From: a virus
Lineage: Duplodnaviria; Heunggongvirae; Uroviricota; Caudoviricetes
IMG/VR virus record: IMGVR_UViG_2534681765_000010
Direction: 5' to 3' (one strand)
Length of the DNA stretch: 18,993 nt
In this document: positions 1 to 18,993 of the stretch, piece by piece
Layout of the letters: each line of letters begins with the position of its first letter
How positions within the stretch are numbered: position 1 is the stretch's first letter
Notes under the pieces: generated by a model
What the model saw: the letters and a program-made list of their open reading frames with translations, nothing else
Database searches by the model: none
Told to the model about the DNA's origin: nothing
Made by a program: the position numbers and the translations under genes

Positions 1-175
1 TATCAATGATTTTCTGGTGCGTACCGGGTTGAGAAGCGGTGTAAGTGAACTGCAGTTGCCATGTTTTACGGCAGTGAGAGCAGAGATAGCGCTGATGTCC
101 GGCGGTGCTTTTGCCGTTACGCACCACCCCGTCAGTAGCTGAACAGGAGGGACAGCTGATAGAAACAGAAGCCAC
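1..175 (-). CDS. insA: IS1 InsA, N-terminal portion (cut by window edge)
   Basis: GTG start at 173-175 (rc); minus-strand translation [58 protein letters not shown] with a CxxC...CxxC zinc-finger pattern typical of InsA. Confidence 0.8.
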
Positions 176-230
176 TGGAGCACCTCAAAAACACCATCAT
201 ACACTAAATCAGTAAGTTGGCAGCATCACC
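1..230 (-). mobile_element. IS1 insertion sequence, partial (left-end ~230 bp; rest lies beyond window start)
   Basis: Reverse complement of 208-230 is ggtgatgctgccaacttactgat, which I recognise as the IS1 terminal inverted repeat; it is followed on the minus strand by the insA reading frame. Recognised from memory, not database-searched. Confidence 0.85.
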
Positions 231-583
231 CCGTTCATCATCTGCCACCAACACTGATGGCGCAGTGGTATTTTGGTGATGCCAGCAGCAAATTCCGTCC
301 TTACGTTGGGGCAGGTATTAACTACACCACCTTCTTTGATAATGGATTTAACGATCATGGCAAAGAGGCAGGGCTTTCCGATCTCAGTCTGAAAGATTCC
401 TGGGGAGCTGCCGGGCAGGTGGGGGTTGATTATCTGATTAACCGTGACTGGTTGGTTAACATGTCAGTGTGGTACATGGATATCGATACCACAGCCAGCT
501 ATAAATCTAACGGAACACCCGTGAAAGACGCGGTACGACTGGATCCGTGGGTGTTTATGTTCTCTGCCGGGTACCGCTTTTAA
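231..583 (+). pseudogene. ompW: ompW (outer membrane protein W), 3' portion only; 5' part displaced by the IS1 insertion
   Basis: Frame ending at taa 581-583 translates ...VHHLPPTLMAQWYFGDASSKFRPYVGAGINYTTFFDNG...DPWVFMFSAGYRF, matching the OmpW C-terminal half as I recall it. Upstream of 231 the same frame reads IS1 sequence and hits a stop at 140-142, so no OmpW N-terminus is present here. Confidence 0.8.
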
Positions 584-588
584 TTTTC

Positions 589-622
589 TCTGCAAAACCT
601 CTGCAAAACTCTTCTGCAAAAC
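589..622. repeat. Three direct repeats of tctgcaaaac (589-598, 600-609, 613-622) between ompW stop and integrase stop
   Basis: Read directly from sequence; the position next to the integrase 3' end fits integrase arm-type or att-associated sites. Confidence 0.6.
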
Positions 623-646
623 TGGTCGTCAAATGACCAGTTTTTT
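622..646. terminator. Rho-independent terminator hairpin (ctggtc-gtcaaat-gaccag + tttttt), likely terminating ompW; overlaps the integrase stop codon
   Basis: Perfect 6-bp stem 622-627 / 635-640 followed by a T-run 641-646 on the plus strand. Confidence 0.6.
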
Positions 647-1759
647 CCACTCCTTACCACGTGCATCGTTGTAAATATCGGTCATTTTTTGATTCGAATG
701 GCCAAGCAAAATTTGGGTGTCGATCCCTTGCTCCCTGAACAAACGCTCCGACAATGATCGCTGTTCATGGAAAGAGGGTGGGGTACCATTAGCGCACCAG
801 TTGTAATCTACAGAGTCCCGCGCTTTTTTAAATGCAACTGTTAACGTTGCTGGCTTAACCATCCCGCCGCGCTTGGCTGTCCCTTTCGCATGATGGTGGT
901 GCAATAGCCACGGACTAAGAACGCAATCGCGACAGGATGACGCCACATCATCCAGGGTGAGATTTAATTTATTGCAACGCAGAGCAAGAGGGATGGCAAT
1001 CCGGGTTCCTGTTTTTTGCTGTTCGACATGAAGATAACCATCCCGGATATCCGAAAATTGCATTTTGCAAATATCTGAAAGGCGCTGGCCTGTCATCAGT
1101 GCCAGCAGCATGCCGCGCTGTAAAAAGTAACCATCCTTTTCCGCTGCGTTATAAATCATCATCCACTCATCAAAAGTCAGTCGCTGCCTTGATATCCGCA
1201 CCTGCGGTTTTTTTGCCGATTCTGCAGGGTTAAAGCCTGGCGGAACATCGCCTGTTTGCTGGGCTTCCCGGAAAACATCGATCAGTACCTTCCTGAAAAT
1301 TTGTCCCATTCTGTTATGTCCTCTGGCCTTGTACTCTTCCAGCACCGATACCACATCTTTTACGGTTATGGCATCTAACGGTCTGGTGCCAAAACGTTCA
1401 TCAAATACCCTGAGAGGGGCCGCTTTTTGTTTCAGCGTGTTGAGTTTGATCTCTCCGTTTTCATATCTTTCCTGTTGAATTTTTCTGTAATTATTCAGAA
1501 AAATGGAAACGGTTGATGAACCGCCGGTATCATTAATAATTTTCTCCTGCAGACTGAGCATTTGTTTCATTTGCTGCCTGGCAAGACGGCTGTTCGCTTC
1601 TGCTGCAATAGTTTCTGCCAGTTTCTGGTCAATACTGCCGAGACCGTGATTTTTGCCTGTTATGGGATGCCTGTAACGCCAGTAAACTTTGTTATTTCTT
1701 TTGTCAAAATACGGAGATAATCCCGGAACATCAGTTTTATATTTTCGCGGGCGCGCCAT
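629..1759 (-). CDS. int: Phage integrase, tyrosine recombinase family
   Basis: 376-aa ORF; R-box-like TGQRLSDI and C-terminal LLGHSNQKMTDIYND with the catalytic Tyr; sits at the prophage end next to the att-like region and overlaps the xis start. Confidence 0.9.
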   Translation of the reverse strand: MARPRKYKTDVPGLSPYFDKRNNKVYWRYRHPITGKNHGLGSIDQKLAETIAAEANSRLARQQMKQMLSLQEKIINDTGGSSTVSIFLNNYRKIQQERYENGEIKLNTLKQKAAPLRVFDERFGTRPLDAITVKDVVSVLEEYKARGHNRMGQIFRKVLIDVFREAQQTGDVPPGFNPAESAKKPQVRISRQRLTFDEWMMIYNAAEKDGYFLQRGMLLALMTGQRLSDICKMQFSDIRDGYLHVEQQKTGTRIAIPLALRCNKLNLTLDDVASSCRDCVLSPWLLHHHHAKGTAKRGGMVKPATLTVAFKKARDSVDYNWCANGTPPSFHEQRSLSERLFREQGIDTQILLGHSNQKMTDIYNDARGKEWKKLVI

Positions 1760-1985
1760 CTTCCAGTATCCTCTTCAAGGCTGGGTGATCTGTAGCGATC
1801 ACCTCCGGCTTGTTTACCATTCCGACAAAGCGAGCTCGCGGATCCACTCGCCAGTGTCTCCCAACTTTTTTGGGAAGAGGAAATATCATTCCGGCTTTAG
1901 CGTATTTACTTAACGTGCCCGGAGTAGGGACCGGATCGCTGAATTCCTCTTTTGCCCACTCAGTGAGCAGAATAAGTCTTGCCAT
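1737..1985 (-). CDS. xis: Excisionase-like small DNA-binding protein
   Basis: 82-aa ORF directly upstream of and overlapping int by 23 nt; N-terminal MARLILLTEWAKEEFSDPVPTPGTLSKYAKAG resembles lambdoid Xis proteins. Confidence 0.7.
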   Translation of the reverse strand: MARLILLTEWAKEEFSDPVPTPGTLSKYAKAGMIFPLPKKVGRHWRVDPRARFVGMVNKPEVIATDHPALKRILEDGAPAKI

Positions 1986-2049
1986 GAGCGTCGTTCGCTA
2001 ATCATGGTCGTCGCCACTATAGCTGGTGGGCGACGACCGGGGTTGAACA

Positions 2050-2829
2050 TTAAAAATCAGCCTGACTCGGGATCAGTTTTTGCCAGATAGCTGAAACGTA
2101 TTTTGCCTGGTAACGGGCGTCATCAAGTGCATTATGGCGCTCACCTTCGAATGGAATAGCCGTTCTGGCATCGAAGCCTATGGCTTTCCCCAGCTCAACG
2201 ATTGTGCGTACATCGCGATCGTTGTAGTAACGCCACGGGCAGGGGATCCCCTGCCGTTCGTATGAACGGCGCAAAATCGTGTTGTCGAAGTTGGCTCCAT
2301 TTCCCCAGACCTGAACAAAAAATTCACCGGAGTTTTCGTCGATAAATTCCCGCAATTGTAACAGTGCATCATCTAACGGGATTTCATCGGTCATAATGGC
2401 AGATTGCGCTTCGCGTGATTGCTTAAGCCACCATTTAATGGTGTCCCGATCAATGACTCCGCCAGCAGTTTCCAGATCGATAGTCTTACTAAATTCCGGT
2501 CCCATATCTCCGGTTTGCGGATCGAAAAATATTGCACCTATTGAGATAATCGGGGCATCGGGATTTTTTCCCATGGTTTCAAGGTCGATCATCAGATGAA
2601 TCCCCGCTCTGCTGGTGGATGTGAGATTATGATGACCGTTTGCCTTAATTAAGGGATCTGACGCCTCGCCAGTTTCACTATCGCTGGCATGATGCTGATT
2701 GCCGCCAGTGTTCTCCTTGTGCTGATGCGCAGTGCCTTCCATTTCCTCCGGATCATTTTCCTGAACTTCAGGCTGATTCTCTCCATCGAATATTTCCTGG
2801 TATGTTGCGTCCCCATCACCGCACCACAA
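2050..2829 (-). CDS. Protein with C-terminal DEDD-type 3'-5' exonuclease-like domain; acidic low-complexity N-terminus, possibly frameshifted from the upstream ORF
   Basis: 259-aa ORF with TTG start; motifs [11 protein letters not shown] ... VWGNGANFD ... [10 protein letters not shown] resemble the three Exo motifs of DnaQ-like exonucleases. Confidence 0.55.
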
Positions 2830-3547
2830 TCAGGGCAGTTGCCGCCACCGCTCTGACCGCAGGCGGTGCAGATCTTTTCCGGTTCCTGTTGCCTACTGGT
2901 TCAGGTTGTTTCGTTTCTGGCTCGTTTTGTTGCGTATTTGGGCTGTTTTGTTCCGCTTTCTGGTCGTTCTGTTCCGTTTCTTGCTGGTTCTGGTTCACAG
3001 AATCGCGGGTTTCAATCCCCTTCACCCATTTCGGATCATTCGGGTCGCTAATCCCTTCAATAAATTCACCACGTGATGCAGCAAGCAACTTATCGGCGTC
3101 AGGCTGGCTGATATTGGCTGCCTGCATAATTTTGTTTACTTCGTCAGCGGTAACTTTTACCGGTTCTGGCTGTGCGGTCGTGTCAGATGCACCAGTATTT
3201 TGTTGTGAACCTGAGCATGTACTGTTTTTGCGGGCGAAATATTCTTCTTTCGTGATTTCAGTAGCCCCGGCAGCCAGCGCCTTATCCAGACCAGAAAGTT
3301 TGTTTGCGCGACCGTATTTTTCGCCATCCTTGTCGGTGAAGAGGAAGTAGAACGGCCCCTCACGCTCTACAGATGGTTCGACTTCCACTTTGCATTCGGT
3401 TTTTTCGTTGTCCGGAATTGCCGTTTCCACTGCATCAGTTTCTGGTACTGGCGACGAGAGAGTATCAGTTGCGCTCTGATTTGTTCCTTCATCTTCAAAC
3501 ACGCCCTTTGTAGTCAGGTATTCAGTAATGTATTTGTTCAGTGCCAC
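2816..3547 (-). CDS. Hypothetical early-left protein, Gln/Glu-rich C-terminus; C-terminal end probably out of frame
   Basis: 243-aa ORF with GTG start; overlaps the downstream exonuclease-domain ORF by 14 nt; a third frame in the overlap zone encodes a zinc-ribbon-like [17 protein letters not shown]. Confidence 0.45.
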
Positions 3548-4530
3548 AGGTCTTTGTGAATGTCGATCGGACGTTCACGACAAGGCCAAAAATAGTCTGG
3601 CGGTCGTAGCGAAGGGATCAGGCTGTTTGCGCATTGATGCCGAGATACGCTTCCAGTCTTCGCGGTCGTTGTGATAACTTCATTTTTTGCCCAGCGATGG
3701 ATGCTGCCGCAATGTTTCCGGCATCATCACCAGGCCAAGAGCGTAGGCCAGTTCTCATCCAGTGTTTTCCATGTCTGCTTGTATTCGCGATGAATGGCAG
3801 CAATGACCGGGTTGATTTTTCCTGTTGAATTTTCAGTGTCTGTTGATTGGCTCTGGCGCGGGCGAGATCAACAACAGACGTGTATTTTCCGGTTTCCTTG
3901 CGTTCACCTTCGCGACGTTTTTTCCAGATGCGCATCTCTGCTGAATTTCGGGCCATTTGGCACCAGGCTTACATTTATGCTTAACCCACCCGATGGCATG
4001 CAGCTTAAGCTCCGGATACATGGCGTTAACTTCTGGCATTTTCATCAACGCTTCAACGATATGTCCGTCGAATGTTGCCATGTCTTCCTGCAACAATTCC
4101 TGCGCGCTAATCACCATATCAACGGTGATTTTTCACATGTGTCGAACTTAACCATGACAGCGTTCTGTACTTCAGGGGCCAGCTTGTCAAAAGTGACGTT
4201 CATCGGATCTGATTCAGTCTCAACCGGGACAAAGGAAGCAGACTCCTCATCCCAGCGGTTTTCCTGCATATATTCAGCATCCCAGGAATCGAGGGCAGGG
4301 CGGGGTATACCGGGTTTATCCTCGCAAACAAGAAATTTATAAGCGCAGTCCTGAGCAGCCGGATAATGTTCCAGGAATTGCCAGTGAAATTTTGCGCGGG
4401 CGCGACGTTCATCACCGGCTTCAATGGCAGTGGCTACAGTGACGGCACCTTCTTCCTTTATTGCCTGTTCGTCCGGAATGGCGGCGCAAATAAAGACTGA
4501 TCTTACCCAGCAATAGTGGACACGCGGCTA
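3548..4530 (-). other. Fragmented early-left coding region: protein-like reading frames that switch frame at homopolymer runs and lack start codons (decayed genes or indel errors)
   Basis: Frame ending at 4111 reads ...FHWQFLEHYPAAQDCAYKFLVCEDKPGIPRPALDSWDAEYMQENRW... with no ATG/GTG/TTG start back to the in-frame stop; ORFs 3833-4117 and 3618-3956 overlap by about 120 nt in different frames. Confidence 0.3.
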
Positions 4531-4587
4531 AGTGAGTAAACTCTCAGTCAGAGGTGACTGGCATATAAAAATGAAACCGGATATTAA

Positions 4588-4800
4588 TTACGGTGCTGTT
4601 TTAAGTCCTGCCGGGATTTCGTTATTATCCATGTGAATAACTTTATCGACCGGATAACAGTTACCGGGAATTTTCTGTTCCACTGCGGCAACCATGCATT
4701 CTTTCATTGAGCCGTATACGCCAGTAACCATGTCAACCGGTTCACCGGAAACAAGAAAAACCGTCAGAACAAGTGCAAATGTAGTATTCATTGCCAGCAT
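4588..4800 (-). CDS. Small hypothetical protein with N-terminal hydrophobic (signal-like) segment
   Basis: Internal ATGs at 4798-4800 and 4789-4791 (rc) preceded by aagga; MNTTFALVLTVFLVSGEPVD... The longer track ORF (to 4845) probably over-extends. Confidence 0.4.
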   Translation of the reverse strand: MLAMNTTFALVLTVFLVSGEPVDMVTGVYGSMKECMVAAVEQKIPGNCYPVDKVIHMDNNEIPAGLKTAP

Positions 4801-4994
4801 CCTTTTTGCATCAGGCGTAAACGGGCCAGCATTGAAACAATGCATATTTTATCCAATAGCTCCCGTTCTTGTTTCCTCTTGTTAATGGCATCTTCAGTAA
4901 ATACTGGGTTACTGATAGTGACACCAATTTCAAAACAACCTTCAGACGTATTAACGTTTGGTAATAACGTTTTCATTATCGCACCCTCAACAAT

Positions 4995-5140
4995 GAATTT
5001 TGTGATGCGGTGCCTGGTGCCTCCAGGTGACGTTAACCAGTTAACAATTAACGCCGGATACAGAGAACCCATCCATAACACTGTTTTTGGTTTTAACTGT
5101 TCCGCGTGCGCTCAGCCGCATTCACCGCATCACAAAATTC
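4995..5140. repeat. Perfect 18-bp inverted repeat gaattttgtgatgcggtg (4995-5012) / caccgcatcacaaaattc (5123-5140) flanking a 110-bp palindrome-rich spacer
   Basis: Read directly; spacer contains gttaaccagttaac and cctggtgcctccagg. Confidence 0.7.
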
Positions 5141-5538
5141 ACTTTAAAAAGGGCAGCAGAGCAGTCACGGAGTAAAACTGATACCACCAAACGTCACCAG
5201 AAAATTGATAACAGAGGGCGTTGCAGCGGGGTTGTCACTTAAGCGTATGGTCAACCTGGCAACCCGGTGTCTCAATGGGGGAGGAATAACCCCGCCATAC
5301 TTACCGCCGCGCCATTTCGCGGAGTGCCACAACCGGAAGCGCACGGTCGAATTAAATTTAACGACACCGTACAGTGAGACGAACTTCGCCGTGCGCTTTC
5401 GCGTTATGCCCTGGCTTTTCAGGGATATATCCTTTCAGTAAACTGTCAGTACCGGATTCTTATCCGTGTCCGGCGCACGACCACACGTGGCAGCGTGTTG
5501 GTCTCCATTTTTAACCCAGAACCTCAATGGAGGATAAA

Positions 5539-5748
5539 ATGCCAAACAAAAAAAGAAATCCGCTTATTGAAAAACAGATTGAATGCCTGGTAAATCAACT
5601 CAGGCAATCAGGGTTATTAAAAACTCATTCAGAGTTGAGGCTCACAGAATCAGCATTCGACGATAAATTAAATAATGTCCTTTATAATGGCATTATTGAT
5701 TTTAATCGTTCAGTTGGTCGCCTCGGCCCTGCTGGTGTTTCCTTATAA
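5539..5748 (+). CDS. Small hypothetical protein (69 aa), AT-rich, abuts the convergent 216-aa gene stop-to-stop
   Basis: ggagg RBS 7 nt upstream of ATG 5539; MPNKKRNPLIEKQIECLVNQLRQSGLL... Confidence 0.45.
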   Translation: MPNKKRNPLIEKQIECLVNQLRQSGLLKTHSELRLTESAFDDKLNNVLYNGIIDFNRSVGRLGPAGVSL

Positions 5749-6399
5749 TTACCAGTCAATCCAGAGCGGACCGTGTTCAGCGTAAATATAACTGTACACA
5801 TCCAGATTATATTTGTGGTCTGTTAAGAACAGGCCGCAAATACATGCCGAAGCTTCCAGGGCAGCGGCTCTGTTACTGAATAACCATGTGGCAACATTCC
5901 AGCGTTTTTCTGCATCCCAGTCTTTCTCAAGGCCTGATACCATGAAGAAACCGTTAGTGTTGCCATCAAATAATTCTGTTTCCAGATTTTTAAGCAATGC
6001 CTGATGGACTCTTGCCAGGTATTCCGCCGGAATTTCGCCACGAATTCTGATGAGATTGTCATAAACAAACATGTTCCCCGCATATGGCGATTTTTCTTTC
6101 TTGTTTTTTAAACCAGCATCATGAGCAAACTGATCAATTTCTTCTTCCGTTGGTTTCGTATTGATGTTTTGCGCTGTCGTTTCTGCAATTTTATTTGCCA
6201 CACTATCTGAGTCGTGTTTATTTACAGACGCACAGAAATACAATCCGGTAAACGCATCGCGCACATTACGAGCCATATTATCAGTGTCTTTTTTCGTTAC
6301 CGATTCCAATGCAAGTTCGTTCAGACGATGACGAAGTGTGTGTGCTGCAATCTCCTGGATTGAAGTAGGTAAATCTTTAAATTCCATCGTCAACCTCAT
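5749..6399 (-). CDS. Hypothetical 216-aa soluble protein, second gene of a small operon downstream of the repressor gene (rex-slot cargo)
   Basis: Long ORF with codon-like composition; start overlaps the upstream small ORF stop (TGATG); alternative start MEFKDL with a gagg RBS. Confidence 0.6.
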   Translation of the reverse strand: MRLTMEFKDLPTSIQEIAAHTLRHRLNELALESVTKKDTDNMARNVRDAFTGLYFCASVNKHDSDSVANKIAETTAQNINTKPTEEEIDQFAHDAGLKNKKEKSPYAGNMFVYDNLIRIRGEIPAEYLARVHQALLKNLETELFDGNTNGFFMVSGLEKDWDAEKRWNVATWLFSNRAAALEASACICGLFLTDHKYNLDVYSYIYAEHGPLWIDW

Positions 6400-6632
6400 C
6401 AGTCAGAGTTTCTTGCTAACCAGCGATGCGCGCCAGCTTCGGTTTTAAACGTTTTGCTTTTGGTATACGTCATCGCGGTGAACGTGCCGTCCTGGTTGGG
6501 AAACACGCCGCACACCAGAGATTCGTTGTTGCCAAGATCGATAGTATCCATGTTGACCTCATTTCCCCTTAACGCCGGGGTAGCGGAACAAAAACCTGCT
6601 GCATAGTTATTAAAGTTGAACCCTGCCGTCAT
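6399..6632 (-). CDS. Small hypothetical protein (77 aa, or 50 aa from internal start at 6551)
   Basis: ORF translationally coupled to the 216-aa gene; internal start MDTIDLG has a good gagg RBS. Confidence 0.4.
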   Translation of the reverse strand: MTAGFNFNNYAAGFCSATPALRGNEVNMDTIDLGNNESLVCGVFPNQDGTFTAMTYTKSKTFKTEAGAHRWLARNSD

Positions 6633-6843
6633 GTTCTTACGCCTCGGGCTGGCTACTTAACCCCTGACCACTGCCGGGTAACTCGAAGTATTGCCCTGCA
6701 TTCTGTGGGGTGGAGTGAGGGAATGAATGAGGTTTAGAAAAATGAACTTTACAGGTCAATGTTTTTTTATCAAAACATTTTAAGCAGGCAGCTGTTAAGC
6801 CATCACCACGATGGCATACAGTTAATCAAATAGATGAGGTTGG

Positions 6844-7482
6844 TTAAATATCTTGTTGAATTTTAAAGCATACGCCCAATATGCAAGATAGATCATCCAG
6901 CATAATTGAAGGGTAGCGAGGATTCGTGGGGACTAAAAGAATATCCGGCCCTTCTATCTCCAGTTTACGAATGACAGGTGTTGTGGTCCCTTTGGGTAAG
7001 GCAAGGACAATATTTCCTGGTTGTACGGTTCGATCGGGATCAACAAAAACTGTTGAACCATTTGGGATGGAAACTCCCCCACCAGATGTTGACATACTGT
7101 CACTCTCTAGAACAACTGCAAAGGTATTGGCCGGGATTTCTCCGACAAGCTGCACACAAGAGGTTATTGAGGAATTTTTCATATAATCACTCCAGCTTGC
7201 TGCCTGCTGAAGTGATAGTAGCGGAACCGTTTTTATCGGCGGTAAAGATAGATCAAGCGAATCACCTGTATTTAACTCTCCTCCATTAAGAAGCCAATTT
7301 TCGTTTACTTTCAATATCTTTGCCAGTGAACTTATGTAACGCGAGGACGGCGCTCCTCCACCGTTCATCCATTGACTTACGGAGCCTTTTGATGCGCCAG
7401 TGGCATTGACAAGGTCTTTGCCTTTCAGGTTTAGCGCATGCATACGTTGGGTTATGCGTTCAGATATTGTTTGCTTGCTCAT
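6844..7482 (-). CDS. cI: CI-like prophage repressor (N-terminal HTH, C-terminal LexA/S24-like autocleavage domain)
   Basis: 212 aa; N-terminal LNLKGKDLVNATGASKGSVSQWMNG helix-turn-helix; C-terminal Ser (VLESDSMS) and Lys (VIRKLE) consistent with an S24 Ser-Lys dyad; divergent from the Cro-like gene across an operator-like intergenic region. Confidence 0.85.
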   Translation of the reverse strand: MSKQTISERITQRMHALNLKGKDLVNATGASKGSVSQWMNGGGAPSSRYISSLAKILKVNENWLLNGGELNTGDSLDLSLPPIKTVPLLSLQQAASWSDYMKNSSITSCVQLVGEIPANTFAVVLESDSMSTSGGGVSIPNGSTVFVDPDRTVQPGNIVLALPKGTTTPVIRKLEIEGPDILLVPTNPRYPSIMLDDLSCILGVCFKIQQDI

Positions 7483-7544
7483 GTTTTGATTTTAAAACAC
7501 AGATGGTTTTGTTTCTTGACTTTCTTTGGTTTTGATTATTAAAC
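7483..7544. promoter_or_regulatory. Immunity-region operator/promoter: two 16-bp sites gttttgattttaaaac (7483-7498) and gttttgattattaaac (7529-7544) with a ttgact -35-like hexamer at 7516-7521
   Basis: Repeated partially palindromic sites between divergent repressor and Cro-like genes, read directly. Confidence 0.5.
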
Positions 7545-7573
7545 TTTTGGCGTTCAGTTTTATGGAGCGACTC

Positions 7574-7804
7574 ATGAAAAAATCAGAAGTATTAGGCTAT
7601 TTTGGCGGAGTTGTTAAAACAGCCGCAGTTCTAGGAACGTCAAAAACCACAGTCAGCATGTGGGGGGAAGAGGTTCCGTGGAAATGGGCGTTGCTAATTC
7701 AGGCAGTCACTGCCGGGGCGCTCAAATATGAGTTACACATACCGACGGTTGTCATTCCCGGTTCTGATCATAATCCGCCTTCTAACCAAGGGGGGGATTC
7801 ATGA
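7574..7804 (+). CDS. Cro-like / YdaS-family HTH protein
   Basis: ATG 7574 with ggag RBS; MKKSEVLGYFGGVVKTAAVLGTSKTTVSMW... HTH; divergent from the repressor; stop overlaps the next start (ATGA). Confidence 0.7.
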   Translation: MKKSEVLGYFGGVVKTAAVLGTSKTTVSMWGEEVPWKWALLIQAVTAGALKYELHIPTVVIPGSDHNPPSNQGGDS

Positions 7805-8226
7805 AAATCAAGCATGAACACATCCGCATGGCGATGAATGCCTGGGCGCGTCCTGATGGCGAAAAAGTTCCAGCAGCTGGAATAACCCAGGCTTATTTTG
7901 AGTTGGGTATGACGTTCCCAGAACTGTATGACGACAGCCATCCGGAAGCCCTGGCTCGCAATACCCAGAAAATTTTCCGCTGGATAGAGAAAGACACCCC
8001 TGATGCAGTTGAAAAAATTCAGGCGTTGTTACCAGCGATCGAAAAGGCAATGCCACCTTTGCTGGTGGCCAGAATGCGCAGCCACAGTTCAGCTTATTTT
8101 CGGGAGCTGGTGGAGACGCGGGAGCGACTGGTGAGAGACGCTGATGATTTTGTCGCAGTGGCAATCGCCGGTTTCAATCAGATGAACCGTGGTGGCCCGG
8201 CAGGAAATGCTGTGGCAGTGCATTGA
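7801..8226 (+). CDS. YdaT-like (CII-analogue) regulatory protein
   Basis: 141 aa beginning MKIKHEHI, as I recall for Rac prophage YdaT; immediately follows the Cro-like gene. Confidence 0.65.
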   Translation: MKIKHEHIRMAMNAWARPDGEKVPAAGITQAYFELGMTFPELYDDSHPEALARNTQKIFRWIEKDTPDAVEKIQALLPAIEKAMPPLLVARMRSHSSAYFRELVETRERLVRDADDFVAVAIAGFNQMNRGGPAGNAVAVH

Positions 8227-8297
8227 GTGATAATAGCCATATCGAATCACTTCCGGCAACTCGTGAGTAAAAAGATTCGGTATCAGAAGAGGTGAGT

Positions 8298-9368
8298 ATG
8301 GCTAACGCCTGGCTCAGATTATGGCATGACATGCCAAATGACCCTAAGTGGCGAACAATTGCCAGGGTGTCAGGGCAGTCAATTGCAACAGTGATGGCAG
8401 TGTATATCCACCTCCTGGTGAGCGCGTCACGAAATGTCACGCGAGGTCACATTGATGTCACGACAGAAGATTTGGCAAGTGCGCTCGACGTGACAGAAGA
8501 GGTAATTGATTCAATTTTGCAGACGATGCAGGGGCGGGTACTTGATGGTGATTTAATCACTGGATGGGAAAAACGCCAGGTGCTTAAAGAGGACAACGGC
8601 AATATTTCGCAAACCGCAAAATCTCCTGCAGAGCGCAAGAGGGCGCAGCGAGAGAGGGAAAGAAAGCGGGAACAAAATGGCGATTGTCACGGCGCGTCAC
8701 GAAATGTCACGCACATGTCACGACGAGTCACGACAGATAAAGATACAGATAAAGATACAGATCAAGAAGATCAAAACACTATGGTCCATGGCGTAAAAAA
8801 CGCCACGAACCAGGCAGGGGATGTTCAGACCGTCAATCTTGGTCAGCCAGCAGGCACGACACCGGAAGCCGATTCAGCGTATGCGCTGAAAGCCGATTCG
8901 GGCGCTGTGCAGCAGGTGATGACCGCAAGGCCGGAGCAATCACACCAACTGCAGCAGCCTGAAGCCGATTCCGCCATTCAGCGGGAAGCCGATCGGGTAG
9001 TCACGGAAAACACCGGGCAGCCTGTGAGACGAGTGGATTATCCGGATGTGTTCGAACAGGTCTGGCGGGAATACCCGTTGCGTGCTGGGGCAAACCCGAA
9101 GAAATCCGCTTTCAGTGCCTGGAAGGCCAGATTACGCGAGGGGGTGTCACCAGAGGCCATGCTGGATGGCGTGAGGCGTTACGCAAGATACCTTGCGGCT
9201 ACCGGGAAAACGGGAACGGAATTTGTTCAGCGAGCGACGACGTTTTTTGGACCGGACCGGAATTTTGAAAACCCCTGGCTGCTCCCGGTAAGCGGCACGA
9301 ACAACCAGCGTTGTGTGAATCATATTTCTGAACCGGATACCGAAATTCCACCGGGCTTCAGGGGGTAA
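8298..9368 (+). CDS. Replication initiator protein (lambda O-like in function) with origin-like iterons inside the gene
   Basis: 357 codons from ATG 8298 (gaggtgag RBS; track start is an upstream GTG at 8292); position after cro/cII-like genes; two clusters of 10-bp-phased gtcac repeats plus an AT-rich tandem repeat within the ORF. Confidence 0.65.
   Translation: MANAWLRLWHDMPNDPKWRTIARVSGQSIATVMAVYIHLLVSASRNVTRGHIDVTTEDLASALDVTEEVIDSILQTMQGRVLDGDLITGWEKRQVLKEDNGNISQTAKSPAERKRAQRERERKREQNGDCHGASRNVTHMSRRVTTDKDTDKDTDQEDQNTMVHGVKNATNQAGDVQTVNLGQPAGTTPEADSAYALKADSGAVQQVMTARPEQSHQLQQPEADSAIQREADRVVTENTGQPVRRVDYPDVFEQVWREYPLRAGANPKKSAFSAWKARLREGVSPEAMLDGVRRYARYLAATGKTGTEFVQRATTFFGPDRNFENPWLLPVSGTNNQRCVNHISEPDTEIPPGFRG
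8422..8461. repeat. Iteron cluster 1: four gtcac motifs phased at 10-11 bp (8426, 8436, 8446, 8457)
   Basis: Read directly; contains the 21-bp unit gcgcgtcacgaaatgtcacgc (8422-8442), repeated exactly at 8692-8712. Confidence 0.65.
8686..8759. repeat. Iteron cluster 2: five gtcac motifs phased at 10-11 bp (8686-8731), then 12-bp AT-rich tandem repeat gataaagataca x2 (8736-8759)
   Basis: Read directly; iterons followed by an AT-rich tract is the classic layout of a lambdoid ori inside the initiator gene. Confidence 0.65.
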
Positions 9369-9408
9369 GTGTTGATTTCTGGTCATGAGGTAATTTTCAG
9401 GAGGACTT

Positions 9409-9831
9409 GTGGCAAAAGTTTTTACACAAGAAGAGCGGGAAAAAATTAAAGGGCAGGTTGTTGAACTCGTACGCCAGAGTGGGCGCGAGACGTTACGACA
9501 ACTGGAAACTAAAACTGGGGCAACAAGATATCTGATGAGCGTTCTGGCCAGAGAGCTGGTTGCCAGTGGCGATGTATACAACTCTGGTTACGGGTTATTC
9601 CCGTCTGAACAGGCGCGTAAGGACTGGCAAAATGCCCGTAAAAAGCTCTCAAGGGCAAAGCTGAAGAAACCATCTGCGGTTGATCCGGACCTTATCTGGT
9701 CATTACCTGACGGAGAAATACGTCGCTACGACAGGCGTCAGAACATAATCTGTCGCGAGTGCCGGAAGAGTGAGGTTATGCAGCGAGTGCTGGCGTTTTA
9801 TCAGGGTAATTTTCAGGAGGTGATGGCGTGA
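9409..9831 (+). CDS. Hypothetical protein (140 aa), possible DNA-binding / replication accessory
   Basis: GTG start 9409 preceded by the 16-bp RBS module ggtaattttcaggagg; sits between the initiator gene and the DUF4406-like gene. Confidence 0.5.
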   Translation: MAKVFTQEEREKIKGQVVELVRQSGRETLRQLETKTGATRYLMSVLARELVASGDVYNSGYGLFPSEQARKDWQNARKKLSRAKLKKPSAVDPDLIWSLPDGEIRRYDRRQNIICRECRKSEVMQRVLAFYQGNFQEVMA

Positions 9832-10123
9832 GAGTGAGAGTCTATATCGCCGGTCCAATGACCGGGTATAAAAATTTCAACCGTGAGGCGTTTCACAATG
9901 CGGAAGAGGAACTGAAACGGGAAGGGCATACCGTTTTAAATCCGGCTGTGCTTCCGGATGGGCTGACACAGCCGCACTACATGGATATTGCATGGCAATG
10001 ATTCGTTGTGTGGATGCGATTTACATGCTGAAAGGCTGGCAGCGGTCAGCAGGTGCTAAGGCAGAACTGGCGCTGGCGGAGAAACTGGGGCATGCAGTTA
10101 TTTTCCAGGAGGAGGTACAGTGA
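9828..10123 (+). pseudogene. DUF4406-like (nucleoside 2-deoxyribosyltransferase-like) gene split by a -1 frameshift near 9996-10001
   Basis: Part 1 (9828-10001) VRVYIAGPMTGYKNFNREAFHNAEEELKREGHTVLNPAVLPDGLTQPHYMDIAWQ; part 2 (9998-10123) MIRCVDAIYMLKGWQRSAGAKAELALAEKLGHAVIFQEEVQ. Joined they follow the DUF4406 pattern as I recall it; caa-tga looks like caa-atg minus one A. Confidence 0.55.
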
Positions 10124-10395
10124 ATATCGACGCAACAATGACGATTGGTACGGCCCTCAATACGGGGCTGGCGCTTCTTGGTTGGTGCTACATCATGTTC
10201 TGCTCATGGCGGTGGCTGTCACTGATGTTACTGAAAGAATGGAATAAACGCTGTAAACAGACGCAGCGGCAGAAGGCAATGAATGCGTTTTTTGAGACCT
10301 TCGATATTGACAGTATAGAACCAGGAGAGCCAGCTCGCGTGATTAGCAGAGGTGACGTTGTAATTCTTGTATACCGGAGTGAAGAGAAAGCATAA
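10120..10395 (+). CDS. Small hypothetical membrane protein (91 aa)
   Basis: GTG start overlapping the upstream stop; hydrophobic stretch LALLGWCYIMFCSWRWLSLMLL. Confidence 0.4.
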   Translation: MNIDATMTIGTALNTGLALLGWCYIMFCSWRWLSLMLLKEWNKRCKQTQRQKAMNAFFETFDIDSIEPGEPARVISRGDVVILVYRSEEKA

Positions 10396-10509
10396 TCCAA
10401 ATCTGAATAATTAAATCCAGCACTGTAAATAAAATTTAATCCTTAACCGGAGGGATTTCTGCACCCTCAGAACATCAGGAGGCCGCCCGAAAGGGCGGTG
10501 GAGATAATA

Positions 10510-11034
10510 ATGGAAATAACTAAAGAACGATTATTGGAAATAGCAAATCTTAGTGAAAGGGCATTAAGTGATGGGAGGATTATTTCTCCTGATGCTTATG
10601 AATCAGTTACAAGTATAGAAATAATAACGATGGCCAGGATGCTTCTTGGTTGCCTCAAAAAAGAATATAAAAAAAAGGTGGATAGCAATGCTAATATATA
10701 TGATATTTTGGACAGTTGGGGGGCTTGGGCTGCAGCTGGAAATAGTTCTATCAACTGGCAGCAAGTGGCTGATAAATATAAAGATGTAGTACCTCATGGT
10801 AAGAAATTACGCCGTCAGTGTGGCAACGATGAAGGTCGTATGATTGATACCTGCATGTTGAAGCTTAAACAATATAGAATAGATGACTATGAGTTAATTA
10901 TCGCTCATTTTGTTATAGGTATATCTTTGCGTACAATAGCACGAAGGTACAAATGTTCAGATGGAACAATAAGAAAGAATATACAACTTACAATGGGAGT
11001 ATTGTTAGGATTGTCTTTTTATGTGCAATTATAG
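10510..11034 (+). CDS. Antiterminator Q-like protein (Q933-type fold suspected) with N-terminal extension; first gene of the AT-rich island
   Basis: ATG 10510 with ggag RBS; motifs LDSWGAWAAAG, RRQCGNDEGRMIDTCMLKLK and CSDGTIRKNIQ resemble the Stx-phage Q family as I recall it; AT-rich codon usage. Confidence 0.45.
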   Translation: MEITKERLLEIANLSERALSDGRIISPDAYESVTSIEIITMARMLLGCLKKEYKKKVDSNANIYDILDSWGAWAAAGNSSINWQQVADKYKDVVPHGKKLRRQCGNDEGRMIDTCMLKLKQYRIDDYELIIAHFVIGISLRTIARRYKCSDGTIRKNIQLTMGVLLGLSFYVQL

Positions 11035-11039
11035 ATATA

Positions 11040-11519
11040 TCACATGAGCCTTGTTATGTCCTTTAGACGCGACCAGGTAGTATAAAATTTTTTAAATGTA
11101 ATAAGCAGGAAAAAAATTCCCACTTGGAGTAATAGTTGGGCATATGTGTGCTCGTCGGCATCTTTTACTAGTGGGAATTTAAACTTTAGTGTATCAGGGA
11201 AAAATAATAAAATGATAAAAATAATACAAACTGATAGTAACCATCCCATAGTGGAGTGCATTTCTTCGGTCAGTTTTTTCAAATAACCAGTTTTTCCTAT
11301 ATTTCTAATTAGCGTATTATCTCTAGCTGAAGCAATCAAGGTAAGCGAACCTAAAACAAAGCCAAATAATATCCCAGAAAATGTAGAAACGGCCGAAGCG
11401 ATTGGCTGAATTTGTGCAAAATTTAGCTTTGCAGAAAGAGGCCATGCGATGATACAAAAAACAACAGAGGCTAAATTATAACCATAACTGTACAAAGTTA
11501 TCAATTTCCCCTTTTTCAT
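11040..11519 (-). CDS. Small integral membrane protein (159 aa, about 4 predicted TM helices); distal gene of a two-gene operon
   Basis: Four hydrophobic segments (LASVVFCIIAWPL; VSTFSGILFGFVLGSLTLIASA; MGWLLSVCIIFIILLFF; LLLQVGIFFLLITF); starts 16 nt downstream of the 304-aa gene; strongly AT-rich. Confidence 0.7.
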   Translation of the reverse strand: MKKGKLITLYSYGYNLASVVFCIIAWPLSAKLNFAQIQPIASAVSTFSGILFGFVLGSLTLIASARDNTLIRNIGKTGYLKKLTEEMHSTMGWLLSVCIIFIILLFFPDTLKFKFPLVKDADEHTYAQLLLQVGIFFLLITFKKFYTTWSRLKDITRLM

Positions 11520-11534
11520 ACCATCGCTCCAAAA

Positions 11535-12449
11535 TTAATCAACTCTTTGATTGGCTACTCCAAAGTATGCCTTCAATTCATCATCTTTACTATCTTTTGC
11601 AAGAGTTAAGGCGCTCCAAATGCTGCCAACTAATGGATACCTACCTCCAAGTTCAACATCTGTGTAGTAGACTAATTTGTCTGCTACAAGATCGATAGGA
11701 TGCTGTACACCGGTCTCAATGTCTTGGGTTTCTAGTTTAAGTTTTTCAACCTCAAAAGTCTCTAGTGTTTCTTTAAAGGCTCTTTTTAGTTGAGAACCTA
11801 GATAGCGAGATTCAGGATCTTCAGAACGACTATCCCCACGTAATGTAAGATTTACTTTGGCAGAATTAGTACCATTTAGAGTGGCTATCAATGCATTGTT
11901 GAAGTTATGTTCAACATCCTCATATAGTTGCACATTCTTTGGCCGAGCGATACCGATTTCTAGAGTTTTGATTCGAACTTCATTACGCATCAACCACTTT
12001 AAACTACTGGTCTGAATGATGGGATTAACAGTTGTATTTTGTGAACTGTTGGAAAGATATTTACTTAATAGCACCCAGCCATAACAGAGTCTGTTTCGTT
12101 GAATTATTAAAACTGAGTCTTGGGTATAAAAATGAAAATAAGCTTTTTCTAATAAGTTTTCATTGATTTCAAGTTTAATTTCTCTTTCTTCACCTCCGGC
12201 TACAGCAACATGAGGGAGATTATTGGTTCTGTGTTTTCCTATAACTCCCCTGAAACCATAGTCGGTTCTTTCCATGAAGCGCATTTCAACTAGTTTATTT
12301 CCTATTTTACGTACAGTTTTGTCTCGGCCTTCGCTGTATGACTCAAAAATTTTTGAAAAAACAGCTTCAGGTGAATTAACTCCTGCATTTGTATCAGTGC
12401 TTATAGTGTGACATTGATAAAAATCGAAGAAAAAGCGCTTGCTAGCCAT
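11535..12449 (-). CDS. Hypothetical 304-aa cytoplasmic protein; promoter-proximal gene of the two-gene operon (candidate sensor of an abortive-infection pair)
   Basis: Long uninterrupted ORF, AT-rich; no Walker A or other motif I recognise; preceded by a ~390-bp AT-rich promoter-like region (12450-12840). Confidence 0.7.
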   Translation of the reverse strand: MASKRFFFDFYQCHTISTDTNAGVNSPEAVFSKIFESYSEGRDKTVRKIGNKLVEMRFMERTDYGFRGVIGKHRTNNLPHVAVAGGEEREIKLEINENLLEKAYFHFYTQDSVLIIQRNRLCYGWVLLSKYLSNSSQNTTVNPIIQTSSLKWLMRNEVRIKTLEIGIARPKNVQLYEDVEHNFNNALIATLNGTNSAKVNLTLRGDSRSEDPESRYLGSQLKRAFKETLETFEVEKLKLETQDIETGVQHPIDLVADKLVYYTDVELGGRYPLVGSIWSALTLAKDSKDDELKAYFGVANQRVD

Positions 12450-12897
12450 TGCAAAAATTTCCTGTAAAAAATAATTACATACTTAAGATACTACAAAGAA
12501 TAATGCGTACGCAAAATTTTTTGTTGAGTAGAATATGTTCGCGGGGTATTTTTCGTTAAGATATAATTACCATGGTAACTTTTGCGTTGGTAATGCATTA
12601 TGTGGTGGAGAAAAAGAGAGAGTCTTATCTTTAAATTATCGCCAGCCTATATGACTATATGAGTAGTATTTAGATGGGAAATTGTTGAGTTATTGAAAGG
12701 AACCATAACCTTTATGTAAAATTACTGCGGGTGCTTGAGGTTATCTGTCTCAGGCATGCCACCAAAAGGCAGATAGAGAAAAGCCCCAGTTAACGTTACG
12801 CGTCCTGCAAGACGTTTAACATTAATCTGAGGCTCAATCTATGAACGGCAAATCTAGGTTAGCCTCTTACGTGCCGAAAGGCAAGGAGAAGCAGGCT

Positions 12898-13053
12898 ATG
12901 AAGCAGCAAAAGGCGATGTTAATCGCCCTGATCGTCATCTGTTTAACCGTCATAGTGACGGCACTGGTAACGAGGAAAGACCTCTGCGAGGTACGAATCC
13001 GAACCGGCCAGACGGAGGTCGCTGTCTTCACAGCTTACGAACCTGAGGAGTAA
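12898..13053 (+). CDS. hokD: Hok/Gef-family type I toxin (51 aa), HokD/RelF-like
   Basis: MKQQKAMLIALIVICLTVIVTALVTRKDLCEVRIRTGQTEVAVFTAYEPEE: single TM helix then the conserved RKxLCE..R....EVA.F.AYE Hok pattern; aaggag RBS 10 nt upstream. The track ORF start at 12841 is an in-frame extension that is probably not translated. Confidence 0.7.
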   Translation: MKQQKAMLIALIVICLTVIVTALVTRKDLCEVRIRTGQTEVAVFTAYEPEE

Positions 13054-13121
13054 GAGACCAGGTGAGGGAGAAATCCCTCGCCACCTCTGATGAGTCAGGC
13101 ATCCTCAACGCACCCGCACTT

Positions 13122-13148
13122 AACCCGCTTCGGCGGGTTTTGTTTTTT
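13122..13148 (+). terminator. Rho-independent terminator (aacccgc-ttcg-gcgggtt + T-run) downstream of hok
   Basis: Perfect 7-bp GC-rich stem, 4-nt loop, then tgtttttt; read directly. Confidence 0.65.
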
Positions 13149-13220
13149 CCTGGCATTCTGGTTTACAATTCGCACGCCAGCCTGAACAACTGGCACCTGC
13201 TGCGCCAGCAGAGACAACCG

Positions 13221-13493
13221 ATGGCGCACAAAACCAAATTTCACAATTCTGATACCGCCCTTGCCATCCGGCATGGGCGGCGTTCACACGCATTTAAAAC
13301 CGACTGGTACCAACACCCACCATGTACTGAAGAACAGGCCGAATGGCTAATTCATAACTACCGCAGACGCGGATACGAGATTAAGAAAGCCCTCAGCCTC
13401 GATTATCGTCACTGGATAATCTATGTCAGGCTCCCTTATTCCGAACGCCCACCGCGTCCGTCCCGCACATTCCAGCAACGCATCTGGAGGTAA
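13221..13493 (+). CDS. Hypothetical protein (90 aa), Rem-like by position (between hok and the DUF968 gene, as in Qin prophage)
   Basis: ATG 13221 lies downstream of the terminator; the track ORF from 13062 runs through the terminator and is probably over-extended; stop taa 13491-13493 immediately precedes the next gene start. Confidence 0.35.
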   Translation: MAHKTKFHNSDTALAIRHGRRSHAFKTDWYQHPPCTEEQAEWLIHNYRRRGYEIKKALSLDYRHWIIYVRLPYSERPPRPSRTFQQRIWR

Positions 13494-13494
13494 C

Positions 13495-14544
13495 GTGCGG
13501 GTATTACTTCGACCTGTTCCGGTACCGGAACTTGGGCTGGTGGTGCTAAAACCGGGCCGTGAATCCATGCAGGTATTTCATAACCCTCGAGTTCTGGTGG
13601 AGCCGGAACCGAAAAGCATGCATGGTCTGCCGTCCGGAGTCGTTCCTGCTGTTCGCCAGCCGCTGGCGGAGGATAAATCATTACTGCCATTTTTCAGCGA
13701 TGAGCGGGTGATTCGTGCTGCTGGTGGTGCTGGTGCATTGTCTGACTGGCTGTTACGCCACGTTAAATCCTGCCAGTGGCCTCATGGTGACTATCATCAC
13801 AGTGAAACCGTTATTCACCGTTATGGTACTGGCGCAATGGTGTTGTGCTGGTACTGCGACAACCAGCTGCGTGACCAGACTTCTGAATCACTCGGGCAGC
13901 TTGCTCACCAAAACCTGTCAGCATGGATGATTGATGTCATCCGCCACGCAATGAATGGCACGCAGGAGCGGGAATTATCGCTGGCTGAATTATCCTGGTG
14001 GGCGGTCTGCAATCAGGTGGCGGACGCGCTACCAGAGGCAGCATTACGTCGTTCTCTGGGGTTACGTGCGGAAAAAATTCGCTCAGTATACCGCGAGAGC
14101 GACATCGTGCCGGGAGAGCAGACCGCCACCAGCATGCTGAAGCAGCGCACAAAAAATCTTGCGCCGCTGCCTCACGCCCACCAGCAACAGAACCCACCAC
14201 AGGAAAAGACGGTGGTCAGCATTGCCGTTGATCCTGAGTCTCCGGAATCTTTCATGAAACGACCTAAACGTCGCCGCTGGGTTAACGAGAAATACACACG
14301 CTGGGTGAAGACACAGCCGTGTGCGTGTTGTGGTAAGCCAGCCGACGATCCCCATCACCTGATTGGTCATGGTCAGGGCGGAATGGGGACAAAATCTCAC
14401 GATATTTTCACGCTACCGCTGTGTCGGGGGCATCACAACGAGCTTCATGCGGATCCGCTGGCGTTCGAAGAAAAGCATGGTTCTCAGGTTGATTTAATTT
14501 TTCGTTTTCTTGATCACGCCTTTGCAACTGGCGTGCTTGGGTAA
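13495..14544 (+). CDS. DUF968-like prophage protein with C-terminal Cys/His-rich (HNH-like) motif
   Basis: GTG 13495 after a ggagg RBS (alternative ATG 13567; track start 13423 overlaps the upstream gene); C-terminal CACCGKPADDPHHLIGHGQGGMGTKSHDIFTLPLCRGHHNELH. Confidence 0.6.
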   Translation: MRVLLRPVPVPELGLVVLKPGRESMQVFHNPRVLVEPEPKSMHGLPSGVVPAVRQPLAEDKSLLPFFSDERVIRAAGGAGALSDWLLRHVKSCQWPHGDYHHSETVIHRYGTGAMVLCWYCDNQLRDQTSESLGQLAHQNLSAWMIDVIRHAMNGTQERELSLAELSWWAVCNQVADALPEAALRRSLGLRAEKIRSVYRESDIVPGEQTATSMLKQRTKNLAPLPHAHQQQNPPQEKTVVSIAVDPESPESFMKRPKRRRWVNEKYTRWVKTQPCACCGKPADDPHHLIGHGQGGMGTKSHDIFTLPLCRGHHNELHADPLAFEEKHGSQVDLIFRFLDHAFATGVLG

Positions 14545-14556
14545 AAGAGGTGACTG

Positions 14557-14916
14557 ATGCTCATAGATTTGGTTTTACCTTACCCGCCGACGGTGAACAC
14601 TTACTGGCGACGCCGTGGCAGCACATATTTTATCTCGGAGGAGGGAAAGCGTTATCGCCGGGCTGTGGCGCTTATTGTTCGCCAGCAGCGGCTGAAATTA
14701 AACCTGTCCGGAAGGCTGGCGATAAAGGTGATTGCAGAGCCACCGGATAAACGTCGTCGTGACCTGGACAATATCCTGAAAGCACCACTGGATGCACTGA
14801 CACATGCGGGGTTGCTTATCGACGACGAGCAGTTTGATGAAATTAATATTGTGCGCGGTCAGCTTGTTCCTGGTGGGCGGTTGGGGATAAAAATCACAGA
14901 ACTGGAGTGCGCATGA
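14557..14916 (+). CDS. rusA: RusA Holliday-junction resolvase
   Basis: 119 aa; LPYPPTVNTYWRRRG ... DKRRRDLDNILKAPLDAL ... GGRLGIKITEL matches RusA motifs including the catalytic Asp cluster as I recall them. Confidence 0.85.
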   Translation: MLIDLVLPYPPTVNTYWRRRGSTYFISEEGKRYRRAVALIVRQQRLKLNLSGRLAIKVIAEPPDKRRRDLDNILKAPLDALTHAGLLIDDEQFDEINIVRGQLVPGGRLGIKITELECA

Positions 14917-15602
14917 ATAACCAGTATTTACAGTTTGTTCGTGAGCAACTCATGATTGCCACCGCCGATTTGAGTGGATCAACAAAAGGGCAGCTTGAAG
15001 CCTGGCAGGAGAATGCCATGTTCGATACAGGGCGTTACAGGCGAAAAAAAATCCGGTACCGCGATGAAGTGACTGGAAAAATGATAACGCGGGATAATCC
15101 ACCAATCCCGGGAAAGCAATCGCTGGCGAAAGGTTCATCAATTGCCCTGGTCAGTCCGGTTGAGTTTTCGACATCATCATGGCGACGCGCCGTTCTGTCT
15201 CTTGAAGAGCATCAGAAGGCGTGGGTGCTGTGGGTATACAGTGAAAATCCGAGTTGGGATTATCAGGTGGTCATTGCGAAATGGGCGTGGGATAAGTTTC
15301 AGGTGCATTTTGGCACCAGAAAAATTACAGGGAAAACGCTTGAGCGTCTGAAGAAATTAATCTGGCTGGCGGCGCAGGATGTCAGGGGGAGGATTACTGG
15401 GCGTGACGTCTACCAGCGACAGGAACTTGCCAGACTGTGTGGAGTTAAGCCTGACAACTGGAGCCATAATTATGCGAACTACTGGCGTGAGATGTGCGAC
15501 ATTTTTAAGAAACTCGATACAGAATCCTTGATTTGCACCGTGAAAATGAGATCGCAACAAAAAGCGACCTTTTCACGACGAGATATTGCAAAAGTCAATT
15601 AA
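14907..15602 (+). CDS. Late-gene antiterminator Q-like protein (QuuQ-type, assigned mainly by position after rusA)
   Basis: 231-aa ORF overlapping rusA by 10 nt and followed directly by a strong intrinsic terminator; the sequence itself is not one I can match confidently. Confidence 0.5.
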   Translation: MRMNNQYLQFVREQLMIATADLSGSTKGQLEAWQENAMFDTGRYRRKKIRYRDEVTGKMITRDNPPIPGKQSLAKGSSIALVSPVEFSTSSWRRAVLSLEEHQKAWVLWVYSENPSWDYQVVIAKWAWDKFQVHFGTRKITGKTLERLKKLIWLAAQDVRGRITGRDVYQRQELARLCGVKPDNWSHNYANYWREMCDIFKKLDTESLICTVKMRSQQKATFSRRDIAKVN

Positions 15603-15649
15603 ATCGCATACATTTTATGTAAATGTGATATTTTGCCGTATAGTGTGTA

Positions 15650-15674
15650 AACCCGCTTAAATGCGGGTTTTTTG
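15650..15674 (+). terminator. Rho-independent terminator (aacccgc-ttaaat-gcgggtt + tttttt) after the Q-like gene
   Basis: Perfect 7-bp stem with the same stem sequence as the hok terminator at 13122-13139, then a T-run; read directly. Confidence 0.75.
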
Positions 15675-15703
15675 CTTAACTCTGTGGACCTTTTTATCTG
15701 TAG

Positions 15704-15728
15704 TTGTAAGATATGGATATTCTTACAA
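15704..15728. promoter_or_regulatory. Perfect palindromic operator-like site ttgtaaga-N9-tcttacaa about 20 bp upstream of the kinase start
   Basis: 8-bp inverted repeat arms (15704-15711 / 15721-15728), read directly; sits between the upstream terminator and the kinase RBS. Confidence 0.55.
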
Positions 15729-15746
15729 TTTAGGTCGGTGAGCTTA

Positions 15747-16511
15747 ATGGAAGAACAGCACGGTAATTACTTTATAAAACGAATTCAGTTGATTGGAAGG
15801 GGTGCATTTGGCTTTGTTGAACACGTTAAGGTTTACAACCTCAACAAGGGTGAATGTGGGGATTATGCTAGAAAGGTTTTAGCCCCCGAAAAACCAGAGC
15901 TTTTGGCGCAAATAGAGCAGTTTAGAAGGCGTTTTAAAAGGGAGGTCGTGTATCAATCACATTGCGTACATAGCAATATTGTTCCTATTTATTTGTGCGA
16001 TTTGTTTGCCGAGAATCCATGGTTCATTATGGATAAAGCAGAATGTGATCTTGAGCACGAAATAACGAACAACCTTCTTACAACAGATCAAAAAATTTCA
16101 ATAGTGAAAATGGTATTAGATGGTGTAGCTCACATCCATGCGAAAGGCTATTTACACAGAGATATAAAACCATTTAATGTCTTGCGATTTAGCGACGGAA
16201 CATACAAGGTGTCTGATTTTGGTCTGGTAAAAGATACAAATCCCGAAGGGGATACCACTAAATTGACCGAGATCGGTACCCGTATGGGAAGTACAAGATA
16301 TATGGCTCCCGAGATTTTATATAATGCCGAGTATTCAGTTAAGACTGATGTTTATGCGGTGGGGCGGTTAATTGAGGACTTAAATTTAGATGATAAAAAA
16401 ATAAAGCCTATCATAGCGAAGTGTACCAGGATGGATAAAGATGATAGATATCAGACAATAGATGATGTGGCGTTTGATTTTGTGCATTCTTTTTTAAGGA
16501 GTGAGTCATGA
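15747..16511 (+). CDS. Hanks-type (eukaryotic-like) Ser/Thr protein kinase, catalytic domain only
   Basis: Gly-rich loop GRGAFGFV, AxK lysine (YARKVL), catalytic loop HRDIKPFN, DFG (SDFGLVKD), APE (YMAPEIL), DxxxxG (DVYAVGRL); ATG 15747 (track start 15672 is upstream in-frame and overlaps the terminator). Confidence 0.8.
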   Translation: MEEQHGNYFIKRIQLIGRGAFGFVEHVKVYNLNKGECGDYARKVLAPEKPELLAQIEQFRRRFKREVVYQSHCVHSNIVPIYLCDLFAENPWFIMDKAECDLEHEITNNLLTTDQKISIVKMVLDGVAHIHAKGYLHRDIKPFNVLRFSDGTYKVSDFGLVKDTNPEGDTTKLTEIGTRMGSTRYMAPEILYNAEYSVKTDVYAVGRLIEDLNLDDKKIKPIIAKCTRMDKDDRYQTIDDVAFDFVHSFLRSES

Positions 16512-17251
16512 TTCAGCTGATAGCGACTTCATCATTCTCGTATCCAAAAGAACCAGGTAGGGTCAACGAAGATTCATTGCTTCCTCCCAAAATTGTAGGG
16601 GATGGCATCTTATTTGCCGTAGCTGATGGTGTAGGTTCATACACTGGTGCCAGTCAGGCTTCATCAATGGCAATTGCTGAACTTTCAGCATTGACAAGCT
16701 TATCTTTTGACACAGTTCCGGATGTATTTGATGAAGTTAAGCGAAAGGTTATGTCGTTAGCTGATGTTAATGATGAGTTCGATAAAGCTGCTACTACACT
16801 TACGTTTTGTTATGTTTGTGATAGCGGAATTATTATTGGTCATATTGGTGATTGTCGTTTGTATTGCATTGGAGAGAAGAAAGCATACCAATTGACGAAG
16901 GACGATACCAGGCATCAGATGCTAATTGATCAGAATATTTTTAAACCCAGAGATTTGAAGGATAAACCGGGCAAAAATATCTTAACGACGGCTATAGCCT
17001 CAAATGTTGATATGGAATACGACTGTGATTTTATCACATGGAAAGATTTACCTAGTATTAACGGGGTATATCATCTGTGTATCATGTCTGATGGGGTTCA
17101 TAACGTTTGGGAAAAACGCCCCAGATTTACATCAAATACGATGAGTAATAGTCAGAAGTTTTCTAATGGCATTTTGCGTCGTATAGAGAGAGCCGGACCT
17201 GATGATGACTTTTCTTTAGTAAGTATAATGGTGCGTGTGACGTCAGATTAG
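16508..17251 (+). CDS. PP2C-like Ser/Thr protein phosphatase, translationally coupled to the kinase
   Basis: Start overlaps the kinase stop (ATGA); PP2C-like motifs FAVADGVGS, IGHIGDCRLYC (GDxR), LTKDD, MSDGVHN. Confidence 0.7.
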   Translation: MIQLIATSSFSYPKEPGRVNEDSLLPPKIVGDGILFAVADGVGSYTGASQASSMAIAELSALTSLSFDTVPDVFDEVKRKVMSLADVNDEFDKAATTLTFCYVCDSGIIIGHIGDCRLYCIGEKKAYQLTKDDTRHQMLIDQNIFKPRDLKDKPGKNILTTAIASNVDMEYDCDFITWKDLPSINGVYHLCIMSDGVHNVWEKRPRFTSNTMSNSQKFSNGILRRIERAGPDDDFSLVSIMVRVTSD

Positions 17252-17324
17252 TTGTATAAACTCAGTAGGGAATGCTAATTTCACATACAACATAGTTAAA
17301 GAAAACTTAATTTTAATGTAAAAA

Positions 17325-17347
17325 GGCTGCCCTCAGGCGGTCTTTTT
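17325..17347 (+). terminator. Rho-independent terminator (ggctgcc-ctca-ggcggtc + ttttt) after the phosphatase gene
   Basis: 7-bp stem with two G-U pairs, 4-nt loop, T-run 17343-17347. Confidence 0.55.
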
Positions 17348-17470
17348 ATGCTCGAAAATTGATGCAGTACGTTAAACGCGCTGGTGGTTGCGAATACCGG
17401 TCTTTCAGCTTGCTGGCTTTTTAGACAAGAGTTATTGGTATGTCACGTTAACCAGAAAAGGGAAAAAGAC

Positions 17471-17668
17471 ATGCTAAAACAGCAGGATATGACCGAAACC
17501 GCCAGAGTGGTGTTTAATGAATTAAGCGTCACCGAACCGGCGACCGTCGGGGAAATTGCGCAGAATACTTACCTTTCACGCGAACGCTGCCAGTTAATCC
17601 TGACCCAGCTTGTTATGGCGGGTCTGGCAGATTATCAGTTCGGTTGTTACAGACGCCTTCTGCAGTGA
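17471..17668 (+). CDS. Small winged-helix-like DNA-binding protein (65 aa)
   Basis: ATG 17471 after an aggg RBS-like stretch; ATVGEIAQNTYLSRERCQLILTQLVMAGL resembles a recognition helix-wing region. Confidence 0.45.
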   Translation: MLKQQDMTETARVVFNELSVTEPATVGEIAQNTYLSRERCQLILTQLVMAGLADYQFGCYRRLLQ

Positions 17669-17818
17669 AGGCTTTTTAATTTGTGGTAATGGGCGGCTGG
17701 TGGGTGTTAGCGGCACCTGCCAGCCATCTGCTCATGCGTTGGGGTCACAAGCAAACCTCAGGCCCATCTGCTTTGCGCAAAAGCAGTATGAGCCTATCAG
17801 AGAAGTGCTTATTGATCT

Positions 17819-18868
17819 ATGACTAATACTGTAAAAATATCCAGTTGTGAGTTGATCAACGCTGATTGCCTGAAATTTATCCAGACCTTACCGGAAAACT
17901 CTGTCGATCTGATAGTCACAGACCCGCCATACTTTAAAGTGAAGCCCGAGGGCTGGGATAACCAGTGGGAGGGCGACGATGATTACCTGAAATGGCTGGA
18001 CCAGTGTCTGGCGCAGTTCTGGCGGGTACTGAAGCCTGCCGGAAGTCTTTACCTGTTCTGTGGTCATCGCCTGGCATCTGACACCGAAATCATGATGCGT
18101 GAGCGCTTTAATGTGCTGAACCACATTATCTGGGCGAAGCCGTCCGGACGCTGGAACGGGTGCAATAAGGAAAGTCTGCGGGCGTATTTTCCGGCAACAG
18201 AGCGCATTCTGTTTGCAGAACATTATCAGGGACCGTATCGCCCGAAAGATGATGGCTATGTGGCACAGGGGCGCGAGCTAAAACAGCACGTCATGGCCCC
18301 GCTGATTTCTTACTTTCGTGATGCGCGTAAATCACTGGGAATAACGTCAAAACAGATAGCGGAAGCCACCGGAAAGAAAAACATGGCTTCGCACTGGTTT
18401 GGTACCAGTCAGTGGCAGTTACCGAACGAGGGTGATTACAACAAATTGCAGGCGTTGTTTGCGCGTGTTGCGGCAGAAAAACATCAGCGCGGGGAACTGG
18501 AAAAGCCACACCACCAGCTGGTCAGCACATACAGTGAGCTGAACCGGCAGTACACGGAACTGCTGAGTGAATATAAAAATTTGCGGCGGTATTTCGGTGT
18601 GACGGCGCAGGTTCCGTACACCGATGTCTGGACGCATAAACCGGTGCAGTACTATCCAGGAAAACATCCGTGCGAAAAACCGGCAGAAATGCTGCAGCAG
18701 ATAATCAACGCGAGCAGTCGTCCGGGAGACCTGGTTGCAGATTTTTTTATGGGTTCAGGTTCAACGGTAAAAGCGGCGATGGCACTGGGGCGTTGTGCGA
18801 TTGGTGTTGAGCTGGAGACAGGACGTTTTGAACAGACAGTCAGGGAAGTTCAGGATTTAATCGTTTGA
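17819..18868 (+). CDS. DNA methyltransferase, amino-MTase (N6-adenine or N4-cytosine) with DPPY motif IV preceding the C-terminal AdoMet-binding motif
   Basis: 349 aa; VTDPPYF catalytic motif near the N-terminus and FFMGSGST AdoMet-binding motif near the C-terminus; no cognate restriction endonuclease in the window. Confidence 0.85.
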   Translation: MTNTVKISSCELINADCLKFIQTLPENSVDLIVTDPPYFKVKPEGWDNQWEGDDDYLKWLDQCLAQFWRVLKPAGSLYLFCGHRLASDTEIMMRERFNVLNHIIWAKPSGRWNGCNKESLRAYFPATERILFAEHYQGPYRPKDDGYVAQGRELKQHVMAPLISYFRDARKSLGITSKQIAEATGKKNMASHWFGTSQWQLPNEGDYNKLQALFARVAAEKHQRGELEKPHHQLVSTYSELNRQYTELLSEYKNLRRYFGVTAQVPYTDVWTHKPVQYYPGKHPCEKPAEMLQQIINASSRPGDLVADFFMGSGSTVKAAMALGRCAIGVELETGRFEQTVREVQDLIV

Positions 18869-18917
18869 AACGGATGAGATTGCAGAATTAATTACGCACC
18901 ATTATTATTCTGCTCCC

Positions 18918-18993
18918 GGCCCTTTAGCTCAGTGGTGAGAGCGAGCGACTCATAATCGCCAGGTCGCTGGTTCAAATCCAGCAAGGGCCACCA
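18918..18993 (+). tRNA. tRNA with CAU anticodon, Ile2 (lysidine)-like by resemblance to E. coli ileX/ileY; Met cannot be excluded from the anticodon alone
   Basis: 76 nt ending CCA; acceptor stem ggccctt/aagggcc; D-arm gctc...gagc; anticodon loop ctCATaa; T-arm gctgg-ttcaaat-ccagc. Folded by eye. Confidence 0.85.

Follow-up and report, generated by a model that had tools for sequence, protein, structure and literature searches.

Probable independent entry of a PPompW-type prophage and of IS1 into one ompW gene of Escherichia coli

How did a single gene for an outer-membrane protein, ompW, come to lie between an insertion sequence and a prophage, and which of the two elements put it out of use? 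The locus takes up the first 646 positions of the window, i.e. the whole stretch of 18,993 nucleotides that was analysed here. The initial annotation described ompW as hit twice, by IS1 within the gene and by a prophage integrated at its 3′ end. All sequence features that it named were found at the coordinates it gave, although the hairpin and bases 493-583 were wrongly assigned to the host gene. We consider it very probable that two independent and unrelated mobile-element events took place in this gene, namely an integration of the PPompW type and, later, an insertion of IS1. As regards function only the IS1 hit stands, since the open reading frame stays at 212 amino acids after integration of the prophage.

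The start of the window falls inside IS1, and only the IRL-proximal 230 bp of the 768-bp element are present (positions 1..230, minus strand). They are identical to positions 6001-6230 of region L001 of E. coli E1739, which bears out the assignment of 1-230 to IS1. The 23-bp terminal inverted repeat IRL is located at 208-230 (reverse complement GGTGATGCTGCCAACTTACTGAT), with a promoter-like site at 223-196(-) within IRL. The N-terminus of InsA is encoded at 2-175(-), where the translation matches the Pfam domain Zn_ribbon_InsA (PF03811, E=7e-22) as well as the start of HTH_Tnp_IS1. RefSeq annotates an IS1 family transposase with programmed frameshift at this site, and the InsA/InsAB′ transposase with programmed -1 frameshift that is typical of IS1 is thus found in the Pfam domains and the RefSeq annotation together. 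In E1739 the complete element measures 768 bp and is bounded by imperfect terminal inverted repeats, which match in 16 of the first 23 end positions, 13 of them consecutive.

Specifically, the first nine bases after IS1 (231..239, ompW nt 287-295) are the right copy of a 9-bp target-site duplication, CCGTTCATC. In E1739 this motif flanks both ends of IS1 as a perfect repeat (L001 5454-5462 and 6231-6239; the second copy is window 231-239). The same motif occurs once in the O6:H16 strain 2014EL-1346-6, whose flanks show 100% identity and whose ompW of 639 nt is unbroken, so that the empty site is available for comparison. The other end of IS1, the target duplication and the 5′ part of ompW, which were to be sought upstream of the window, were all found in E1739; they are read from a strain that is possibly the window's own and do not amount to independent confirmation. 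A 120-nt probe across the junction between IS1 and ompW was recovered as one piece from one of 5,426 complete E. coli genomes. On this sequence evidence the presence of IS1 in ompW nt 287-295 reads as a genuine and simple transposition. It is both recent and inactivating, because sister strains with identical flanks keep an intact ompW.

What remains of ompW to the right of IS1 begins at 231, directly at the inverted repeat, as had been proposed. The host-derived fragment (231..492, plus strand) corresponds to ompW nt 287-548 or codons about 96-183 and is 100% identical to ompW of K-12 MG1655. The translation of 230-583 matches positions 81-195 of the 195 positions of the Pfam OmpW profile (PF03922, E=1e-53); it has neither start codon nor signal peptide and is not a full-length member of the OmpW family. 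IS1 separates this 3′ piece (231-583) from the promoter, the start codon and the signal peptide. The 5′ fragment in E1739 encodes 98 OmpW residues followed by R and ends after 99 residues (MKK...ATVHR-stop), and RefSeq already marks the 3′ piece in E1739 as a pseudo-CDS 'missing N-terminus'. Together with the full IS1, the 9-bp duplication and the empty site in the sister strains, these data uphold the view that ompW is insertionally inactivated: IS1 interrupts the gene exactly at 230/231, and OmpW would not be made. Our literature search for IS1 in ompW found no specific report.

The remainder of the window is lambdoid prophage DNA (493..18993) according to the E1739 annotation, blastn, Pfam and ARAGORN. 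It encodes an exonuclease, dicB, a CI-like repressor, replication genes, DUF968, RusA and Q, and furthermore a kinase/phosphatase pair, a methyltransferase and a tRNA. Over window 1-2040 every base agrees with the E1739 chromosome (NZ_CM180506.1), and for bases 1-1800 one complete RefSeq E. coli chromosome, that of E1739 (diarrhoeal stool, Bangladesh), matches end to end at 100%. In a search with the whole window no complete genome covered at least 80% of it in one place. By blastn, 1-2040 belongs to the E1739 ompW prophage, 2041-14245 to the E1739 potC prophage (98.9% identity) and 13122-18993 to the ompW prophage again (99.85% identity), and the interior 2041-13122 does not match the ompW prophage.

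The two E1739 prophages are about 96% alike within window 2810-4129, and this part of the window carries 15 single-base deletions, ten of which fall on columns where the prophages differ (3.8% expected, p=1.5e-11). These deletions break an exonuclease gene of 2,472 nt, which is intact in E1739, into several open reading frames. In 4560-14188 no indels were seen in the comparison with the E1739 prophages. The interior therefore looks like a consensus of mixed reads from two paralogous prophages, judged by this pattern, and the assembly quality of the source is a matter of concern. As the origin of the mosaic we also considered that the two E1739 prophages, which are co-oriented, had undergone deletion or gene conversion with each other; this was set aside, because the deletions coincide with the paralogue differences. 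A 61-bp block at 4508-4569 matches the left end of IS3 in kind; it stands in place of some 60 bp of phage DNA, with the start codon of the exonuclease among them, and its junction was found in no complete genome. The last base of the window coincides with the 3′ end of a tRNA (18918-18993, anticodon CAT, ARAGORN), beyond which the two E1739 prophages diverge. The frameshifts of the interior call for caution against a biological reading. Region 1-646 is unaffected by these signs of assembly and is error-free relative to E1739.

If a contig had been joined to, or had ended in, one of many repeated IS1 copies, the boundary between IS1 and ompW would be an assembly artefact. The window does start inside IS1, where assembled contigs frequently break off, at least 40 places in E1739 match IS1, and the mixed consensus of the interior points in the same direction. 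However, the finished E1739 chromosome has the 768-bp element between perfect 9-bp repeats of an ompW motif that is single in the sister strains. A false join would not be expected to produce this, because a complete IS1 with a perfect 9-bp repeat is the signature of real transposition, and we regard an artefact as very unlikely.

For the prophage junction, K-12 ompW, which is free of prophage and is followed by yciE, served as attB reference. The lysogen and K-12 are identical over ompW nt 1-548 and then differ at 29 positions in the last 91 nt, i.e. identity is 100% through window 492 and about 68% beyond, and past the ompW stop codon the two sequences are unrelated. The break thus falls after window 492. 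Immediately before it, at 464..492, lies the att core of attL, TCAGTGTGGTACATGGATATCGATACCAC, as defined by a four-way alignment of attP, attR, attL and attB. All 29 bp of the core are common to the attL of the window, the attR of E1739 and the attB of K-12. With the attP of Escherichia phage 204576 (CP025907), which comes from an ETEC isolate, 28 bp (465-492) are shared, the first base being different. The E1739 attR is located about 23.9 kb downstream and consists of phage DNA, TCAGTGTGGTACATGGATATCGATACCAC, a native K-12-type ompW end, a K-12-type terminator and yciE. In the attP of phage 204576 a P arm, which is homologous to the arm of the E1739 attR, is followed by the core, a phage ompW-like end, three CTGCAAAAC repeats, a hairpin and int, and on the left side of the core there is no similarity to ompW.

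The four sequences consequently fit attB as B-O-B′ (K-12), attP as P-O-P′ (204576), attL as B-O-P′ and attR as P-O-B′, and, as in lambda-type integration, attL and attR share their core with attB and attP while their arms are reciprocal. From the alignment of the four att sites, the crossover region is window 464/465-492. This comparison with an uninterrupted ompW places the core inside the coding sequence, in codons 174-183 and 89-117 nt upstream of the stop codon, and not, as the initial annotation had it, over the ompW terminator. That the prophage is integrated at ompW is corroborated by the shared core and by the presence of int and xis. Window DNA from 493 rightward is phage DNA throughout, comprising the last 30 codons of ompW, the repeats, the hairpin, int and xis.

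The alignment also bears on two other readings of the frame at 231-583. If the whole frame and the hairpin behind it were host ompW, the attachment site would lie at the extreme 3′ end of the gene and its terminator; the integrase stop codon in the hairpin directly after the open reading frame, and the full length and unbroken phase of that frame, would agree with this. Identity to K-12 nevertheless drops from 100% to about 68% after 492, the K-12 terminator is unrelated, and a native ompW end is found behind the same core at the E1739 attR, about 24 kb away. With the phage attP bearing its own ompW-like 3′ end, repeats and hairpin, the four-way alignment refutes this reading, which we hold to be extremely improbable. 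Conversely, the whole frame could be a partial copy carried by the phage, with the real host ompW elsewhere, a case that the initial annotation had named as contrary to its own interpretation. This is correct for 493-583 and incorrect for 231-492, which is K-12 ompW and which in E1739 is contiguous across IS1 with the 5′ half of ompW and a conserved yciC neighbourhood. Moreover, the attP of phage 204576 lacks similarity to ompW left of the core, and the only other piece of ompW in the E1739 region is the 126-nt remnant at attR. There is hardly any probability left for a frame that is phage-borne as a whole, and we proceed with a frame that is host DNA up to 492 and phage DNA from there on.

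The phage-borne 3′ end of ompW (493..583, plus strand) starts with the third base of codon 183 and runs through codons 184-212 to the stop codon at 581-583. The resulting chimeric OmpW has 212 amino acids and is 96% identical to K-12 OmpW. All eight amino-acid changes relative to K-12 fall within residues 185-196. Each of the seven codon changes in codons 197-212 is synonymous, which argues that the phage copy is kept functional by purifying selection. The uninterrupted allele of the sister strains encodes 212 amino acids, covers Pfam OmpW profile positions 1-195 and ends in YRF, and thus shows the full-length profile, signal peptide and C-terminal aromatic residue of the OmpW family. The chimeric protein also matches the solved OmpW structures 2F1T and 2MHL, and RefSeq describes ompW as intact in the prophage-carrying genomes listed in the genome comparison. 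Because the open reading frame stays at 212 amino acids and is called intact by RefSeq, integration alone leaves a full-length OmpW, and IS1 is the sole inactivating hit.

As to the order of events, three strains (2014EL-1346-6, LR883050 and E1316) have the same prophage end, with 100% identity over window 231-1800, and an uninterrupted ompW. Since sister strains share the prophage end without IS1, the prophage came first and IS1 second. In a first step, Int would have recombined the 28-29-bp sequence common to attP and ompW codons 174-183 (window 464-492), and the phage would have brought its own diverged last 30 ompW codons and its own putative terminator next to int, leaving the lysogen with a 212-aa OmpW. 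In a second and later step, which concerns one ETEC-like lineage with strain E1739 as its representative, IS1 would have entered codons 96-99 with a 9-bp duplication. Two fragments of the gene would have resulted, of which the 5′ one stops after 99 residues and the 3′ one lacks both promoter and signal peptide. The reverse order, in which the phage entered an already dead gene, is conceivable inasmuch as integration needs the 29-bp core alone, which is intact in the 3′ fragment. The three strains with prophage end and uninterrupted ompW are, by contrast, most economically explained by the prophage having arrived first, and an earlier IS1 seems highly improbable to us.

Between the core and int we identified three direct repeats of CTGCAAAAC at 590-598, 601-609 and 614-622 (plus strand). 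These are the motif's three matches in the window, where 0.29 would be expected. Another copy is located in the P arm of the E1739 attR and likewise of the phage 204576 attP, at a distance of about 120 bp from the core on its left side, and the repeats and the hairpin are kept in other ompW lysogens (O157, O104, O55). Following the layout of lambda, the repeats are candidate arm-type binding sites of the integrase on the P′ arm.

The hairpin itself (618..646) pairs 618-629 with 633-644 over 12 bp and carries a T-run at 641-646, the first four U residues of which are paired in the predicted stem. Its predicted fold has -16.6 kcal/mol (z = -4.4 versus shuffles). A simple scan with a consensus terminator did not have 618-646 among its listed sites. 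The hairpin probably ends the transcript of the chimeric ompW, as predicted from its structure. It had been taken for the ompW terminator of the host; it is absent from K-12, where a different hairpin follows ompW, and is phage-encoded. The integrase gene does end inside it, as had been observed, with the stop codon (629-631, minus strand) at the top of the hairpin.

The integrase (629..1759, minus strand) is a lambda-type tyrosine recombinase of 376 amino acids by Pfam and structure alignment. It contains the domains Arm-DNA-bind_1 (PF09003, E=4.5e-22) and Phage_integrase (PF00589, E=1.7e-16), aligns to the lambda Int structures 5j0n and 1z1b (E about 5e-55) and, compared with 5j0n, keeps all six catalytic residues R, K, H, R, H and Y. 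The start of int is overlapped by a gene for an excisionase of 82 amino acids (1737..1985, minus strand; Pfam Exc, E=4.4e-7), which is named 'excisionase' in RefSeq and xisE in PPompW records. Both int and xis look intact.

The part of OmpW that is supplied by the phage varies between lysogens. Alleles were read in the attP of phage 204576 and in four more lysogens, all of which have the same core, repeats and hairpin and an unaltered final strand, RLDPWVFMFSAGYRF. In the window, residues 185-196 read SYKSNGTPVKDA. An allele with KYKSGVTTVKDS occurs in lysogens of O157:H7, O104:H4 and O55:H7 and in phage 204576, and the phage-borne OmpW end of strain 23CRST049 is five residues longer, so that there are at least three phage-borne C-terminal alleles; the native counterpart of residues 185-196, NYKLGGAQQHDS, is uniform. 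The allele of the window is a rarer one, with about 41 genomes at 95% identity or more versus about 1,490 with the common allele. Sampled non-lysogens have essentially one native allele: over the conserved 3′ portion of the probe, all but one matched at 86.8% and one at 84.9%. Differences at OmpW residues 185-196 accordingly report the type of prophage and not the lineage of the host.

The OmpW barrel has eight strands, which are joined by long loops on the extracellular side and by short turns on the periplasmic side (PMC2993939). Because in this topology the connection between strands 7 and 8 should be a surface loop, L4, we infer that the differences between alleles are confined to this last loop. 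One might go further and suppose that PPompW-type phages carry alternative cassettes for the last extracellular loop of OmpW (L4), which we put forward as an unlikely idea. If it were true, lysogeny would rewrite a surface epitope of a colicin receptor, a lysogenic conversion encoded in the att site, and the IS1 knock-out would reach the same outcome in another way. The literature was searched for a phage-borne OmpW C-terminus, and no specific description was found.

With respect to the consequences for the strain, OmpW is the receptor of colicin S4, and cells with a deletion of ompW are fully resistant (PMC2649078). Loss of OmpW would by analogy be predicted to confer resistance to colicin S4 on the present strain, and resistance to any OmpW-dependent phage may also follow. 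The suggestion of the initial annotation that receptor availability might change seems reasonable in this light. Both events are of well-known kinds, and much was already known: ompW is a prophage hotspot, knock-outs by IS1 are routine and the pseudogene is annotated. Integration within a gene with supply of a replacement 3′ end is a textbook mechanism. The general significance of the locus is therefore little.

Among known systems the closest are the lambda-like prophages in ompW described as 'PPompW', with an attL/R of 121 bp (Nakamura et al. 2021, PMC8112680; GenBank LC567818-LC567841). The published 121 bp correspond here to the 29-bp core and a homologous ompW end of 92 bp, and the PPompW records annotate a 'duplication due to insertion of PPompW'. 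The integration locus and the order ompW-int-xis-exonuclease are the same as in the window prophage. Window 400-1800 has 94.9% nucleotide identity to eleven deposited PPompW records, in which int is annotated as intE. When compared with these records, rather than with EC112648_1574 itself, the integrase exceeds the 90% identity and 90% coverage used in PMC8112680. The window element is a member of this published prophage family.

Differences from the PPompW prophages concern the OmpW end, which in the window prophage is a rarer allele, and the E1739 ompW prophage, a remnant of 23.9 kb that has neither lysis nor head genes. In its immunity and replication region the window in turn differs from the E1739 ompW prophage. 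Since the E1739 element lacks lysis and morphogenesis genes, formation of virions by it is unlikely. An ompW attL of this type was found in 1,564-1,707 of 5,426 complete E. coli genomes, the higher figure counting genomes in which a match to ompW plus int covers 80% or more of the query. In about 1,700 genomes other than E1739 the match starts no earlier than base 231 and takes in ompW, integrase and excisionase. The PPompW family thereby occupies about 30% of complete E. coli genomes, and for annotators this means that in such a share of genomes the final 30 codons of ompW, together with its putative terminator, are phage DNA.

The insertion of IS1 resembles other IS1 knock-outs of genes for outer-membrane proteins in its 768-bp element, 9-bp target duplication and null allele; this exact ompW allele was seen in one complete genome only. 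For the prophage, a parallel is provided by phage 21 and e14, which enter icd and supply a diverged duplicate 3′ end, the length of the open reading frame being kept. The within-gene strategy is the same as that of the ompW prophage, whereas the gene and the specificity of the integrase are different. According to Bobay et al. (2013, PMC3603311), ompW is one of the most occupied hotspots for integration within coding sequences, and these authors cite icd and ompW together as cases of such integration. With lambda Int the integrase of the window shares the N-terminal arm-binding, the core-binding and the catalytic domains, and xis lies upstream and overlaps int. The three tandem repeats take the position of P′1-P′3 of lambda, and at least one copy is found in the P arm. 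In contrast to lambda, with its intergenic attB, the core measures 28-29 bp and lies within a gene, and the putative arm site is CTGCAAAAC.

Our comparison revealed that the window interior (2041-13122) matches the potC-integrated prophage of Escherichia coli strain E1739 (98.9%) and not the ompW prophage of the same strain, which is matched at both window ends (1-2040 and 13122-18993). No complete E. coli genome was found to carry this ompW/potC/ompW arrangement in one place. The arrangement reflects either a chimeric assembly or a conversion event in which two lambdoid prophages of one host exchanged sequence. The window closes exactly at the 3′ end of a tRNA gene with anticodon CAT (18918-18993, plus strand), assigned to Met by ARAGORN and annotated on an identical gene as tRNA-Ile by RefSeq. 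This is also the point where the two E1739 prophages begin to differ, the next gene being tRNA-Lys in one and tRNA-Arg in the other.

Within the potC-like part, a 3′-5′ exonuclease gene (2050 to approximately 4510, minus strand) that is intact in E1739 is broken up by single-base deletions. We identified 15 of these between 2810 and 4129 relative to both E1739 prophages, ten of them on alignment columns that differ between the two prophages, where 3.8% would be expected (p = 1.5e-11). Judged from their placement, the deletions are most likely an artefact of a consensus built from mixed reads. Furthermore, a 61-bp block at 4508-4569 matches the left end of IS3, with 94-96% identity to annotated IS3 copies. 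It takes the place of roughly 60 bp of prophage sequence, among them the start codon of the exonuclease gene, and none of 5,426 complete genomes has its junction. The block could be what a deletion has left of an earlier IS3 insertion, or it could result from faulty assembly.

A eukaryote-like Ser/Thr protein kinase gene followed by a PP2C phosphatase gene (15747-17251, plus strand; Pkinase E=2e-33, PP2C E=2e-14) lies in the prophage late region, with the gene for antiterminator Q and that for a DNA methyltransferase on either side. Two genes forming a block on the other strand (11040-12449, minus) encode a 304-aa DUF6731 protein (E=1.5e-12) and a second protein, 159 aa long, for which a Pfam search gave no match. 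The block is flanked by hokD and by an antiterminator-Q-family gene, a label taken from the annotation of the matching potC prophage (L005, the E1739 potC locus, 14484-15008), and its position is moron-like.

Beyond the window, the E1739 ompW prophage (493-24429 of its locus, L004) spans only about 23.9 kb, and its tRNA genes are directly followed by a partial lom, a tail-fibre gene and tail-fibre assembly genes, and then by attR. Since it contains no lysis, head or tail-shaft genes it is, on gene content, a defective remnant, with int and xis apparently intact.

IS1 was also encountered at other sites. In E. coli strain E1 (NZ_CP195951.1; L012, 808-1505) an IS1A copy lies between yciC and ompW, in the intergenic promoter region and some 240-300 bp upstream of ompW, which is intact and free of prophage in this strain; the copy is an independent, second and different IS1 event at this locus. 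In E1433 (NZ_CM180511.1; L006, 2308-3614) and E1620, IS1 lies between truncated cobB and truncated ymfA, adjoining the potC prophage, and ycfZ is absent, an arrangement that suggests a deletion associated with IS1 within the same group of ETEC strains.

Comparison of the phage-borne OmpW C-terminus (window 493-583) with further ompW lysogens and a phage attP (L007-L011) revealed at least three alleles among ompW lysogens. Differences are confined to residues 185-196, with a 5-aa insertion in one allele, and the protein sequence of the last OmpW strand is invariant. The allele of the window is rare, occurring in about 41 genomes versus about 1,490 with the common allele.

Follow-up and report, generated by a model that had tools for sequence, protein, structure and literature searches.

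Which genes lie directly downstream of the cI repressor gene in this phage DNA, and which promoter do they answer to? The window, as we call the whole stretch of DNA that was analysed, is 18,993 nucleotides long. Past cI it holds three open reading frames, at 6399-6632 (-), 5749-6399 (-) and 5539-5748 (+), located as in a preliminary description of the sequence. That description assigned the first two to the slot occupied in lambda by rexA and rexB, where genes are co-transcribed with cI and expressed in the lysogen. The features of the region are as follows.

4588-4791, minus strand: ydfD-like DUF1482 gene (Pfam DUF1482, 80.6 bits)
4788-4976, minus strand: dicB, cell-division inhibitor (Pfam DicB, 130 bits; PGAP annotation of the identical locus)
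5151-5202, minus strand: DicF sRNA (Rfam RF00039, 66.9 bits, gathering score 48)
5416-5444, plus strand: putative cargo promoter, TTTTCA-17-TAAACT, predicted start near 5451 (consensus match)
5452-5538, plus strand: conserved leader of the cargo gene (comparison, folding)
5539-5748, plus strand: convergent "cargo" gene of 69 aa (ORF list, phrog_4274)
5749-6387 (212 aa) or 5749-6399 (216 aa), minus strand: the 212/216-aa gene (ORF list, PGAP, homologues)
5749-6102, minus strand: C-terminal domain of the 212/216-aa protein, including the stop codon (comparison, AF2)
6103-6387, minus strand: N-terminal module of the 212/216-aa protein, helical, beginning MEFKDLP (comparison)
6399-6551, minus strand: YdfA-family DUF1391 gene of 50 aa, first of the early-left operon (Pfam, K-12 YdfA, PGAP)
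6746-6773, minus strand: promoter-like site equivalent to PL/dicBp, TTGATA-16-TAAAGT (consensus match only)
6760-6777, no strand: left operator, exact 18-bp palindrome TGTTTTTTTATCAAAACA (two exact matches in the window)
6844-7482, minus strand: cI-type repressor of 212 aa, HTH_3 and Peptidase_S24 (Pfam, PHROGs)

The repressor is well defined, with Pfam matches to Peptidase_S24 (E 2e-13) and HTH_3 (E 1.7e-4) and membership of phrog_4 (transcriptional repressor). The operator palindrome, of the pattern TGTTTT-N6-AAAACA, is located 66 bp beyond the cI stop (6844). Its sole other exact copy in the window is at 7482-7499, between cI and cro, and both copies are in intergenic regions flanking cI. 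The leftward promoter-like site (6773-6746) has its -35 inside the left operator palindrome. An operator and a promoter-like site are thus found between cI and the genes, which are therefore downstream of a repressor-controlled PL-type promoter; the consensus match and the operator in common with the cI/cro region indicate that this promoter is directly past cI.

This does not agree with the rex assignment. The lambda rex genes are, like those in the window, downstream of cI on the same strand, and theirs too is an accessory-gene site in prophages, but rexA and rexB are on the cI side, between cI and OL/PL, and are expressed from the maintenance transcript, whereas in the window the operator and promoter precede the genes. 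Nor do the window proteins resemble RexA or RexB. A simple scan found no canonical terminator after cI, and some degree of read-through by the cI transcript is therefore possible. On this promoter arrangement, expression of the 216-aa gene is expected to be lytic or derepressed, not lysogenic.

The small ORF that opens the series had been regarded as unrecognised. It is in fact YdfA, with a Pfam DUF1391 match of 101.5 bits for the ORF at 6399-6632 (-) and 92% identity of the product to K-12 YdfA. The maximal open frame would encode 77 aa, and the 50-aa form starting at 6551 is backed by K-12 YdfA and by the PGAP call in the identical E1433 locus. The Qin prophage has the same series throughout: repressor, operator-covered promoter, ydfA (DUF1391), variable small genes, DicF, DicB and DUF1482, in equal order and on equal strands, with 93% DNA identity to the window on both sides of a central cassette. 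From this gene content, the genes past cI make up the promoter-proximal end of an early-left operon of the Qin/Rac type (dicBF, equivalent to PL). There are two differences from Qin. The ydfB/ydfC genes are replaced in the window by 5480-6405, containing the 212/216-aa gene and the facing 69-aa gene, and the repressor is not DicA but the 212-aa S24-type cI, with another operator sequence. In Qin, dicBp is repressed 22-fold by DicA and produces one polycistronic transcript through dicF (PMC10448788). The suggestion that the locus is a hotspot for accessory genes stands insofar as the accessory genes are variable; the slot, however, is the equivalent of that of sieB, inside the early-left operon, and not that of rex.

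In the sequence TGATG, the stop of the DUF1391 gene overlaps the start codon of the 216-aa form. Another ATG, located 12 nt further down, has a GAGG ribosome-binding site and is the start used by the homologues and PGAP, giving 212 aa. The protein has two modules. Its MEFKDLP-type N-module is common to many short prophage proteins with other C-termini, and has diverged independently of the C-domain (dS 0.83 vs 0.44). The C-domain, about residues 96-212, is predicted by AF2 to be a strand-strand-helix-strand-strand-helix-strand sandwich, with a core pLDDT of 75-86, and is under purifying selection (dN/dS 0.15-0.24). It is found alone, without the N-module, in Salmonella L003, while in P0180 and P0174 it is fused behind different N-terminal parts, one of them a cI-like HTH. 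This is the HTH_3 domain that precedes it in P0174 (26.2 bits), 41% identical to the cI of the window. The predicted fold weakly resembles sandwiches of the ACT and ArgR-C type. We suggest that the C-domain may be a partner-binding or regulatory module, counting both the HTH fusion of P0174 and the weak fold likeness in its favour.

The preliminary description was right that neither the 216-aa nor the 69-aa protein belongs to a described family. Neither has a match in Pfam, NCBIfam or PADLOC, and no toxin, antitoxin or defence family in these three collections matches either protein; they are assigned to PHROGs of unknown function, phrog_2151 and phrog_4274 respectively. Deep homology searches (word-indexed, profile and exhaustive phmmer) identified unnamed relatives in Escherichia and Salmonella only, with "Ybl81" as the sole label, and neither Ybl81, the WP accessions nor an account of such a hotspot turned up in literature searches. 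Sequence, profile and fold searches of the PDB gave nothing significant and no function from fold or family for either protein, and the AF2 models as wholes are mediocre (pLDDT 65 and 60). Comparison of the two proteins with YdfB and YdfC gave no significant similarity. An N-like antiterminator was considered and rejected by inspection, there being no arginine-rich N-terminus and no nut-like site seen.

The 69-aa gene is AT-rich, as described earlier, with a GC content of about 35-40%. Its ATG is preceded at 5 nt by GGAGG, and its product is predicted to form two helices, with a conserved GPAGV-x-L C-terminus. Homologues are confined to Escherichia and Salmonella, and the gene is under purifying selection (dN/dS 0.16-0.25). 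It ends exactly where the 216-aa gene ends, its TAA (5746-5748) directly adjoining the stop codon of the 216-aa gene (TTA, 5749-5751). All the copies examined from E. coli, and all the close ones from Salmonella, have this zero-base junction. In distant relatives it turns into an overlap of 11-53 nt. The conserved junction, together with the dN/dS values, indicates that the 69-aa and 216-aa ORFs are real genes and not chance ORFs. A simple scan of both strands again found no terminator between the convergent genes, the only nearby candidate being a weak one at 5723-5735 (+), inside the 69-aa ORF. Convergent or antisense control between the facing genes, proposed in the preliminary description, is a reasonable reading of this geometry, and the 69-aa gene is the candidate for a lysogen-expressed gene of the region.

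Upstream of the 69-aa gene, a promoter and a structured leader are predicted. The putative cargo promoter has a poor -35. Its -10-like hexamer, often with an extended TG, is found about 7 nt (5-7) ahead of hairpin 1 in at least eight unrelated upstream contexts, which is consistent with promoter activity. The leader contains hairpin 1 (5452-5474) and hairpin 2 (5479-5503), and an anti-SD sequence CTCCAT (5503-5508) that can pair with the SD sequence ATGGAG (5527-5532) in a third hairpin, masking the ribosome-binding site. At least four stem sequences are interchanged in hairpin 2. Covariation is seen in the anti-SD/SD pair (AU 21, UA 11), and a U.G pair in hairpin 1 is compatible with plus-strand RNA only. 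The fold as a whole beats shuffles only modestly (z -1.76). No Rfam family corresponds to the leader: cmscan of 5050-6900, with E up to 5, returned DicF and two chance-level matches elsewhere. A degenerate leader-pattern scan of genome contigs was overwhelmed by chance matches in GC-rich genomes.

Three other interpretations of this segment were rejected. The -10-like TAAAAT over the start codon could not be the cargo promoter, as transcription would then start inside the ORF. The hairpins are not a put-like antiterminator of the operon strand, as the SD/anti-SD covariation and the U.G pair indicate the plus strand. Nor are they the DicF RNase III site, which is mapped to about window position 5336.

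The leader is not specific to the 69-aa gene. It is common to at least twelve unrelated families of small ORF, and these cargo ORFs recur as PHROG families. Some cargos behind the leader have no N-module partner, there being either a gap of 144-186 nt or no partner gene. In Qin of K-12, and in the commonest class in the IMG/VR sample, the promoter and leader are kept and there is no ORF behind them. The promoter and leader are therefore a platform that needs no protein pair. The segment with promoter and hairpin 1 is present in 2576 of 5426 complete E. coli genomes (approximately 47%).

The 69-aa gene itself is present in 597 complete E. coli genomes (approximately 11%), O157:H7 EDL933, which has a 99% copy, among them. 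Its junction with the C-domain is covered to at least 80% in all but three of these (594/597). The pair is kept in the Salmonella copy where the C-domain stands alone. It is also kept in int-C-cox elements, in which the C-domain is approximately 36% identical and has other N-termini, and the small protein is 42-51% identical. The synonymous divergence is similar for the small gene (dS 0.37-0.64) and the C-domain (0.44-0.74). The linkage of the two is strict, and this, like the limits of the cassette, the purifying selection, the shared leader, the operator and the identity of the operon, is established at the level of sequence comparison. Mosaic prophages inherit DNA in blocks, and this too would be expected to keep neighbouring genes strictly linked. 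None of 50,697 deposited phage genomes has the module, which may therefore survive mainly in defective prophages.

Of the known systems, sieB of lambda and Rac has the same geometry: an opposite-strand gene within the early-left operon, with its 3' end abutting or overlapping the promoter-proximal PL gene. In lambda, N and sieB abut stop to stop at 35036/35037, and in Rac ydaF (DUF1391) and sieB overlap by 4 nt. Rac sieB and the 69-aa gene also share their two bounding landmarks: on one side the DUF1391 gene, on the other the region ahead of the division-inhibitor sRNA. The differences are considerable. There is no sequence similarity to the 69-aa protein, which matches phrog_4274 only and has no Pfam match; the sieB genes are much longer (555 nt in lambda, 489 nt in Rac); and Rac and lambda have another sequence ahead of sieB, without the cargo leader. 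The 69-aa product is a small protein with two predicted helices, in contrast to SieB, which is a membrane protein. A cognate partner domain on the other strand is not known for sieB. Convergent transcription acts as a switch in P22 ant/sar, at coliphage 186 pR/pL and at "excludon" loci, where face-to-face promoters lead to mutual antisense and mutually exclusive expression. At those loci, short antisense RNAs or promoters set close together are at work; in the window, where the facing promoters are putative, two protein genes face each other from about 1.3 kb apart.

On the basis of these observations, we hypothesise that the locus encodes a cognate pair with reciprocal lysogenic and lytic expression, inside a dicBF-type early-left operon. 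This is the best explanation as a whole, and we put it forward tentatively. Leftward transcription from the operator-covered promoter would pass through ydfA, the 212/216-aa gene, the antisense strand of the 69-aa gene, DicF, dicB and ydfD. The segment 5480-6405 is an exchangeable cassette in the ydfB/ydfC slot. It carries the specific C-domain, which the early protein has in combination with an N-module common to many others, and the facing 69-aa gene, with a putative weak promoter of its own and a three-hairpin leader predicted to mask the ribosome-binding site. The 69-aa protein and the C-domain would be cognate, with the small protein as ligand or antagonist. In the lysogen PL would be shut, and therefore only the small gene could be expressed. 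Upon derepression, strong PL transcription would run head-on through the small gene and its leader, and the small gene would be silenced, by collision and full-length antisense RNA, at the time when the C-domain protein is produced. Promoter activity, the timing of expression, the physical interaction and the biological role (safety lock, exclusion or regulation) are what we infer here.

The observations could also be accounted for by two independent accessory genes (morons) that happen to be side by side, the 216-aa gene being an early-left accessory and the 69-aa gene a separate lysogen-expressed cargo, like sieB beside N. Their linkage would then be that of one mosaic block, and the junction merely compact. 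The convergent pairs sieB/N of lambda and sieB/ydaF of Rac, which have no known functional link, are in keeping with this, as is a single leader that carries at least twelve unrelated cargos, some without partners. Neighbouring DNA is also expected to be inherited together. However, the pair is intact in three contexts (the lambdoid dicBF operon, the Salmonella copy with the N-module deleted, and the int-C-cox elements with new N-termini) and even where identity has dropped to approximately 36% (C-domain) and 42-51% (small protein), while the neighbouring N-module recombines freely. We consider such independence possible but doubtful. It is less likely still that the facing promoter and leader are themselves the functional unit, whose antisense transcription would shield lysogens from the toxic DicF and DicB when PL is leaky or the cI transcript reads through, with the small ORFs as passengers. 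The purifying selection on the cargo ORFs and their recurrence as PHROG families do not fit passengers, a covarying helix that masks the SD is meaningful only if the gene is translated, and the cargo promoter appears to be weak. The idea nevertheless draws on the retention of promoter and leader without an ORF in Qin of K-12 and in the commonest IMG/VR-sample class, on the frequency of the hairpin 1 segment in E. coli noted above, and on the lack of a terminator between cI, PL and the cassette. It would also suit the spontaneous firing of dicBp in a subpopulation, with toxic products (PMC10448788).

The original idea of a rex-like exclusion operon, in which the small ORF and the 216-aa protein are co-transcribed with cI and expressed in the lysogen, now appears very improbable. 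The genes are indeed directly downstream of cI on its strand, with no canonical intrinsic terminator after cI, and the 216-aa protein is without an assigned function. These points are outweighed by the operator and promoter between cI and the genes (lambda rex being on the cI side of OL), by YdfA as first gene in an order that matches the DicA-repressed dicBF operon, and by the searches, in which the proteins resembled neither RexA nor RexB nor a defence model of PADLOC. At the other extreme, the cognate pair could be one allele of a hitherto undescribed polymorphic system of enterobacterial prophages of the Rac/Qin type and, in some cases, of the cox type. The constant promoter and leader, on the strand opposite to the operon, would present interchangeable small proteins made in the lysogen, each matched to the variable C-domain of an early-lytic protein encoded head-on. 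Such effector/antagonist couples, similar to immunity, might keep the lytic effector of a lysogen locked, and neutralise that effector when related superinfecting phages bring it in, giving allele-specific exclusion or kin recognition switched by convergent transcription. We regard this extension as speculative and improbable.

The dicBF locus is among the best studied of cryptic-prophage loci, as the source of the toxic DicF and DicB. What is new is that the stretch upstream of dicF is an organised exchange site, in which a conserved promoter and leader present varied small ORFs against the operon, and that one cargo at least, the 69-aa gene, has a constant companion on the other strand, probably its cognate domain. 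Should the small proteins be expressed in the lysogen, they would offer an untapped source of functions in prophage conversion or exclusion, and also a new input to DicF/DicB control; if they are not, a plausible but wrong "rex-like" annotation is still corrected. The variable stretch upstream of dicF had until now been drawn only as "not conserved" genes (PMC5069750).

Three open reading frames make up the region, as the preliminary description had it, and they lie with their neighbours as follows:

6399-6632, minus strand: DUF1391 ORF, maximal 77-aa frame (Pfam 101.5 bits), 92% identical to K-12 YdfA
5749-6399, minus strand: large ORF, 216 aa, its ATG overlapping the DUF1391 stop
5539-5748, plus strand: small ORF, 69 aa, with GGAGG 5 nt ahead of its ATG
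5452-5538, plus strand: 87-nt leader of the small gene, conserved even in distant elements
5151-5202, minus strand, downstream on the same strand as the large gene: DicF sRNA (Rfam 66.9 bits)

For the upstream DUF1391 ORF, the PGAP annotation at an identical locus gives 50 aa (6399-6551). The large ORF has a second ATG 12 nt downstream, preceded by GAGG, which gives the 212-aa form seen in all homologues. The back-to-back stops described earlier are confirmed (5746-5748 and 5749-5751), as is the AT-richness of the small gene (GC about 35-40%), and a consensus scan found no terminator between the two genes on either strand. Because dN/dS is low both in the small gene (0.16-0.25) and in the C-terminal half of the large gene (0.15-0.24), and the zero-base junction is retained in every close copy, the substitution patterns mark both as genes and not chance ORFs.

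Judged by gene content and order, the setting is a dicBF or PL-type operon, predicted to be transcribed from a leftward promoter-like site past cI, and not a rex slot. The genes for DicB and DUF1482 (YdfD) also lie downstream on the strand of the large gene, and the gene order corresponds to ydfA-ydfB-ydfC-dicF-dicB-ydfD of Qin, a cryptic prophage of E. coli K-12. Identity to Qin is 93% on both flanks (6589-6406 and 5479-4936), so the segment 5480-6405 takes the place of ydfB and ydfC. An exact palindrome, TGTTTT-N6-AAAACA, is found at 6760-6777, between the cI stop (6844) and the DUF1391 and large genes. It shares bases with the -35 of a promoter-like site directed leftward (TTGATA-16-TAAAGT) and recurs exactly at just one other place, 7482-7499, between cI and cro. 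In Qin the corresponding promoter is dicBp, whose operators resemble those of lambda; DicA represses it 22-fold, and it generates a single polycistronic RNA from ydfA through dicF (PMC10448788). Each exact palindrome has an imperfect operator-like neighbour, GTTTAGAAAAATGAAC (6731-6746) close to the -10 region of the leftward promoter and GTTTTGATTATTAAAC (7527-7544) close to that of the rightward one; these may be second operators.

There are precedents for a convergent gene in this part of an early-left operon: in lambda, sieB (34482-35036, plus strand) meets N (complement 35037-35438) stop to stop, and in Rac, sieB and the 3' end of the DUF1391 gene ydaF share 4 nt. By analogy the 69-aa gene occupies the sieB position, although it has no sequence similarity to sieB, whose upstream region is also different. 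The dicBF-type operon, YdfA, DicF, DicB and the sieB-like geometry are already known. The literature searched describes neither the 212/216-aa protein nor the 69-aa protein, and it contains nothing on their obligatory pairing or on the leader platform; the genes around dicF are noted there only as non-conserved (PMC5069750).

PHROG and exhaustive searches divide the large protein into two modules. The N-terminal module (approximately residues 1-85) is helical, starts MEFKDLP, and is shared by many short prophage proteins, Stx phage proteins among them, whose C-termini are unrelated. Where copies have the C-domain in common, divergence is much greater in the N-terminal module than in that domain (dS 0.83 vs 0.44), which indicates a mosaic joint between the two. 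The C-domain (approximately residues 96-212) carries the motifs SPYxxNMFVYDxLI, FDGxxNGxF and WxFSxxxAAxEA. It forms a gene alone in a Salmonella element (L003, 6211-6627), and follows another N-terminus directly after cox in others (P0180). In a distant relative (P0174, loci L012-L014, 5001-5861) it is preceded by a cI-like HTH_3 domain (Pfam 26.2 bits), 41% identical to the N-terminus of the window's cI, and this fusion hints at a regulatory or partner-binding role for the C-domain. AlphaFold2 models the C-domain as a strand-strand-helix-strand-strand-helix-strand sandwich (pLDDT 75-86 in the core, 65 for the protein overall); fold and sequence searches returned only generic, non-significant matches.

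Every occurrence of the C-domain is faced by a homologue of the 69-aa gene. The two genes abut with 0 nt between them in E. coli and Salmonella L003, and in distant elements they overlap by 11-53 nt, their small proteins being 42-51% identical and keeping SGLLK and the C-terminal GPAGV-x-L. The small gene was found in 597 complete E. coli genomes, O157:H7 EDL933 among them, and in 594 of these at least 80% of the C-domain junction is covered. Homology searches restrict the family to Escherichia and Salmonella, and it was not found in 50,697 deposited phage genomes. The pair is constant while the N-terminal fusion and both flanks vary, and in these comparisons this constancy is the main argument, though not proof, that both products work together. 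L003 (5226-6627) has two tandem convergent modules, each with one leader copy: a stand-alone C-domain gene facing a 69-aa homologue, and a MEFKDLP-type 119-aa gene facing a 64-aa ORF (MSEQELKLG...).

A promoter-like site and a three-hairpin leader (5416-5538, plus strand) precede the 69-aa gene. Hairpin 1 (CCGGAT...GTGTCCGGC) is invariant and includes a U.G pair compatible with plus-strand RNA only, while hairpin 2 comes in four or more versions that differ in stem sequence, pairing being retained in each. The third masks the Shine-Dalgarno (SD) sequence, CTCCAT pairing with the ribosome-binding ATGGAG; this helix covaries (pair 58/80: AU 21, UA 11), a second type of leader having CTCCT/AGGAG, and 24 of 32 predicted folds leave the SD paired. 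No Rfam family matches the leader. In at least eight upstream contexts unrelated to one another, a -10-like hexamer, often extended by TG, recurs about 7 nt (5-7) ahead of hairpin 1, which would put the start of the transcript near 5451. Within the spacer of this putative promoter is a perfect 10-bp palindrome, GGATATATCC (5423-5432), imperfect in many other copies, which could be a regulator site or chance.

An IMG/VR scan found the leader ahead of at least 12 unrelated families of small ORFs (57-101 aa), and eight of ten families tested are recurrent PHROGs of unknown function. Most alternative cargos face a MEFKDLP-type gene with a cargo-specific tail. One 94-aa cargo (MAKFTVRIELRD..., in L107 and related IMG/VR loci) matches Pfam GhoS, a type V antitoxin RNase, at 21.2 bits (cut-off 21), and a 101-aa cargo belongs to the same PHROG (phrog_8894). 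Among 5426 complete E. coli genomes, 2576 carry the promoter and hairpin 1 segment.

The identity of the operon, its operator, the limits of the cassette, the linkage of and selection on both genes, and the shared covarying leader are established at the level of sequence. The convergent accessory gene is a real, widespread and uncharacterised structure, for which we propose a testable model with putative roles. In the lysogen PL would be off, and the small gene could be transcribed from its own weak putative promoter, its translation tempered by the SD-masking hairpin. On derepression, PL transcription would run head-on through the small gene and leader. With nothing between the two units, the small gene would be silenced by collision and by full-length antisense RNA during production of the C-domain protein. 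That the small protein may be a ligand or antagonist of the C-domain is suggested by the conserved pairing together with the HTH fusion. The architectural part of this model is very probable; the whole, with cognate pair and reciprocal expression in an early-left operon, is plausible but falls a little short of an even chance.

Linkage of the two genes without functional coupling is unlikely but a serious contender, which has to accommodate a pair that persists through changing surroundings. It is improbable that the facing promoter serves to insulate DicF and DicB, the ORFs being mere passengers; in favour of this reading, Qin of K-12 (L002, about 2290-2345) retains promoter and leader with no ORF behind, and against it, both genes here are under selection. 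The rex-like operon proposed in the preliminary description is very improbable. No canonical terminator was found 3' of cI, and read-through is possible to some degree, but the operator palindrome and leftward promoter-like site stand between cI and the genes, and these are predicted to be controlled mainly through repression in the lysogen. Lambda has its rex genes on the cI side of OL, whereas here the space on that side of the left operator is 66 bp and empty.

Elsewhere, window 2041-14245 is 98.9% identical to a prophage of E. coli E1433, with 27 gap openings. The RecE/YdfE-like exonuclease (2041-4510), a single 823-aa CDS in E1433, is split into several ORFs in the window, reflecting either frameshift decay or assembly indels. 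A YdaT-family gene (7801-8226, plus strand) follows cro, as in Rac, and is labelled "toxin YdaT family protein" by PGAP in E1433. A hok/sok-type locus is marked by a sok antisense RNA (12729-12903, plus strand; Rfam 108.7 bits), and PGAP annotates hokD at the corresponding place in E1433. The right end of the window carries a tRNA gene (18918-18990, plus strand; Rfam 72.5 bits).

Follow-up and report, generated by a model that had tools for sequence, protein, structure and literature searches.

The region 8422-8812 of the window (the whole stretch of viral DNA analysed here, 18,993 bp) is most likely the vegetative replication origin of a lambdoid E. coli prophage, located inside the gene for its own initiator. 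An array of iterons combined with a DNA unwinding element, belonging to a new initiator family, is the best reading of the sequence, and the 356-aa protein encoded by this gene probably binds the repeats. The layout of such an origin is textbook knowledge and the initiator family is very common; the conceptual advance is modest. The coordinates of the features are given in Table 1.

Table 1. Features of the candidate origin, the initiator and the neighboring genes
Feature	Coordinates	Strand	Comment
CI	6844-7482	-	
Cro	7526-7804		
YdaT/CII-like	7801-8226		Directly before the initiator gene
Initiator gene	8298-9368	+	356 aa and stop; ATG at 8298 after a GAGGTGA Shine-Dalgarno
N-terminal winged-helix domain, aa 1-95	8298-8582	+	Helices 2-14, 16-25, 29-45, 56-63, 67-77; beta-hairpin wing 78-87
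Exact 21-bp unit GCGCGTCACGAAATGTCACGC, copy 1	8422-8442	+	Two cores
Iteron array 1	8425-8463	+	Four direct cores: cGTCACG, tGTCACG, gGTCACA, tGTCACG
Single inverted core	8489-8495	-	TGTCACG on the - strand (CGTGACA on +); encodes D64-V65-T66
Basic helix (predicted), aa 110-127 (AKSPAERKRAQRERERKRE)	8625-8678	+	Between the winged helix and array 2
Iteron array 2	8685-8733	+	Five direct cores: tGTCACG, cGTCACG, tGTCACG, tGTCACG, aGTCACG
Exact 21-bp unit GCGCGTCACGAAATGTCACGC, copy 2	8692-8712	+	Two cores
A-rich, purine-rich tract, proposed DNA unwinding element	8733-8780	+	Repeat, then GATCAAGAAGATCAAAAC with two GATC sites
Imperfect 31-bp palindrome TGGTCCATGGCG-TAAAAAA-CGCCACGAACCA	8782-8812	.	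Adjoins the A-rich tract; role uncertain
C-terminal helical domain (aa 225-317) and DnaT-like tail (aa 332-356), model	8970-9365	+	
DUF977/Ren-like	9409-9831		Directly after the initiator gene
Q	10498-11034		

Iteron arrays and the A-rich tract

The initial annotation reported two clusters of GTCAC motifs phased at 10-11 bp inside the initiator ORF, and all positions were confirmed. GTCAC starts at 8426, 8436, 8446 and 8457 in array 1 (steps of 10, 10 and 11 bp) and at 8686, 8696, 8706, 8717 and 8727 in array 2 (steps of 10, 10, 11 and 10 bp), the gap between the arrays being about 225 bp. The two arrays account for 9 of the 22 GTCAC occurrences in the whole 18,993-bp window, and the full iteron core is (T)GTCACG. 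The spaced pair GTCACN5GTCAC was observed five times versus 0.01 expected, as estimated from 200 dinucleotide shuffles, none of which reached five. An iteron-type origin generally has at least three direct repeats phased with the helix; the arrays contain 4 + 5 copies. The exact 21-bp unit said to occur in both clusters is indeed found at 8422 and 8692; the copies are 270 bp apart, share the reading frame and both encode ASRNVT, the length of 21 bp corresponding to two helical turns and to seven codons at the same time. Array 2 of the window is longer than in most relatives by 21 bp, which amount to 7 aa and two cores. DnaA boxes or 13-mer-like elements are common at iteron-type origins, though not universal; no DnaA box with at most one mismatch was found near 8400-8800, and no second distant origin like SPP1 oriR was seen in the window.

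Array 1 codes for aa 43-56 (ASRNVTRGHIDVTT), where the structural models place the last part of helix 3 and a surface loop preceding the helix-turn-helix, and the inverted core codes for the turn of the helix-turn-helix. Array 2 codes for aa 130-145 (CHGASRNVTHMSRRVT) within a disordered linker, where pLDDT is below 50 and the iteron-encoded residues are the only conserved ones. The iterons thereby appear to sit in protein segments tolerant of constraint.

The 12-bp AT-rich tandem repeat previously noted after the second cluster was recovered by Tandem Repeats Finder as 2.9 copies of ACAGATAAAGAT at 8733-8767, translating to TDKDTDKDTD. The A-rich tract starts directly after the last core (8727), and the whole candidate origin is contained in the initiator ORF. 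Among the 40-bp duplexes of the gene, the least stable one lies within the tract (-44.7 kcal/mol vs the window mean of -55.1) and ranks among the 1.1% most unstable in the window. A likeness between the oriC 13-mer GATCTnTTnTTTT and the bottom strand of the tract was considered and dropped, given that 7 matches vs 9.3 expected is the chance level.

Family-wide conservation of the palindrome after the A-rich tract is weakly supported: hairpin potential at this position is slightly enriched among the relatives (6.3 vs 5.9 paired bases, p = 0.006). Both the palindrome and the inverted core were absent from the initially listed features.

Selection at the DNA level

Synonymous sites were analyzed in 20 distant relatives from hosts with the GC content of 34-69%. 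The third positions are the same in all 20 for V47 GTC, G50 GGT, H51 CAC, V54 GTC and T48/T55 ACG, in 19/20 for S44 TCA and in 18/20 for A43 GCG. At the 41 other conserved degenerate codons, the mean third-position entropy is 1.30 bits, that is, these positions are saturated (Mann-Whitney p = 1.6e-4 vs the cores). All three reading frames are used to translate the core (ASR, NVT, GH, CH, MSR). In about 24 distant loci the cores of array 1 occupy the same gene offsets, 128/138/148/159, and GTGAC, the inverted core, is found at the offset 192 in most GTCAC-type relatives. The number of copies in array 2 of the relatives ranges from 2 to 9, the spacing being 10 bp in 138 cases and 11 bp in 30.

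The same holds for the adjacent tract. In 64 of 66 relatives an AGATA... tract lies within 7-18 nt past the last iteron; on average, the A-rich tract is 70% AT and 55% A. It is read in three frames, yielding DKDKD, QIREE or RLDKR depending on the relative. In high-GC hosts (57-69% GC) its codons are strongly biased, the GAT:GAC ratio being 29:1 and the AAA:AAG ratio, 29:3 (p = 4e-10 and 2e-11). This codon usage and position indicate that the A-rich tract is kept by selection at the DNA level. [quoted passage not shown] The constraint was initially ascribed to DNA rather than protein on the basis of the repeat period; the reading of the core in three frames and the invariant synonymous sites in 20 relatives bear this out.

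Core variants

The family sample comprised 72 non-redundant genes. The first IMG/VR scan, with an alignment as the query, yielded only near-identical E. coli copies, and the diversity came from re-querying with divergent members. The same core is present in both arrays of 66 of the 72 genes (GTCAC in 37, GAACG in 21 and GTAAC in 8). The variants of the core, GTCACG, GTAACG and GAACGC, also differ among enterobacterial loci. GTAACG occurs in three separate lineages whose nearest relatives have GTCACG or GAACGC, and at least three lineages have independently changed the core of the two arrays together. The loci L027, L024 and L202 differ from L028 by concerted synonymous replacements, GTA-ACG vs GTC-ACG, the protein being unchanged. 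No shared core is recognizable in 6 of the 72 genes, so the two-array rule is not universal; four of these (L030, L033, L038, L153) are of the low-GC Entomomonas/Ventosimonas type, and two (L037, L040) carry an insertion. Since array 1 encodes a part of the protein, it co-varies with the protein partly by construction. The distinct initiator specificity proposed earlier is supported at the sequence level by the three core variants, each present in both arrays of one gene.

The initiator protein and its neighborhood

In other records the gene is named "phage replisome organizer", "replication initiation protein" or "hypothetical protein". The protein matches phrog_3729 "replication initiation protein" (E 1.5e-255), as well as PHROG "replisome organizer" families, and the gene is 99.6% identical to TRITO_36 of Escherichia phage Tritos. 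The fold nearest to the N-terminal domain is DnaD-NTD; no solved relative of this domain was found by sequence and profile searches of PDB. The Pfam and TIGRFAM replisome-organizer models (PF09681 / TIGR01714) give sub-threshold matches only: residues 5-122 align with Phage_rep_org_N end to end (model positions 1-118) with 13.4 bits, below the cut-off of 23.3. Phage_rep_O, the family of lambda O, gave no Pfam match even with the limit relaxed to E <= 10. An initiator role agrees with the winged helix nearest to DnaD-NTD, the PHROG families and the location of the gene in the early operon. Identity of the N-terminal domain is 60-75% across E. coli, Pseudomonas and Bordetella.

The predicted basic helix is a candidate DNA-contact or specificity element. 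Outside the iteron-encoded codons, residues 114, 117, 120 and 121 track the iteron type best (Q/W/Y-F at 117), this correlation being confounded by phylogeny. This confounding precluded an assignment of specificity to single residues.

The last 22-25 residues (…VNHISEPDTEIPPGFRG) match the ends of DnaT chains 6aep, 2ru8 and 9zbt (E 0.016-0.06), and also NF002770. The likeness to DnaT is confined to this tail, the window protein having no match to PF17948, the three-helix C-terminal ssDNA-binding domain of DnaT; many other members of the family have this full DNA-binding domain. We propose that the C-terminal domain and the tail may form a recruitment module for the host helicase and its loader. 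The segment 8890-9368 shares 82% identity with the initiator of Shigella phage 75/02 Stx; the N-terminal domain of that initiator is different, and its gene is followed by a DnaC-like one.

The locus is part of the early replication module and does not adjoin terminase genes. No P-, DnaC- or DnaB-type partner adjoining the initiator gene is encoded in the window. In relatives, the next gene is lambda-P-like (PF06992) in L005, L006 and L028, DnaC/IstB-like in L027 and, as judged by eye, DnaB-like in L017. The neighboring genes vary widely among relatives, and the initiator is the sole protein always linked to the arrays.

Comparison with known origins

Lambda ori is situated in the middle of gene O and consists of iterons and an AT-rich tract, the iterons being 19-bp imperfect inverted repeats forming one cluster of 4-6 (PMC7466680). 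Like lambda ori, the candidate origin follows cro and cII in the early operon of pR and lies at the boundary between the DNA-binding N-terminal and the partner-binding C-terminal parts of the initiator. In lambda ori a palindrome follows the AT-rich tract, and the window has the same order of repeats, AT-rich tract and palindrome. The C-terminal halves are exchangeable modules, as in the lambda and Stx-phage variants. In contrast to lambda, the window has asymmetric 7-bp cores with the 10-11 bp period, divided between two arrays, in place of 19-bp dyad-symmetric sites, and one of the arrays falls within the very codons that specify the DNA-binding domain. A lambda-P-like gene comes next in several relatives; the window encodes no P-like partner. 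Thus, of the lambda ori layout postulated in the initial annotation, the iterons, the AT-rich tract, the self-encoded predicted DNA-binding initiator and the cro / cII-like / Q region stand, but homology to O is lacking, and the asymmetric 7-bp cores in two arrays depart from it.

[quoted passage not shown] The replisome organizer gp38 belongs to Phage_rep_org_N. [quoted passage not shown] ORF13 of lactococcal TP901-1 and Rep of Tuc2009 are cases similar to SPP1 gp38. Plasmid iterons (of winged-helix Rep proteins such as RepA, RepE and pi; RepA_N) are typically 17-22 bp long, located outside the rep gene and usually accompanied by DnaA boxes, whereas the window iterons are inside the initiator gene and have no DnaA box. 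The C-terminal domain of DnaT forms a filament on ssDNA and marks a helicase-loading site (PMC13377028). The window protein and E. coli DnaT are alike in the tail; the helical C-terminal domain of the former has no DnaT Pfam match.

Proposed mechanism

Upon derepression of the prophage, the 356-aa initiator would be made from the rightward early operon. Its DnaD-NTD-like winged helix, possibly together with the basic helix aa 110-127, would bind the cores head-to-tail, and binding in this manner at the helical-turn spacing would line the proteins up on one face of the DNA. Oligomerization of the initiator could then stress the duplex so that the adjacent A-rich tract melts. Lambda O at ori-lambda and SPP1 gp38 at oriL are the models for this scheme. 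Speculatively, the two arrays may be bridged, with the approximately 225 bp between them looped out. Even more speculative is the conjecture that the C-terminal domain with the DnaT-like tail attracts either the DnaB-DnaC complex of the host or its restart primosome; recruitment of the host helicase via the C-terminal domain is suggested because no P-, DnaC- or DnaB-type partner adjoins the gene.

We consider it rather unlikely, albeit worth stating, that the origin is self-referential and two-part, with an array in the codons of its own DNA-binding domain so that the site and the protein are forced to co-evolve, and that initiation is loader-free by mimicry of the C-terminal tail or domain of DnaT. 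If this were true, the forced co-evolution could explain the 60-75% identity of the N-terminal domains from E. coli to Pseudomonas and Bordetella, and also why new specificities come from one- or two-base changes of the core made together in both arrays. In that case the initiator would either assemble into a filament on the A-rich strand once melted or enter the PriA/DnaT/DnaC restart pathway of the host, amounting to a DnaA-like initiation mechanism assembled from a restart-protein module.

Alternative explanations

The arrays might be initiator-binding sites with mainly regulatory functions, such as autoregulation, a transcription roadblock in the pR operon, or copy control and incompatibility via "handcuffing" of the arrays, the true unwinding site being elsewhere. 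Such an arrangement would agree with the two separated arrays, only the second of which is abutted by the AT-rich tract, with the additional inverted core of array 1, and with the presence of up to five copies of the module per E. coli genome, where cross-talk would matter; plasmid iterons serve both origin and regulatory roles. A purely regulatory site, however, would not need the A-rich tract, and the DNA-level selection on the tract after array 2 in 64/66 genes together with the stability minimum of the gene makes this explanation unlikely. For array 1, a regulatory function would fit in with the origin reading instead of excluding it. Binding of the arrays by some other protein, namely a host winged-helix regulator, the upstream CII/YdaT-like product or terminase (a pac site), is suggested by an apparent resemblance of TGTCA-type cores at 10-11 bp to PhoB/OmpR-type tandem sites: pho boxes (CTGTCAT) are tandem 7-bp repeats with the 11-bp period bound by a winged-helix regulator, and packaging sites can occur within genes. 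We consider this very unlikely. The core differs between phages of related hosts, which argues against a conserved host factor; the initiator alone is always linked to the arrays, while the neighboring genes vary; and the arrays belong to the early replication module, which does not adjoin the terminase genes. Both the PhoB-type host factor and the pac site were rejected on these grounds, core variation, linkage and locus position.

The least credible explanation is that the repeats have no function in DNA, being a by-product of a peptide motif (SRNVT / DVT / DKD) needed by the protein. Although the 21-mer copies are in frame, both giving ASRNVT, and ASRNVTRGHxDVT is highly conserved in the protein alignment, the core is found in three frames, and synonymous sites are invariant inside it and saturated outside. 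Moreover, the A-rich tract is constant as DNA while its peptide varies (DKDKD, QIREE, RLDKR), array 2 falls into a disordered linker, and concerted GTC/GTA changes in the VT codons leave the protein as it is. The peptide-repeat reading is thus contradicted by the frozen synonymous sites, the multi-frame A-rich tract and the codon bias in high-GC hosts.

Occurrence and implications

In the searchable literature, searches on TGTCACG iterons, prophage replisome-organizer iterons and reviews of replication modules yielded nothing on the initiator family of the window or its origin, experiments on replication, binding or unwinding included. Papers on the "Eru" replication types sort the replication modules of Stx phages into classes and mention neither iterons nor origins. 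Toxin production of Stx phages is tied to their replication (PMC7466680), but no Stx phage with the window-type N-terminal domain was present among the phage matches.

The origin, together with the specificity groups, would provide a defined target for studying or blocking replication of these prophages, and the three closely related core/initiator pairs form a natural set for studying how a winged-helix initiator reads a 7-bp site. The gene also shows clearly how a protein code and a DNA code can overlap, with frozen synonymous sites that would be misleading both for codon-based tests of selection and for the recoding of genes.

The module is found in 2078 of 5426 complete E. coli genomes (about 38%), in up to five copies each. 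RefSeq mostly names the gene "hypothetical protein" or "phage replisome organizer", and the record of Escherichia phage Tritos has no origin annotated at the gene.

Repeats and the gene that carries them

Reading of the sequence from 7800 to 9600 together with motif counts bore out the repeats of the initial annotation (two GTCAC clusters, a shared 21-mer and a 12-bp tandem repeat). GTCAC starts at 8426, 8436, 8446 and 8457 in array 1 and at 8686, 8696, 8706, 8717 and 8727 in array 2, with the spacing of 10 or 11 bp; the two arrays hold nine of the 22 GTCAC copies in the 18,993-bp window. Extended by its flanks, the core reads (T)GTCACG, and 3–4 variable bases come after it. The 21-mer GCGCGTCACGAAATGTCACGC has exactly two exact copies, at 8422 and 8692. 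GTCACN5GTCAC was observed five times, always in these arrays, vs 0.01 expected from dinucleotide shuffles. Tandem Repeats Finder located 2.9 copies of the 12-bp unit ACAGATAAAGAT at 8733–8767, at the beginning of the A-rich tract (8733–8780).

The gene order CI–Cro–YdaT/CII-like–initiator–DUF977/Ren-like–Q is that of the early rightward operon of a lambdoid prophage. TRITO_36 of Escherichia phage Tritos shares 99.6% identity with the initiator gene; the record of this phage has no origin annotation at this position. The Pfam search with the protein yielded nothing above threshold, and hence it is not a lambda O homologue. The Phage_rep_org_N model aligns with it end to end yet below the cut-off (13.4 vs 23.3 bits), making this assignment marginal; the alignment to TIGR01714 is likewise full-length and sub-threshold. 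Its PHROG family is phrog_3729 (“replication initiation protein”); PHROG families annotated as “replisome organizer” or “DnaD-like helicase loader” gave weaker matches. Given the predicted domain boundaries, array 1 would encode the end of helix 3 together with the loop preceding the helix-turn-helix; the inverted core would encode the turn of the latter, and array 2 is predicted to fall in the disordered linker.

Features of the window and of the predicted initiator protein
Feature	Position	Strand	Source or remark
11–12-bp × 3 repeat TCTCTGCAAAAC	587–623		just below ORF 629–1759 (−)
21-bp × 4 tandem repeat TTGTTCCGTTTCTGGCTCGTT	2906–2989		74% matches; in overlap of ORFs 2802–3350 (+) and 2816–3547 (−)
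DicF antisense sRNA	5151–5202	−	Rfam/ARAGORN
S24-type CI repressor	6844–7482	−	
P22-type Cro	7526–7804		
YdaT/CII-like gene	7801–8226		
Initiator ORF	8298–9368	+	356 aa; contains repeats
Inverted core CGTGACA	8489–8495		motif count; absent from initial annotation
Imperfect 31-bp palindrome	8782–8812		directly 3’ of A-rich tract; absent from initial annotation
DnaT-like tail SGTNNQRCVNHISEPDTEIPPGFRG	9291–9365 (aa 332–356)		close match to the C-terminus of replication-restart protein DnaT (E. coli/Salmonella), PDB 6aep, 2ru8, 9zbt
DUF977/Ren-like gene	9409–9831		
Antiterminator Q	10498–11034		
sok antitoxin RNA (hok/sok-type module)	12729–12903	+	Rfam/ARAGORN
tRNA-Met gene	18918–18993	+	Rfam/ARAGORN; reaches window end
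N-terminal domain	aa 1–95		AlphaFold models; confident
Helices of N-terminal domain	aa 2–14, 16–25, 29–45		AlphaFold models; loop 46–55
Helix-turn-helix	aa 56–63, 67–77		AlphaFold models; then beta-hairpin wing
Basic helix	aa 110–127		AlphaFold models
Disordered linker	aa 128–224		AlphaFold models
Helical C-terminal domain	aa 225–317		AlphaFold models

Selection on the DNA sequence

The N-terminal domain is 60–75% identical in Pseudomonas, Bordetella, Achromobacter, Chromobacterium, Azotobacter, Klebsiella and others, an unusually high conservation. Thirty-nine genomic loci were fetched. In about 24 of them, with host GC content of 34–69%, GTCAC of array 1 occupies identical gene offsets (128/138/148/159), the inverted copy is at offset 192, and 3–5 copies lie near 386–430. 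The core is read in three frames: GCG-TCA-CGA (A-S-R), GTC-ACG (V-T), and GGT-CAC (G-H) or TGT-CAC (C-H).

For the analysis of synonymous sites, codons of 20 loci were aligned without gaps. Inside the core, V47 GTC, G50 GGT, H51 CAC and V54 GTC are fixed in all 20 loci, and S44 TCA (19/20) and A43 GCG (18/20) are nearly so; the flanking T48 and T55 are ACG in 20/20. Synonymous third positions within the core are thus essentially invariant, whereas 41 other conserved degenerate codons have the mean third-position entropy of 1.30 bits (Mann–Whitney p = 1.6e-4). Therefore the constraint acts on DNA, as initially proposed from the repeat period, and is now quantified.

The same holds for the A-rich tract. 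AGATA... starts within 7–18 nt 3’ of the last core in 64 of 66 iteron-bearing genes and opens a tract with mean A+T content of 70% (55% A and 14% T on the coding strand), translated in different frames as DKDKD (55 genes), QIREE (5) or RLDKR (4). In the twelve codons after the last core, counted in eight loci with host GC content of 57–69%, GAT:GAC is 29:1 vs 68:109 elsewhere in the gene (p = 4e-10), and AAA:AAG is 29:3 vs 25:77 (p = 2e-11). Of all 40-bp duplexes in the gene, the segment 8736–8776 has the lowest stability (−44.7 kcal/mol vs the window mean of −55.1) and belongs to the least stable 1.1% of the entire window; it looks like a DNA unwinding element. Since hairpin potential at the position of the post-tract palindrome is only weakly enriched across the family, the palindrome is regarded as an uncertain element. 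In many relatives (L006, L009, L010, L012, L013, L024 and L027, among others; L-numbers denote loci with relatives of the gene), CCCCC(C)-N4-6-CCCCC(C) recurs just past the tract, 40–70 nt from the last iteron; in many cases GGGG(G) comes next, giving a C/G hairpin. The motif encodes PPLxPPxG, and the window lacks it.

Co-variation of the two arrays

Divergent members served as seeds for additional IMG/VR scans, which yielded 72 non-redundant family genes. Of these, 37 share the core GTCAC(G), 21 share GAACG(C) and eight share GTAAC(G), and in 66/72 the top shared hexamer represents the same core in both arrays. Family-wide, array 2 spacings equal 10 bp in 138 cases and 11 bp in 30. When lineages were compared at protein positions without iteron coding, GTAACG was found in three separate ones: L024/L027/L202 (nearest relative L028 with GTCACG), L034 (nearest relatives L015/L017 with GTCACG) and L036/L149–151 (nearest relatives with GAACGC). 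Therefore the arrays have switched together at least three times. The L027/L028 switch is largely concerted and synonymous (GTA-ACG vs GTC-ACG, Val-Thr in both). Outside iteron-encoded codons, core type is best tracked by residues of the basic helix, position 117 being Q, W or Y/F; positions 114, 120 and 121 track it likewise. As these correlations are confounded by phylogeny, specificity was assigned to no residue.

No recognisable shared core was found in six of the 72 genes. Four (L030, L033, L038 and L153) come from low-GC Entomomonas/Ventosimonas-type hosts; they keep the GATAAAGATAAAG tract, have no shared core at the position of array 1, and before the tract carry only degenerate AAACG/GAAC motifs. 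The Serratia and Pantoea homologues (L037 and L040) have no recognisable iterons and contain an insertion after the winged-helix domain (roughly codons 100–190), by eye resembling a GIY-YIG-type nuclease motif (YVYYV...GIS.NPW.R). L206 (IMG/VR, E. coli-type) has stop codons just after array 2, a frameshift in comparison with related copies, but none of the cores is lost and the A-rich tract is kept; this copy may be a pseudogene with retained DNA elements.

Downstream genes and the C-terminal half

The window has no helicase loader gene. The gene 3’ of the initiator is lambda-P-like (PF06992) in L005, L006 and L028, DnaC/IstB-like in L027, DnaB-like by eye in L017, and something else in other relatives; thus the initiator holds the “O” position of O–P-type modules. 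The C-terminal half (8890–9368) is 82% identical to the initiator of Shigella phage 75/02 Stx (L002, 1894–2982), whose N-terminal domain is unrelated and whose next gene is DnaC-like. Hence the putative origin-binding and C-terminal halves are exchanged as separate modules. Related Stx phages likewise share the C-terminal half; in these phages and in 75/02 Stx the N-terminal domain is unrelated, GTCAC arrays are absent and a DnaC-like gene comes next. A separate purine-rich tract, CAAGAACAAGAACAGGAACAG... (QEQEQEQEQE), precedes the common half in the Stx-phage initiator.

A match to the very end of DnaT covers the last 22–25 residues of the protein (E 0.016–0.06), and the DnaT DNA-binding domain PF17948 is present in many family members. 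The same tail occurs in members whose C-terminal domains otherwise differ. Within the E. coli preprimosome, the helicase-loading site is marked by the filament that the C-terminal domain of DnaT builds on ssDNA (PMC13377028). This likeness suggests a route by which a loader-less phage could recruit DnaB–DnaC, and the tail may serve to engage host helicase-loading or restart machinery.

Proposed function and alternatives

The protein encoded over the arrays is winged-helix and initiator-like, the locus belongs to a replication module, cores and A-rich tract are under selection as DNA, and the two phased arrays co-vary. If the protein acts like lambda O at ori-lambda (PMC7466680) and SPP1 gp38 at oriL (PMC6316719), its N-terminal domains would bind the cores head-to-tail on one helix face, oligomerise and melt the A-rich tract. 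More speculatively, looping could bridge the arrays, and the C-terminal domain with the DnaT-like tail could recruit the host helicase system.

A peptide repeat devoid of DNA function is excluded by the frozen core codons, the tract read in three frames and the AT-favouring codon choice. Binding of the arrays by a conserved host factor, e.g. a PhoB-type protein, is unlikely because phages of related hosts carry different core types; another phage protein is an unlikely ligand too, since no gene other than the initiator accompanies the arrays in every case. Regulation or copy control could be the main role, above all of array 1; this is compatible with origin function at array 2.

The initial comparison with the lambda ori layout stands in part: as in lambda and SPP1, the initiator gene contains the candidate origin, whose repeats precede an AT-rich element. 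It departs from the lambda O family in protein homology, in iteron architecture and in the P gene, which is missing downstream of the initiator in the window. In the searchable literature we found neither the candidate origin of this initiator family nor TGTCACG-type iterons described. The layout is already known; the origin proposed here is well supported computationally.

Occurrence and other features

The N-terminal domain was found in 25 phage-collection records, with no classical model phages among them, and the module in 2078 of the 5426 complete E. coli genomes, at most five copies per genome. DicF, sok and tRNA-Met are typical cargo of Qin/Rac-like lambdoid prophages. Parts of the initiator gene are common to several resident prophages, and for this reason short-read assemblies probably break there. 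Many database entries for the initiator are “partial” and located at ends of short contigs (protein clusters P0002–P0036); one cluster, with 1121 members, is represented on a 683-bp contig.

Follow-up and report, generated by a model that had tools for sequence, protein, structure and literature searches.

What is encoded by the AT-rich stretch in the nin region of a lambdoid E. coli prophage, and does its minus-strand gene pair protect the lysogen against other phages? These are the questions raised by the locus considered here, which lies within 18,993 nucleotides of Caudoviricetes DNA, called the window throughout. The original prediction had pointed to a resemblance with RexA and RexB of phage lambda, and RexAB is, to our knowledge, the oldest known abortive-infection system, with a mechanism that is not settled. 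In our analysis, the best explanation of positions 11040-12449 of the minus strand is a two-gene module of the prophage that acts in phage exclusion (abortive infection) and is distantly related to RexAB, and we consider this explanation likely. The features discussed below are the following:

10500-12711, no strand: AT-rich inserted module in a variable slot of the lambdoid prophage, which extends from the DUF4752 gene to the hokD/sok locus
10510-11034, plus strand: antiterminator-like gene of the Q family, whose product has 174 aa when read from the RefSeq start, an ATG at 10510 (the ORF spans 10498-11034)
11040-11519, minus strand: 159-aa protein with four transmembrane helices, RexB-like component and putative membrane effector
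11520-11534, minus strand: intercistronic spacer of 15 nt with a GGAG ribosome-binding site
11535-12449, minus strand: 304-aa soluble DUF6731 protein, RexA-like component, putative cytoplasmic sensor and DNA-binding dimer
12450-12728, minus strand: non-coding region upstream of the operon, with 31% GC over 12450-12711 and unlike its counterpart in the Klebsiella version of the module

The compositional shift, which had first been judged by eye, is borne out by calculation. Positions 10500-12711 contain 35.3% GC, in contrast to 51.2% for 8000-10499 and 51.7% for 12712-15600, and sliding windows give values of 0.34-0.40 across approximately 10250-12750 and of about 0.50 on either side. Homology to other prophages ends at 10499 and restarts at 12712, and related prophages carry about 1.3 kb of different cargo in the same slot between DUF4752 and hokD/sok. 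As the hok/sok regulatory region of hokD occupies 12729-12903 (Rfam sok, 108.7 bits), the island ends at about 12711-12728 and not at 12840, as initially proposed; the gap that separates the minus-strand genes likewise measures 15 nt instead of the 16 nt given before. The complete island is present in 19 of 5426 complete E. coli genomes, its flanks in 3843, and this distribution supports the earlier suggestion of horizontally acquired cargo. The listed carriers are human E. coli isolates, and across the island the 15 listed genomes share 98.9-100% identity. The module has 73% nucleotide identity to Klebsiella prophages, with DNA homology that begins at 10687 and stops at 12450. These sequence relationships indicate that the gene pair and the C-terminal part of the PF06530 Q gene came jointly from the Q-lysis slot of another lambdoid phage.

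The pair belongs to the nin region: it is located approximately 3.5 kb to the right of cI (6844-7482) and is encoded on the strand opposite to the early-right genes. Because the operon is antisense to the early-right operon of the prophage, its own promoter is the only possible route to expression. The upstream region contains short repeats and palindromes, and a minus-strand search of this region for sigma-70 promoters revealed no consensus-grade site, the best candidate scoring 8/12. The sole terminator-like site was discarded due to its position inside the gene for the 159-aa protein.

The 304-aa protein is a member of the Pfam family DUF6731 (PF20505), which it matches with 48.1 bits (cut-off 27) over residues 1-268 and model positions 1-269 of 295. 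All 37 homologues match the same family, and RefSeq lists the protein as 'DUF6731 family protein'; one source names a 54%-identical homologue 'DUF4747 domain-containing'. The family members found include several from Vibrio, and phage records contain a single homologue, from a Pseudomonas phage. The literature searched does not mention DUF6731, and it holds no experiments on any member. Hydropathy analysis (Kyte-Doolittle) revealed no hydrophobic segments. The best structural match of the protein model is RexA, and the model predicts the RexA fold for this protein, in which a beta/alpha domain is inserted into a globular domain that is thereby split; the inserted domain of RexA serves dimerisation.

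At the sequence level, the original prediction had seen no confident direct match to the Rex proteins, and our searches agree with it. BLASTP of the 304-aa protein against lambda RexA returned nothing, and phmmer and family-profile searches against all PDB sequences returned nothing relevant. Comparison of the DUF6731 alignment with RexA by hhalign was negative whether one or two RexA sequences were used, and again when remote DUF6731 members were added. The RexA profile is shallow because the canonical RexA family is too narrow in phage records (19 records). The Pfam models for RexA (PF15969) and DUF4747 matched neither the window protein at E<=0.1 nor any of the 37 family members at E<=1. 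Similarly, the PADLOC RexA models matched neither the window protein nor 14 diverse DUF6731 members at E<=1, and an NCBIfam scan of DUF6731 members provided nothing useful.

The 159-aa protein has the features of a small membrane protein with four transmembrane helices, as had been expected. Its AlphaFold model (pLDDT 78.7) contains long helices at residues 3-24, 34-64, 79-106 and 126-158, and three segments exceed the Kyte-Doolittle threshold, with a fourth that is less hydrophobic. By the positive-inside rule alone, the protein would be oriented N-in/C-in. The most conserved stretch of its family is the central loop, comprising N73, T77, G78, Y79 and L80 within the pattern NTLI-N--KTGYL.

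The connection of this protein to RexB emerges from profile comparisons. BLASTP against lambda RexB returned nothing and Pfam RexB (PF15968) gave no match to the window protein at E<=0.1. The PADLOC RexB profile matched it with an E of 0.0015, aligning residues 14-83 with profile positions 15-82. Comparison of the two family alignments by hhalign was collinear with an E of 0.0074, a value that was reached by 2 of 100 block-shuffled controls; with the expanded profile, the E improved to 1.1e-4 (probability 57%) and the register, 20-83 on 20-84, was unchanged. An exhaustive search with the family profile reached 153 clusters at 50% identity. Among the best 150 of these 153, 63 match PADLOC RexB and four match Pfam RexB, and other PADLOC models match at most one each. 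Three of the four RexB-matching intermediates that were looked up are encoded directly downstream of a DUF6731 gene, and one of these three is itself a weak Pfam RexB match. Together, the profiles provide good evidence for placing the 159-aa protein in the RexB superfamily, a placement that does not extend to membership of PF15968. A Foldseek search of its model against viral predicted structures returned otherwise uncharacterised phage proteins in the top 50, with lambda RexB not among them; the best named match was a 165-aa Sbash protein (TM-score 0.54) with a non-significant E of 0.41.

The two genes are inherited as a unit. They are adjacent in all eight genome loci and in all 21 viral loci (29/29 in two collection scans), and such conserved adjacency is not due to chance. 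The pair is distributed over Gammaproteobacteria, a Saprospiraceae MAG and Geomonas, and its surroundings vary. In Pseudomonas phage AUS531phi, the order is cI, DUF6731 and the RexB-like gene, and in the metagenomic viral contig L035 a repressor with HTH_3 and S24 domains ends 20 nt upstream of the pair; this placement downstream of cI in the immunity region is seen in these two relatives and is absent for the window pair. In one prophage with a P2 capsid-type protein (Pfam P2_N/P2_C), the pair adjoins the integrase, and in the Klebsiella-type prophages it lies between the Q gene and the lysis genes. The Rahnella pair is carried by a Rep3/ParA element, and the V. vulnificus pair by an integrative mobilisable element whose insertion site is a Mg-chelatase-like gene, for which reason an integron setting for this copy was rejected. 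The RexA/RexB-like architecture envisaged in the original prediction is thus recovered at three levels: in the fold of the first protein, in the profile link of the second via intermediates, and in relatives located directly after cI-type repressors.

In the RexAB-type module that we favor, which would be expressed in the lysogen, the 304-aa protein would by analogy reside in the cytoplasm, probably as a dimer, bind DNA and sense when another phage infects the cell. It would then activate the 159-aa protein, probably via the conserved central loop, and the activated protein would compromise the membrane. Macromolecular synthesis would stop as a consequence and the infection would be aborted. 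The roles of the two proteins may also be reversed, as in mycobacteriophage Butters, such that the toxic or antiviral activity resides in the soluble protein, which its membrane partner would only sequester until infection sets it free. PMC12894663 describes the cytosolic RexA-like protein of the Butters gp30/gp31 pair as the effector and the membrane protein as dispensable for defence. The two arrangements are indistinguishable from sequence, and the strict adjacency of the genes and the conserved central loop are equally consistent with an activated effector and with a sequestering partner. However, PMC12894663 compares five Rex-like systems, in four of which the membrane protein is the effector, and the Sucellos system needs both genes (bioRxiv 10.1101/2024.07.02.601686). 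We therefore regard the reversed arrangement as unlikely.

An exclusion function itself could also be questioned. The pair could serve prophage housekeeping or regulation, for example through an RdgC/RexA-like DNA-binding protein that acts on the lysis-lysogeny switch or on recombination, and through a membrane protein with an influence on protein stability. Side activities of this kind have been reported for both RexA and RexB of lambda. A role specific to the switch is nonetheless improbable because the pair also occurs beside an integrase, on the Rahnella Rep3/ParA element and on the V. vulnificus mobilisable element. Strict co-inheritance with a membrane protein furthermore suits an effector pair, and we give the non-defence explanation little weight in comparison with a phage-exclusion module.

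The relation of the Q-like gene to the pair deserves separate consideration, since this gene had been described as divergent and upstream and as a possible regulator of the operon. Its product does contain the Q-family domain that had been recognized (PF06530, E 2.8e-30, residues 66-172), matches phrog_79, and matches phrog_3323 on its N-terminus. About 60 unrelated residues at the N-terminus precede the Q domain (approximately residues 62-173), and residues 62-173 share 57% identity with the 122-aa Q of Klebsiella prophages. The gene is not divergent but lies tail to tail with the operon, the two stop codons (11034 and 11040) being separated by 5 nt. The window shares this arrangement with E. 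coli 504838 and with the four Klebsiella-type prophage loci that were examined: a PF06530 Q gene directly adjoins the 3' end of the pair, and the stop codons are 5 nt apart or overlap. This recurrence could be taken as a sign of a three-gene system in which the Q-like protein is a dedicated transcriptional regulator, but several observations make this very unlikely. Owing to the convergent arrangement, Q lies past the end of the operon and not at its promoter, and the upstream region of the operon was not co-inherited with Q. The gene is also missing from the eight genome loci, as determined by phmmer, and it is not among the genes called around the pair in Vibrio and Rahnella; none of the non-enterobacterial settings of the pair contains it. 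What precedes the pair in AUS531phi and the viral contigs is a gene of the repressor type and not Q. The Klebsiella-type prophages have no called Q-family gene other than this PF06530 Q, which is located shortly before the lysis genes and is thus presumably the late antiterminator of that phage itself. The window contains a second, separate Q (PF06323, 14907-15602) ahead of the late region, and the Q-like gene does not lie just before the lysis genes, as the antisense pair, hokD, DUF968, RusA and the PF06323 Q come after it. The Q-like gene is probably a passenger or a mosaic joint, outside the Rex-like system.

That the pair is a decaying remnant, moved by recombination and functionless in this prophage, agrees with the frameshifted DUF4406 gene nearby, which is a sign of decay in the prophage, with the mosaic fusion in the Q-like gene and with the failure to find a good promoter, but is hardly credible given that both ORFs are full length, that the window proteins carry the conserved residue in every invariant column listed for the two alignments (A1 and A2), that the ribosome-binding site is good and that the island is 98.9-100% identical in the 15 listed genomes.

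A more far-reaching interpretation of the phage-exclusion module can be formulated, which we consider possible but rather doubtful. DUF6731 and its four-helix partner may constitute a large, cross-phylum and completely unannotated branch of the Rex superfamily that moves among four or more kinds of slot in mobile elements (behind cI, the Q-lysis slot, beside integrases, and on plasmid-like elements). In lambdoid phages, the fixed antisense, tail-to-tail arrangement with Q would then not be accidental: upon induction, early or late transcripts of the prophage would run through the operon and silence it, and the prophage would thereby be spared from its own abortive-infection module. Such a branch would have been overlooked by PADLOC 2023, and its RefSeq labels are 'DUF6731' and 'hypothetical'.

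If DUF6731 and its partner join the Rex superfamily, a function would be proposed for DUF6731 and for about 150 clusters of small membrane proteins, and Rex-type modules would need no location in the immunity region. The pair would also offer a second, E. coli-native and genetically tractable Rex system to be set beside lambda with regard to the triggering phages, the contact of the membrane protein's loop with the soluble protein, and the activating signal. Defence-annotation tools that require matches to both a RexA and a RexB profile would overlook the module, which may influence the phage susceptibility of the human E. coli isolates that carry the island.

How does this pair compare with the known systems? 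The likeness to lambda RexA and RexB (PF15969 and PF15968; RexA structure PDB 8TWQ) is close in architecture. In both cases, the first gene encodes a soluble protein of about 280-300 aa and the second, on the same strand, a four-helix membrane protein of about 145-160 aa, and the spacer is 15 nt in lambda as well (rexA end 36275, rexB start 36259). The first three hydrophobic segments are at residues 16-34, 40-65 and 89-107 in the 159-aa protein and at 8-26, 42-66 and 84-102 in RexB. Both pairs are prophage-borne, RexA is the top structural match of the soluble protein, and the membrane protein is collinear with RexB. In contrast to these similarities, the soluble protein lacks detectable sequence similarity to RexA and the direct similarity of the membrane protein to RexB is marginal. 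Moreover, the window pair is found in the nin region and runs antisense to the early-right operon; it is not part of a cI-rexA-rexB immunity operon. The systems also differ in breadth, as canonical RexA is confined to 19 phage records, whereas the superfamily of the membrane protein reached here comprises 153 clusters at 50% identity.

Only five Rex-like systems have been described by the count of a 2026 paper (PMC12894663), and Sucellos, which the current DefenseFinder models include, was added by a 2024 preprint (bioRxiv 10.1101/2024.07.02.601686). RexABpp of P. putida prophage P1 (PP_5643/PP_5644), compared here by description only, is apparently larger, with a His-tagged A protein of 37.5 kDa and a B protein that has a residue 181, in contrast to 304 and 159 aa here, and, unlike the window pair, it is close to a cI-like repressor (PMC12894663). 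A clamp-like dimer and a ring-like pore have been reported for RexApp and RexBpp. Sucellos (SclA/SclB) resides in a cassette of the V. cholerae superintegron and, in the description of its authors, resembles RexAB in structure without matching the RexA and RexB Pfam domains; both genes are needed, defence is of the abortive kind, the cassette carries a promoter of its own and relatives occur mainly in prophages (bioRxiv 10.1101/2024.07.02.601686). As judged from primer names in the preprint, its genes appear to be VCA0367 and VCA0368. Compared by description, it differs in its integron setting and in its relatives, which are 'often in Salmonella', while the sole A homologue among phage records here is in a Pseudomonas phage.

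The actinobacteriophage systems Sbash gp30/gp31, CarolAnn gp44/gp43 and Butters gp30/gp31, which contain DUF4747 proteins, likewise combine a soluble protein with a small four-helix membrane protein; DUF4747 has been reported for both Sbash gp30 and RexA. These Rex-like systems are expressed from the prophage and confer heterotypic defence. They differ from the window pair in host phylum, and none of the aligned DUF6731 sequences has a DUF4747 match (Pfam, E<=1). The original prediction of a new system of sensor and membrane effector is thus sustained as far as a divergent Rex-like pair is concerned, but its novelty was overstated, because distant RexAB-type systems have been found likewise, published and validated (PMC12894663; bioRxiv 10.1101/2024.07.02.601686; PMC6426596). 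With RexAB-like systems already known from lambda, Sbash, CarolAnn, Butters, P. putida (RexABpp) and V. cholerae (Sucellos), the DUF6731 pair adds another member to this group.

We consider it highly probable that the 304 amino acid long protein (A) and the 159 amino acid long membrane protein (B), encoded within an AT-rich insert of this prophage (10500-12711, the island), are a homologous RexAB-type pair.

A falls into Pfam DUF6731 (E 1.5e-12) and phrog_7651, without a match in PADLOC or NCBIfam; DUF6731 itself was not found mentioned in the searchable literature. Similarity to lambda RexA was detected neither by BLASTP with A, nor by hhalign with its family alignment, nor by searching PDB sequences with the family profile, and 37 DUF6731 members compared with Pfam at E<=1 matched neither RexA nor DUF4747. 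The structural model of A begins with an N-terminal sheet with helices, continues into a middle part of four long strands and several helices, and ends in a long C-terminal helix. Lambda RexA has been described as a split globular domain with an inserted dimerisation domain of four strands and four helices, and the order of elements in the model agrees with this description. The predicted fold of A is that of RexA, and homology between the two is likely at the level of this predicted structure.

The B model (pLDDT 78.7) consists of four long helices. Hydropathy segments are located at residues 16-34, 40-65 and 89-107, with a weaker fourth, and those of lambda RexB at 8-26, 42-66, 84-102 and 116-139. 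PADLOC RexB matches B weakly (E 0.0015), with residues 14-83 aligned to positions 15-82 of the profile. When 27 aligned sequences of the B family were compared by hhalign with 17 aligned RexB sequences, the match kept this register at E 0.0074. None of the reversed alignments or of 100 column shuffles attained such a score, while 2 of 100 hydropathy-preserving shuffles did. With the B family profile, HMMER was run exhaustively against 1.84 billion representatives and retrieved 153 clusters, nearly all of 135-165 amino acids. Among the best 150 of these, PADLOC RexB is matched by 63 (E<=0.001; best 6e-8) and Pfam RexB by four (best 9e-7); each other PADLOC model matches at most one. When the relatives were added to the B profile, hhalign aligned residues 20-83 with RexB 20-84 (E 1.1e-4, probability 57%). 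The most conserved motif of the B family, D/N-T-L-I-x-N-x-x-K-T-G-Y-L with invariant N73, T77 and L80, lies in the central loop and aligns opposite the conserved R-x-L-x-K-I-R-E-Y-G-Y-M of RexB. Membership of B in a RexB superfamily is well supported by these profile comparisons; the support is at superfamily level and not at that of PF15968 proper.

When one genome per species was scanned, A homologues were directly followed by B homologues, with a spacer of 1-15 nt or an overlap, in all eight loci (Photobacterium, Aeromonas, two Pseudoalteromonas, a Saprospiraceae MAG, Endozoicomonas, Marinobacterium and Geomonas), and the same holds for 21 of 21 viral contigs. Four remote B-type proteins that match the RexB profile were looked up. 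For three, the gene directly 5' encodes a DUF6731 protein, and one of the three B-type proteins is itself weakly flagged as Pfam RexB. The fourth, of 146 amino acids, is encoded on a MAG contig (JADFZH010000216.1, 3083-4586) after a 343 amino acid long protein without a Pfam match, next to a divergent HTH_3/HTH_35 pair; the 343 amino acid long protein may represent another A-type family of Rex-like systems. In Sodalis sp. TME1 (locus L019, 2754-4000), about 1.2 kb without a called gene lie before a bona fide RexB homologue (PF15968); this stretch may be a decayed rexA at its expected place. The PADLOC candidate PDC-M67 is weakly matched by one diverse DUF6731 member (0.015) and one B-type member (1.4e-4).

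The pair was associated with mobile elements in every case looked at. Pseudomonas phage AUS531phi has a lambda-like arrangement after the repressor, in which a Cro/CI regulator is followed by a DUF6731 gene (298 amino acids) and a RexB-like gene. On viral contig L035, an HTH_3 and S24 repressor ends 20 nt 5' of the pair, accompanied by a divergent HTH_35 gene, and on contigs L041 and L042 HTH_3 genes lie one gene further upstream. In Vibrio, the pair adjoins an integrase gene in a prophage with genes for a P2 capsid-type protein (Pfam P2_N/P2_C) and for a replication protein of the GPA type. The Rahnella copy resides on a Rep3/ParA element and the V. vulnificus copy on an integrative mobilisable element. 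Klebsiella-type prophages, with versions of 80% and 59% identity, have the pair antisense between Q and the lysis genes, its 3' end abutting or overlapping the 3' end of a PF06530 Q gene of 113-122 amino acids.

The window covers the early region of a lambdoid prophage of E. coli, with the following order of features:

629-1759, minus strand, integrase
between integrase and repressor, the dicB/DicF region, with DicF antisense RNA at 5151-5202 (minus strand; Rfam, 66.9 bits) and dicB present there in the near-identical 504838 prophage
6844-7482, minus strand, cI-type repressor (HTH_3 and S24)
next, cro and ydaT
then replication genes, followed by DUF977, DUF4406 and DUF4752 genes
10510-11034, plus strand, Q-family gene, in the island
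11040-11519, minus strand, B gene, in the island
11535-12449, minus strand, A gene, in the island
after the island, hokD, DUF968 and RusA genes
14907-15602, PF06323 Q gene, full length, the prophage's own Q
last, a kinase/phosphatase pair, a DNA methylase gene and a tRNA

The DUF4406 gene (9828-10123) is broken into two overlapping ORFs, 9828-10001 and 9992-10123, and its 504838 equivalent is frameshifted according to RefSeq. The tRNA (CAT anticodon, 18918-18993) lies 3' of the methylase gene and reaches the window end; ARAGORN calls it tRNA-Met, whereas its RefSeq equivalent is tRNA-Ile. A second AT-rich island (15672-17251, 38.7% GC), immediately 3' of the prophage's own Q gene, encodes a 279 amino acid long Ser/Thr protein kinase and an overlapping PP2C phosphatase (247 amino acids, Stp1-like). 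The kinase matches mad6 (E 3e-40), PD-T4-6 and Stk2 in PADLOC. The prophage of E. coli 504838, near-identical in other respects, lacks this second island.

The AT-rich shift that had been noticed by eye was borne out by calculation: sliding windows gave a GC content of 0.34-0.40 at about 10250-12750 compared to about 0.50 around it, and 10500-12711 has 35.3% GC versus 51.2% and 51.7% in the flanks. In homology searches, thousands of E. coli prophages match the window up to 10499 and from 12712 onwards, but not the island interior. Of 5426 complete E. coli genomes, 19 contain the full island and 3843 its flanks; in related prophages, other small genes (about 1.3 kb) occupy this slot. All 15 carriers listed are human isolates, including ATCC 43896 and a series of strains with names such as E8, E54, E1316 and E1433, and 13 E. 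coli records match the island with an identity of at least 99%. A recent spread within one or few E. coli lineages is suggested by this. Stx-converting and other lambdoid phages share, at 97-98% identity and without annotation, a 69 nt stretch just left of the island (10431-10499). It ends in a GC-rich hairpin without a T-run (GCCGCCC-GAAA-GGGCGGT, 10482-10499) and may mark a recombination boundary or act as a regulatory element.

The spacer between A and B is 15 nt, not 16 nt as first noted, and contains a GGAG ribosome-binding site. Since they run antisense to the early-right operon, A and B depend on a separate promoter within 12450-12728, where none was identified (best matches 8 of 12). 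A promoter-like site on the plus strand (12693-12722, 10 of 12) is most likely that of the hokD mRNA, which Rfam matches from 12729, where the hok/sok control region starts (Rfam sok, 108.7 bits). The hok/sok-type locus is complete (12729-13053), with a full-length Rfam sok match at 12729-12903 and hokD (Hok/Gef, E 3e-23) inside a mok-like ORF at 12841-13053. If the locus resembles plasmid hok/sok in this respect, Sok RNA would be read leftwards, in the direction of the Rex-like operon.

The original prediction placed the Q-like gene divergently upstream of the pair and proposed it as a possible regulator. It is in fact convergent with the pair, the stop codons being 5 nt apart. BLASTN aligns 10687-12450, which begins near residue 60 of the Q-like protein and ends at the A start codon, with the Klebsiella module at 73% identity; protein identities are 80% for A, 75% for B and 57% for the Q domain. 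The first approximately 60 residues of the Q-like protein (10510-10686) are foreign to Klebsiella Q and match phrog_3323, small phage proteins (E 4e-16), and the regions upstream of the two operons are unrelated. These alignments indicate that the window gained a block comprising the C-terminal part of Q, B and A, which elsewhere occupies the Q-lysis gene slot. The Q-like gene is the mosaic joint, and its 174 amino acid long product looks like an in-frame fusion made there, because its N-terminus matches phrog_3323 and not Klebsiella Q. The Klebsiella module is also AT-rich (40% GC versus 48% for that locus). Q is absent from every non-enterobacterial context of the pair examined, and no support was found for its proposed regulatory role.

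At this locus, we infer every functional step by analogy with lambda RexAB and validated distant systems. A would be a cytoplasmic sensor, probably a dimer with non-specific DNA binding, which activates B upon infection by another phage; activated B would then damage or depolarise the membrane, so that growth stops and the infection is aborted. In the RexABpp system of P. putida, both genes are required, A binds DNA, and A overexpression causes B-dependent arrest and permeabilisation (PMC12894663). Sucellos of V. cholerae likewise requires both genes and has an abortive phenotype (bioRxiv 10.1101/2024.07.02.601686), and Sbash gp30/gp31 is another validated distant Rex system. A reversed logic of the Butters type, in which A is the effector and is sequestered by B, could also apply. 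We lean towards abortive-infection defence by the Rex mechanism, and the combined reading of a homologous RexAB-type pair with this function appears probable.

The link between DUF6731 and RexA, the size of the B-type superfamily and the recurrent antisense place between Q and lysis genes appear to be unreported in the searchable literature. With lambda RexAB, the pair shares its anatomy and, by analogy, would share its mode of action. Its architecture and the modelled fold of A are lambda-family features, but in the narrow sense of that family the sequence match of A to RexA and the place in the immunity operon are lacking. Set against RexABpp, the proteins of the pair appear smaller. The RexAB-like interpretation is supported by the predicted fold of A and the profile links of B, while the suggestion of a new system was overstated: distant RexAB-type systems known by structure and not by sequence are already published, and the pair is a further member of these and no new kind.

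Follow-up and report, generated by a model that had tools for sequence, protein, structure and literature searches.

The window analysed here, 18,993 nucleotides of an E. coli prophage, carries two Q-like genes of unrelated families, as the original prediction had proposed: ORF A (10510-11034) belongs to PF06530 and ORF B (14907-15602) to PF06323. Comparison of related loci suggests, with a probability that we put at about one half, that ORF A is a Q protein that no longer activates late genes and has been re-used to regulate neighbouring RexAB-like cargo genes through its old DNA-binding site, repression being the likelier direction. ORF A opens an island (about 10500-12750) with a G+C content of 34-40%, as compared with about 50% on both flanks. 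Of the two fates originally suggested for it, a recombination relic or a regulator co-opted for this AT-rich island, the comparative evidence favours the second: the element presumed to bind Q has been kept and overlaps a predicted cargo promoter, while the late promoter and terminator have been lost. From this pattern we infer the regulation itself. The protein families, the architecture and conservation of the module, the co-occurrence of motif and Q subclade, the loss of the late cassette, the pattern of selection and the RexA-like fold were computed here.

Two Q genes and their surroundings

Profile searches against Q families placed both proteins. ORF A encodes 174 amino acids, and residues 62-168 match Pfam PF06530 Phage_antitermQ (105.2 bits, E 2.6e-30, cut-off 26); the protein also matches phrog_79, 'anti-termination protein Q-like' (E 2.5e-32). 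The direct match to the solved Q21 chains 6P18/6JNX is weak (phmmer, E 9e-4), the Q domain aligning with Q21 residues 19-101. Assignment of ORF A to the Stx-phage Q (Q933W/Q21) family, first made from short motifs, was upheld, with WGAWAA at residues 70-75 and CSDG at residues 149-152; the supposed Cys-rich segment, no zinc finger, amounts to three cysteines within the Q domain. The family domain (residues 62-174; 10693-11034, plus strand) shares 55-59% identity with the 113-aa Qs of SfII, mEp460 and Stx1a phages. It includes a putative helix-turn-helix region at about residues 127-160, and S139, L140, R141, C149, G152, R155 and K156 of this region are conserved. Residues 1-61 (10510-10692, plus strand; phrog_3323, E 8e-16) form an N-terminal extension found in one long-form subfamily only. 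With a mean pLDDT of 50.3, the AF2 model of ORF A falls short of what a fold search requires; predicted helices coincide with Q21 helix positions.

Upstream of ORF A lies a conserved leader (10440-10509, plus strand) with hairpins at 10450-10468 and 10482-10499 (GAAA loop in the latter) and a ribosome-binding site, GGAG. Long-form loci with different upstream genes share this leader at 88-100% identity, and its fold energy is -25.1 kcal/mol (z-score -1.5); a promoter scan of it detected no promoter-like site.

ORF B (14907-15602, plus strand; 231 aa) is a Q82-family antiterminator in the canonical Q position, 3' of DUF968 and RusA, as predicted. It matches PF06323 Phage_antiter_Q with 281.8 bits (E 5e-84; 217 of the 220 profile positions covered) and phrog_304 with E 1e-102, and is 67.4% identical to phage 82 Q (X92588) over residues 2-231. 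Three Q families are reported to lack detectable sequence similarity to one another: PF06530 (Q21/Q933W), PF03589 (Qlambda) and the Q82 family (Yin et al., bioRxiv 10.1101/651190). Because this preprint gives PF06530 a second time, for the Q82 family, in an apparent misprint, the link of PF06323 to Q82 is based on our profile match and on the identity to phage 82 Q, not on the paper.

The surroundings of ORF B resemble those of phage 82 Q, to which it is 67% identical: rusA precedes the gene, and a compact stretch at its 3' end (15586-15670, plus strand) combines a promoter-like site, -10-like pause elements and an intrinsic terminator. By eye, the putative late promoter reads TTGCAA, 17 nt, TACATT at 15586-15614, and the early transcribed region contains the -10-like elements GATATT and TATAGT; a strong terminator follows at 15649-15670, 47 nt past ORF B. 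The locus differs from phage 82 in that a Ser/Thr kinase gene (probable ATG at 15747) and a PP2C phosphatase gene are inserted directly past the terminator (15672-17251, plus strand; Pkinase E 2.8e-33, PP2C_2 E 2e-14). This late-region cargo, with PADLOC matches to the mad6, PD-T4-6 and Stk2 kinases, is missing from the same position in locus L001. Lysis genes lie beyond the window end and are present in loci related to the window.

The palindromic motif and the late cassette

ORF A has no such position just 5' of its own late promoter, element, pause, terminator and late genes; hokD and nin genes come next, and the first plus-strand intrinsic-terminator-like hairpin 3' of it (13122-13139) lies beyond hokD. 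As the original prediction had it, only ORF B is followed by an adjacent promoter and terminator and then by late-region cargo. The binding-site and promoter architecture looked for downstream of each Q was found in part: ORF B has the promoter-like site and terminator, ORF A the motif only, its -10 and terminator being gone. The palindromic motif, TGCGTACGCAAAA (12504-12516), lies 3' of the cargo genes. The presumed Q binding element, TAATGCGTACGCAAAA (12501-12516), includes the 10-bp palindrome TGCGTACGCA at 12504-12513, occurs once in the window and is located 1.47 kb downstream of ORF A, past two opposite-strand genes.

Scanning of fetched loci of the Q subclade demonstrated that the 12-nt core GCGTACGCAAAA is present in exactly one copy, in the same orientation and 3' of the cargo, in 28/28 listed loci, and that the remaining 6 fetched subclade loci have one copy each when one mismatch is allowed. 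The non-coding DNA around this exactly conserved core is unalignable among the same loci. The exact core is absent from loci L003, L030 and L031, and it was not found in L034 with one mismatch allowed. SfII, mEp460, Stx1a and Stx2a phages have no Q other than a 113-aa relative of ORF A, and in short-form phages and prophages (n = 7) the motif heads a conserved cassette, CTAACGCGTACGCAAAA..TAnnnT..TGnTAAGAGTGG..terminator, followed by lysis or stx genes. A sister subfamily of 126-aa Qs has the same late cassette with a different palindrome, GCGGTCCGC, in front. Of 120 viral contigs that bear the motif, 95 also encode a short-form Q upstream of it on that strand. In these 95, Q and motif are always separated, by 607-3562 nt occupied by minus-strand ORFs. 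Since the motif co-occurs with the Q subclade, heads the late cassette and changes with the Q subfamily, we read it as the presumed Q binding element of the ORF A subclade.

In comparison with phage 21 Q and the late-gene cassettes of PF06530 phages, ORF A has the family domain with its helix-turn-helix, and its presumed element stands, in the 113-aa relatives, at a late promoter that leads to a terminator and then to lysis or stx genes. It differs in its 60-aa N-terminal extension, in its place in the nin region rather than ahead of late genes, in the 1.47 kb and opposite-strand genes that separate it from its presumed element, and in the missing cassette -10, leader and terminator. Moreover, the site bound by Q21 consists of two 8-bp subsites in direct repeat (Yin et al., bioRxiv 10.1101/651190), whereas the presumed element of ORF A is palindromic, a binding mode assumed here without structural precedent.

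The loss of the late cassette is general to the long forms. The TAnnnT hexamer at motif offset 21 is present in 6/6 short-form cassettes as against 0/10 long-form loci, and TGnTAAGAGTGG was not found in the window. Every long-form locus lacks the -10 at offset 21 and, with it, the conserved element TGnTAAGAG and the adjacent cassette terminator; recognisable cassette remnants are still seen in short-form phages whose Q is merely 60-64% identical. In three of the ten long-form loci, a -10-like hexamer comes within 2 nt of where the late promoter has its own, and residual rightward transcription may occur at these three. One could suppose that ORF A is still a working antiterminator: it would load RNA polymerase at a weak rightward promoter by the motif (e.g. 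TAGAAT at 12529-12534) and allow read-through of the hok terminator (13122-13139) into DUF968, rusA and ORF B, in a two-step Q cascade replacing the missing N function of a Qin/Rac-type prophage. The Q domain is indeed conserved and selected, the motif has the same orientation as in true late promoters, a strong terminator separates it from the downstream nin genes, and an N-like gene is not annotated in such prophages. Nevertheless, we consider this explanation unlikely given the missing cassette elements. The sequence between motif and hok is, in addition, unconserved even within one cargo family (window and locus L026), and L003, with the same backbone and hok terminator, does without a long-form Q.

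Cargo genes and a predicted promoter at the presumed element

Two minus-strand genes lie between ORF A and the presumed element. The first (11535-12449) encodes a 304-aa DUF6731 protein (PF20505, E 1.5e-12) and the second (11040-11519) a 159-aa polytopic membrane protein (phrog_8552, E 1.7e-68). The top Foldseek PDB match of the AF2 model of the DUF6731 protein (mean pLDDT 74.6) is lambda RexA, 8TWQ (E 4e-7, probability 1.0; TM 0.35-0.42), the next match having E 1.5e-3; on this model the first cargo protein has a RexA-like predicted fold. The membrane protein, with 3-4 hydrophobic segments, is encoded directly 3' of the RexA-like gene, in the order of RexAB, and is a candidate RexB-like partner. 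As with lambda RexA-RexB, the cargo thus combines a RexA-like predicted fold with a small polytopic membrane protein and is prophage-borne, AT-rich and oriented against lytic transcription. The cargo differs from RexA-RexB in that sequence-level comparison revealed no detectable similarity to RexA and the PADLOC match to RexB is weak and not significant (E 1.5e-3, 16.9 bits), and in that it is not beside the repressor gene; its predicted promoter overlaps the presumed Q element and is distinct from PRM. The same cargo pair is present beside an integrase in a Vibrio prophage without Q and without motif.

The predicted cargo promoter (12485-12514, minus strand), of sigma-70-like type, consists of a -35, TTGCGT (complement of 12509-12514), an 18-nt spacer and a -10, TATCTT (complement of 12485-12490), with a predicted transcription start at about 12478, 29 nt 5' of the DUF6731 ATG. 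Its -35 sits inside the palindromic presumed Q binding element. TTGCGT followed after 17 or 18 nt by TAnnnT on the cargo strand was found in 14 of 16 independent module types; a -10-like hexamer at the expected spacing is missing in two cargo types, L002 and L005. On the right, the cargo slot is bordered by the hokD/sok toxin-antitoxin locus (12729-13053, plus strand; Rfam sok 108.7 bits, NCBIfam Hok family match). hokD is annotated by RefSeq in L001, and hokD/sok is also present in L003, without a long-form Q; the locus is a conserved right-hand border outside the Q module. Most slot cargo consists of RexAB-like pairs of a 270-380 aa soluble protein and a membrane protein, and the 95 viral contigs display more than 60 cargo size architectures.

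These features suggest the following scheme. In the module of SfII, mEp460 and Stx1a-type phages, the likely source of ORF A, a slot with variable opposite-strand genes parts the 113-aa Q from the presumed binding element and its late promoter, and the cargo promoter faces in the other direction than that late promoter. In the window, DUF4752 and hokD flank a copy of the module, placed within the nin region of a prophage of Qin/Rac type. This copy has retained the Q domain (plus the 60-aa extension), both cargo genes and the presumed binding element; it has lost the -10 of the late promoter, the transcribed leader that is conserved in the module, and the terminator. ORF A, presumably produced from the early rightward transcript upon induction, would bind TGCGTACGCA and control the cargo promoter. 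If ORF A acts by repression, the likelier direction, a cargo with a putative exclusion function would be expressed in the lysogen and shut down once the prophage itself enters lytic growth. The module would need its own Q because the resident ORF B, of Q82 type, has a different DNA specificity, which would explain the coexistence of two unrelated Q genes.

A broader proposal, possible but in our view rather doubtful, concerns the large Q21/Q933W subclade that includes SfII, mEp460 and some Stx1a/Stx2a Qs. Here Q and the element with its late promoter would always be split by a hypervariable slot of Rex-like and other defence cassettes on the opposite strand, with the cassette promoter built into the element, so that one contact would switch late genes on and the phage's own exclusion off. 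The long form would be the same switch minus its antitermination half, a dedicated repressor carried along by the cassette when it enters prophages whose Q is of another type.

In phi80, Q expression lowers the oppositely oriented defence protein TaiEcA (PMC11364771). This Tai/Ati 'non-contiguous operon' likewise sets a prophage defence gene against the late operon, its level dropping upon Q expression; the phi80 gene lies inside the late operon, however, and the effect is ascribed to late-operon transcription, whereas we propose that a dedicated Q paralogue occupies the cargo promoter directly. The variable defence hotspots of P2 and P4 (PMC9122126) similarly offer a fixed slot between conserved genes to many unrelated small opposite-strand systems; the slot described here differs in lying between a Q gene and its own element and late promoter, in lambdoid phages. 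We found no description of a slot at that place in the searchable literature. If the proposed scheme is true, it would constitute a hitherto undescribed variable slot and a source of candidate exclusion systems, many of them RexAB-built. A processive antiterminator would have been re-used as a promoter-bound regulator, giving a prophage a simple route to silence its own abortive-infection system on going lytic and accounting for mosaic prophages that keep a second Q of another family. As the slot of Stx1a and Stx2a phages lies between Q and the toxin genes, its content or promoter could also affect toxin expression.

Spread and selection of the long-form Q

Of the 5426 complete E. coli genomes, 68 encode a member of the long-form subfamily with its 60-residue N-terminal extension; the subfamily occurs in Salmonella as well. 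In all long-form loci examined (10 cargo kinds), a long Q on the plus strand is followed by 1-3 cargo genes on the minus strand, a single GCGTACGCAAAA motif and then hok. The module occurs alongside canonical late regulators of Q82, lambda, DUF1133 or short PF06530 type. At least 14 distinct intact sequences from E. coli and Salmonella retain all family-invariant residues, those of the helix-turn-helix region above all, and the extension, which is kept in all long forms and whose sole other homologues are truncated long-form copies.

Substitution rates showed that ORF A is under purifying selection, relaxed about five-fold relative to its short relatives. In the long-form Q domain dN/dS is 0.1-0.3 at dS 0.4-1.5, with medians of 0.18-0.28 (dS up to ~1.3) as compared with 0.04 in short forms; in the extension dN/dS is 0.15-0.5 at a low dS of 0.03-0.36. 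The excess variability of long over short forms is concentrated in residues 106-124 (entropy ratio 2.3, against 1.1-1.4 elsewhere). In the alignment with Q21, this most relaxed segment corresponds to helix H3, the one in contact with the RNA polymerase dock, a further argument against a working antiterminator. Part of the selection signal could have been inherited from an earlier life as a true antiterminator. This caveat is weakened because the C-terminal halves of long forms are 56-71% identical to short forms, which are 85-100% identical to one another.

The relaxation bears on the relic originally proposed, in which ORF A would be a functionless passenger: a Q-cargo-motif block recombined into the nin region, its Q gene persisting solely by linkage to useful cargo. 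The module does seem transplanted, from the stretch between Q and late promoter of a phage of another type, and several strains have a frameshifted or split long-form gene beside intact cargo, which makes the regulator dispensable in some prophages. With ORF B, the host prophage is already equipped with a full late regulator, and there is other decay in the window, such as a frameshifted DUF4406 gene. Even so, a passenger is improbable, as the dN/dS of the Q domain is far from neutral with synonymous divergence near saturation, the C-terminal halves represent old separate lineages and not recent short-form imports, and a relic would hardly be expected to keep all invariants with a unique extension, a constant three-part module and an exact core amid unalignable DNA.

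Long and short forms of one motif type coexist in a single prophage (L024, L025). Such sharing of the helix-turn-helix region and motif with a large group of real phages, together with the defence-like module, raises the idea that ORF A acts in trans on the element of incoming or co-resident SfII, mEp460 and Stx1a-type phages. It would do so either by triggering late transcription prematurely or by blocking it, as an anti-Q decoy whose extension prevents polymerase loading. We regard action in trans as very unlikely: the promoter scan gave no ORF A promoter for expression in the lysogen, and the strict retention of the motif in cis, at the cargo promoter, indicates a local role.

The two Q genes of the window

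The window is an E. coli prophage of the lambdoid Qin/Rac type, and a near-identical island adjoins potC in the ETEC strain ATCC 43896. The original prediction held that this prophage carries two unrelated Q genes, of which only the second occupies the canonical place after rusA and is followed by a terminator; its main points all proved correct. ORF A (10510-11034, 174 aa) matches Pfam family PF06530 over aa 62-168 (E 2.6e-30) and gives a weak match to the solved Q21 protein. ORF B (14907-15602, 231 aa) matches PF06323 (E 5e-84) and shares 67% identity with the Q protein of phage 82. PF06530 is the Q21/Q933W family, and the Q82 family is separate from it, with no detectable similarity (Yin et al., bioRxiv 10.1101/651190). 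Because that preprint gives a misprinted Pfam number for Q82, the link between PF06323 and Q82 rests on our own profile match together with the identity to phage 82 Q. Both family assignments are already given in RefSeq. ORF B lies on the plus strand, preceded by DUF968 and RusA genes, and has its own promoter-like site (TTGCAA, 17 nt, TACATT; 15586-15614), then -10-like elements and a strong plus-strand terminator (15649-15670). For ORF A, a scan of the window detected no plus-strand terminator before 13122, which is past hokD.

No promoter of ORF A was found in its conserved leader. Two leader hairpins (10450-10499) stand just 5' of the ORF A ribosome-binding site, the second being GC-rich with a GAAA loop. 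Neither has a T run behind it, hence they are not terminators, and variation between loci is too low for covariation.

Elsewhere in the window, an AT-rich Ser/Thr kinase and PP2C phosphatase pair (15672-17251) lies on the late-operon strand directly 3' of the ORF B terminator, and the kinase matches mad6, PD-T4-6 and Stk2 in PADLOC. The pair is absent from this place in ATCC 43896, where a 65-aa ORF and a methyltransferase gene come directly instead. The DUF4406 gene (9828-10124) is frameshifted, as in the RefSeq annotation of the ATCC 43896 locus, and the window prophage may be partly defective. A DicF small RNA (5151-5202, minus strand; Rfam, 66.9 bits) is encoded in the early-left region, and a tRNA-Met gene (18918-18993, plus strand) forms the right end, beyond the methyltransferase gene.

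A long-form subfamily of Q with variable cargo

Database searches returned two forms of the ORF A family: about 24 clusters of 170-185 aa from E. coli and Salmonella, all with a 60-residue N-terminal extension (the long form), and hundreds of clusters of 111-120 aa that match aa 62-168 only, at 55-60% identity (the short form). Among complete E. coli genomes the long form was found in 68 of 5426 and the short form in about 650, and none of the sequenced phages of the phage collection carries the long form. Searching a large protein database with the N-terminal extension returned only truncated long-form copies; the sequenced phages yielded nothing significant (best E 0.04), and the extension does not resemble the small ORF that precedes short-form Q. 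The AF2 model of ORF A (pLDDT 50) was too poor for a fold search.

Every examined long-form locus of E. coli and Salmonella, a sample with 10 different cargo kinds, shows one arrangement: the long Q gene lies on the plus strand, and between it and hok stand one to three unrelated minus-strand genes (the cargo). The canonical late regulator further downstream is of four kinds, namely Q82-type (the window and comparison loci L016 and L028), DUF1133-type (L001, L002, L004-L008, L014, L015 and L023), lambda-type (L011) and a short PF06530 Q (L024 and L025); L003 presents the backbone without long Q.

The C-terminal halves of long forms share 55-81% identity among themselves and 56-71% with short forms, and among short forms identity is 85-100%, indicating that the long forms are old, separate and faster-evolving lineages rather than recent copies. 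Median dN/dS was about 0.04 for short forms, with dS at or near saturation, and 0.18-0.28 for long forms. Long-form loci share high nucleotide identity between 10440 and about 10800, beyond which it falls off toward the cargo. The extra variability of long forms is centred on aa 106-124 (entropy ratio 2.3, versus 1.1-1.4 elsewhere), which align with Q21 helix H3, the helix contacting the polymerase dock. Since the Q21 alignment is weak, it is only suggestive that the relaxation falls on the dock-contact segment. The helix-turn-helix region remains conserved, and in some strains the long-form gene is frameshifted and the cargo intact.

The window cargo comprises a 304-aa DUF6731 protein (11535-12449, minus strand) as first gene and a 159-aa membrane protein (11040-11519, minus strand) as second, ending five bases past the ORF A stop codon; its DNA has 34-40% G+C, and the hokD/sok locus comes next. 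Searches of PDB sequences with both proteins gave no match. The AF2 model of the DUF6731 protein (pLDDT 74.6) has a single strong PDB match, lambda RexA (8TWQ; E 4e-7, probability 1.0). The partner has three to four hydrophobic segments, and its match to RexB is below threshold. The RexA-like predicted fold and the membrane partner thus point to a cargo built like RexAB. By hhalign, the DUF6731 profile has no similarity to three other first-gene products. In eight of the tabulated cargo types the first product is a soluble protein (270-380 aa) and the second a polytopic membrane protein; PADLOC contains none of these types, and six other cargo types gave nothing but NA37 in PADLOC and Pfam.

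Cargo families are common to short- and long-Q loci. The two cargo proteins of L005 are 49% and 37% identical to those of phage P7641, the cargo of L008 is 74-80% identical to that of mEp460 and 569R4, that of L016 is 23-35% identical to that of an Stx1a phage, and the DUF6731 pair also occurs with short Q in Klebsiella.

Several slots open with a homologue of the nucleoid-associated protein NA37 (L005 8739-9881; L014 7955-9013; L021 5049-6200), whose partner of 400-480 aa has C-terminal membrane segments; the combination is no known PADLOC defence system. A prophage of Vibrio europaeus (L034 5001-6411) has the DUF6731 and membrane-protein pair beside its integrase, without Q or motif; the pair is thus an independent mobile unit. 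The first gene of the three-gene cargo encodes 363 aa in L277 (6577-7668) versus an annotated 206 aa in L016 (7578-8740). In L016, 543 nt lie between the motif and the annotated start, and a frameshift in this gene is therefore probable.

A palindromic motif at the cargo start and at the late promoter of short-form phages

Aligning the otherwise unalignable DNA from cargo start to hok revealed one identity island, TGCGTACGCAAAA, which holds a 10-bp palindrome and has one copy in the window (12504-12516). The 12-nt core GCGTACGCAAAA is present in exactly one copy and in constant orientation in all 28 listed loci of the Q subclade; at up to one mismatch, subclade loci L017-L019, L021, L032 and L033 have one copy each, all oriented alike with respect to Q. 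L003 lacks the exact core, as do L030 and L031, which carry a 126-aa sister Q type, and the Vibrio locus L034 has no copy even at one mismatch. A collection scan with AACGCGTACGCAAAA detected 120 viral contigs, 95 of them with a same-strand short-form Q upstream. The gap from Q stop to motif was 607-3562 nt (median 1567), never zero, and the minus-strand ORFs that occupy it came in over 60 combinations of size. A scan with the 14-mer ATGCGTACGCAAAA gave mostly chance matches (Q in 14 of 120 loci). A T at motif position 1, which makes the 10-bp palindrome perfect, was rejected as a mark of the long form: it also occurs with full-cassette short forms, and one long-form locus has C.

The short form occupies the canonical Q position in seven phages and prophages (SfII, mEp460_4F5, vB_EcoS-569R4, Stx1_499 (Stx1a), Stx2a_1447, Klebsiella phage P7641 and a Klebsiella variicola prophage), and there too opposite-strand cargo comes after the Q gene. 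Behind the cargo stands a conserved cassette that opens with CTAACGCGTACGCAAAA, has TAnnnT at 21 nt from the start of the motif and then TGnTAAGAGTGG, and closes with a conserved leader and intrinsic terminator; lysis or stx genes come next. Cargo is absent from the sister subfamily of 126-aa Qs (Stx2d phage Stx2_112808 and PhiR5_1), in which the same cassette begins 15 nt past the Q stop (L030 4376-4480; L031 4376-4480) with the palindrome GCGGTCCGC, not GCGTACGC. A late-promoter element that differs between Q subfamilies, in a cassette that is otherwise constant, fits a Q binding element. The motif is what such an element should look like, and we presume it to be one. Our first reading, that it is an operator borne by the cargo, was rejected because real phages have the same motif at their late promoter and because it is missing beside the same cargo without Q (L034).

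Where Stx1a and Stx2a phages carry this type of Q (L017 4373-6480; L020 4858-6421), opposite-strand cargo lies between Q and the stx late promoter, so that slot content could matter for toxin expression.

A predicted cargo promoter and possible roles of ORF A

Read on the cargo strand, the motif is TTTTGCGTACGCA. The predicted cargo promoter of the window, on the minus strand, has its -35 (TTGCGT, complement of 12509-12514) inside the motif, and therefore overlaps the presumed binding element; its -10 (TATCTT, complement of 12485-12490) would put a leader of about 29 nt before the DUF6731 start codon. TAnnnT follows TTGCGT by 17 or 18 nt on the cargo strand in 14 of 16 independent module types. 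At motif offset 21, TAnnnT was found in none of 10 long-form types and in all six short-form cassettes. The TGnTAAGAGTGG element and adjacent terminator are missing from long-form loci, and the element is nowhere in the window. Homology traces such as AAAAATTATTGG in L011 indicate that the cassette decayed and was not simply never present. Cassette remnants are still recognisable even in short-form phages with a Q of only 60-64% identity, hence divergence alone does not explain the long-form loss.

The simplest reading of these comparisons is that the window holds a transplanted module of Q, cargo and binding element. The Q half would no longer drive late genes, and ORF A and its site would be retained for control of the cargo promoter. 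Possibly, ORF A keeps a weak residual antitermination, reading into hok and the nin genes, or acts in trans on other phages with the same element. If ORF A does control the cargo promoter, repression of the cargo during lytic growth appears the more likely direction, because the predicted promoter looks able to work unaided, because ORF A, for which no own promoter was found, is part of the early rightward operon, and because cargo is intact where the regulator is broken; activation would be the less likely direction. In phi80, Q expression likewise reduces an oppositely oriented defence protein (PMC11364771). It is also possible that ORF A is kept by mere linkage.

Literature searches on DUF6731, on Rex homologues near Q and on a slot separating Q from its late promoter yielded no account of this arrangement. 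Nor did we find a description of the split between Q and late promoter, of the predicted promoter built into the presumed binding element or of the long-form paralogue, all of them drawn from comparison of loci and apparently new.

One E. coli prophage (L024 6001-12522; also L025) carries both forms: a long-form Q in the nin region, which has a cargo of its own, and behind RusA a short-form Q, whose cargo is the three-gene set of the Stx1a phage. The two Q genes use the same motif type, and cross-talk between them is therefore expected.

Follow-up and report, generated by a model that had tools for sequence, protein, structure and literature searches.

A hok/mok/sok cassette, predicted to be complete, at the hokD position of a lambdoid prophage

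A gene for a Hok-family toxin lies at the edge of an AT-rich island in a viral sequence of 18,993 nucleotides (IMGVR_UViG_2534681765_000010; this whole stretch is referred to as the window), and relBE, its neighbours in Escherichia coli K-12, are not beside it. Is it a stand-alone toxin gene from which relBE was displaced, or is it part of an antisense-controlled cassette that was here before relBE? An earlier note, made from the sequence alone, described the gene, expected an antisense RNA for it, and favoured the displacement of relBE by the island. The region from about 12693 to 13149 is very probably a hok/mok/sok cassette of the type I toxin-antitoxin class, complete in all its parts, that a lambdoid prophage carries as cargo at the hokD/hokW position and that acts by the mechanism set out below. 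It belongs to an already known kind, with a relative, hokW-sokW, whose type I character has been established by experiment. As posed, the question of the cassette's nature matters little, the locus being a textbook hok/sok system that PGAP labels hokD in thousands of genomes. Positions of all features are given in Table 1.

Table 1. Features of the cassette and of the adjoining island, numbered from the first letter of the window.
Feature	Position	Strand	Basis
Small membrane-type partner gene, 159 aa, four hydrophobic segments	11040..11519	-	ORF analysis
DUF6731 gene, 304 aa, predicted RexA-type fold	11535..12449	-	Fold comparison
hok/mok promoter: -35 TTGAAA (12693-12698), 18-nt spacer, -10 TAAAAT (12717-12722)	12693..12722	+	Promoter scan
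Predicted full-length hok mRNA, ~420 nt	12729..13149	+	Ends inferred from Rfam start and terminator
hok leader, Rfam RF01794 ('sok')	12729..12903	+	Model positions 1-157 of 157
tac-type 5' element GGGUGCUUGAGG	12729..12740	+	Paired with 13103-13115 in full-length MFE fold
Predicted Sok RNA, 71 nt	12779..12849	-	Coordinates transferred from annotated 933W sokW by alignment
Sok-target hairpin, stem GAGGC (12829-12833) with GCCUC (12862-12866)	12829..12866	+	Truncated fold and Rfam consensus
Hypervariable block: mok start region, codons 2-5, Sok 5'-tail target	12834..12855		Pairwise differences
mok-type frame, 70 aa, in frame with hok (19 codons + Hok)	12841..13053	+	ORF list
Predicted sok promoter: -35 TTGCCT (12884->12879), 17-nt spacer, -10 TAACCT (12861->12856)	12856..12884	-	Read from sequence
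hok Shine-Dalgarno AAGGAG, 9 nt 5' of ATG	12883..12888	+	Read from sequence
hok toxin gene, 51 aa, MKQQKAMLIALIVICLTVIVTALVTRKDLCEVRIRTGQTEVAVFTAYEPEE	12898..13053	+	Pfam PF01848 and identity to K-12 hokD
fbi-type 3' element CCUCAACGCACCC	13103..13115	+	Pairs with mRNA 5' end
Intrinsic terminator AACCCGC-TTCG-GCGGGTT, then TTGTTTTTT	13122..13149	+	Terminator scan

The toxin gene and its messenger

The toxin gene was found as the earlier note had described it, over the same span. Pfam HOK_GEF (PF01848) covered the 51-residue Hok/Gef-type protein over the full profile (E=3e-23). The coding sequence was nucleotide-identical to K-12 hokD and the protein 100% identical to HokD; PGAP labels the gene hokD in enterotoxigenic E. 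coli (ETEC) genomes that are 99.8% identical to the cassette. Expression of the HokD peptide has been reported to be toxic (bioRxiv 10.1101/2025.08.07.668861). The ribosome-binding site and terminator that the note had ascribed to the gene were both present, the latter as a GC-rich hairpin (13122-13139) followed by a T-run, and this terminator was found in most related modules. The mok ATG (12841) has a GAGG Shine-Dalgarno sequence 8 nt upstream, and the mok frame matched the PHROG entry 'MokW-like host killing' (E=7.7e-33). Its in-frame layout with hok is that of K-12 mokC/hokC and of 933W mokW/hokW. The motif UACG occurs at 13036-13039 (Tyr47 codon TAC followed by G), and the same motif is present in K-12 hokD. 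For K-12 hokD mRNA, A-to-I editing (6%) that yields a Cys codon at a conserved C-terminal cysteine position has been reported (PMC12214031).

A generic scan of 12400-13300 returned a single sigma-70-like site, the hok/mok promoter, which matched 10 of 12 positions and ended 7 nt short of where the Rfam model begins. Homology between prophage contexts begins at about 12712; the -10 hexamer therefore lies within DNA common to other prophages and the -35 hexamer within DNA specific to the island. The 169-nt leader matched RF01794 over its full length, scoring 108.7 bits (gathering score 59, E=2.8e-24). Since RF01794 is oriented as the hok-sense leader, the match is on the plus strand.

The full-length mRNA was folded from 12729 to 13148 (minimum free energy -168.1 kcal/mol, z = -7.43). 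All 64 related modules in which both elements are covered formed the 12 pairs between tac and fbi (100%); these never varied, so that the helix is backed by conservation and not by covariation. When the mRNA was truncated in silico at its 3' end (12729-13100), the 5' end refolded onto 12781-12787, and the predicted fold reproduced the Rfam consensus, with the GAGGC/GCCUC hairpin presenting the mok start. The GAGGC arm of this hairpin contains the mok Shine-Dalgarno sequence. Its closing stem was kept in 16/16 alleles, whereas above it no stem was conserved. In the terminator, four pairs varied on both sides among related modules. The proposed structure was then compared with 66 aligned modules: 91.1% of cells were paired, against 38-47% when the partners were slid, a fraction inflated relative to the slid controls because the structure came from the window sequence itself. 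Changes on both sides of a pair numbered 14, against 5.0±1.5 in shuffles, and none of 500 shuffles reached this value. PGAP calls a 59-aa hypothetical protein on the minus strand (13095-13274) in the 99.8% identical genomes; the call overlaps the terminator and fbi and is probably spurious.

The Sok RNA and the proposed mechanism

A Sok-like RNA had been expected on the minus strand of the leader, between 12700 and 12900. By alignment, such an RNA is predicted within this interval (12849->12779), at the position that sokW and sokC occupy. It would consist of a 14-nt single-stranded 5' tail (12849->12836), a long hairpin (12835->12781) and the 3' end GGGGCUUUU. It folded as the tail and one hairpin (-29 kcal/mol, z = -5.47). 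The predicted Sok overlaps the mok start by 9 nt, as K-12 sokC/mokC and 933W sokW/mokW do, and it starts 7 nt past the sok -10. The -35 hexamer of the sok promoter is overlapped by the hok Shine-Dalgarno sequence on the opposite strand. The promoter was kept in 79 related loci (pairwise difference 0.03), with variants limited to TTGACC, TAATCT and CAATCT. Of the two signals that the note had suggested looking for on this strand, the promoter was recognised by direct reading, and neither promoter nor terminator was flagged by the generic sigma-70/terminator scan. The promoter was passed over because its -10 matches only 3/6 positions. Sok was therefore identified by homology, position, folding and conservation. 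The signals of the cassette are not due to chance, given the Rfam E-value of 2.8e-24 and fold z-scores of -7.4 and -5.5.

The tip of the Sok hairpin carries an 18-nt extension (12795-12812) relative to K-12 hokC, hokB and the Rfam consensus. This extension is common to prophage loci of the hokW/hokD type and is missing from a minority leader variant (7/80 loci). RefSeq annotation of the matching ETEC genomes lists the hokD coding sequence and has no mok or sok features, so the antitoxin goes systematically unannotated.

The plasmid R1 hok/mok/sok system (parB) has the leader architecture described by RF01794 and the same layout of toxin, mok and cis-antisense Sok. Whereas R1 mok is read in a different frame from hok, the two share a frame here and in hokC. 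K-12 hokC/mokC/sokC aligns across the whole module, with Sok at the same position relative to mok. The closest named system was mokW/hokW/sokW of the Stx2 phage 933W and the Sakai prophage Sp5 (AF125520; Takada et al. 2021, PMC8621323), to which 94% of the cassette aligned at about 91% DNA identity; mokW-hokW-sokW of VT2-Sakai is likewise about 91% identical. The 933W locus is of the same family and architecture and is also carried by a lambdoid prophage. Between 933W and the window there is no difference in tac, fbi, the Sok hairpin or the sok promoter hexamers; in both, mok is in frame and 70 aa long, the toxin has 51 aa, and Sok, of 71 nt, covers the first 9 nt of mok. The two differ in the allele of the Sok tail and mok codons 2-5 (AACGGCAAATCT here, CTGAACACATGT in 933W) and at the Hok C-terminus (…FTAYEPEE here, …FVDYESEK in HokW). 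The 933W locus also lacks the K-12-type terminator, its DNA is unrelated from about 13126 on, and its flanking genes are different. Between toxins of the HokW type and R1 Hok, identity is about 44% (PMC8621323).

The mechanism proposed for the cassette takes its inferred steps from R1 hok/sok and Sp5 hokW-sokW. A stable mRNA of about 420 nt would be made from a constitutive promoter. With its 5' tac clamped to its 3' fbi, it would be inert for translation and unable to bind Sok. Slow trimming at the 3' end would take off fbi, and the leader would then refold, as it did in silico, into a long 5' hairpin and a hairpin presenting the mok start. Translation of mok, running in frame into hok, would drive Hok synthesis. 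Unstable Sok (71 nt) would be transcribed from a separate promoter, located between the start codons of mok and hok, and its 14-nt tail would pair with the mok start region, blocking mok translation and leading to cleavage of the duplex. Were Sok synthesis to stop, Sok would decay and, by analogy with its relatives, the 51-aa Hok would enter the inner membrane and depolarise the cell. Prophage induction, loss of the element or shut-off of host transcription by another phage could each stop Sok synthesis.

For hokW-sokW, HokW was toxic, and mutations in the sokW -10 abolished antitoxin activity; the antitoxin effect required the sokW promoter and, in part, RNase III and Hfq (PMC8621323). On induction, Sok was lost and HokW was made in a RecA-dependent manner, and a hokW-sokW deletion mutant released about half as much phage (PMC8621323). 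By analogy, the cassette most likely does what was measured for hokW-sokW: after induction it would bring forward growth arrest and lysis and raise phage release about 2-fold. It might instead serve prophage addiction or the exclusion of other phages. Its role is uncertain, as post-segregational killing was not seen with the chromosomal hok loci put to the test. Because several C-terminal residues and the Sok-tail allele differ, the size of the HokW effects may not be the same for the cassette here.

Variation at the Sok target

Differences between loci were concentrated in a block of 22 nt. Among loci with an identical Hok protein (L009-L088), a choice that favours closely related coding sequences, the mean pairwise difference was 0.306 in the block, against 0.033 and 0.024 in the remaining leader; for comparison, the Sok hairpin gave 0.013 and the third codon positions of hok gave 0.012. 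Variable columns made up 15/22 of the block and 29/147 elsewhere (Fisher p=9e-6). About 10 major block alleles were found behind the identical toxin, with the allele of the window in 7/79 loci. The mok ATG was invariant and the Mok N-terminus variable (MNGKSR, MLNTCR, MLYTRR, MSHKCR and others).

Two explanations for this variability were rejected. Neutral drift does not account for the block having diverged about 25 times as much as the third codon positions of hok. Nor did the arms of the target hairpin co-vary: RNAalifold kept only the invariant GAGGC/GCCUC stem and gave no compensatory pairs. Tentatively, and at less than even odds, the block may be a specificity determinant that is actively diversified or shuffled among otherwise near-identical prophage cassettes. 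If this holds, the roughly 10 alleles would keep cassettes that share a genome (up to 6-10 in one E. coli genome) orthogonal to one another. Alternatively, an incoming prophage would escape a resident Sok acting as an 'anti-addiction' RNA. A block that sets specificity would supply natural orthogonal antisense/target pairs and a simple model for the coexistence of multiple RNA-controlled toxin copies in one genome. Copies within the same genome were available as two pairs only; the tail alleles differed in one pair and agreed in the other. No prior description of Sok-tail hypervariability was found in the literature searched, to which Pedersen & Gerdes (1999) and T1TAdb did not belong.

At the Sok-tail target, K-12 hokC (L003) and 933W hokW (L008) do not differ in their allele, which is ATGCTGAACACATGT in both. 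SokC made from the chromosome could possibly cross-react with the phage hokW mRNA, which would amount to cross-repression between chromosome and phage. In one leader allele, present in 11/79 loci (among them L010, L020, L029, L032 and L046, and further L061, L065 and L086), the distance from mok to hok is 56 nt and not 57. Mok is then a 19-aa peptide with its stop codon overlapping the hok start (ATGA). This suggests that coupling in the 56-nt allele proceeds via termination-reinitiation, with no in-frame read-through product; what is conserved would therefore be the coupling and not the Mok peptide.

The upstream slot and the relBE arrangement

The gene order relB-relE-hokD-rem-ydfU that the earlier note gave for the cryptic prophage Qin is indeed that of K-12, where hokD is also known as relF and the locus as relBEF. 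RelBE did not prove to be the usual neighbour of hok. In 5426 complete E. coli genomes, a leader of the type seen here, counted at >=80% coverage, was present in 4087, the relE-hokD junction in 1165 and the junction of hok with the island in 19. Eighty IMG/VR loci with an identical HokD comprised 70 with a leader like that of the window, 7 with a second full leader variant in which the Sok hairpin is shorter, 2 with a relE junction and 1 with another truncation; the full leader was thus present in 77/80 phage contigs.

The comparison with Qin that the note had recommended told against its reading. K-12 homology was confined to 12884-13145, beginning 14 nt 5' of the hok ATG and ending past the terminator, so that K-12 holds a truncated copy. 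Within these limits the hok coding sequence, fbi and terminator are identical or nearly so, and the gene has the same position ahead of a DUF968 gene (ydfU). Upstream of 12884, K-12 has the 3' end of relE, which abuts the hokD ribosome-binding site, in place of the promoter, tac, the entire leader, the Sok gene, the sok promoter and the mok start. No relE remnants were seen at 12450-12728 in the K-12 alignment. Since K-12 is without everything upstream of 12884, the relBE-hokD arrangement is, as judged from the alignment, the derived and truncated state, and the cassette here is the intact one. In K-12, hokD is this same gene with all that once lay 5' of the ribosome-binding site exchanged for relBE. 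Published accounts state that relBE integration cut an ancestral ORF of about 70 codons to 51 codons (PMC6379469) and that hokD was inactivated through rearrangement (PMC12214031). The K-12 relBE-hokD locus is then to be seen as a rearranged exception, and loci like the present one as the intact reference form. One further truncated hokD (L085, IMGVR_UViG_2548876852_000004; hok ATG at 701) carries the K-12 breakpoint motif …ACAGGAGAAGCAGG with non-relE DNA upstream, and has apparently been rearranged again or moved.

As the note had observed, hok lies at the edge of an AT-rich island, with a GC fraction of 0.34-0.40 over about 10250-12750 and 0.50-0.55 on either side. The upstream neighbour of the cassette is the DUF6731 gene on the opposite strand, without homology to relE. 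Intact cassettes elsewhere are preceded by QueH, by unrelated hypothetical genes or by the same island. Upstream flanks fell into 24 clusters among 76 loci; the downstream flank of the window belonged to the commonest cluster (28/72). The scatter of the upstream flanks shows a cargo slot of changing content next to a conserved cassette, hok/sok; RelBE is one occupant of this slot. Among the occupants seen here, RelBE alone destroyed the leader. The proposal of island insertion or replacement thus held in that the upstream DNA is replaceable cargo, and failed in that relBE was not what the island displaced. Downstream, the order hok, Rem-like gene, DUF968 gene was kept in part. The DUF968 protein is 86% identical to YdfU. 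The 'Rem-like' label of the 90-aa ORF between them (13221..13493) was rejected, as BLASTP against K-12 Rem returned nothing even at E<=100; the ORF belongs to phrog_1212, of unknown function, and matches Rem in position only.

Three other readings of the locus were weighed against an intact, working cassette. The one favoured by the earlier note, that relB-relE-hokD is ancestral and that the AT-rich island was inserted beside a stand-alone hok or replaced relBE there, can draw on the Qin gene order, on the YdfU-like protein downstream and on an island that is compositionally foreign and as rare at hok as the 19 junctions indicate. It is nevertheless very improbable, as the point at which K-12 homology begins marks K-12 as the rearranged copy, both published statements oppose it, intact leaders outnumber relE junctions (4087 to 1165 genomes, 77 to 2 phage contigs) and the flanks upstream of intact cassettes are unrelated to one another. 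It is likewise improbable, if slightly less so, that the cassette is an inactive relic like the five K-12 hok loci, a prophage hitchhiker making negligible Hok and Sok. Tested chromosomal hok loci have been suggested in print to be inactive on the strength of the missing post-segregational killing, and the sok -10 is weak (3/6). Against this, no IS element, frameshift or truncation was found in the cassette, and every regulatory element is intact and near-invariant in at least 60 independent prophage contexts whose flanks are scrambled. Its 91% identical relative hokW-sokW works in the prophage that naturally carries it (PMC8621323), and divergence focused on the Sok-recognition block would be hard to explain if the locus were dead.

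The remaining reading concerns the island itself. Fold comparison gave the DUF6731 protein a predicted RexA fold, and its 159-aa partner matched the PADLOC RexB profile weakly (E=0.0015); sequence-level PADLOC, PDB-sequence and literature searches with the DUF6731 protein were without result. The two genes are adjacent again in unrelated Vibrio and Marinobacterium prophages. With moderate confidence, the pair is best read as a RexAB-like exclusion pair, and such a RexA-fold/RexB-like pair would give DUF6731 a plausible function. That hok/sok and this pair together form one composite membrane-depolarising defence unit is highly unlikely: they adjoin in only 19/5426 genomes and in 0/76 IMG/VR loci, each module is widespread without the other, and in a published survey hok was not enriched in the vicinity of defence systems. 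The rarity of the junction also makes any functional coupling of hok to the island unlikely.

Several other features of the prophage were recorded. A DicF small RNA was found at 5151-5202 on the minus strand (Rfam RF00039, 66.9 bits), and dicB and DUF1391 genes lie near DicF in the matching ETEC genome; the immunity and dic region of the prophage is therefore Qin/Rac-like. Within the low-GC island and ahead of hok (10498-11034, plus strand), a gene for a Q-family antiterminator was found (PF06530, E=2.8e-30). A DUF1133 gene was annotated by PGAP in the matching genome downstream of RusA (about 14925-15467, plus strand), at the position of the Q antiterminator in related prophages, and the prophage may have two late regulators. 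A tRNA gene with the anticodon loop CAU (18918-18990, plus strand; Rfam 72.5 bits) lies downstream of a DNA methyltransferase gene, and PGAP annotates the equivalent gene in the matching genome as tRNA-Ile.

Follow-up and report, generated by a model that had tools for sequence, protein, structure and literature searches.

Organization of the locus

The window, that is, the whole stretch of 18,993 nt analysed here (IMG/VR record IMGVR_UViG_2534681765_000010), carries part of a cryptic lambdoid prophage of E. coli which has decayed to the point that most of its structural genes are gone. As listed in Table 1, it retains a two-gene cassette in which the gene of a minimal Hanks-type Ser/Thr kinase is followed by that of a PP2C-family phosphatase. 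The start of the kinase was set at the ATG that follows GGTGAG, in agreement with RefSeq in identical strains (the mechanical ORF spans 15672-16511); for Q, RefSeq gives 14913 as the start. Between 15400 and 17800, no RNA family was recognized with Rfam.

Table 1. Features of the kinase-PP2C cassette and of the flanking prophage backbone (positions in the window)
Feature	Position	Strand	Evidence and remarks
Late antiterminator Q	14907..15602	+	Pfam Phage_antiter_Q PF06323, 5e-84; phage backbone, outside the cassette
Post-Q backbone up to the left junction of the cassette	15603..15641	+	By-eye comparison with L096 (empty site) and L095
Intrinsic terminator 1, cassette-borne	15649..15676 (hairpin 15649-15670 plus T-run)	+	Terminator scan; RNA fold -13.5 kcal/mol, z -3.9
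Leader inverted repeat / RNA hairpin	15698..15734	+	RNA fold -10.6 kcal/mol, z -3.7
Minimal Hanks-type Ser/Thr kinase, 254 aa, kinase domain only	15747..16511	+	Pkinase, 2e-33
PP2C-family Ser/Thr phosphatase, 247 aa, single domain	16508..17251	+	PP2C_2 (PF13672), 2e-14
Intrinsic terminator 2, right junction	17319..17352 (hairpin 17319-17348)	+	RNA fold -18.3 kcal/mol, z -4.8
Small conserved ORF	17471..17668	+	phrog_331, 2e-43; backbone, outside the cassette
Third terminator-like hairpin	17655-17672		Terminator scan; after the phrog_331 ORF
Phage DNA N6/N4 methyltransferase	17819..18868	+	N6_N4_Mtase, 2e-44; backbone, uncoupled from the cassette
tRNA(CAT)	18918-18993		3' of the cassette

The limits of the cassette were obtained by comparison with 'empty' prophages, which places the insertion at about 15641-17336. 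On the left, homology to kinase-less prophages of the same Q family ends at 15636-15641, and the short backbone segment between Q and this junction is probably, by analogy with other lambdoid phages, the pR' late promoter with the initial transcribed region; on the right, homology to cassette-less prophages returns at 17336-17343. Of three prophages with a matching Q, L096 has an empty slot, L095 has a pair of unrelated ORFs there and L005 a gene for an ompC-like porin; the small phrog_331 ORF is present in all three. In two respects the cassette is a moron: it is present or absent between homologous backbones, and it is equipped with a terminator of its own. These comparisons bear out the earlier note on this DNA, which had placed a self-contained cassette in a moron slot between Q and the methylase/tRNA region; the cassette is cargo in a late-region slot of variable content. 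The same note had likened the position to that of the cargo of Stx-type phages, and this does not hold: the cassette is upstream of the tRNAs, whereas the stx position is downstream of them. A functional tie with the adjacent methylase gene, a MADS-like idea suggested by a match of the kinase to mad6, was considered and rejected because the two occur independently, the methylase without the cassette in L005, L095 and L096, and the cassette without the methylase in other loci.

Terminators and leader

The two intrinsic terminators reported in the earlier note are both present, but the insulation that it had deduced from them is not supported. Terminator 1 is kept with the cassette in Cronobacter, where the sequence on its 5' side diverges; for terminator 2, a homologous hairpin is found directly after Q in the empty site L096. 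By these comparisons, terminator 2 belongs to the phage backbone and is its ancestral tR'-type terminator, whereas terminator 1 arrived with the cassette and is now, in place of tR', the one that transcripts from the late promoter meet first. With terminator 1 in the tR' role, Q antitermination should read through the whole cassette.

The leader contains an inverted repeat, previously presented as a perfect palindromic operator through which the cassette would be independently regulated. The first part of that description was overstated, since the repeat consists of two 8-nt arms (15704-15711 and 15721-15728) on either side of a non-palindromic 9-nt spacer; its core ends 13 nt 5' of the kinase start codon, and the fold energy of the corresponding RNA hairpin was equalled by 1 in 200 shuffled sequences. 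The 96% E. coli allele has a change in each arm at a paired position (G:C to T.G), so that the dyad symmetry of the DNA is lost while a wobble pair (U.G) is retained in the RNA. The repeat is conserved among close relatives only; Cronobacter has a degenerate version of it and Raoultella none. From these features, it would seem to behave more like an RNA hairpin than like an operator. The operator/repressor reading was therefore dropped, the repeat being poorly conserved and the cassette containing no gene for a DNA-binding (repressor) protein. As for a promoter, a sigma-70 scan with a threshold of 9/12 gave nothing in the 76-nt leader (15671-15746), where the best candidates found by eye reach only about 7-8/12. 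Independent regulation by way of an operator is not borne out by this combination of features.

Both proteins retain their catalytic motifs

The Pkinase match and the catalytic residues place the first protein in the Hanks-type Ser/Thr protein kinase superfamily. Invariant positions in an alignment of 22 members are those of the Gly-loop (G17/G19/G22), K43, E66, H137-R-D139-x-K141-xx-N144 and D157-F-G159, and also P188-E189, D201 and R234. In Pfam the 254-aa protein gives Pkinase and PK_Tyr_Ser-Thr only, and the same two entries are returned by its homologues, which are 241-284 aa long. It matches phrog_2361 at 2e-98, and its closest solved structure is that of S. aureus PknB. A pattern search with the generic HRD and DFG motifs was poorly selective, 79 of the 80 loci returned being unrelated Hanks kinases.

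The second protein belongs to the PP2C/PPM superfamily: it matches PP2C_2, aligns to PstP and has invariant metal-binding motifs (N20xD22, A39-D-G-x-G43, H112xGDxR117, T130xD132, M193-S-D-G196 and D233-D234). The closest solved structures are those of M. tuberculosis PstP and of Stp1. The possibility of a kinase-PP2C fusion, hinted at by the 565-position phrog_5650 profile, was discarded, since all 120 PP2C homologues among the matches listed consist of a single domain and are 239-259 aa long. By their motifs, both enzymes seem competent for catalysis, and the earlier identification of a kinase with all of its catalytic motifs and of a PP2C-like phosphatase is confirmed.

An obligate pair under purifying selection

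The kinase stop codon and the PP2C start codon overlap by 4 nt (ATGA), in keeping with the translational coupling proposed earlier. A stop/start overlap is present in 72 of 80 distinct cassettes, as ATGA in 55 of them. The partner gene was adjoining and on the same strand in every IMG/VR locus, whether the search was anchored on the PP2C (80/80) or on the kinase (62/62), and pairing also held in nine of nine gene look-ups and in phages Flotzy and phiES15. Kinase and PP2C co-diverge (r = 0.91, Mantel p = 0.001). In spite of the decay of the prophage, purifying selection is strong on both genes, with dN/dS values of 0.03-0.04 for the kinase and 0.09-0.12 for the PP2C, which evolves about three times faster at the protein level. 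The kinase and the PP2C are an obligate, co-evolving pair.

Disrupted cassettes are biased towards one partner. Inactivation of the kinase with an intact PP2C was found in about six independent events (a 1-nt and a 10-nt deletion in E. coli; L170/171, L175, L181 and L245) against a single PP2C-only frameshift (L240), the events being few, partly related by descent and with that one counter-example. Such an asymmetry would be expected of a pair in which toxicity resides in the kinase.

Distribution and genomic contexts

Of 5426 complete E. coli genomes, 50 (about 1%) contain the cassette, always in a prophage context; several related prophage regions are often present in the genome of one host strain. 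When 50,697 phage records were searched by megablast, the cassette gave no match, and relatives among these records, Flotzy and phiES15, were detected at the protein level only. Relatives extend from Vibrio to Xanthomonas, and the contexts are varied. The cassette may follow Q genes of three unrelated families (PF06323, PF03589 and PF06530), separate lysis from terminase genes, or sit in an immunity region close to S24 repressors, N and SieB. It is also found in surroundings that resemble defence islands and outside prophages, beside a NACHT-STAND gene and SymE or adjoining transposases and PNP_UDP_1; an island of P. putida and the NACHT-bearing locus of Xanthomonas are examples. In nearly every case its orientation is that of the late genes. 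The cassette is a mobile two-gene moron of the accessory slots of temperate phages.

Several of these positions would suit equally well a module of the late lytic cycle, dependent on Q, which would re-tune the phosphorylation of host or phage proteins while virions are produced or in the timing of lysis, or would exclude superinfecting phages in lytic growth only, the phosphatase limiting collateral damage. Behind the three Q families, the cassette is 3' of the late promoter and 5' of the lysis genes; elsewhere it separates the lysis and terminase genes, and it is mostly co-oriented within the Q-dependent late operon. A consensus promoter of its own was not found in the leader, and terminator 1 would block expression without Q. 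We regard this explanation as rather unlikely. Morons are normally co-oriented with late genes whatever their function; besides, the cassette is also present in early/immunity regions and outside prophages (the P. putida island, the NACHT neighbour in Xanthomonas), and purifying selection persists in a prophage stripped of most structural genes.

The contexts also bear on a possible counter-defence role, in which the kinase would inactivate host defence proteins, as reported for the kinases of T7-like phages, and/or the PP2C would erase the marks left by host defence kinases, Stk2, PD-T4-6 or KKP for example. The cassette is phage-borne, a PP2C is a logical antidote to kinase-based immunity, and the faster evolution of the PP2C goes in the same direction. 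Early expression is the rule for anti-defence genes, but the cassette is located behind Q and a terminator; its strict 1:1 coupling and the co-divergence of the PP2C with its own kinase point to an internally balanced pair, and it occurs in non-phage islands beside defence-type genes as well. On balance, we hold such a role to be very improbable.

Comparison with known kinase and phosphatase systems

The nearest published relative in architecture is KKP, found in Pseudomonas Pf6 and in P2/P4/Mu-like prophages, where two kinases, PfkA and PfkB, are associated with the PP2C PfpC (Guo et al. 2024, PMC11341870). In this type VII-like toxin-antitoxin system the toxicity of the kinases is neutralised by the phosphatase, and the module provides an abortive-type defence against lytic phages; T4 Gp59 acts on PfpC by inhibiting or titrating it (PMC11341870). 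Both kinases are needed and neither is toxic alone; PfkA carries a C-terminal CSD and PfkB a C-terminal FHA domain (PMC11341870). Like KKP, the cassette is prophage-borne, joins a Hanks kinase and a PF13672 PP2C in one operon and is widely spread by horizontal transfer in Gram-negative bacteria. It differs in having a single kinase gene, here and at all related loci examined, a kinase without cold-shock (PF00313) or FHA (PF00498) domain, a phosphatase reduced to a bare PP2C domain, and lambdoid carrier phages instead of Pf, P2, P4 or Mu types; the separation from KKP is one of published architecture.

KKP also tunes lysogeny and host regulation through MvaU (PMC11341870). By analogy with exactly such a dual function, the pair could act as a regulator of lysogeny or host physiology, with or without defence, the kinase/phosphatase balance on a nucleoid or regulatory protein of the host tuning induction or host traits. 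A reversible pair would be well suited to a tunable switch, and several prophages are often present per host strain. No target or regulatory link is visible in the sequence; the CSD and FHA domains required in KKP are missing from the kinase, and mobility among very different phages and hosts (Vibrio to Xanthomonas) argues against a host-specific regulatory target. This alternative thus appears improbable to us.

The other comparisons concern mainly the kinase. PD-T4-6, an anti-phage Ser/Thr kinase of E. coli, was cloned as a single 436-aa ORF without phosphatase (Vassallo et al. 2022, PMC9519451) and has a C-terminal extension of about 150 aa (PMC9519451 supplement). PADLOC models were matched by the cassette kinase at 1e-39 (mad6), 1e-34 (PD-T4-6, the best of its HMMs) and 5e-28 (Stk2), over the generic kinase domain only: profile positions ~11-201 for PD-T4-6, 51-243 of 659 for mad6, and the kinase core of the 500-position Stk2 model; no PADLOC model was significant for the PP2C. 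Although it is likewise an E. coli Ser/Thr kinase, the cassette kinase is shorter than PD-T4-6 and always PP2C-paired, and in the longer-kinase variants L246 and L247 the PADLOC matches are again confined to the core, without a link to full-length PD-T4-6. Two other kinases, 933W Stk, encoded by an E. coli prophage, and staphylococcal Stk2, encoded by the host, exclude or abort other phages. Identity to the 933W/phi24B stk product is 25.7% over 68% of the query (E 5e-7), and stk genes of that type lie in the immunity region without a partner phosphatase. The TerY-P triad, reportedly a defence system composed of the TerY vWA protein, a PP2C and a Ser/Thr kinase, shares the Hanks kinase and PP2C, but no vWA/TerY gene adjoins the cassette in any context examined. 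MADS, a defence system with the Hanks kinase mad6, is a multi-gene mad locus, and the NCBIfam antiphage_MADS6 model gives only 66.7 bits for a cut-off of 460.

The nearest NCBIfam models are those of the Stk1 PASTA kinase and of the Stp1/IreP phosphatase, and the closest structures are of the same kind (PknB and PstP), which could suggest a housekeeping eSTK/eSTP pair (of the PknB/PstP, Stk1/Stp1 or PrkC/PrpC type), or a virulence conversion factor, lodged by chance in a prophage. The scores are far under the cut-offs (104.4 bits versus 450 and 93.5 versus 230), and the kinase consists of a kinase domain without transmembrane or PASTA region; no secretion signal or effector feature was noted. 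Domain content, NCBIfam scores and the sparse, prophage-bound distribution already largely refute the housekeeping reading, and we give this whole explanation next to no weight.

A literature search found no paper on this kinase-PP2C pair, nor is it mentioned in DefensePredictor or in the E. coli defence-island survey. The earlier note could not assign the pair to any named system: it departs from the architecture of KKP and of the other named systems considered, but a kinase plus PP2C defence module has been published. Its novelty had been overstated, since the KKP prophage module has been known since 2024 and the kinase domain matches the PD-T4-6, mad6 and Stk2 HMMs. The cassette is probably a minimal relative of the published kinase/phosphatase toxin-antitoxin modules of phage defence and not a wholly new kind.

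Proposed function

[quoted passage not shown] Having neither sensor nor targeting domain, the kinase is proposed to be a promiscuous, potentially toxic effector. The PP2C, co-translated from the same mRNA, would continuously reverse both the autophosphorylation of the kinase and the phosphorylation of its substrates, and so keep the system off. An infecting phage would upset this balance, either by inhibiting or titrating the phosphatase, as T4 Gp59 does with PfpC, or by activating the kinase; a burst of phosphorylation on essential host or phage proteins would then abort the infection. Transcription in the lysogen would probably come from low-level read-through or from a weak promoter in the leader, and after induction the cassette would probably be part of Q-dependent late transcription. 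The analysis demonstrates which genes are present, their intact motifs and coupling, the limits of the cassette, its conservation and mobility, and purifying selection; toxicity, trigger, targets and expression pattern are what we infer for this cassette.

This defence or toxin-antitoxin interpretation is favoured by the intact motifs, the obligate coupled pair with its co-divergence and purifying selection, the variety of accessory slots, the matches to defence HMMs, the KKP precedent and the asymmetry of the disruptions. Counted against it are the lack of a PADLOC model for the PP2C and the restriction of the kinase matches to the generic kinase domain, the failure to find a convincing sigma-70 promoter in the leader, which makes expression in the lysogen a supposition, and the fact that variable phage slots are compatible with any moron function. 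More tentatively, and at somewhat less than even odds, the cassette would be the founding case of a minimal two-gene 'KP' immune or toxin-antitoxin system, distinct from KKP, PD-T4-6 and Stk2 and spread across Gammaproteobacteria, in which a kinase with no additional domain is restrained by the co-translated PP2C and the latter is itself the phage sensor.

The gain in knowledge would be incremental and not paradigm-changing, since the general concept has already been established by KKP, Stk2 and PD-T4-6. If the proposal is true, no phosphorylation-based anti-phage switch simpler than this cassette, with its one bare kinase and one bare phosphatase, would be known, and the cassette would be a tractable model for how phages trigger kinase-based immunity and for the phosphorylation targets through which infection is stopped. 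It would add an unannotated defence candidate to the prophages of ETEC, EAEC and APEC, and would mean that the post-Q slot, which is the site of the toxin in Stx phages, also holds immunity cargo.

Gene pair and enzymes

The stretch comes from a lambdoid (Qin/Rac-like) E. coli prophage. Several ETEC-type genomes match its segment 15600-17400 at 100% identity; E24377A, where the RefSeq labels are Q, 'serine/threonine-protein kinase' and 'PP2C family phosphatase', matches it at 99.9%. The kinase and PP2C pair noticed after Q in the earlier note was borne out, since both ORFs, their domains and motifs, the ATGA overlap between them and the neighbouring genes were verified, and the HMM searches which that note had proposed matched both products (see table). 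The kinase start is an ATG and not the TTG given by the mechanical ORF call. All Hanks motifs are invariant in a family alignment of 22 sequences, and the metal-binding and catalytic motifs of the phosphatase, with which PstP and Stp1 align, are all retained.

Features of the cassette and of its surroundings
Feature	Position	Strand	Details
PF06530 Q-like antiterminator gene	10498-11034
159-aa ORF	11040-11519	minus	Pfam: no match
DUF6731 protein	11535-12449	minus
PF06323 Q antiterminator	5' of cassette
Terminator 1	15649-15670		-13.5 kcal/mol, z -3.9
Kinase	from 15747		254 aa, kinase domain only; Pkinase 2e-33 (Pfam)
PP2C phosphatase	16508-17251		247 aa; PP2C_2 2e-14
Terminator 2	17319-17348		-18.3 kcal/mol, z -4.8
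Small phrog_331 ORF, N6/N4 methylase, tRNA(CAT)	3' of cassette		tRNA at 18918-18993

When 15747-17251 was compared with the cassettes of loci L004 and L100, dN was 0.019 for PP2C versus 0.005 for the kinase, and 0.098 versus 0.030; at the protein level the phosphatase thus evolves about three times faster. From sequence comparison, this would fit the phosphatase being the part that meets phage triggers. The dN/dS values were 0.03-0.04 for the kinase and 0.09-0.12 for PP2C.

Insertion site and terminators

The homology with kinase-less prophages of the same Q family ends at 15636-15641, and that with cassette-less prophages returns at 17336-17343. In the empty site of strain 2014C-3011, Q is followed by about 60 nt, a single strong hairpin with a T-run, the same small ORF and the methylase. 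Terminator 2 is the homologue of this hairpin. Terminator 1 is part of the insert; it is kept with the cassette in Cronobacter, where the sequence 5' of it diverges. Two other loci carry different genes in the slot: two hypothetical ORFs (75 and 265 aa), likewise flanked by terminator hairpins, in L095 (4176-5207), and, in L005 (2587-3684), a gene for an ompC-like porin that runs on the opposite strand. The empty site and these alternative cargos therefore define a genuine variable cargo slot directly after the late promoter region. In lambdoid phages, transcripts from the late promoter pR' stop at the tR' terminator unless Q is present; by analogy, late transcripts should halt at terminator 1 without Q and traverse the cassette with it. 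Terminators thus belong to the slot in general, and the proposal that they specially insulate the cassette is not supported. As to the Stx-type cargo location, the cassette is near the stx position and not in it: in the related E. coli prophage L004 it lies 5' of the Ile/Arg/Arg tRNAs and of a nanS-type esterase.

That the cassette lies within the late operon and has no obvious promoter of its own speaks for a Q-dependent late-lytic function, which is the main rival explanation, albeit in our view an unlikely one. The earlier note had instead seen an independently regulated cassette behind a palindromic operator. The inverted repeat does exist (8-nt arms, 9-nt non-symmetric spacer), but its reading as an operator is unsupported: the leader scan gave no sigma-70 match of at least 9/12, the cassette holds no DNA-binding gene, and of the repeat the Cronobacter cassette has a degenerate copy and the Raoultella one none, with unrelated repeats in more distant cassettes. 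Moreover, in the 96% E. coli allele a paired position is altered in both arms (G:C to T.G), so that DNA dyad symmetry is lost while an RNA wobble pair is kept. As RNA, the repeat folds into a 13-pair hairpin (-10.6 kcal/mol, z -3.7), and our guess is a 5'-UTR hairpin. Independent regulation is left without support for the same reasons.

Probable mosaic structure of the source prophage

The tRNA at the end of the window is tRNA-Met (CAT) for ARAGORN and tRNA-Ile for RefSeq, presumably the ileX type with lysidine modification that is frequent in Stx-like phages. The PF06530 gene is a second Q, unrelated to the one next to the cassette, and suggests a mosaic of two late-regulatory regions. Behind it lies a convergent minus-strand block of two genes, neither of which was matched by PADLOC; the 10498-12449 region has the look of a further post-Q cargo slot. 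The first 13 kb or so (1-13000) are not colinear with E24377A or strain 503025, whereas the cassette region matches at 99.9-100% identity, and strain E1739 has about 150 kb between its cassette and its copy of the 10400-12900 block; the source prophage has thus been assembled by recombination from modules of different prophages. The E24377A prophage (L001, 1469-31432) lies between potC and potB, interrupting the potABCD spermidine/putrescine transporter operon, and has lost most head and tail genes.

Conservation of the pair

Kinase and PP2C each belong to a compact family whose members have one domain and about 250 aa and are found in Enterobacterales, Pasteurellaceae, Vibrio, Aeromonas, Pseudomonas, Xanthomonas and Acinetobacter; at E<=1e-30, PP2C forms only 19 clusters (50% identity). 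The neighbourhood survey suggested in the earlier note upheld the pairing. The kinase is directly upstream on the same strand in all 80 PP2C-anchored IMG/VR loci, and PP2C comes next in 62/62 kinases of the family, but not after generic viral kinases. In 72 of the 80 distinct intact cassettes the stop codon overlaps the start codon (55 times as ATGA), and no gap is longer than 16 nt. Between cassettes, the pairwise distances of kinase and PP2C are correlated (r=0.91, Mantel p=0.001). The pair directly follows three unrelated Q families, PF06323 (E. coli, Cronobacter), PF03589 (Yersinia) and PF06530 (Raoultella), lies between lysis and terminase genes in Flotzy and Enterobacter prophages, and occurs in early/immunity regions near S24 repressors, N and SieB, near RecT/SSB in Haemophilus and beside a PM2-like element in Vibrio. 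Outside prophages it adjoins a NACHT-STAND gene and SymE in Xanthomonas, and transposases and PNP_UDP_1 in P. putida. Kinase and PP2C are a conserved, mobile unit. The cassette is present in 50 of 5426 complete E. coli genomes, as two alleles with at least 99% and about 96% identity to the window.

Some variants were seen. In two IMG/VR loci, L246 (894-2956) and L247 (1545-3565), a kinase of about 440-450 aa, a length resembling that of PD-T4-6 (436 aa), precedes PP2C; its C-terminal extension of about 200 aa matched no Pfam family. The PP2C ORF of L235 (1353-2534) is about 390 aa long and matches the family HMM twice, with overlap (positions 1-150 and 31-244), which suggests an internal partial duplication; the kinase upstream of it aligns only as far as HMM position 190.

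Proposed function and gene disruptions

Beyond anatomy, conservation and context, what the cassette does can only be inferred. The defence hypothesis of the earlier note is reasonable, and we put at about 50% the probability that the cassette is a moron encoding a minimal phosphorylation-based toxin-antitoxin or abortive-infection module. In such a module the kinase would act as effector, with the coupled PP2C as brake and probably also as sensor. Regulatory, counter-defence and housekeeping roles are less likely than the late-lytic one. In E. coli, deletions of 1 nt (5 strains) or 10 nt (1 strain) truncate the kinase and spare PP2C, and in one further strain IS1 and IS3 have inserted into both genes and into Q; strains with lesions include 118UI, 510016 and SY033 (L183, L184, L185). 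Kinase-only truncations were also found in IMG/VR (L170/171, L175, L181 (=L214), L245), against a single PP2C-only frameshift (L240). This bias, from events that are few, partly related by descent and in some cases possibly sequencing errors, hints at what a toxin (kinase) and antidote (PP2C) pair predicts.

Relation to known systems

Among published systems KKP is the closest: a prophage-borne kinase-kinase-phosphatase module whose two Hanks kinases are toxic together and have a PF13672 PP2C as antitoxin. Its defence is triggered by a T4 protein that inhibits the phosphatase, and KKP also governs prophage induction via MvaU (PMC11341870). Since KKP is already published, the novelty first attributed to the pair was overstated. 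However, KKP has two kinases bearing CSD and FHA domains, and the cassette fails on both points. PD-T4-6 consists of one 436-aa kinase, extended at its C-terminus, and was cloned with no phosphatase gene (PMC9519451); the PADLOC HMMs for PD-T4-6, mad6 and Stk2 match only the core of the cassette kinase. The 933W-type stk (25.7% identity) sits in the immunity region without a phosphatase, scores with the housekeeping Stk1/Stp1 and MADS6 models are far under the cut-offs, and no TerY/vWA partner was present in any cassette context examined. Our literature search found no paper on this pair. Because of these differences in architecture and score, the cassette falls outside every named family compared, yet its predicted way of working is that of a system type already known.

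Follow-up and report, generated by a model that had tools for sequence, protein, structure and literature searches.

A conserved, folded leader directly upstream of the M.EcoGII-type methylase gene in the late region of a lambdoid prophage

The methylase gene of the prophage region analysed here is directly preceded by a leader of about 135 nt that is conserved, folded and more conserved than the genes flanking it, and that is apparently undescribed. The region, called the window below, is one entire draft contig of 18,993 nt, and the late operon starting in it would be that of a mosaic lambdoid prophage with ompW as its integration site. The module formed by the methylase gene (17819–18868) and the ileZ tRNA gene is itself widespread, ordinary and already characterised in prophage late genes, and is present in 3665 of 5426 complete E. 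coli genomes. We hold with considerable confidence the joint account in which a lambdoid late operon carries an M.EcoGII-type methylase and ileZ, the window ends at a contig break, and the leader probably gates translation. The narrower proposal, that the leader is an undescribed cis-regulatory RNA which gates translation of M.EcoGII-family methylases by switching between two folds in lambdoid prophages of Enterobacterales and Orbales, is tentative, and we put its chances at slightly below even. The features are collected in Table 1. Their order (Q, terminator, cargo, methyltransferase, tRNA), claimed earlier from the letters of the window alone (hereafter the sequence-only reading), is borne out by Pfam calls and hairpin scans.

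Table 1. Features of the late region, with positions counted from the first letter of the window
Feature	Position	Strand	Remarks
Late antiterminator Q, 231 aa	14907–15602	+	Pfam PF06323 Phage_antiter_Q, E 5.2e-84
Terminator-like hairpin and T-run, candidate tR'	15649–15670, with T-run to 15676	+	directly 3' of Q
Ser/Thr kinase	15747–16511	+	Pfam Pkinase, E 2e-33
PP2C phosphatase	16508–17251	+	Pfam PP2C_2, E 2e-14
Hairpin GGCTGCC/GGCGGTC and TTTTTAT	about 17325–17350	+	3' of the phosphatase gene; read from the sequence
65-aa ORF	17471–17668	+	PHROG phrog_331, E 3e-37, function unknown
Hairpin GCCTTC..GAAGGC, T-run TTTTTAATTT	17655–17672, with T-run to 17680	+	terminator scan
Conserved structured leader, ~135 nt	17684–17818	+	directly 5' of the methylase
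Leader helix P1ext	17689–17694 with 17730–17735		
Leader helix P0	17690–17694 with 17762–17766		
Leader helix P1	17695–17706 with 17714–17725		
Leader helix Palt	17727–17732 with 17750–17755		
Leader helix P5	17743–17747 with 17813–17817; 17749–17753 with 17806–17810		
Leader helix P3'	17761–17763 with 17792–17794		
Leader helix P4	17768–17774 with 17780–17786		
Orphan beta-class N6-adenine DNA methyltransferase, 349 aa	17819–18868	+	intact ORF
Sigma-70-like promoter for the tRNA array	18880–18908	+	TTGCAG, 17 nt, TATTAT; ends 9 nt 5' of the tRNA
tRNA-Ile2 type, anticodon CAU, ileZ allele	18918–18993	+	ARAGORN; Rfam tRNA

The conservation of the leader is visible at the nucleotide level, where the leader reaches a median identity of 83%, as compared with 73% in the methylase gene and 71% in the 65-aa ORF, and synonymous sites differ by 0.58–0.86. 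Its structure was obtained from hand-set helices and a covariance model. These were needed since RNAalifold, run on a plain MAFFT alignment, returned 16 pairs and under-predicted the leader, owing to one-column register shifts in that alignment. The covariance model matches this position alone, on the plus strand, in 49 of 80 genome loci. Within the leader, 93% of the cells are paired as compared with at most 46% in slid controls, and 16–17 pairs show double-sided (compensatory) changes; the alignments A3 and A5 had been fitted to a model already holding P1, P3', P4 and P5. A further helix, GCUCAU/AUGAGC, was rejected as the observed changes break its pairing. The first scan of viral contigs recovered E. 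coli-type relatives alone, and a Gilliamella query supplied the distant copies. Rfam 15 gave no match to the leader in the window at E values up to 1, and for a Salmonella copy of the leader it gave only chance-level matches at E values up to 10. The leader carries no annotation in 57 phage records, and our literature search found no work linking M.EcoGII to a leader, UTR or riboswitch.

The helices are such that the leader would adopt two mutually exclusive folds. The OFF fold would combine P1ext, P1, P5, P3' and P4, so that the 13 nt directly 5' of the AUG, which has no SD, are paired; P5 ends 1 nt short of this AUG at 17819. The ON fold would combine P0, P1, Palt and P4 and leave the start region unpaired. 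By such an exchange the leader would probably throttle or gate translation of the toxic methylase, and candidate triggers of the switch may be the 65-aa protein (acting in a Com-like manner), upstream translation, the methylase itself, and SAM or SAH. A parallel is found in the com-mom system of phage Mu, in which the small protein Com binds a hairpin beside a structure that inhibits translation by sequestering the mom start codon (PMC6483171). Both arrangements combine a small ORF (the 65-aa ORF here), a hairpin (P1), a helix at the start region (P5) and an adenine-modifying enzyme. The two share no homology, and Com is a zinc finger whereas the product of the 65-aa ORF looks like a winged-helix protein. 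About one quarter of the loci keep the leader and the methylase without the 65-aa ORF, so a Com-like role for its product is hypothetical.

It is also conceivable that the spacer does not act as a cis-RNA at all, and is instead a DNA-level operator bound by the 65-aa protein, a gene for an antisense RNA or a short coding ORF. P4 comes close to a perfect palindrome, a short ORF reading MGGWWVL* in most sequences starts at a conserved AUG in the leader, and a good fold is also obtained for the minus strand (z -4.8). A strand test based on G.U pairs is ambiguous, with 92.2% paired on the plus strand and 90.8% on the minus strand, and Palt fits the minus strand better. However, P1 has 12 bp closed by a 6–8-nt loop, with double-sided changes at eight pairs and many G.U pairs, which is not operator-like, and P1ext and the outer part of P5 vary solely by G.U/G-C or G.U/A-U exchanges that are valid on the plus strand. 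The distance from the leader to the methylase AUG is constant whatever stands upstream, and the short ORF ranges from 3 to 45 codons in varying frames, for which reason a conserved peptide was rejected. We consider a DNA operator, antisense gene or short ORF unlikely.

The protein whose synthesis would be gated belongs to the beta class of N6-adenine methylases. It matches Pfam PF01555 N6_N4_Mtase over residues 29–340 (E 2.1e-44; 152.5 bits against a cut-off of 26.7), with DPPY at residues 35–38 in the N-terminal part and the SAM-binding FMGSG (FxGxG) at residues 310–314 in the C-terminal part. Solved beta-class structures in the PDB match residues 8–114 and 281–333, and nothing in the PDB matches residues 115–280. 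The dN/dS against relatives is about 0.10–0.12, that is, the gene is under purifying selection. We identify the protein by its sequence as an orthologue of M.EcoGI/M.EcoGII (REBASE; prophages of E. coli O104:H4 C227-11; EGT69837.1), a family of non-sequence-specific adenine methylases. It shares with M.EcoGII a length of 349 aa, the order DPPY, recognition region and FxGxG, the prophage location, the lack of an endonuclease partner and a neighbourhood as in phage 1720a-02, which is named in the M.EcoGII paper as bearer of a very similar enzyme. The M.EcoGII reference protein comes from a table read by machine, in which OCR errors are evident, and the identities to it and to the reconstructed ancestors are therefore lower bounds: 316 of 348 residues (90.8%) to M.EcoGII, 86.4% to Anc291 and 71.5% to SUPREM. 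M.EcoGII itself is 84.3% identical to Anc291, and the methylase of the window is thus the closer of the two to this active ancestor. The difference from M.EcoGII amounts to 32 substitutions, mostly within the target-recognition region (residues 145–246), so retention of non-specificity is inferred only.

Several published observations bear on how such an enzyme behaves. M.EcoGII is a non-specific, prophage-borne enzyme of 349 aa that is unexpressed in the lysogen, and constitutive expression leaves its clones slow-growing and unstable (PMC5778455). Six ancestors of the clade have been reconstructed; each of them methylates DNA as well as RNA, and no RNA sequence motif emerged from the two that were assayed, Anc291 and SUPREM/Anc284 (PMC11551740). 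The enzyme of the window would accordingly be an N6-adenine methylase with virtually no preference for sequence context. As it is about 91% identical to M.EcoGII, we expect it to have no target motif; a motif search in methylome data would probably yield nothing, the M.EcoGI/M.EcoGII family being already known as non-specific.

The sequence-only reading had offered an epigenetic function as one of two roles, and in its strongest form this would make the methylase a sequence-specific orphan that regulates genes in the lysogen, like Dam or CcrM. Beta-class relatives matched in the PDB, such as CcrM, are indeed sequence-specific regulators, M.PflMI, the clade's nearest site-specific relative, has CCANNNNNTGG as its recognition sequence, and the substitutions against M.EcoGII fall in the recognition region. 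On the other hand, the protein lies within a clade of active ancestors, and the charged two-helix interdomain linker, which is absent from M.PflMI (PMC11551740), is kept almost unchanged at the sequence level (residues ~214–262, with A219E, Q244K and T246M as the only three substitutions against M.EcoGII). M.EcoGI and M.EcoGII leave the methylomes of their lysogens unmarked, as do the O111 STEC homologues of 92–93% identity, for which no motif was seen in native methylomes, and the gene stands in a late operon downstream of terminators. Because the M.EcoGI/M.EcoGII family is silent in lysogens, an epigenetic role there is very unlikely.

The position of the gene points in the same direction. 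The antiterminator Q, for which no relative was found among solved structures, is followed by a non-coding stretch (~15585–15645, from the 3' end of Q) that is conserved in a Klebsiella prophage with the same Q family and is therefore likely to be the PR'/qut region. The hairpin directly beyond it has an 8-bp stem with five GC pairs followed by TTTTGCTT in the terminator scan, and by sequence it is a candidate tR'. The second hairpin marks the point from which the sequence is homologous to Stx2 phages, and the block shared with the relative L002 and phage 1720a-02 begins at its T-run. The third holds the stop codon of the 65-aa ORF in its loop and is maintained by compensatory changes in other genera (GCCTCC/GGAGGC, GCTGCC/GGCAGT). 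Three terminator-like hairpins would thus separate Q from the methylase gene, which would be transcribed through them, and the enzyme made, only upon Q antitermination in lytic growth. The terminators from consensus scans, together with published data, suggest that expression would be Q-dependent and lytic-only.

Between Q and the late module sits an AT-rich cargo pair of kinase and phosphatase genes (GC 0.38–0.39), which PADLOC matches to PD-T4-6 (1e-34) and mad6 (1e-39). The pair is found neither in the Stx2 phages nor in L002, where Q directly precedes the methylase module. The 65-aa ORF has a weak TrmB match (E 0.002, under the cut-off), and its product is a possible small winged-helix protein; the single-sequence AF2 model is poor (pLDDT 61) and unfit for a structure search. 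It lies immediately 5' of the methylase in 57 of 80 loci across Enterobacterales, with identity down to 38%. The region of this ORF was also considered as the counterpart of the Sp5 StxS/PR'-tR' region, and this was rejected as there is no homology between them.

The other part of the sequence-only reading, that the methyltransferase is an orphan, agrees with all loci surveyed. The gene and Pfam table of the whole contig contains no restriction endonuclease domain, and the adjacent endonuclease gene of a Type II R-M system is missing: neither in the window nor in about 170 related loci is the methylase flanked by a nuclease gene, its neighbours always being Q or the 65-aa ORF on the 5' side and tRNAs or lysis genes on the 3' side. 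By analogy, anti-restriction is the most likely function. The enzyme would hypermethylate progeny phage DNA before packaging, and adenine-sensitive restriction systems of the next host would then be unable to cut it. The analogy is to Mom of Mu, Hia5, Hin1523 and Nma1821, which are likewise late, tightly restrained, toxic if mistimed and nearly sequence-independent in adenine modification. These proteins and their phage types are unrelated to the methylase of the window, and protection by the M.EcoGII family in its native phage is argued by analogy; in the Mu-like systems, many restriction enzymes have been shown to be blocked by such non-specific adenine modification (PMC3299994; PMC3378877). 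One consideration counts against the account, in that a phage with heavily m6A-modified DNA would be open to attack by type IV nucleases that depend on m6A. Our literature search found no report of lambdoid-phage virion DNA hypermethylated by an M.EcoGII-type enzyme, also after induction, and no report of a plating defect of a methylase-knockout lambdoid phage on restricting hosts.

The enzyme may alternatively act during lytic growth on host or phage nucleic acids to an end other than anti-restriction, for example through m6A in RNA, by blocking host repair or Dam-dependent processes, or by marking DNA for packaging. In favour of such a role, the substrates of M.EcoGII include ssDNA, RNA and DNA:RNA hybrids and its constitutive expression harms the cell, and the literature gave no direct anti-restriction data for the family in its native phages. 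However, the activity of M.EcoGII on RNA is about 100-fold below that on DNA (Table S3), and Mom, Hia5 and Hin1523, which occupy the equivalent late and tightly controlled position in Mu-like phages, do protect DNA (PMC3299994). We judge a main role outside anti-restriction quite unlikely, and anti-restriction is retained as the preferred function.

The second gene of the module is a tRNA gene in which ARAGORN finds the anticodon CAT and Rfam a tRNA of 72.5 bits (E 4e-15), folding into a canonical cloverleaf with one non-standard pair, A27.C43. ARAGORN and several phage records label it tRNA-Met, and an elongator tRNA-Met would carry the same anticodon. Yet it is identical to ileX of K-12, the chromosomal tRNA-Ile2 of E. 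coli, at 68 of 76 positions (89.5%) as against 52 of 77 (67.5%) for metT/metU. Aligned with these, its acceptor stem has C4-G69 and C5-G68, which E. coli TilS requires, where tRNA-Met has U4-A69 and A5-U68 (PMC1635315). PGAP and curated Stx-phage records label it tRNA-Ile or ileZ, and the chance that it is a tRNA-Met is close to negligible. The tRNA-Ile(CAU) assignment of the sequence-only reading is thus confirmed. With ileX it shares CAU, the loop CUCAUAA, both determinant pairs and A73, and it differs by U6-A67 for C6-G67 (compensatory) and, in the uppermost pair of the anticodon stem, by A27.C43 for G27.U43. Judged from these determinants, host TilS would make lysidine on the tRNA, which would then read AUA. 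This codon occurs 16.1 times per 1000 codons in the window genes, 2.1 times in 24 neighbouring host genes and 36.8 times in stx2AB, being about eight times commoner in the prophage genes than in the neighbouring host genes. The promoter region of the tRNA is conserved, homologous to the Sp5 spacer and supported by a published TSS; with a conserved promoter of its own, the tRNA is probably made in the lysogen too.

The same 76 nt recur in 81 of 89 Escherichia-type loci, Stx2 phages included. The sequence-only reading had compared the layout to Stx phages, and this proved well founded, as in many Stx2 phages the interval from Q to stx is truly homologous to the module. Matches were found in 299 phage records, mostly Stx2 phages, at 83–91% nucleotide identity, and in phage Stx2a_1447 the order is Q, a 65-aa ORF, methylase, ileZ, argN, argO and stx2AB. 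The ileZ-argN-argO array 5' of stx in Sp5, Stx2a_1447 and 1720a-02 begins with the tRNA found here and has the same promoter-like upstream spacer; our literature search on ileZ, argN and argO returned nothing. Sp5, a Stx2 phage, has lost the methylase gene apart from its last ~100 nt. Phage 933W, which we take to be an Sp5-type Stx2 phage, presumably has the same ileZ-argN-argO array 5' of stx and the same methylase remnant of ~100 nt. Since the 933W/Sp5 type retains this remnant, the methylase–tRNA arrangement is probably ancestral to the stx2 locus.

From this resemblance it had been suggested that the module marks an Stx-like conversion locus, with a toxin or other conversion gene immediately past the window. 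The window stops where it does because the draft contig breaks at a repeated tRNA sequence, its end coinciding exactly with the 3' CCA of the tRNA (18993), which is the first gene of an array cut by the contig end. The interval between array and lysis genes is a known cargo slot, where 4 surveyed loci have stx and many have a nanS-p-like esterase. However, none of the 33 near-identical loci (at least 98.9% identical over 17819–18993) carries stx. After the tRNA array, 27 of them go directly to the holin, 0.37–1.0 kb past the Ile tRNA, three carry the nanS-p-like esterase and three are short or deleted. No toxin was found at any of the nine distinct places that encode an identical methylase protein; stx occurs in 2 of 80 IMG/VR loci and only in relatives at 88–89% identity, and among complete genomes the closest belong to ETEC rather than STEC. 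The arrays themselves differ, the nearest relatives having Lys(UUU)-Lys(UUU)-Gly(UCC) or Thr(UGU) followed by the holin where the Stx phages have Arg(UCG)-Arg(UCU) followed by stx. Relatives in general continue from the tRNA into further tRNAs and phage lysis genes, or into tail genes through deletions. With no stx and with tRNAs followed by lysis genes in the near-identical loci, hidden toxin cargo is unlikely, and a toxin or conversion gene immediately past the window is highly improbable. What lies beyond would rather be two tRNA-Lys genes and a tRNA-Gly gene, then the holin and endolysin genes about 0.5 kb on.

For annotation, genes of this type labelled "DNA-methyltransferase" are better read as M.EcoGII-type non-specific enzymes, and "tRNA-Met" labels in phage records as tRNA-Ile2. 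M.EcoGII serves widely as a tool enzyme and does harm if freely expressed. If the proposal made here is true, a bistable leader RNA would explain the silence of the methylase and give a natural tight off-switch, and the leader would be a second case of com-mom logic restraining an anti-restriction enzyme.

The sequence-only reading had placed Q, a terminator, cargo genes, the methyltransferase and the tRNA in this order, and every element was found at its place, as listed in the table.

Features of the window from the Q gene to the tRNA, and the basis of each
Feature	Position	Basis or remark
Q antiterminator	14907-15602	PF06323, E 5e-84
Strong terminator-like hairpin	15649-15670	computed hairpin scan
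Ser/Thr kinase and PP2C phosphatase pair, AT-rich	15747-17251	profile matches
Second hairpin with T-run	~17325-17350	read from sequence
65-aa ORF	17471-17668	third hairpin at its stop codon
Leader (+)	17684-17818	
Leader helix P1	17695-17706/17714-17725	
Leader helix P1ext	17689-17694/17730-17735	
Leader helix P0	17690-17694/17762-17766	
Leader helix Palt	17727-17732/17750-17755	
Leader helix P3'	17761-17763/17792-17794	
Leader helix P4	17768-17774/17780-17786	
Leader helix P5	17743-17747/17813-17817 and 17749-17753/17806-17810	
Methyltransferase ORF (methylase), 349 aa	17819-18868	PF01555, E 2e-44
tRNA, anticodon CAU	18918-18993	ARAGORN and Rfam tRNA model

The noncoding stretch 15585-15645, at the 3' end of Q and beyond, is conserved with a Klebsiella prophage of the same Q family (TTGCAAAA...TGATATT.TGCC.TAT); judged from this similarity it is likely the PR'/qut region, and TATAGT at 15639-15644 could be a sigma-dependent pause element. 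Between Q and the late module, the kinase-phosphatase pair forms an insertion that has its own hairpin downstream. The kinase matches the PADLOC models of the anti-phage systems PD-T4-6 and MADS mad6 (E 1e-34 to 1e-39), and the pair probably serves the prophage as a defence or exclusion cassette. Another AT-rich island (10498-12449, GC 0.35-0.37) lies amid the early/replication region and contains a second Q-family gene (178 aa, 79 AUA per 1000 codons) and two reverse-strand genes, one of 159 aa and unknown function and one DUF6731; this may be a further accessory or defence insertion.

The window corresponds to the whole draft contig APXE01000112.1 (18,993 nt, assembly GCA_000356205.2), with identical gene order. 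On the left, positions 1-230 come from the end of an IS1 that interrupts ompW, and 231-583 are the 3' part of ompW; on the right, the contig closes with the 3' CCA of a tRNA repeated within E. coli genomes. Both ends thus lie at repeats and are assembly breaks, which is why nothing is visible past the tRNA. The contig is a mosaic lambdoid prophage sited at ompW: 2041-14245 shares 98.9% identity with the potC-site prophage of strain E1433, 13122-18993 shares 99.83-99.90% with ompW prophages of ETEC strains, and at most 76% of it is covered by any one complete genome. The recombination joint is at 13122-14245, where the potC-type and ompW-type matches overlap inside a DUF968 gene.

Likeness to Stx phages had also been proposed, and the homology is confirmed. 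Homologues of 17339-18993 at 83-91% identity are present in 299 phage records, the majority of them Stx2 phages, and the block also occurs in 3665 of 5426 complete E. coli genomes (median 2 copies, maximum 14). In phage Stx2a_1447 the order is Q, 65-aa ORF, methylase, ileZ, argN, argO and stx2AB, and in the Sakai prophage Sp5 (933W type) it is Q, PR', StxS, tR', a methylase remnant consisting of the last ~100 nt, and ileZ (L176, the Sp5 locus, 2115-2341 compared with window 18767-18993). By this alignment the methylase was deleted in the 933W/Sp5 lineage, and since its remnant lies between tR' and ileZ the methylase-tRNA arrangement looks ancestral. The tRNA array after the methylase is limited to Escherichia: within 2 kb after the methylase no Ile(CAU) array was found in 77 loci of other genera, the sole tRNA among them being a lone tRNA-Asn ~0.8 kb downstream in one Morganella locus.

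The toxin or other conversion cargo expected just beyond the contig is not borne out by its relatives. All 33 loci whose identity over 17819-18993 is 98.9% or higher lack stx; 27 have a holin 0.37-1.0 kb past the Ile tRNA, three a nanS-p-like esterase, and three are short or deleted, with a deletion reaching into tail genes in some of the nearest relatives. Because stx is confined to loci at 88-89% identity (2/80 IMG/VR loci), a hidden toxin past the window is, on these sequence comparisons, very unlikely. The prophage tRNA arrays vary: 11 of 15 loci at 99.6-99.9% identity continue with Lys(UUU)-Lys(UUU)-Gly(UCC), then holin_8, holin_3_7 and an M15 endolysin, and the remaining four with Lys-Thr-Gly, Thr-Gly, Arg(UCG)-Arg(UCU) or Arg(UCU). 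ARAGORN alone reports an extra tRNA-Lys(UUU) 1 nt past the Ile tRNA in an ompW-site ETEC prophage (L001, 21696-21772), with equivalents in L004-L012; it is unannotated by PGAP and may be a degenerate copy.

ARAGORN labels the tRNA of the window as elongator tRNA-Met. This was rejected, as its identity is 68/76 to K-12 ileX versus 52/77 to metT/metU, and its acceptor stem carries C4-G69 and C5-G68, pairs required by E. coli TilS (PMC1635315), instead of the U4-A69 and A5-U68 of tRNA-Met. The tRNA-Ile(CAU) identity first proposed therefore stands, and PGAP and curated Stx-phage records label it tRNA-Ile/ileZ. Of 89 Escherichia-type loci, 81 have exactly these 76 nt, among them Stx2 phages with only 88-89% identity in the flanks. 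The top pair of the anticodon stem (27/43, window 18944/18960) is A.C where ileX has G.U, a mismatch fixed throughout the identical phage copies. AUA is used 16.1 times per 1000 codons in window genes, 31 in the kinase and 36.8 in stx2AB, against 2.1 in 24 neighbouring host genes and 2.9 in the late structural genes of one relative, indicating that the tRNA serves AT-rich accessory genes and not virion genes. A promoter-like TTGCAG-17-TATTAT ends 9 nt 5' of the tRNA. All 15 spacer variants, which differ at other positions, share the two hexamers and their distance, and a dRNA-seq study of Sp5 reported that the tRNAs have a primary TSS at the homologous position (PMC7547250). For these two reasons tRNA expression is probably independent of Q.

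The motif order of the methylase is that of the beta class (DPPY at residues 35-38, FMGSG at 310-314), and both ends match solved beta-class enzymes (RsrI, CcrM, MboIIA and others); residues 115-280 have no match in the PDB. Identity is 316/348 to M.EcoGII, or slightly more because the reference proteins were machine-read with obvious errors, 86.4% to the ancestor Anc291 and 71.5% to SUPREM. No partner nuclease gene occurs in the window or ~170 related loci, in agreement with the orphan status first proposed, and by its sequence the methylase is an orphan of the M.EcoGI/GII family under purifying selection (dN/dS ~0.10-0.12). M.EcoGII (349 aa) is encoded by a prophage and silent in the lysogen. 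Its substrates are the adenines of dsDNA and ssDNA whatever the surrounding sequence and, more weakly, those of RNA, and clones that express it constitutively are unstable and slow-growing (PMC5778455). On the lineage leading to M.EcoGII from the last common ancestor shared with M.PflMI, all six ancestors methylated DNA and RNA, neither ancestor assayed (Anc291 and SUPREM/Anc284) gave an RNA sequence motif, and the site-specific relative M.PflMI is without the charged linker (PMC11551740), which the window methylase retains in the alignment. O111 STEC homologues at 92-93% identity are classed as non-specific, and native methylomes show no motif from them. Membership of this non-specific family speaks against the discoverable target motif once expected, and we infer non-specificity and lytic-only expression.

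The leader before the methylase is more conserved than its neighbours, with a median identity to the window of 83% (methylase gene 73%, 65-aa ORF 71%); synonymous-site differences of the methylase reach 0.58 in L017, a related locus, 0.77 in Salmonella and 0.86 in Proteus. A covariance model of 44 copies found the element in 49 of 80 genome loci with a single match each; every match is on the + strand and has its end at the methylase AUG, a placement unchanged where other genes replace the 65-aa ORF. In Photorhabdus and Xenorhabdus the first hairpin alone remains; the complete element, with P1 largely rewritten, is present in Gilliamella phages and in a single distant phage from IMG/VR. It has no Rfam match, and 57 phage records contain it unannotated.

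The alignment supports, to about the same degree, two folds that exclude each other. In fold A (P1ext+P1+P5+P3'+P4) 93.2% of cells are paired, double-sided changes affect 17 pairs and the covariation score is 0.163; for fold B (P0+P1+Palt+P4), in whose score the outer half of P5 was included as a pseudoknot, the values are 93.1%, 16 and 0.154. In controls that slid the partner by 1-3 columns, 27-46% were paired and scores were at most 0.08, and no shuffle attained the observed values. P0, P1ext and Palt lie outside the aligning model and are thus supported independently: pair 49-73 of Palt occurs as C-G, U-A, A-U and U.G, P0 has a single compensatory change (in Gilliamella), and P1ext varies solely by G.U/G-C and U-A/U.G exchanges. 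A G.U-pair test did not decide the strand, and a conserved peptide from the conserved leader AUG was rejected, the short ORF there varying in length and frame. P5 puts the start region of the methylase into base pairs, taking up 13 nt of which the last lies 1 nt 5' of the AUG, and its fold is the minimum in 33 of 50 leaders (median advantage 4 kcal/mol; nearest-neighbour energies, pseudoknot excluded). Only 2/52 leaders have a Shine-Dalgarno-like tetramer at -20 to -4. A natural contrast is provided by L180-L188, leaderless IMG/VR homologues from another phage lineage (58-59% identity to the Gilliamella query enzyme), in which a terminator-like hairpin and then a canonical AAGGAG Shine-Dalgarno occur ~150 nt upstream of the methylase homologue.

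In 57 of 80 loci from the Enterobacterales the 65-aa ORF (phrog_331, with weak TrmB/winged-helix likeness) adjoins the methylase upstream. Its stop codon invariably falls in the loop of a covarying hairpin (region 17471-17680), and the ORF is missing from about a quarter of loci with leader and methylase. In Mu com-mom a small protein binds a hairpin beside a structure that hides the start codon of a toxic adenine-modifying enzyme (PMC6483171); the arrangement of small ORF, leader and methylase is alike, and by this analogy only, the 65-aa protein may be a Com-like partner. Protection from restriction has been shown for the non-specific Hia5, Hin1523 and Mom in Mu-like phages, which are unrelated to the methylase (PMC3299994). 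The literature searched gave no direct test of this role for the M.EcoGII family and no paper linking the leader to M.EcoGII. The methylase-tRNA module is already known and very common, and the structured leader may be the sole new item; by analogy, the best functional reading of the methylase would be hypermethylation of progeny DNA against restriction.
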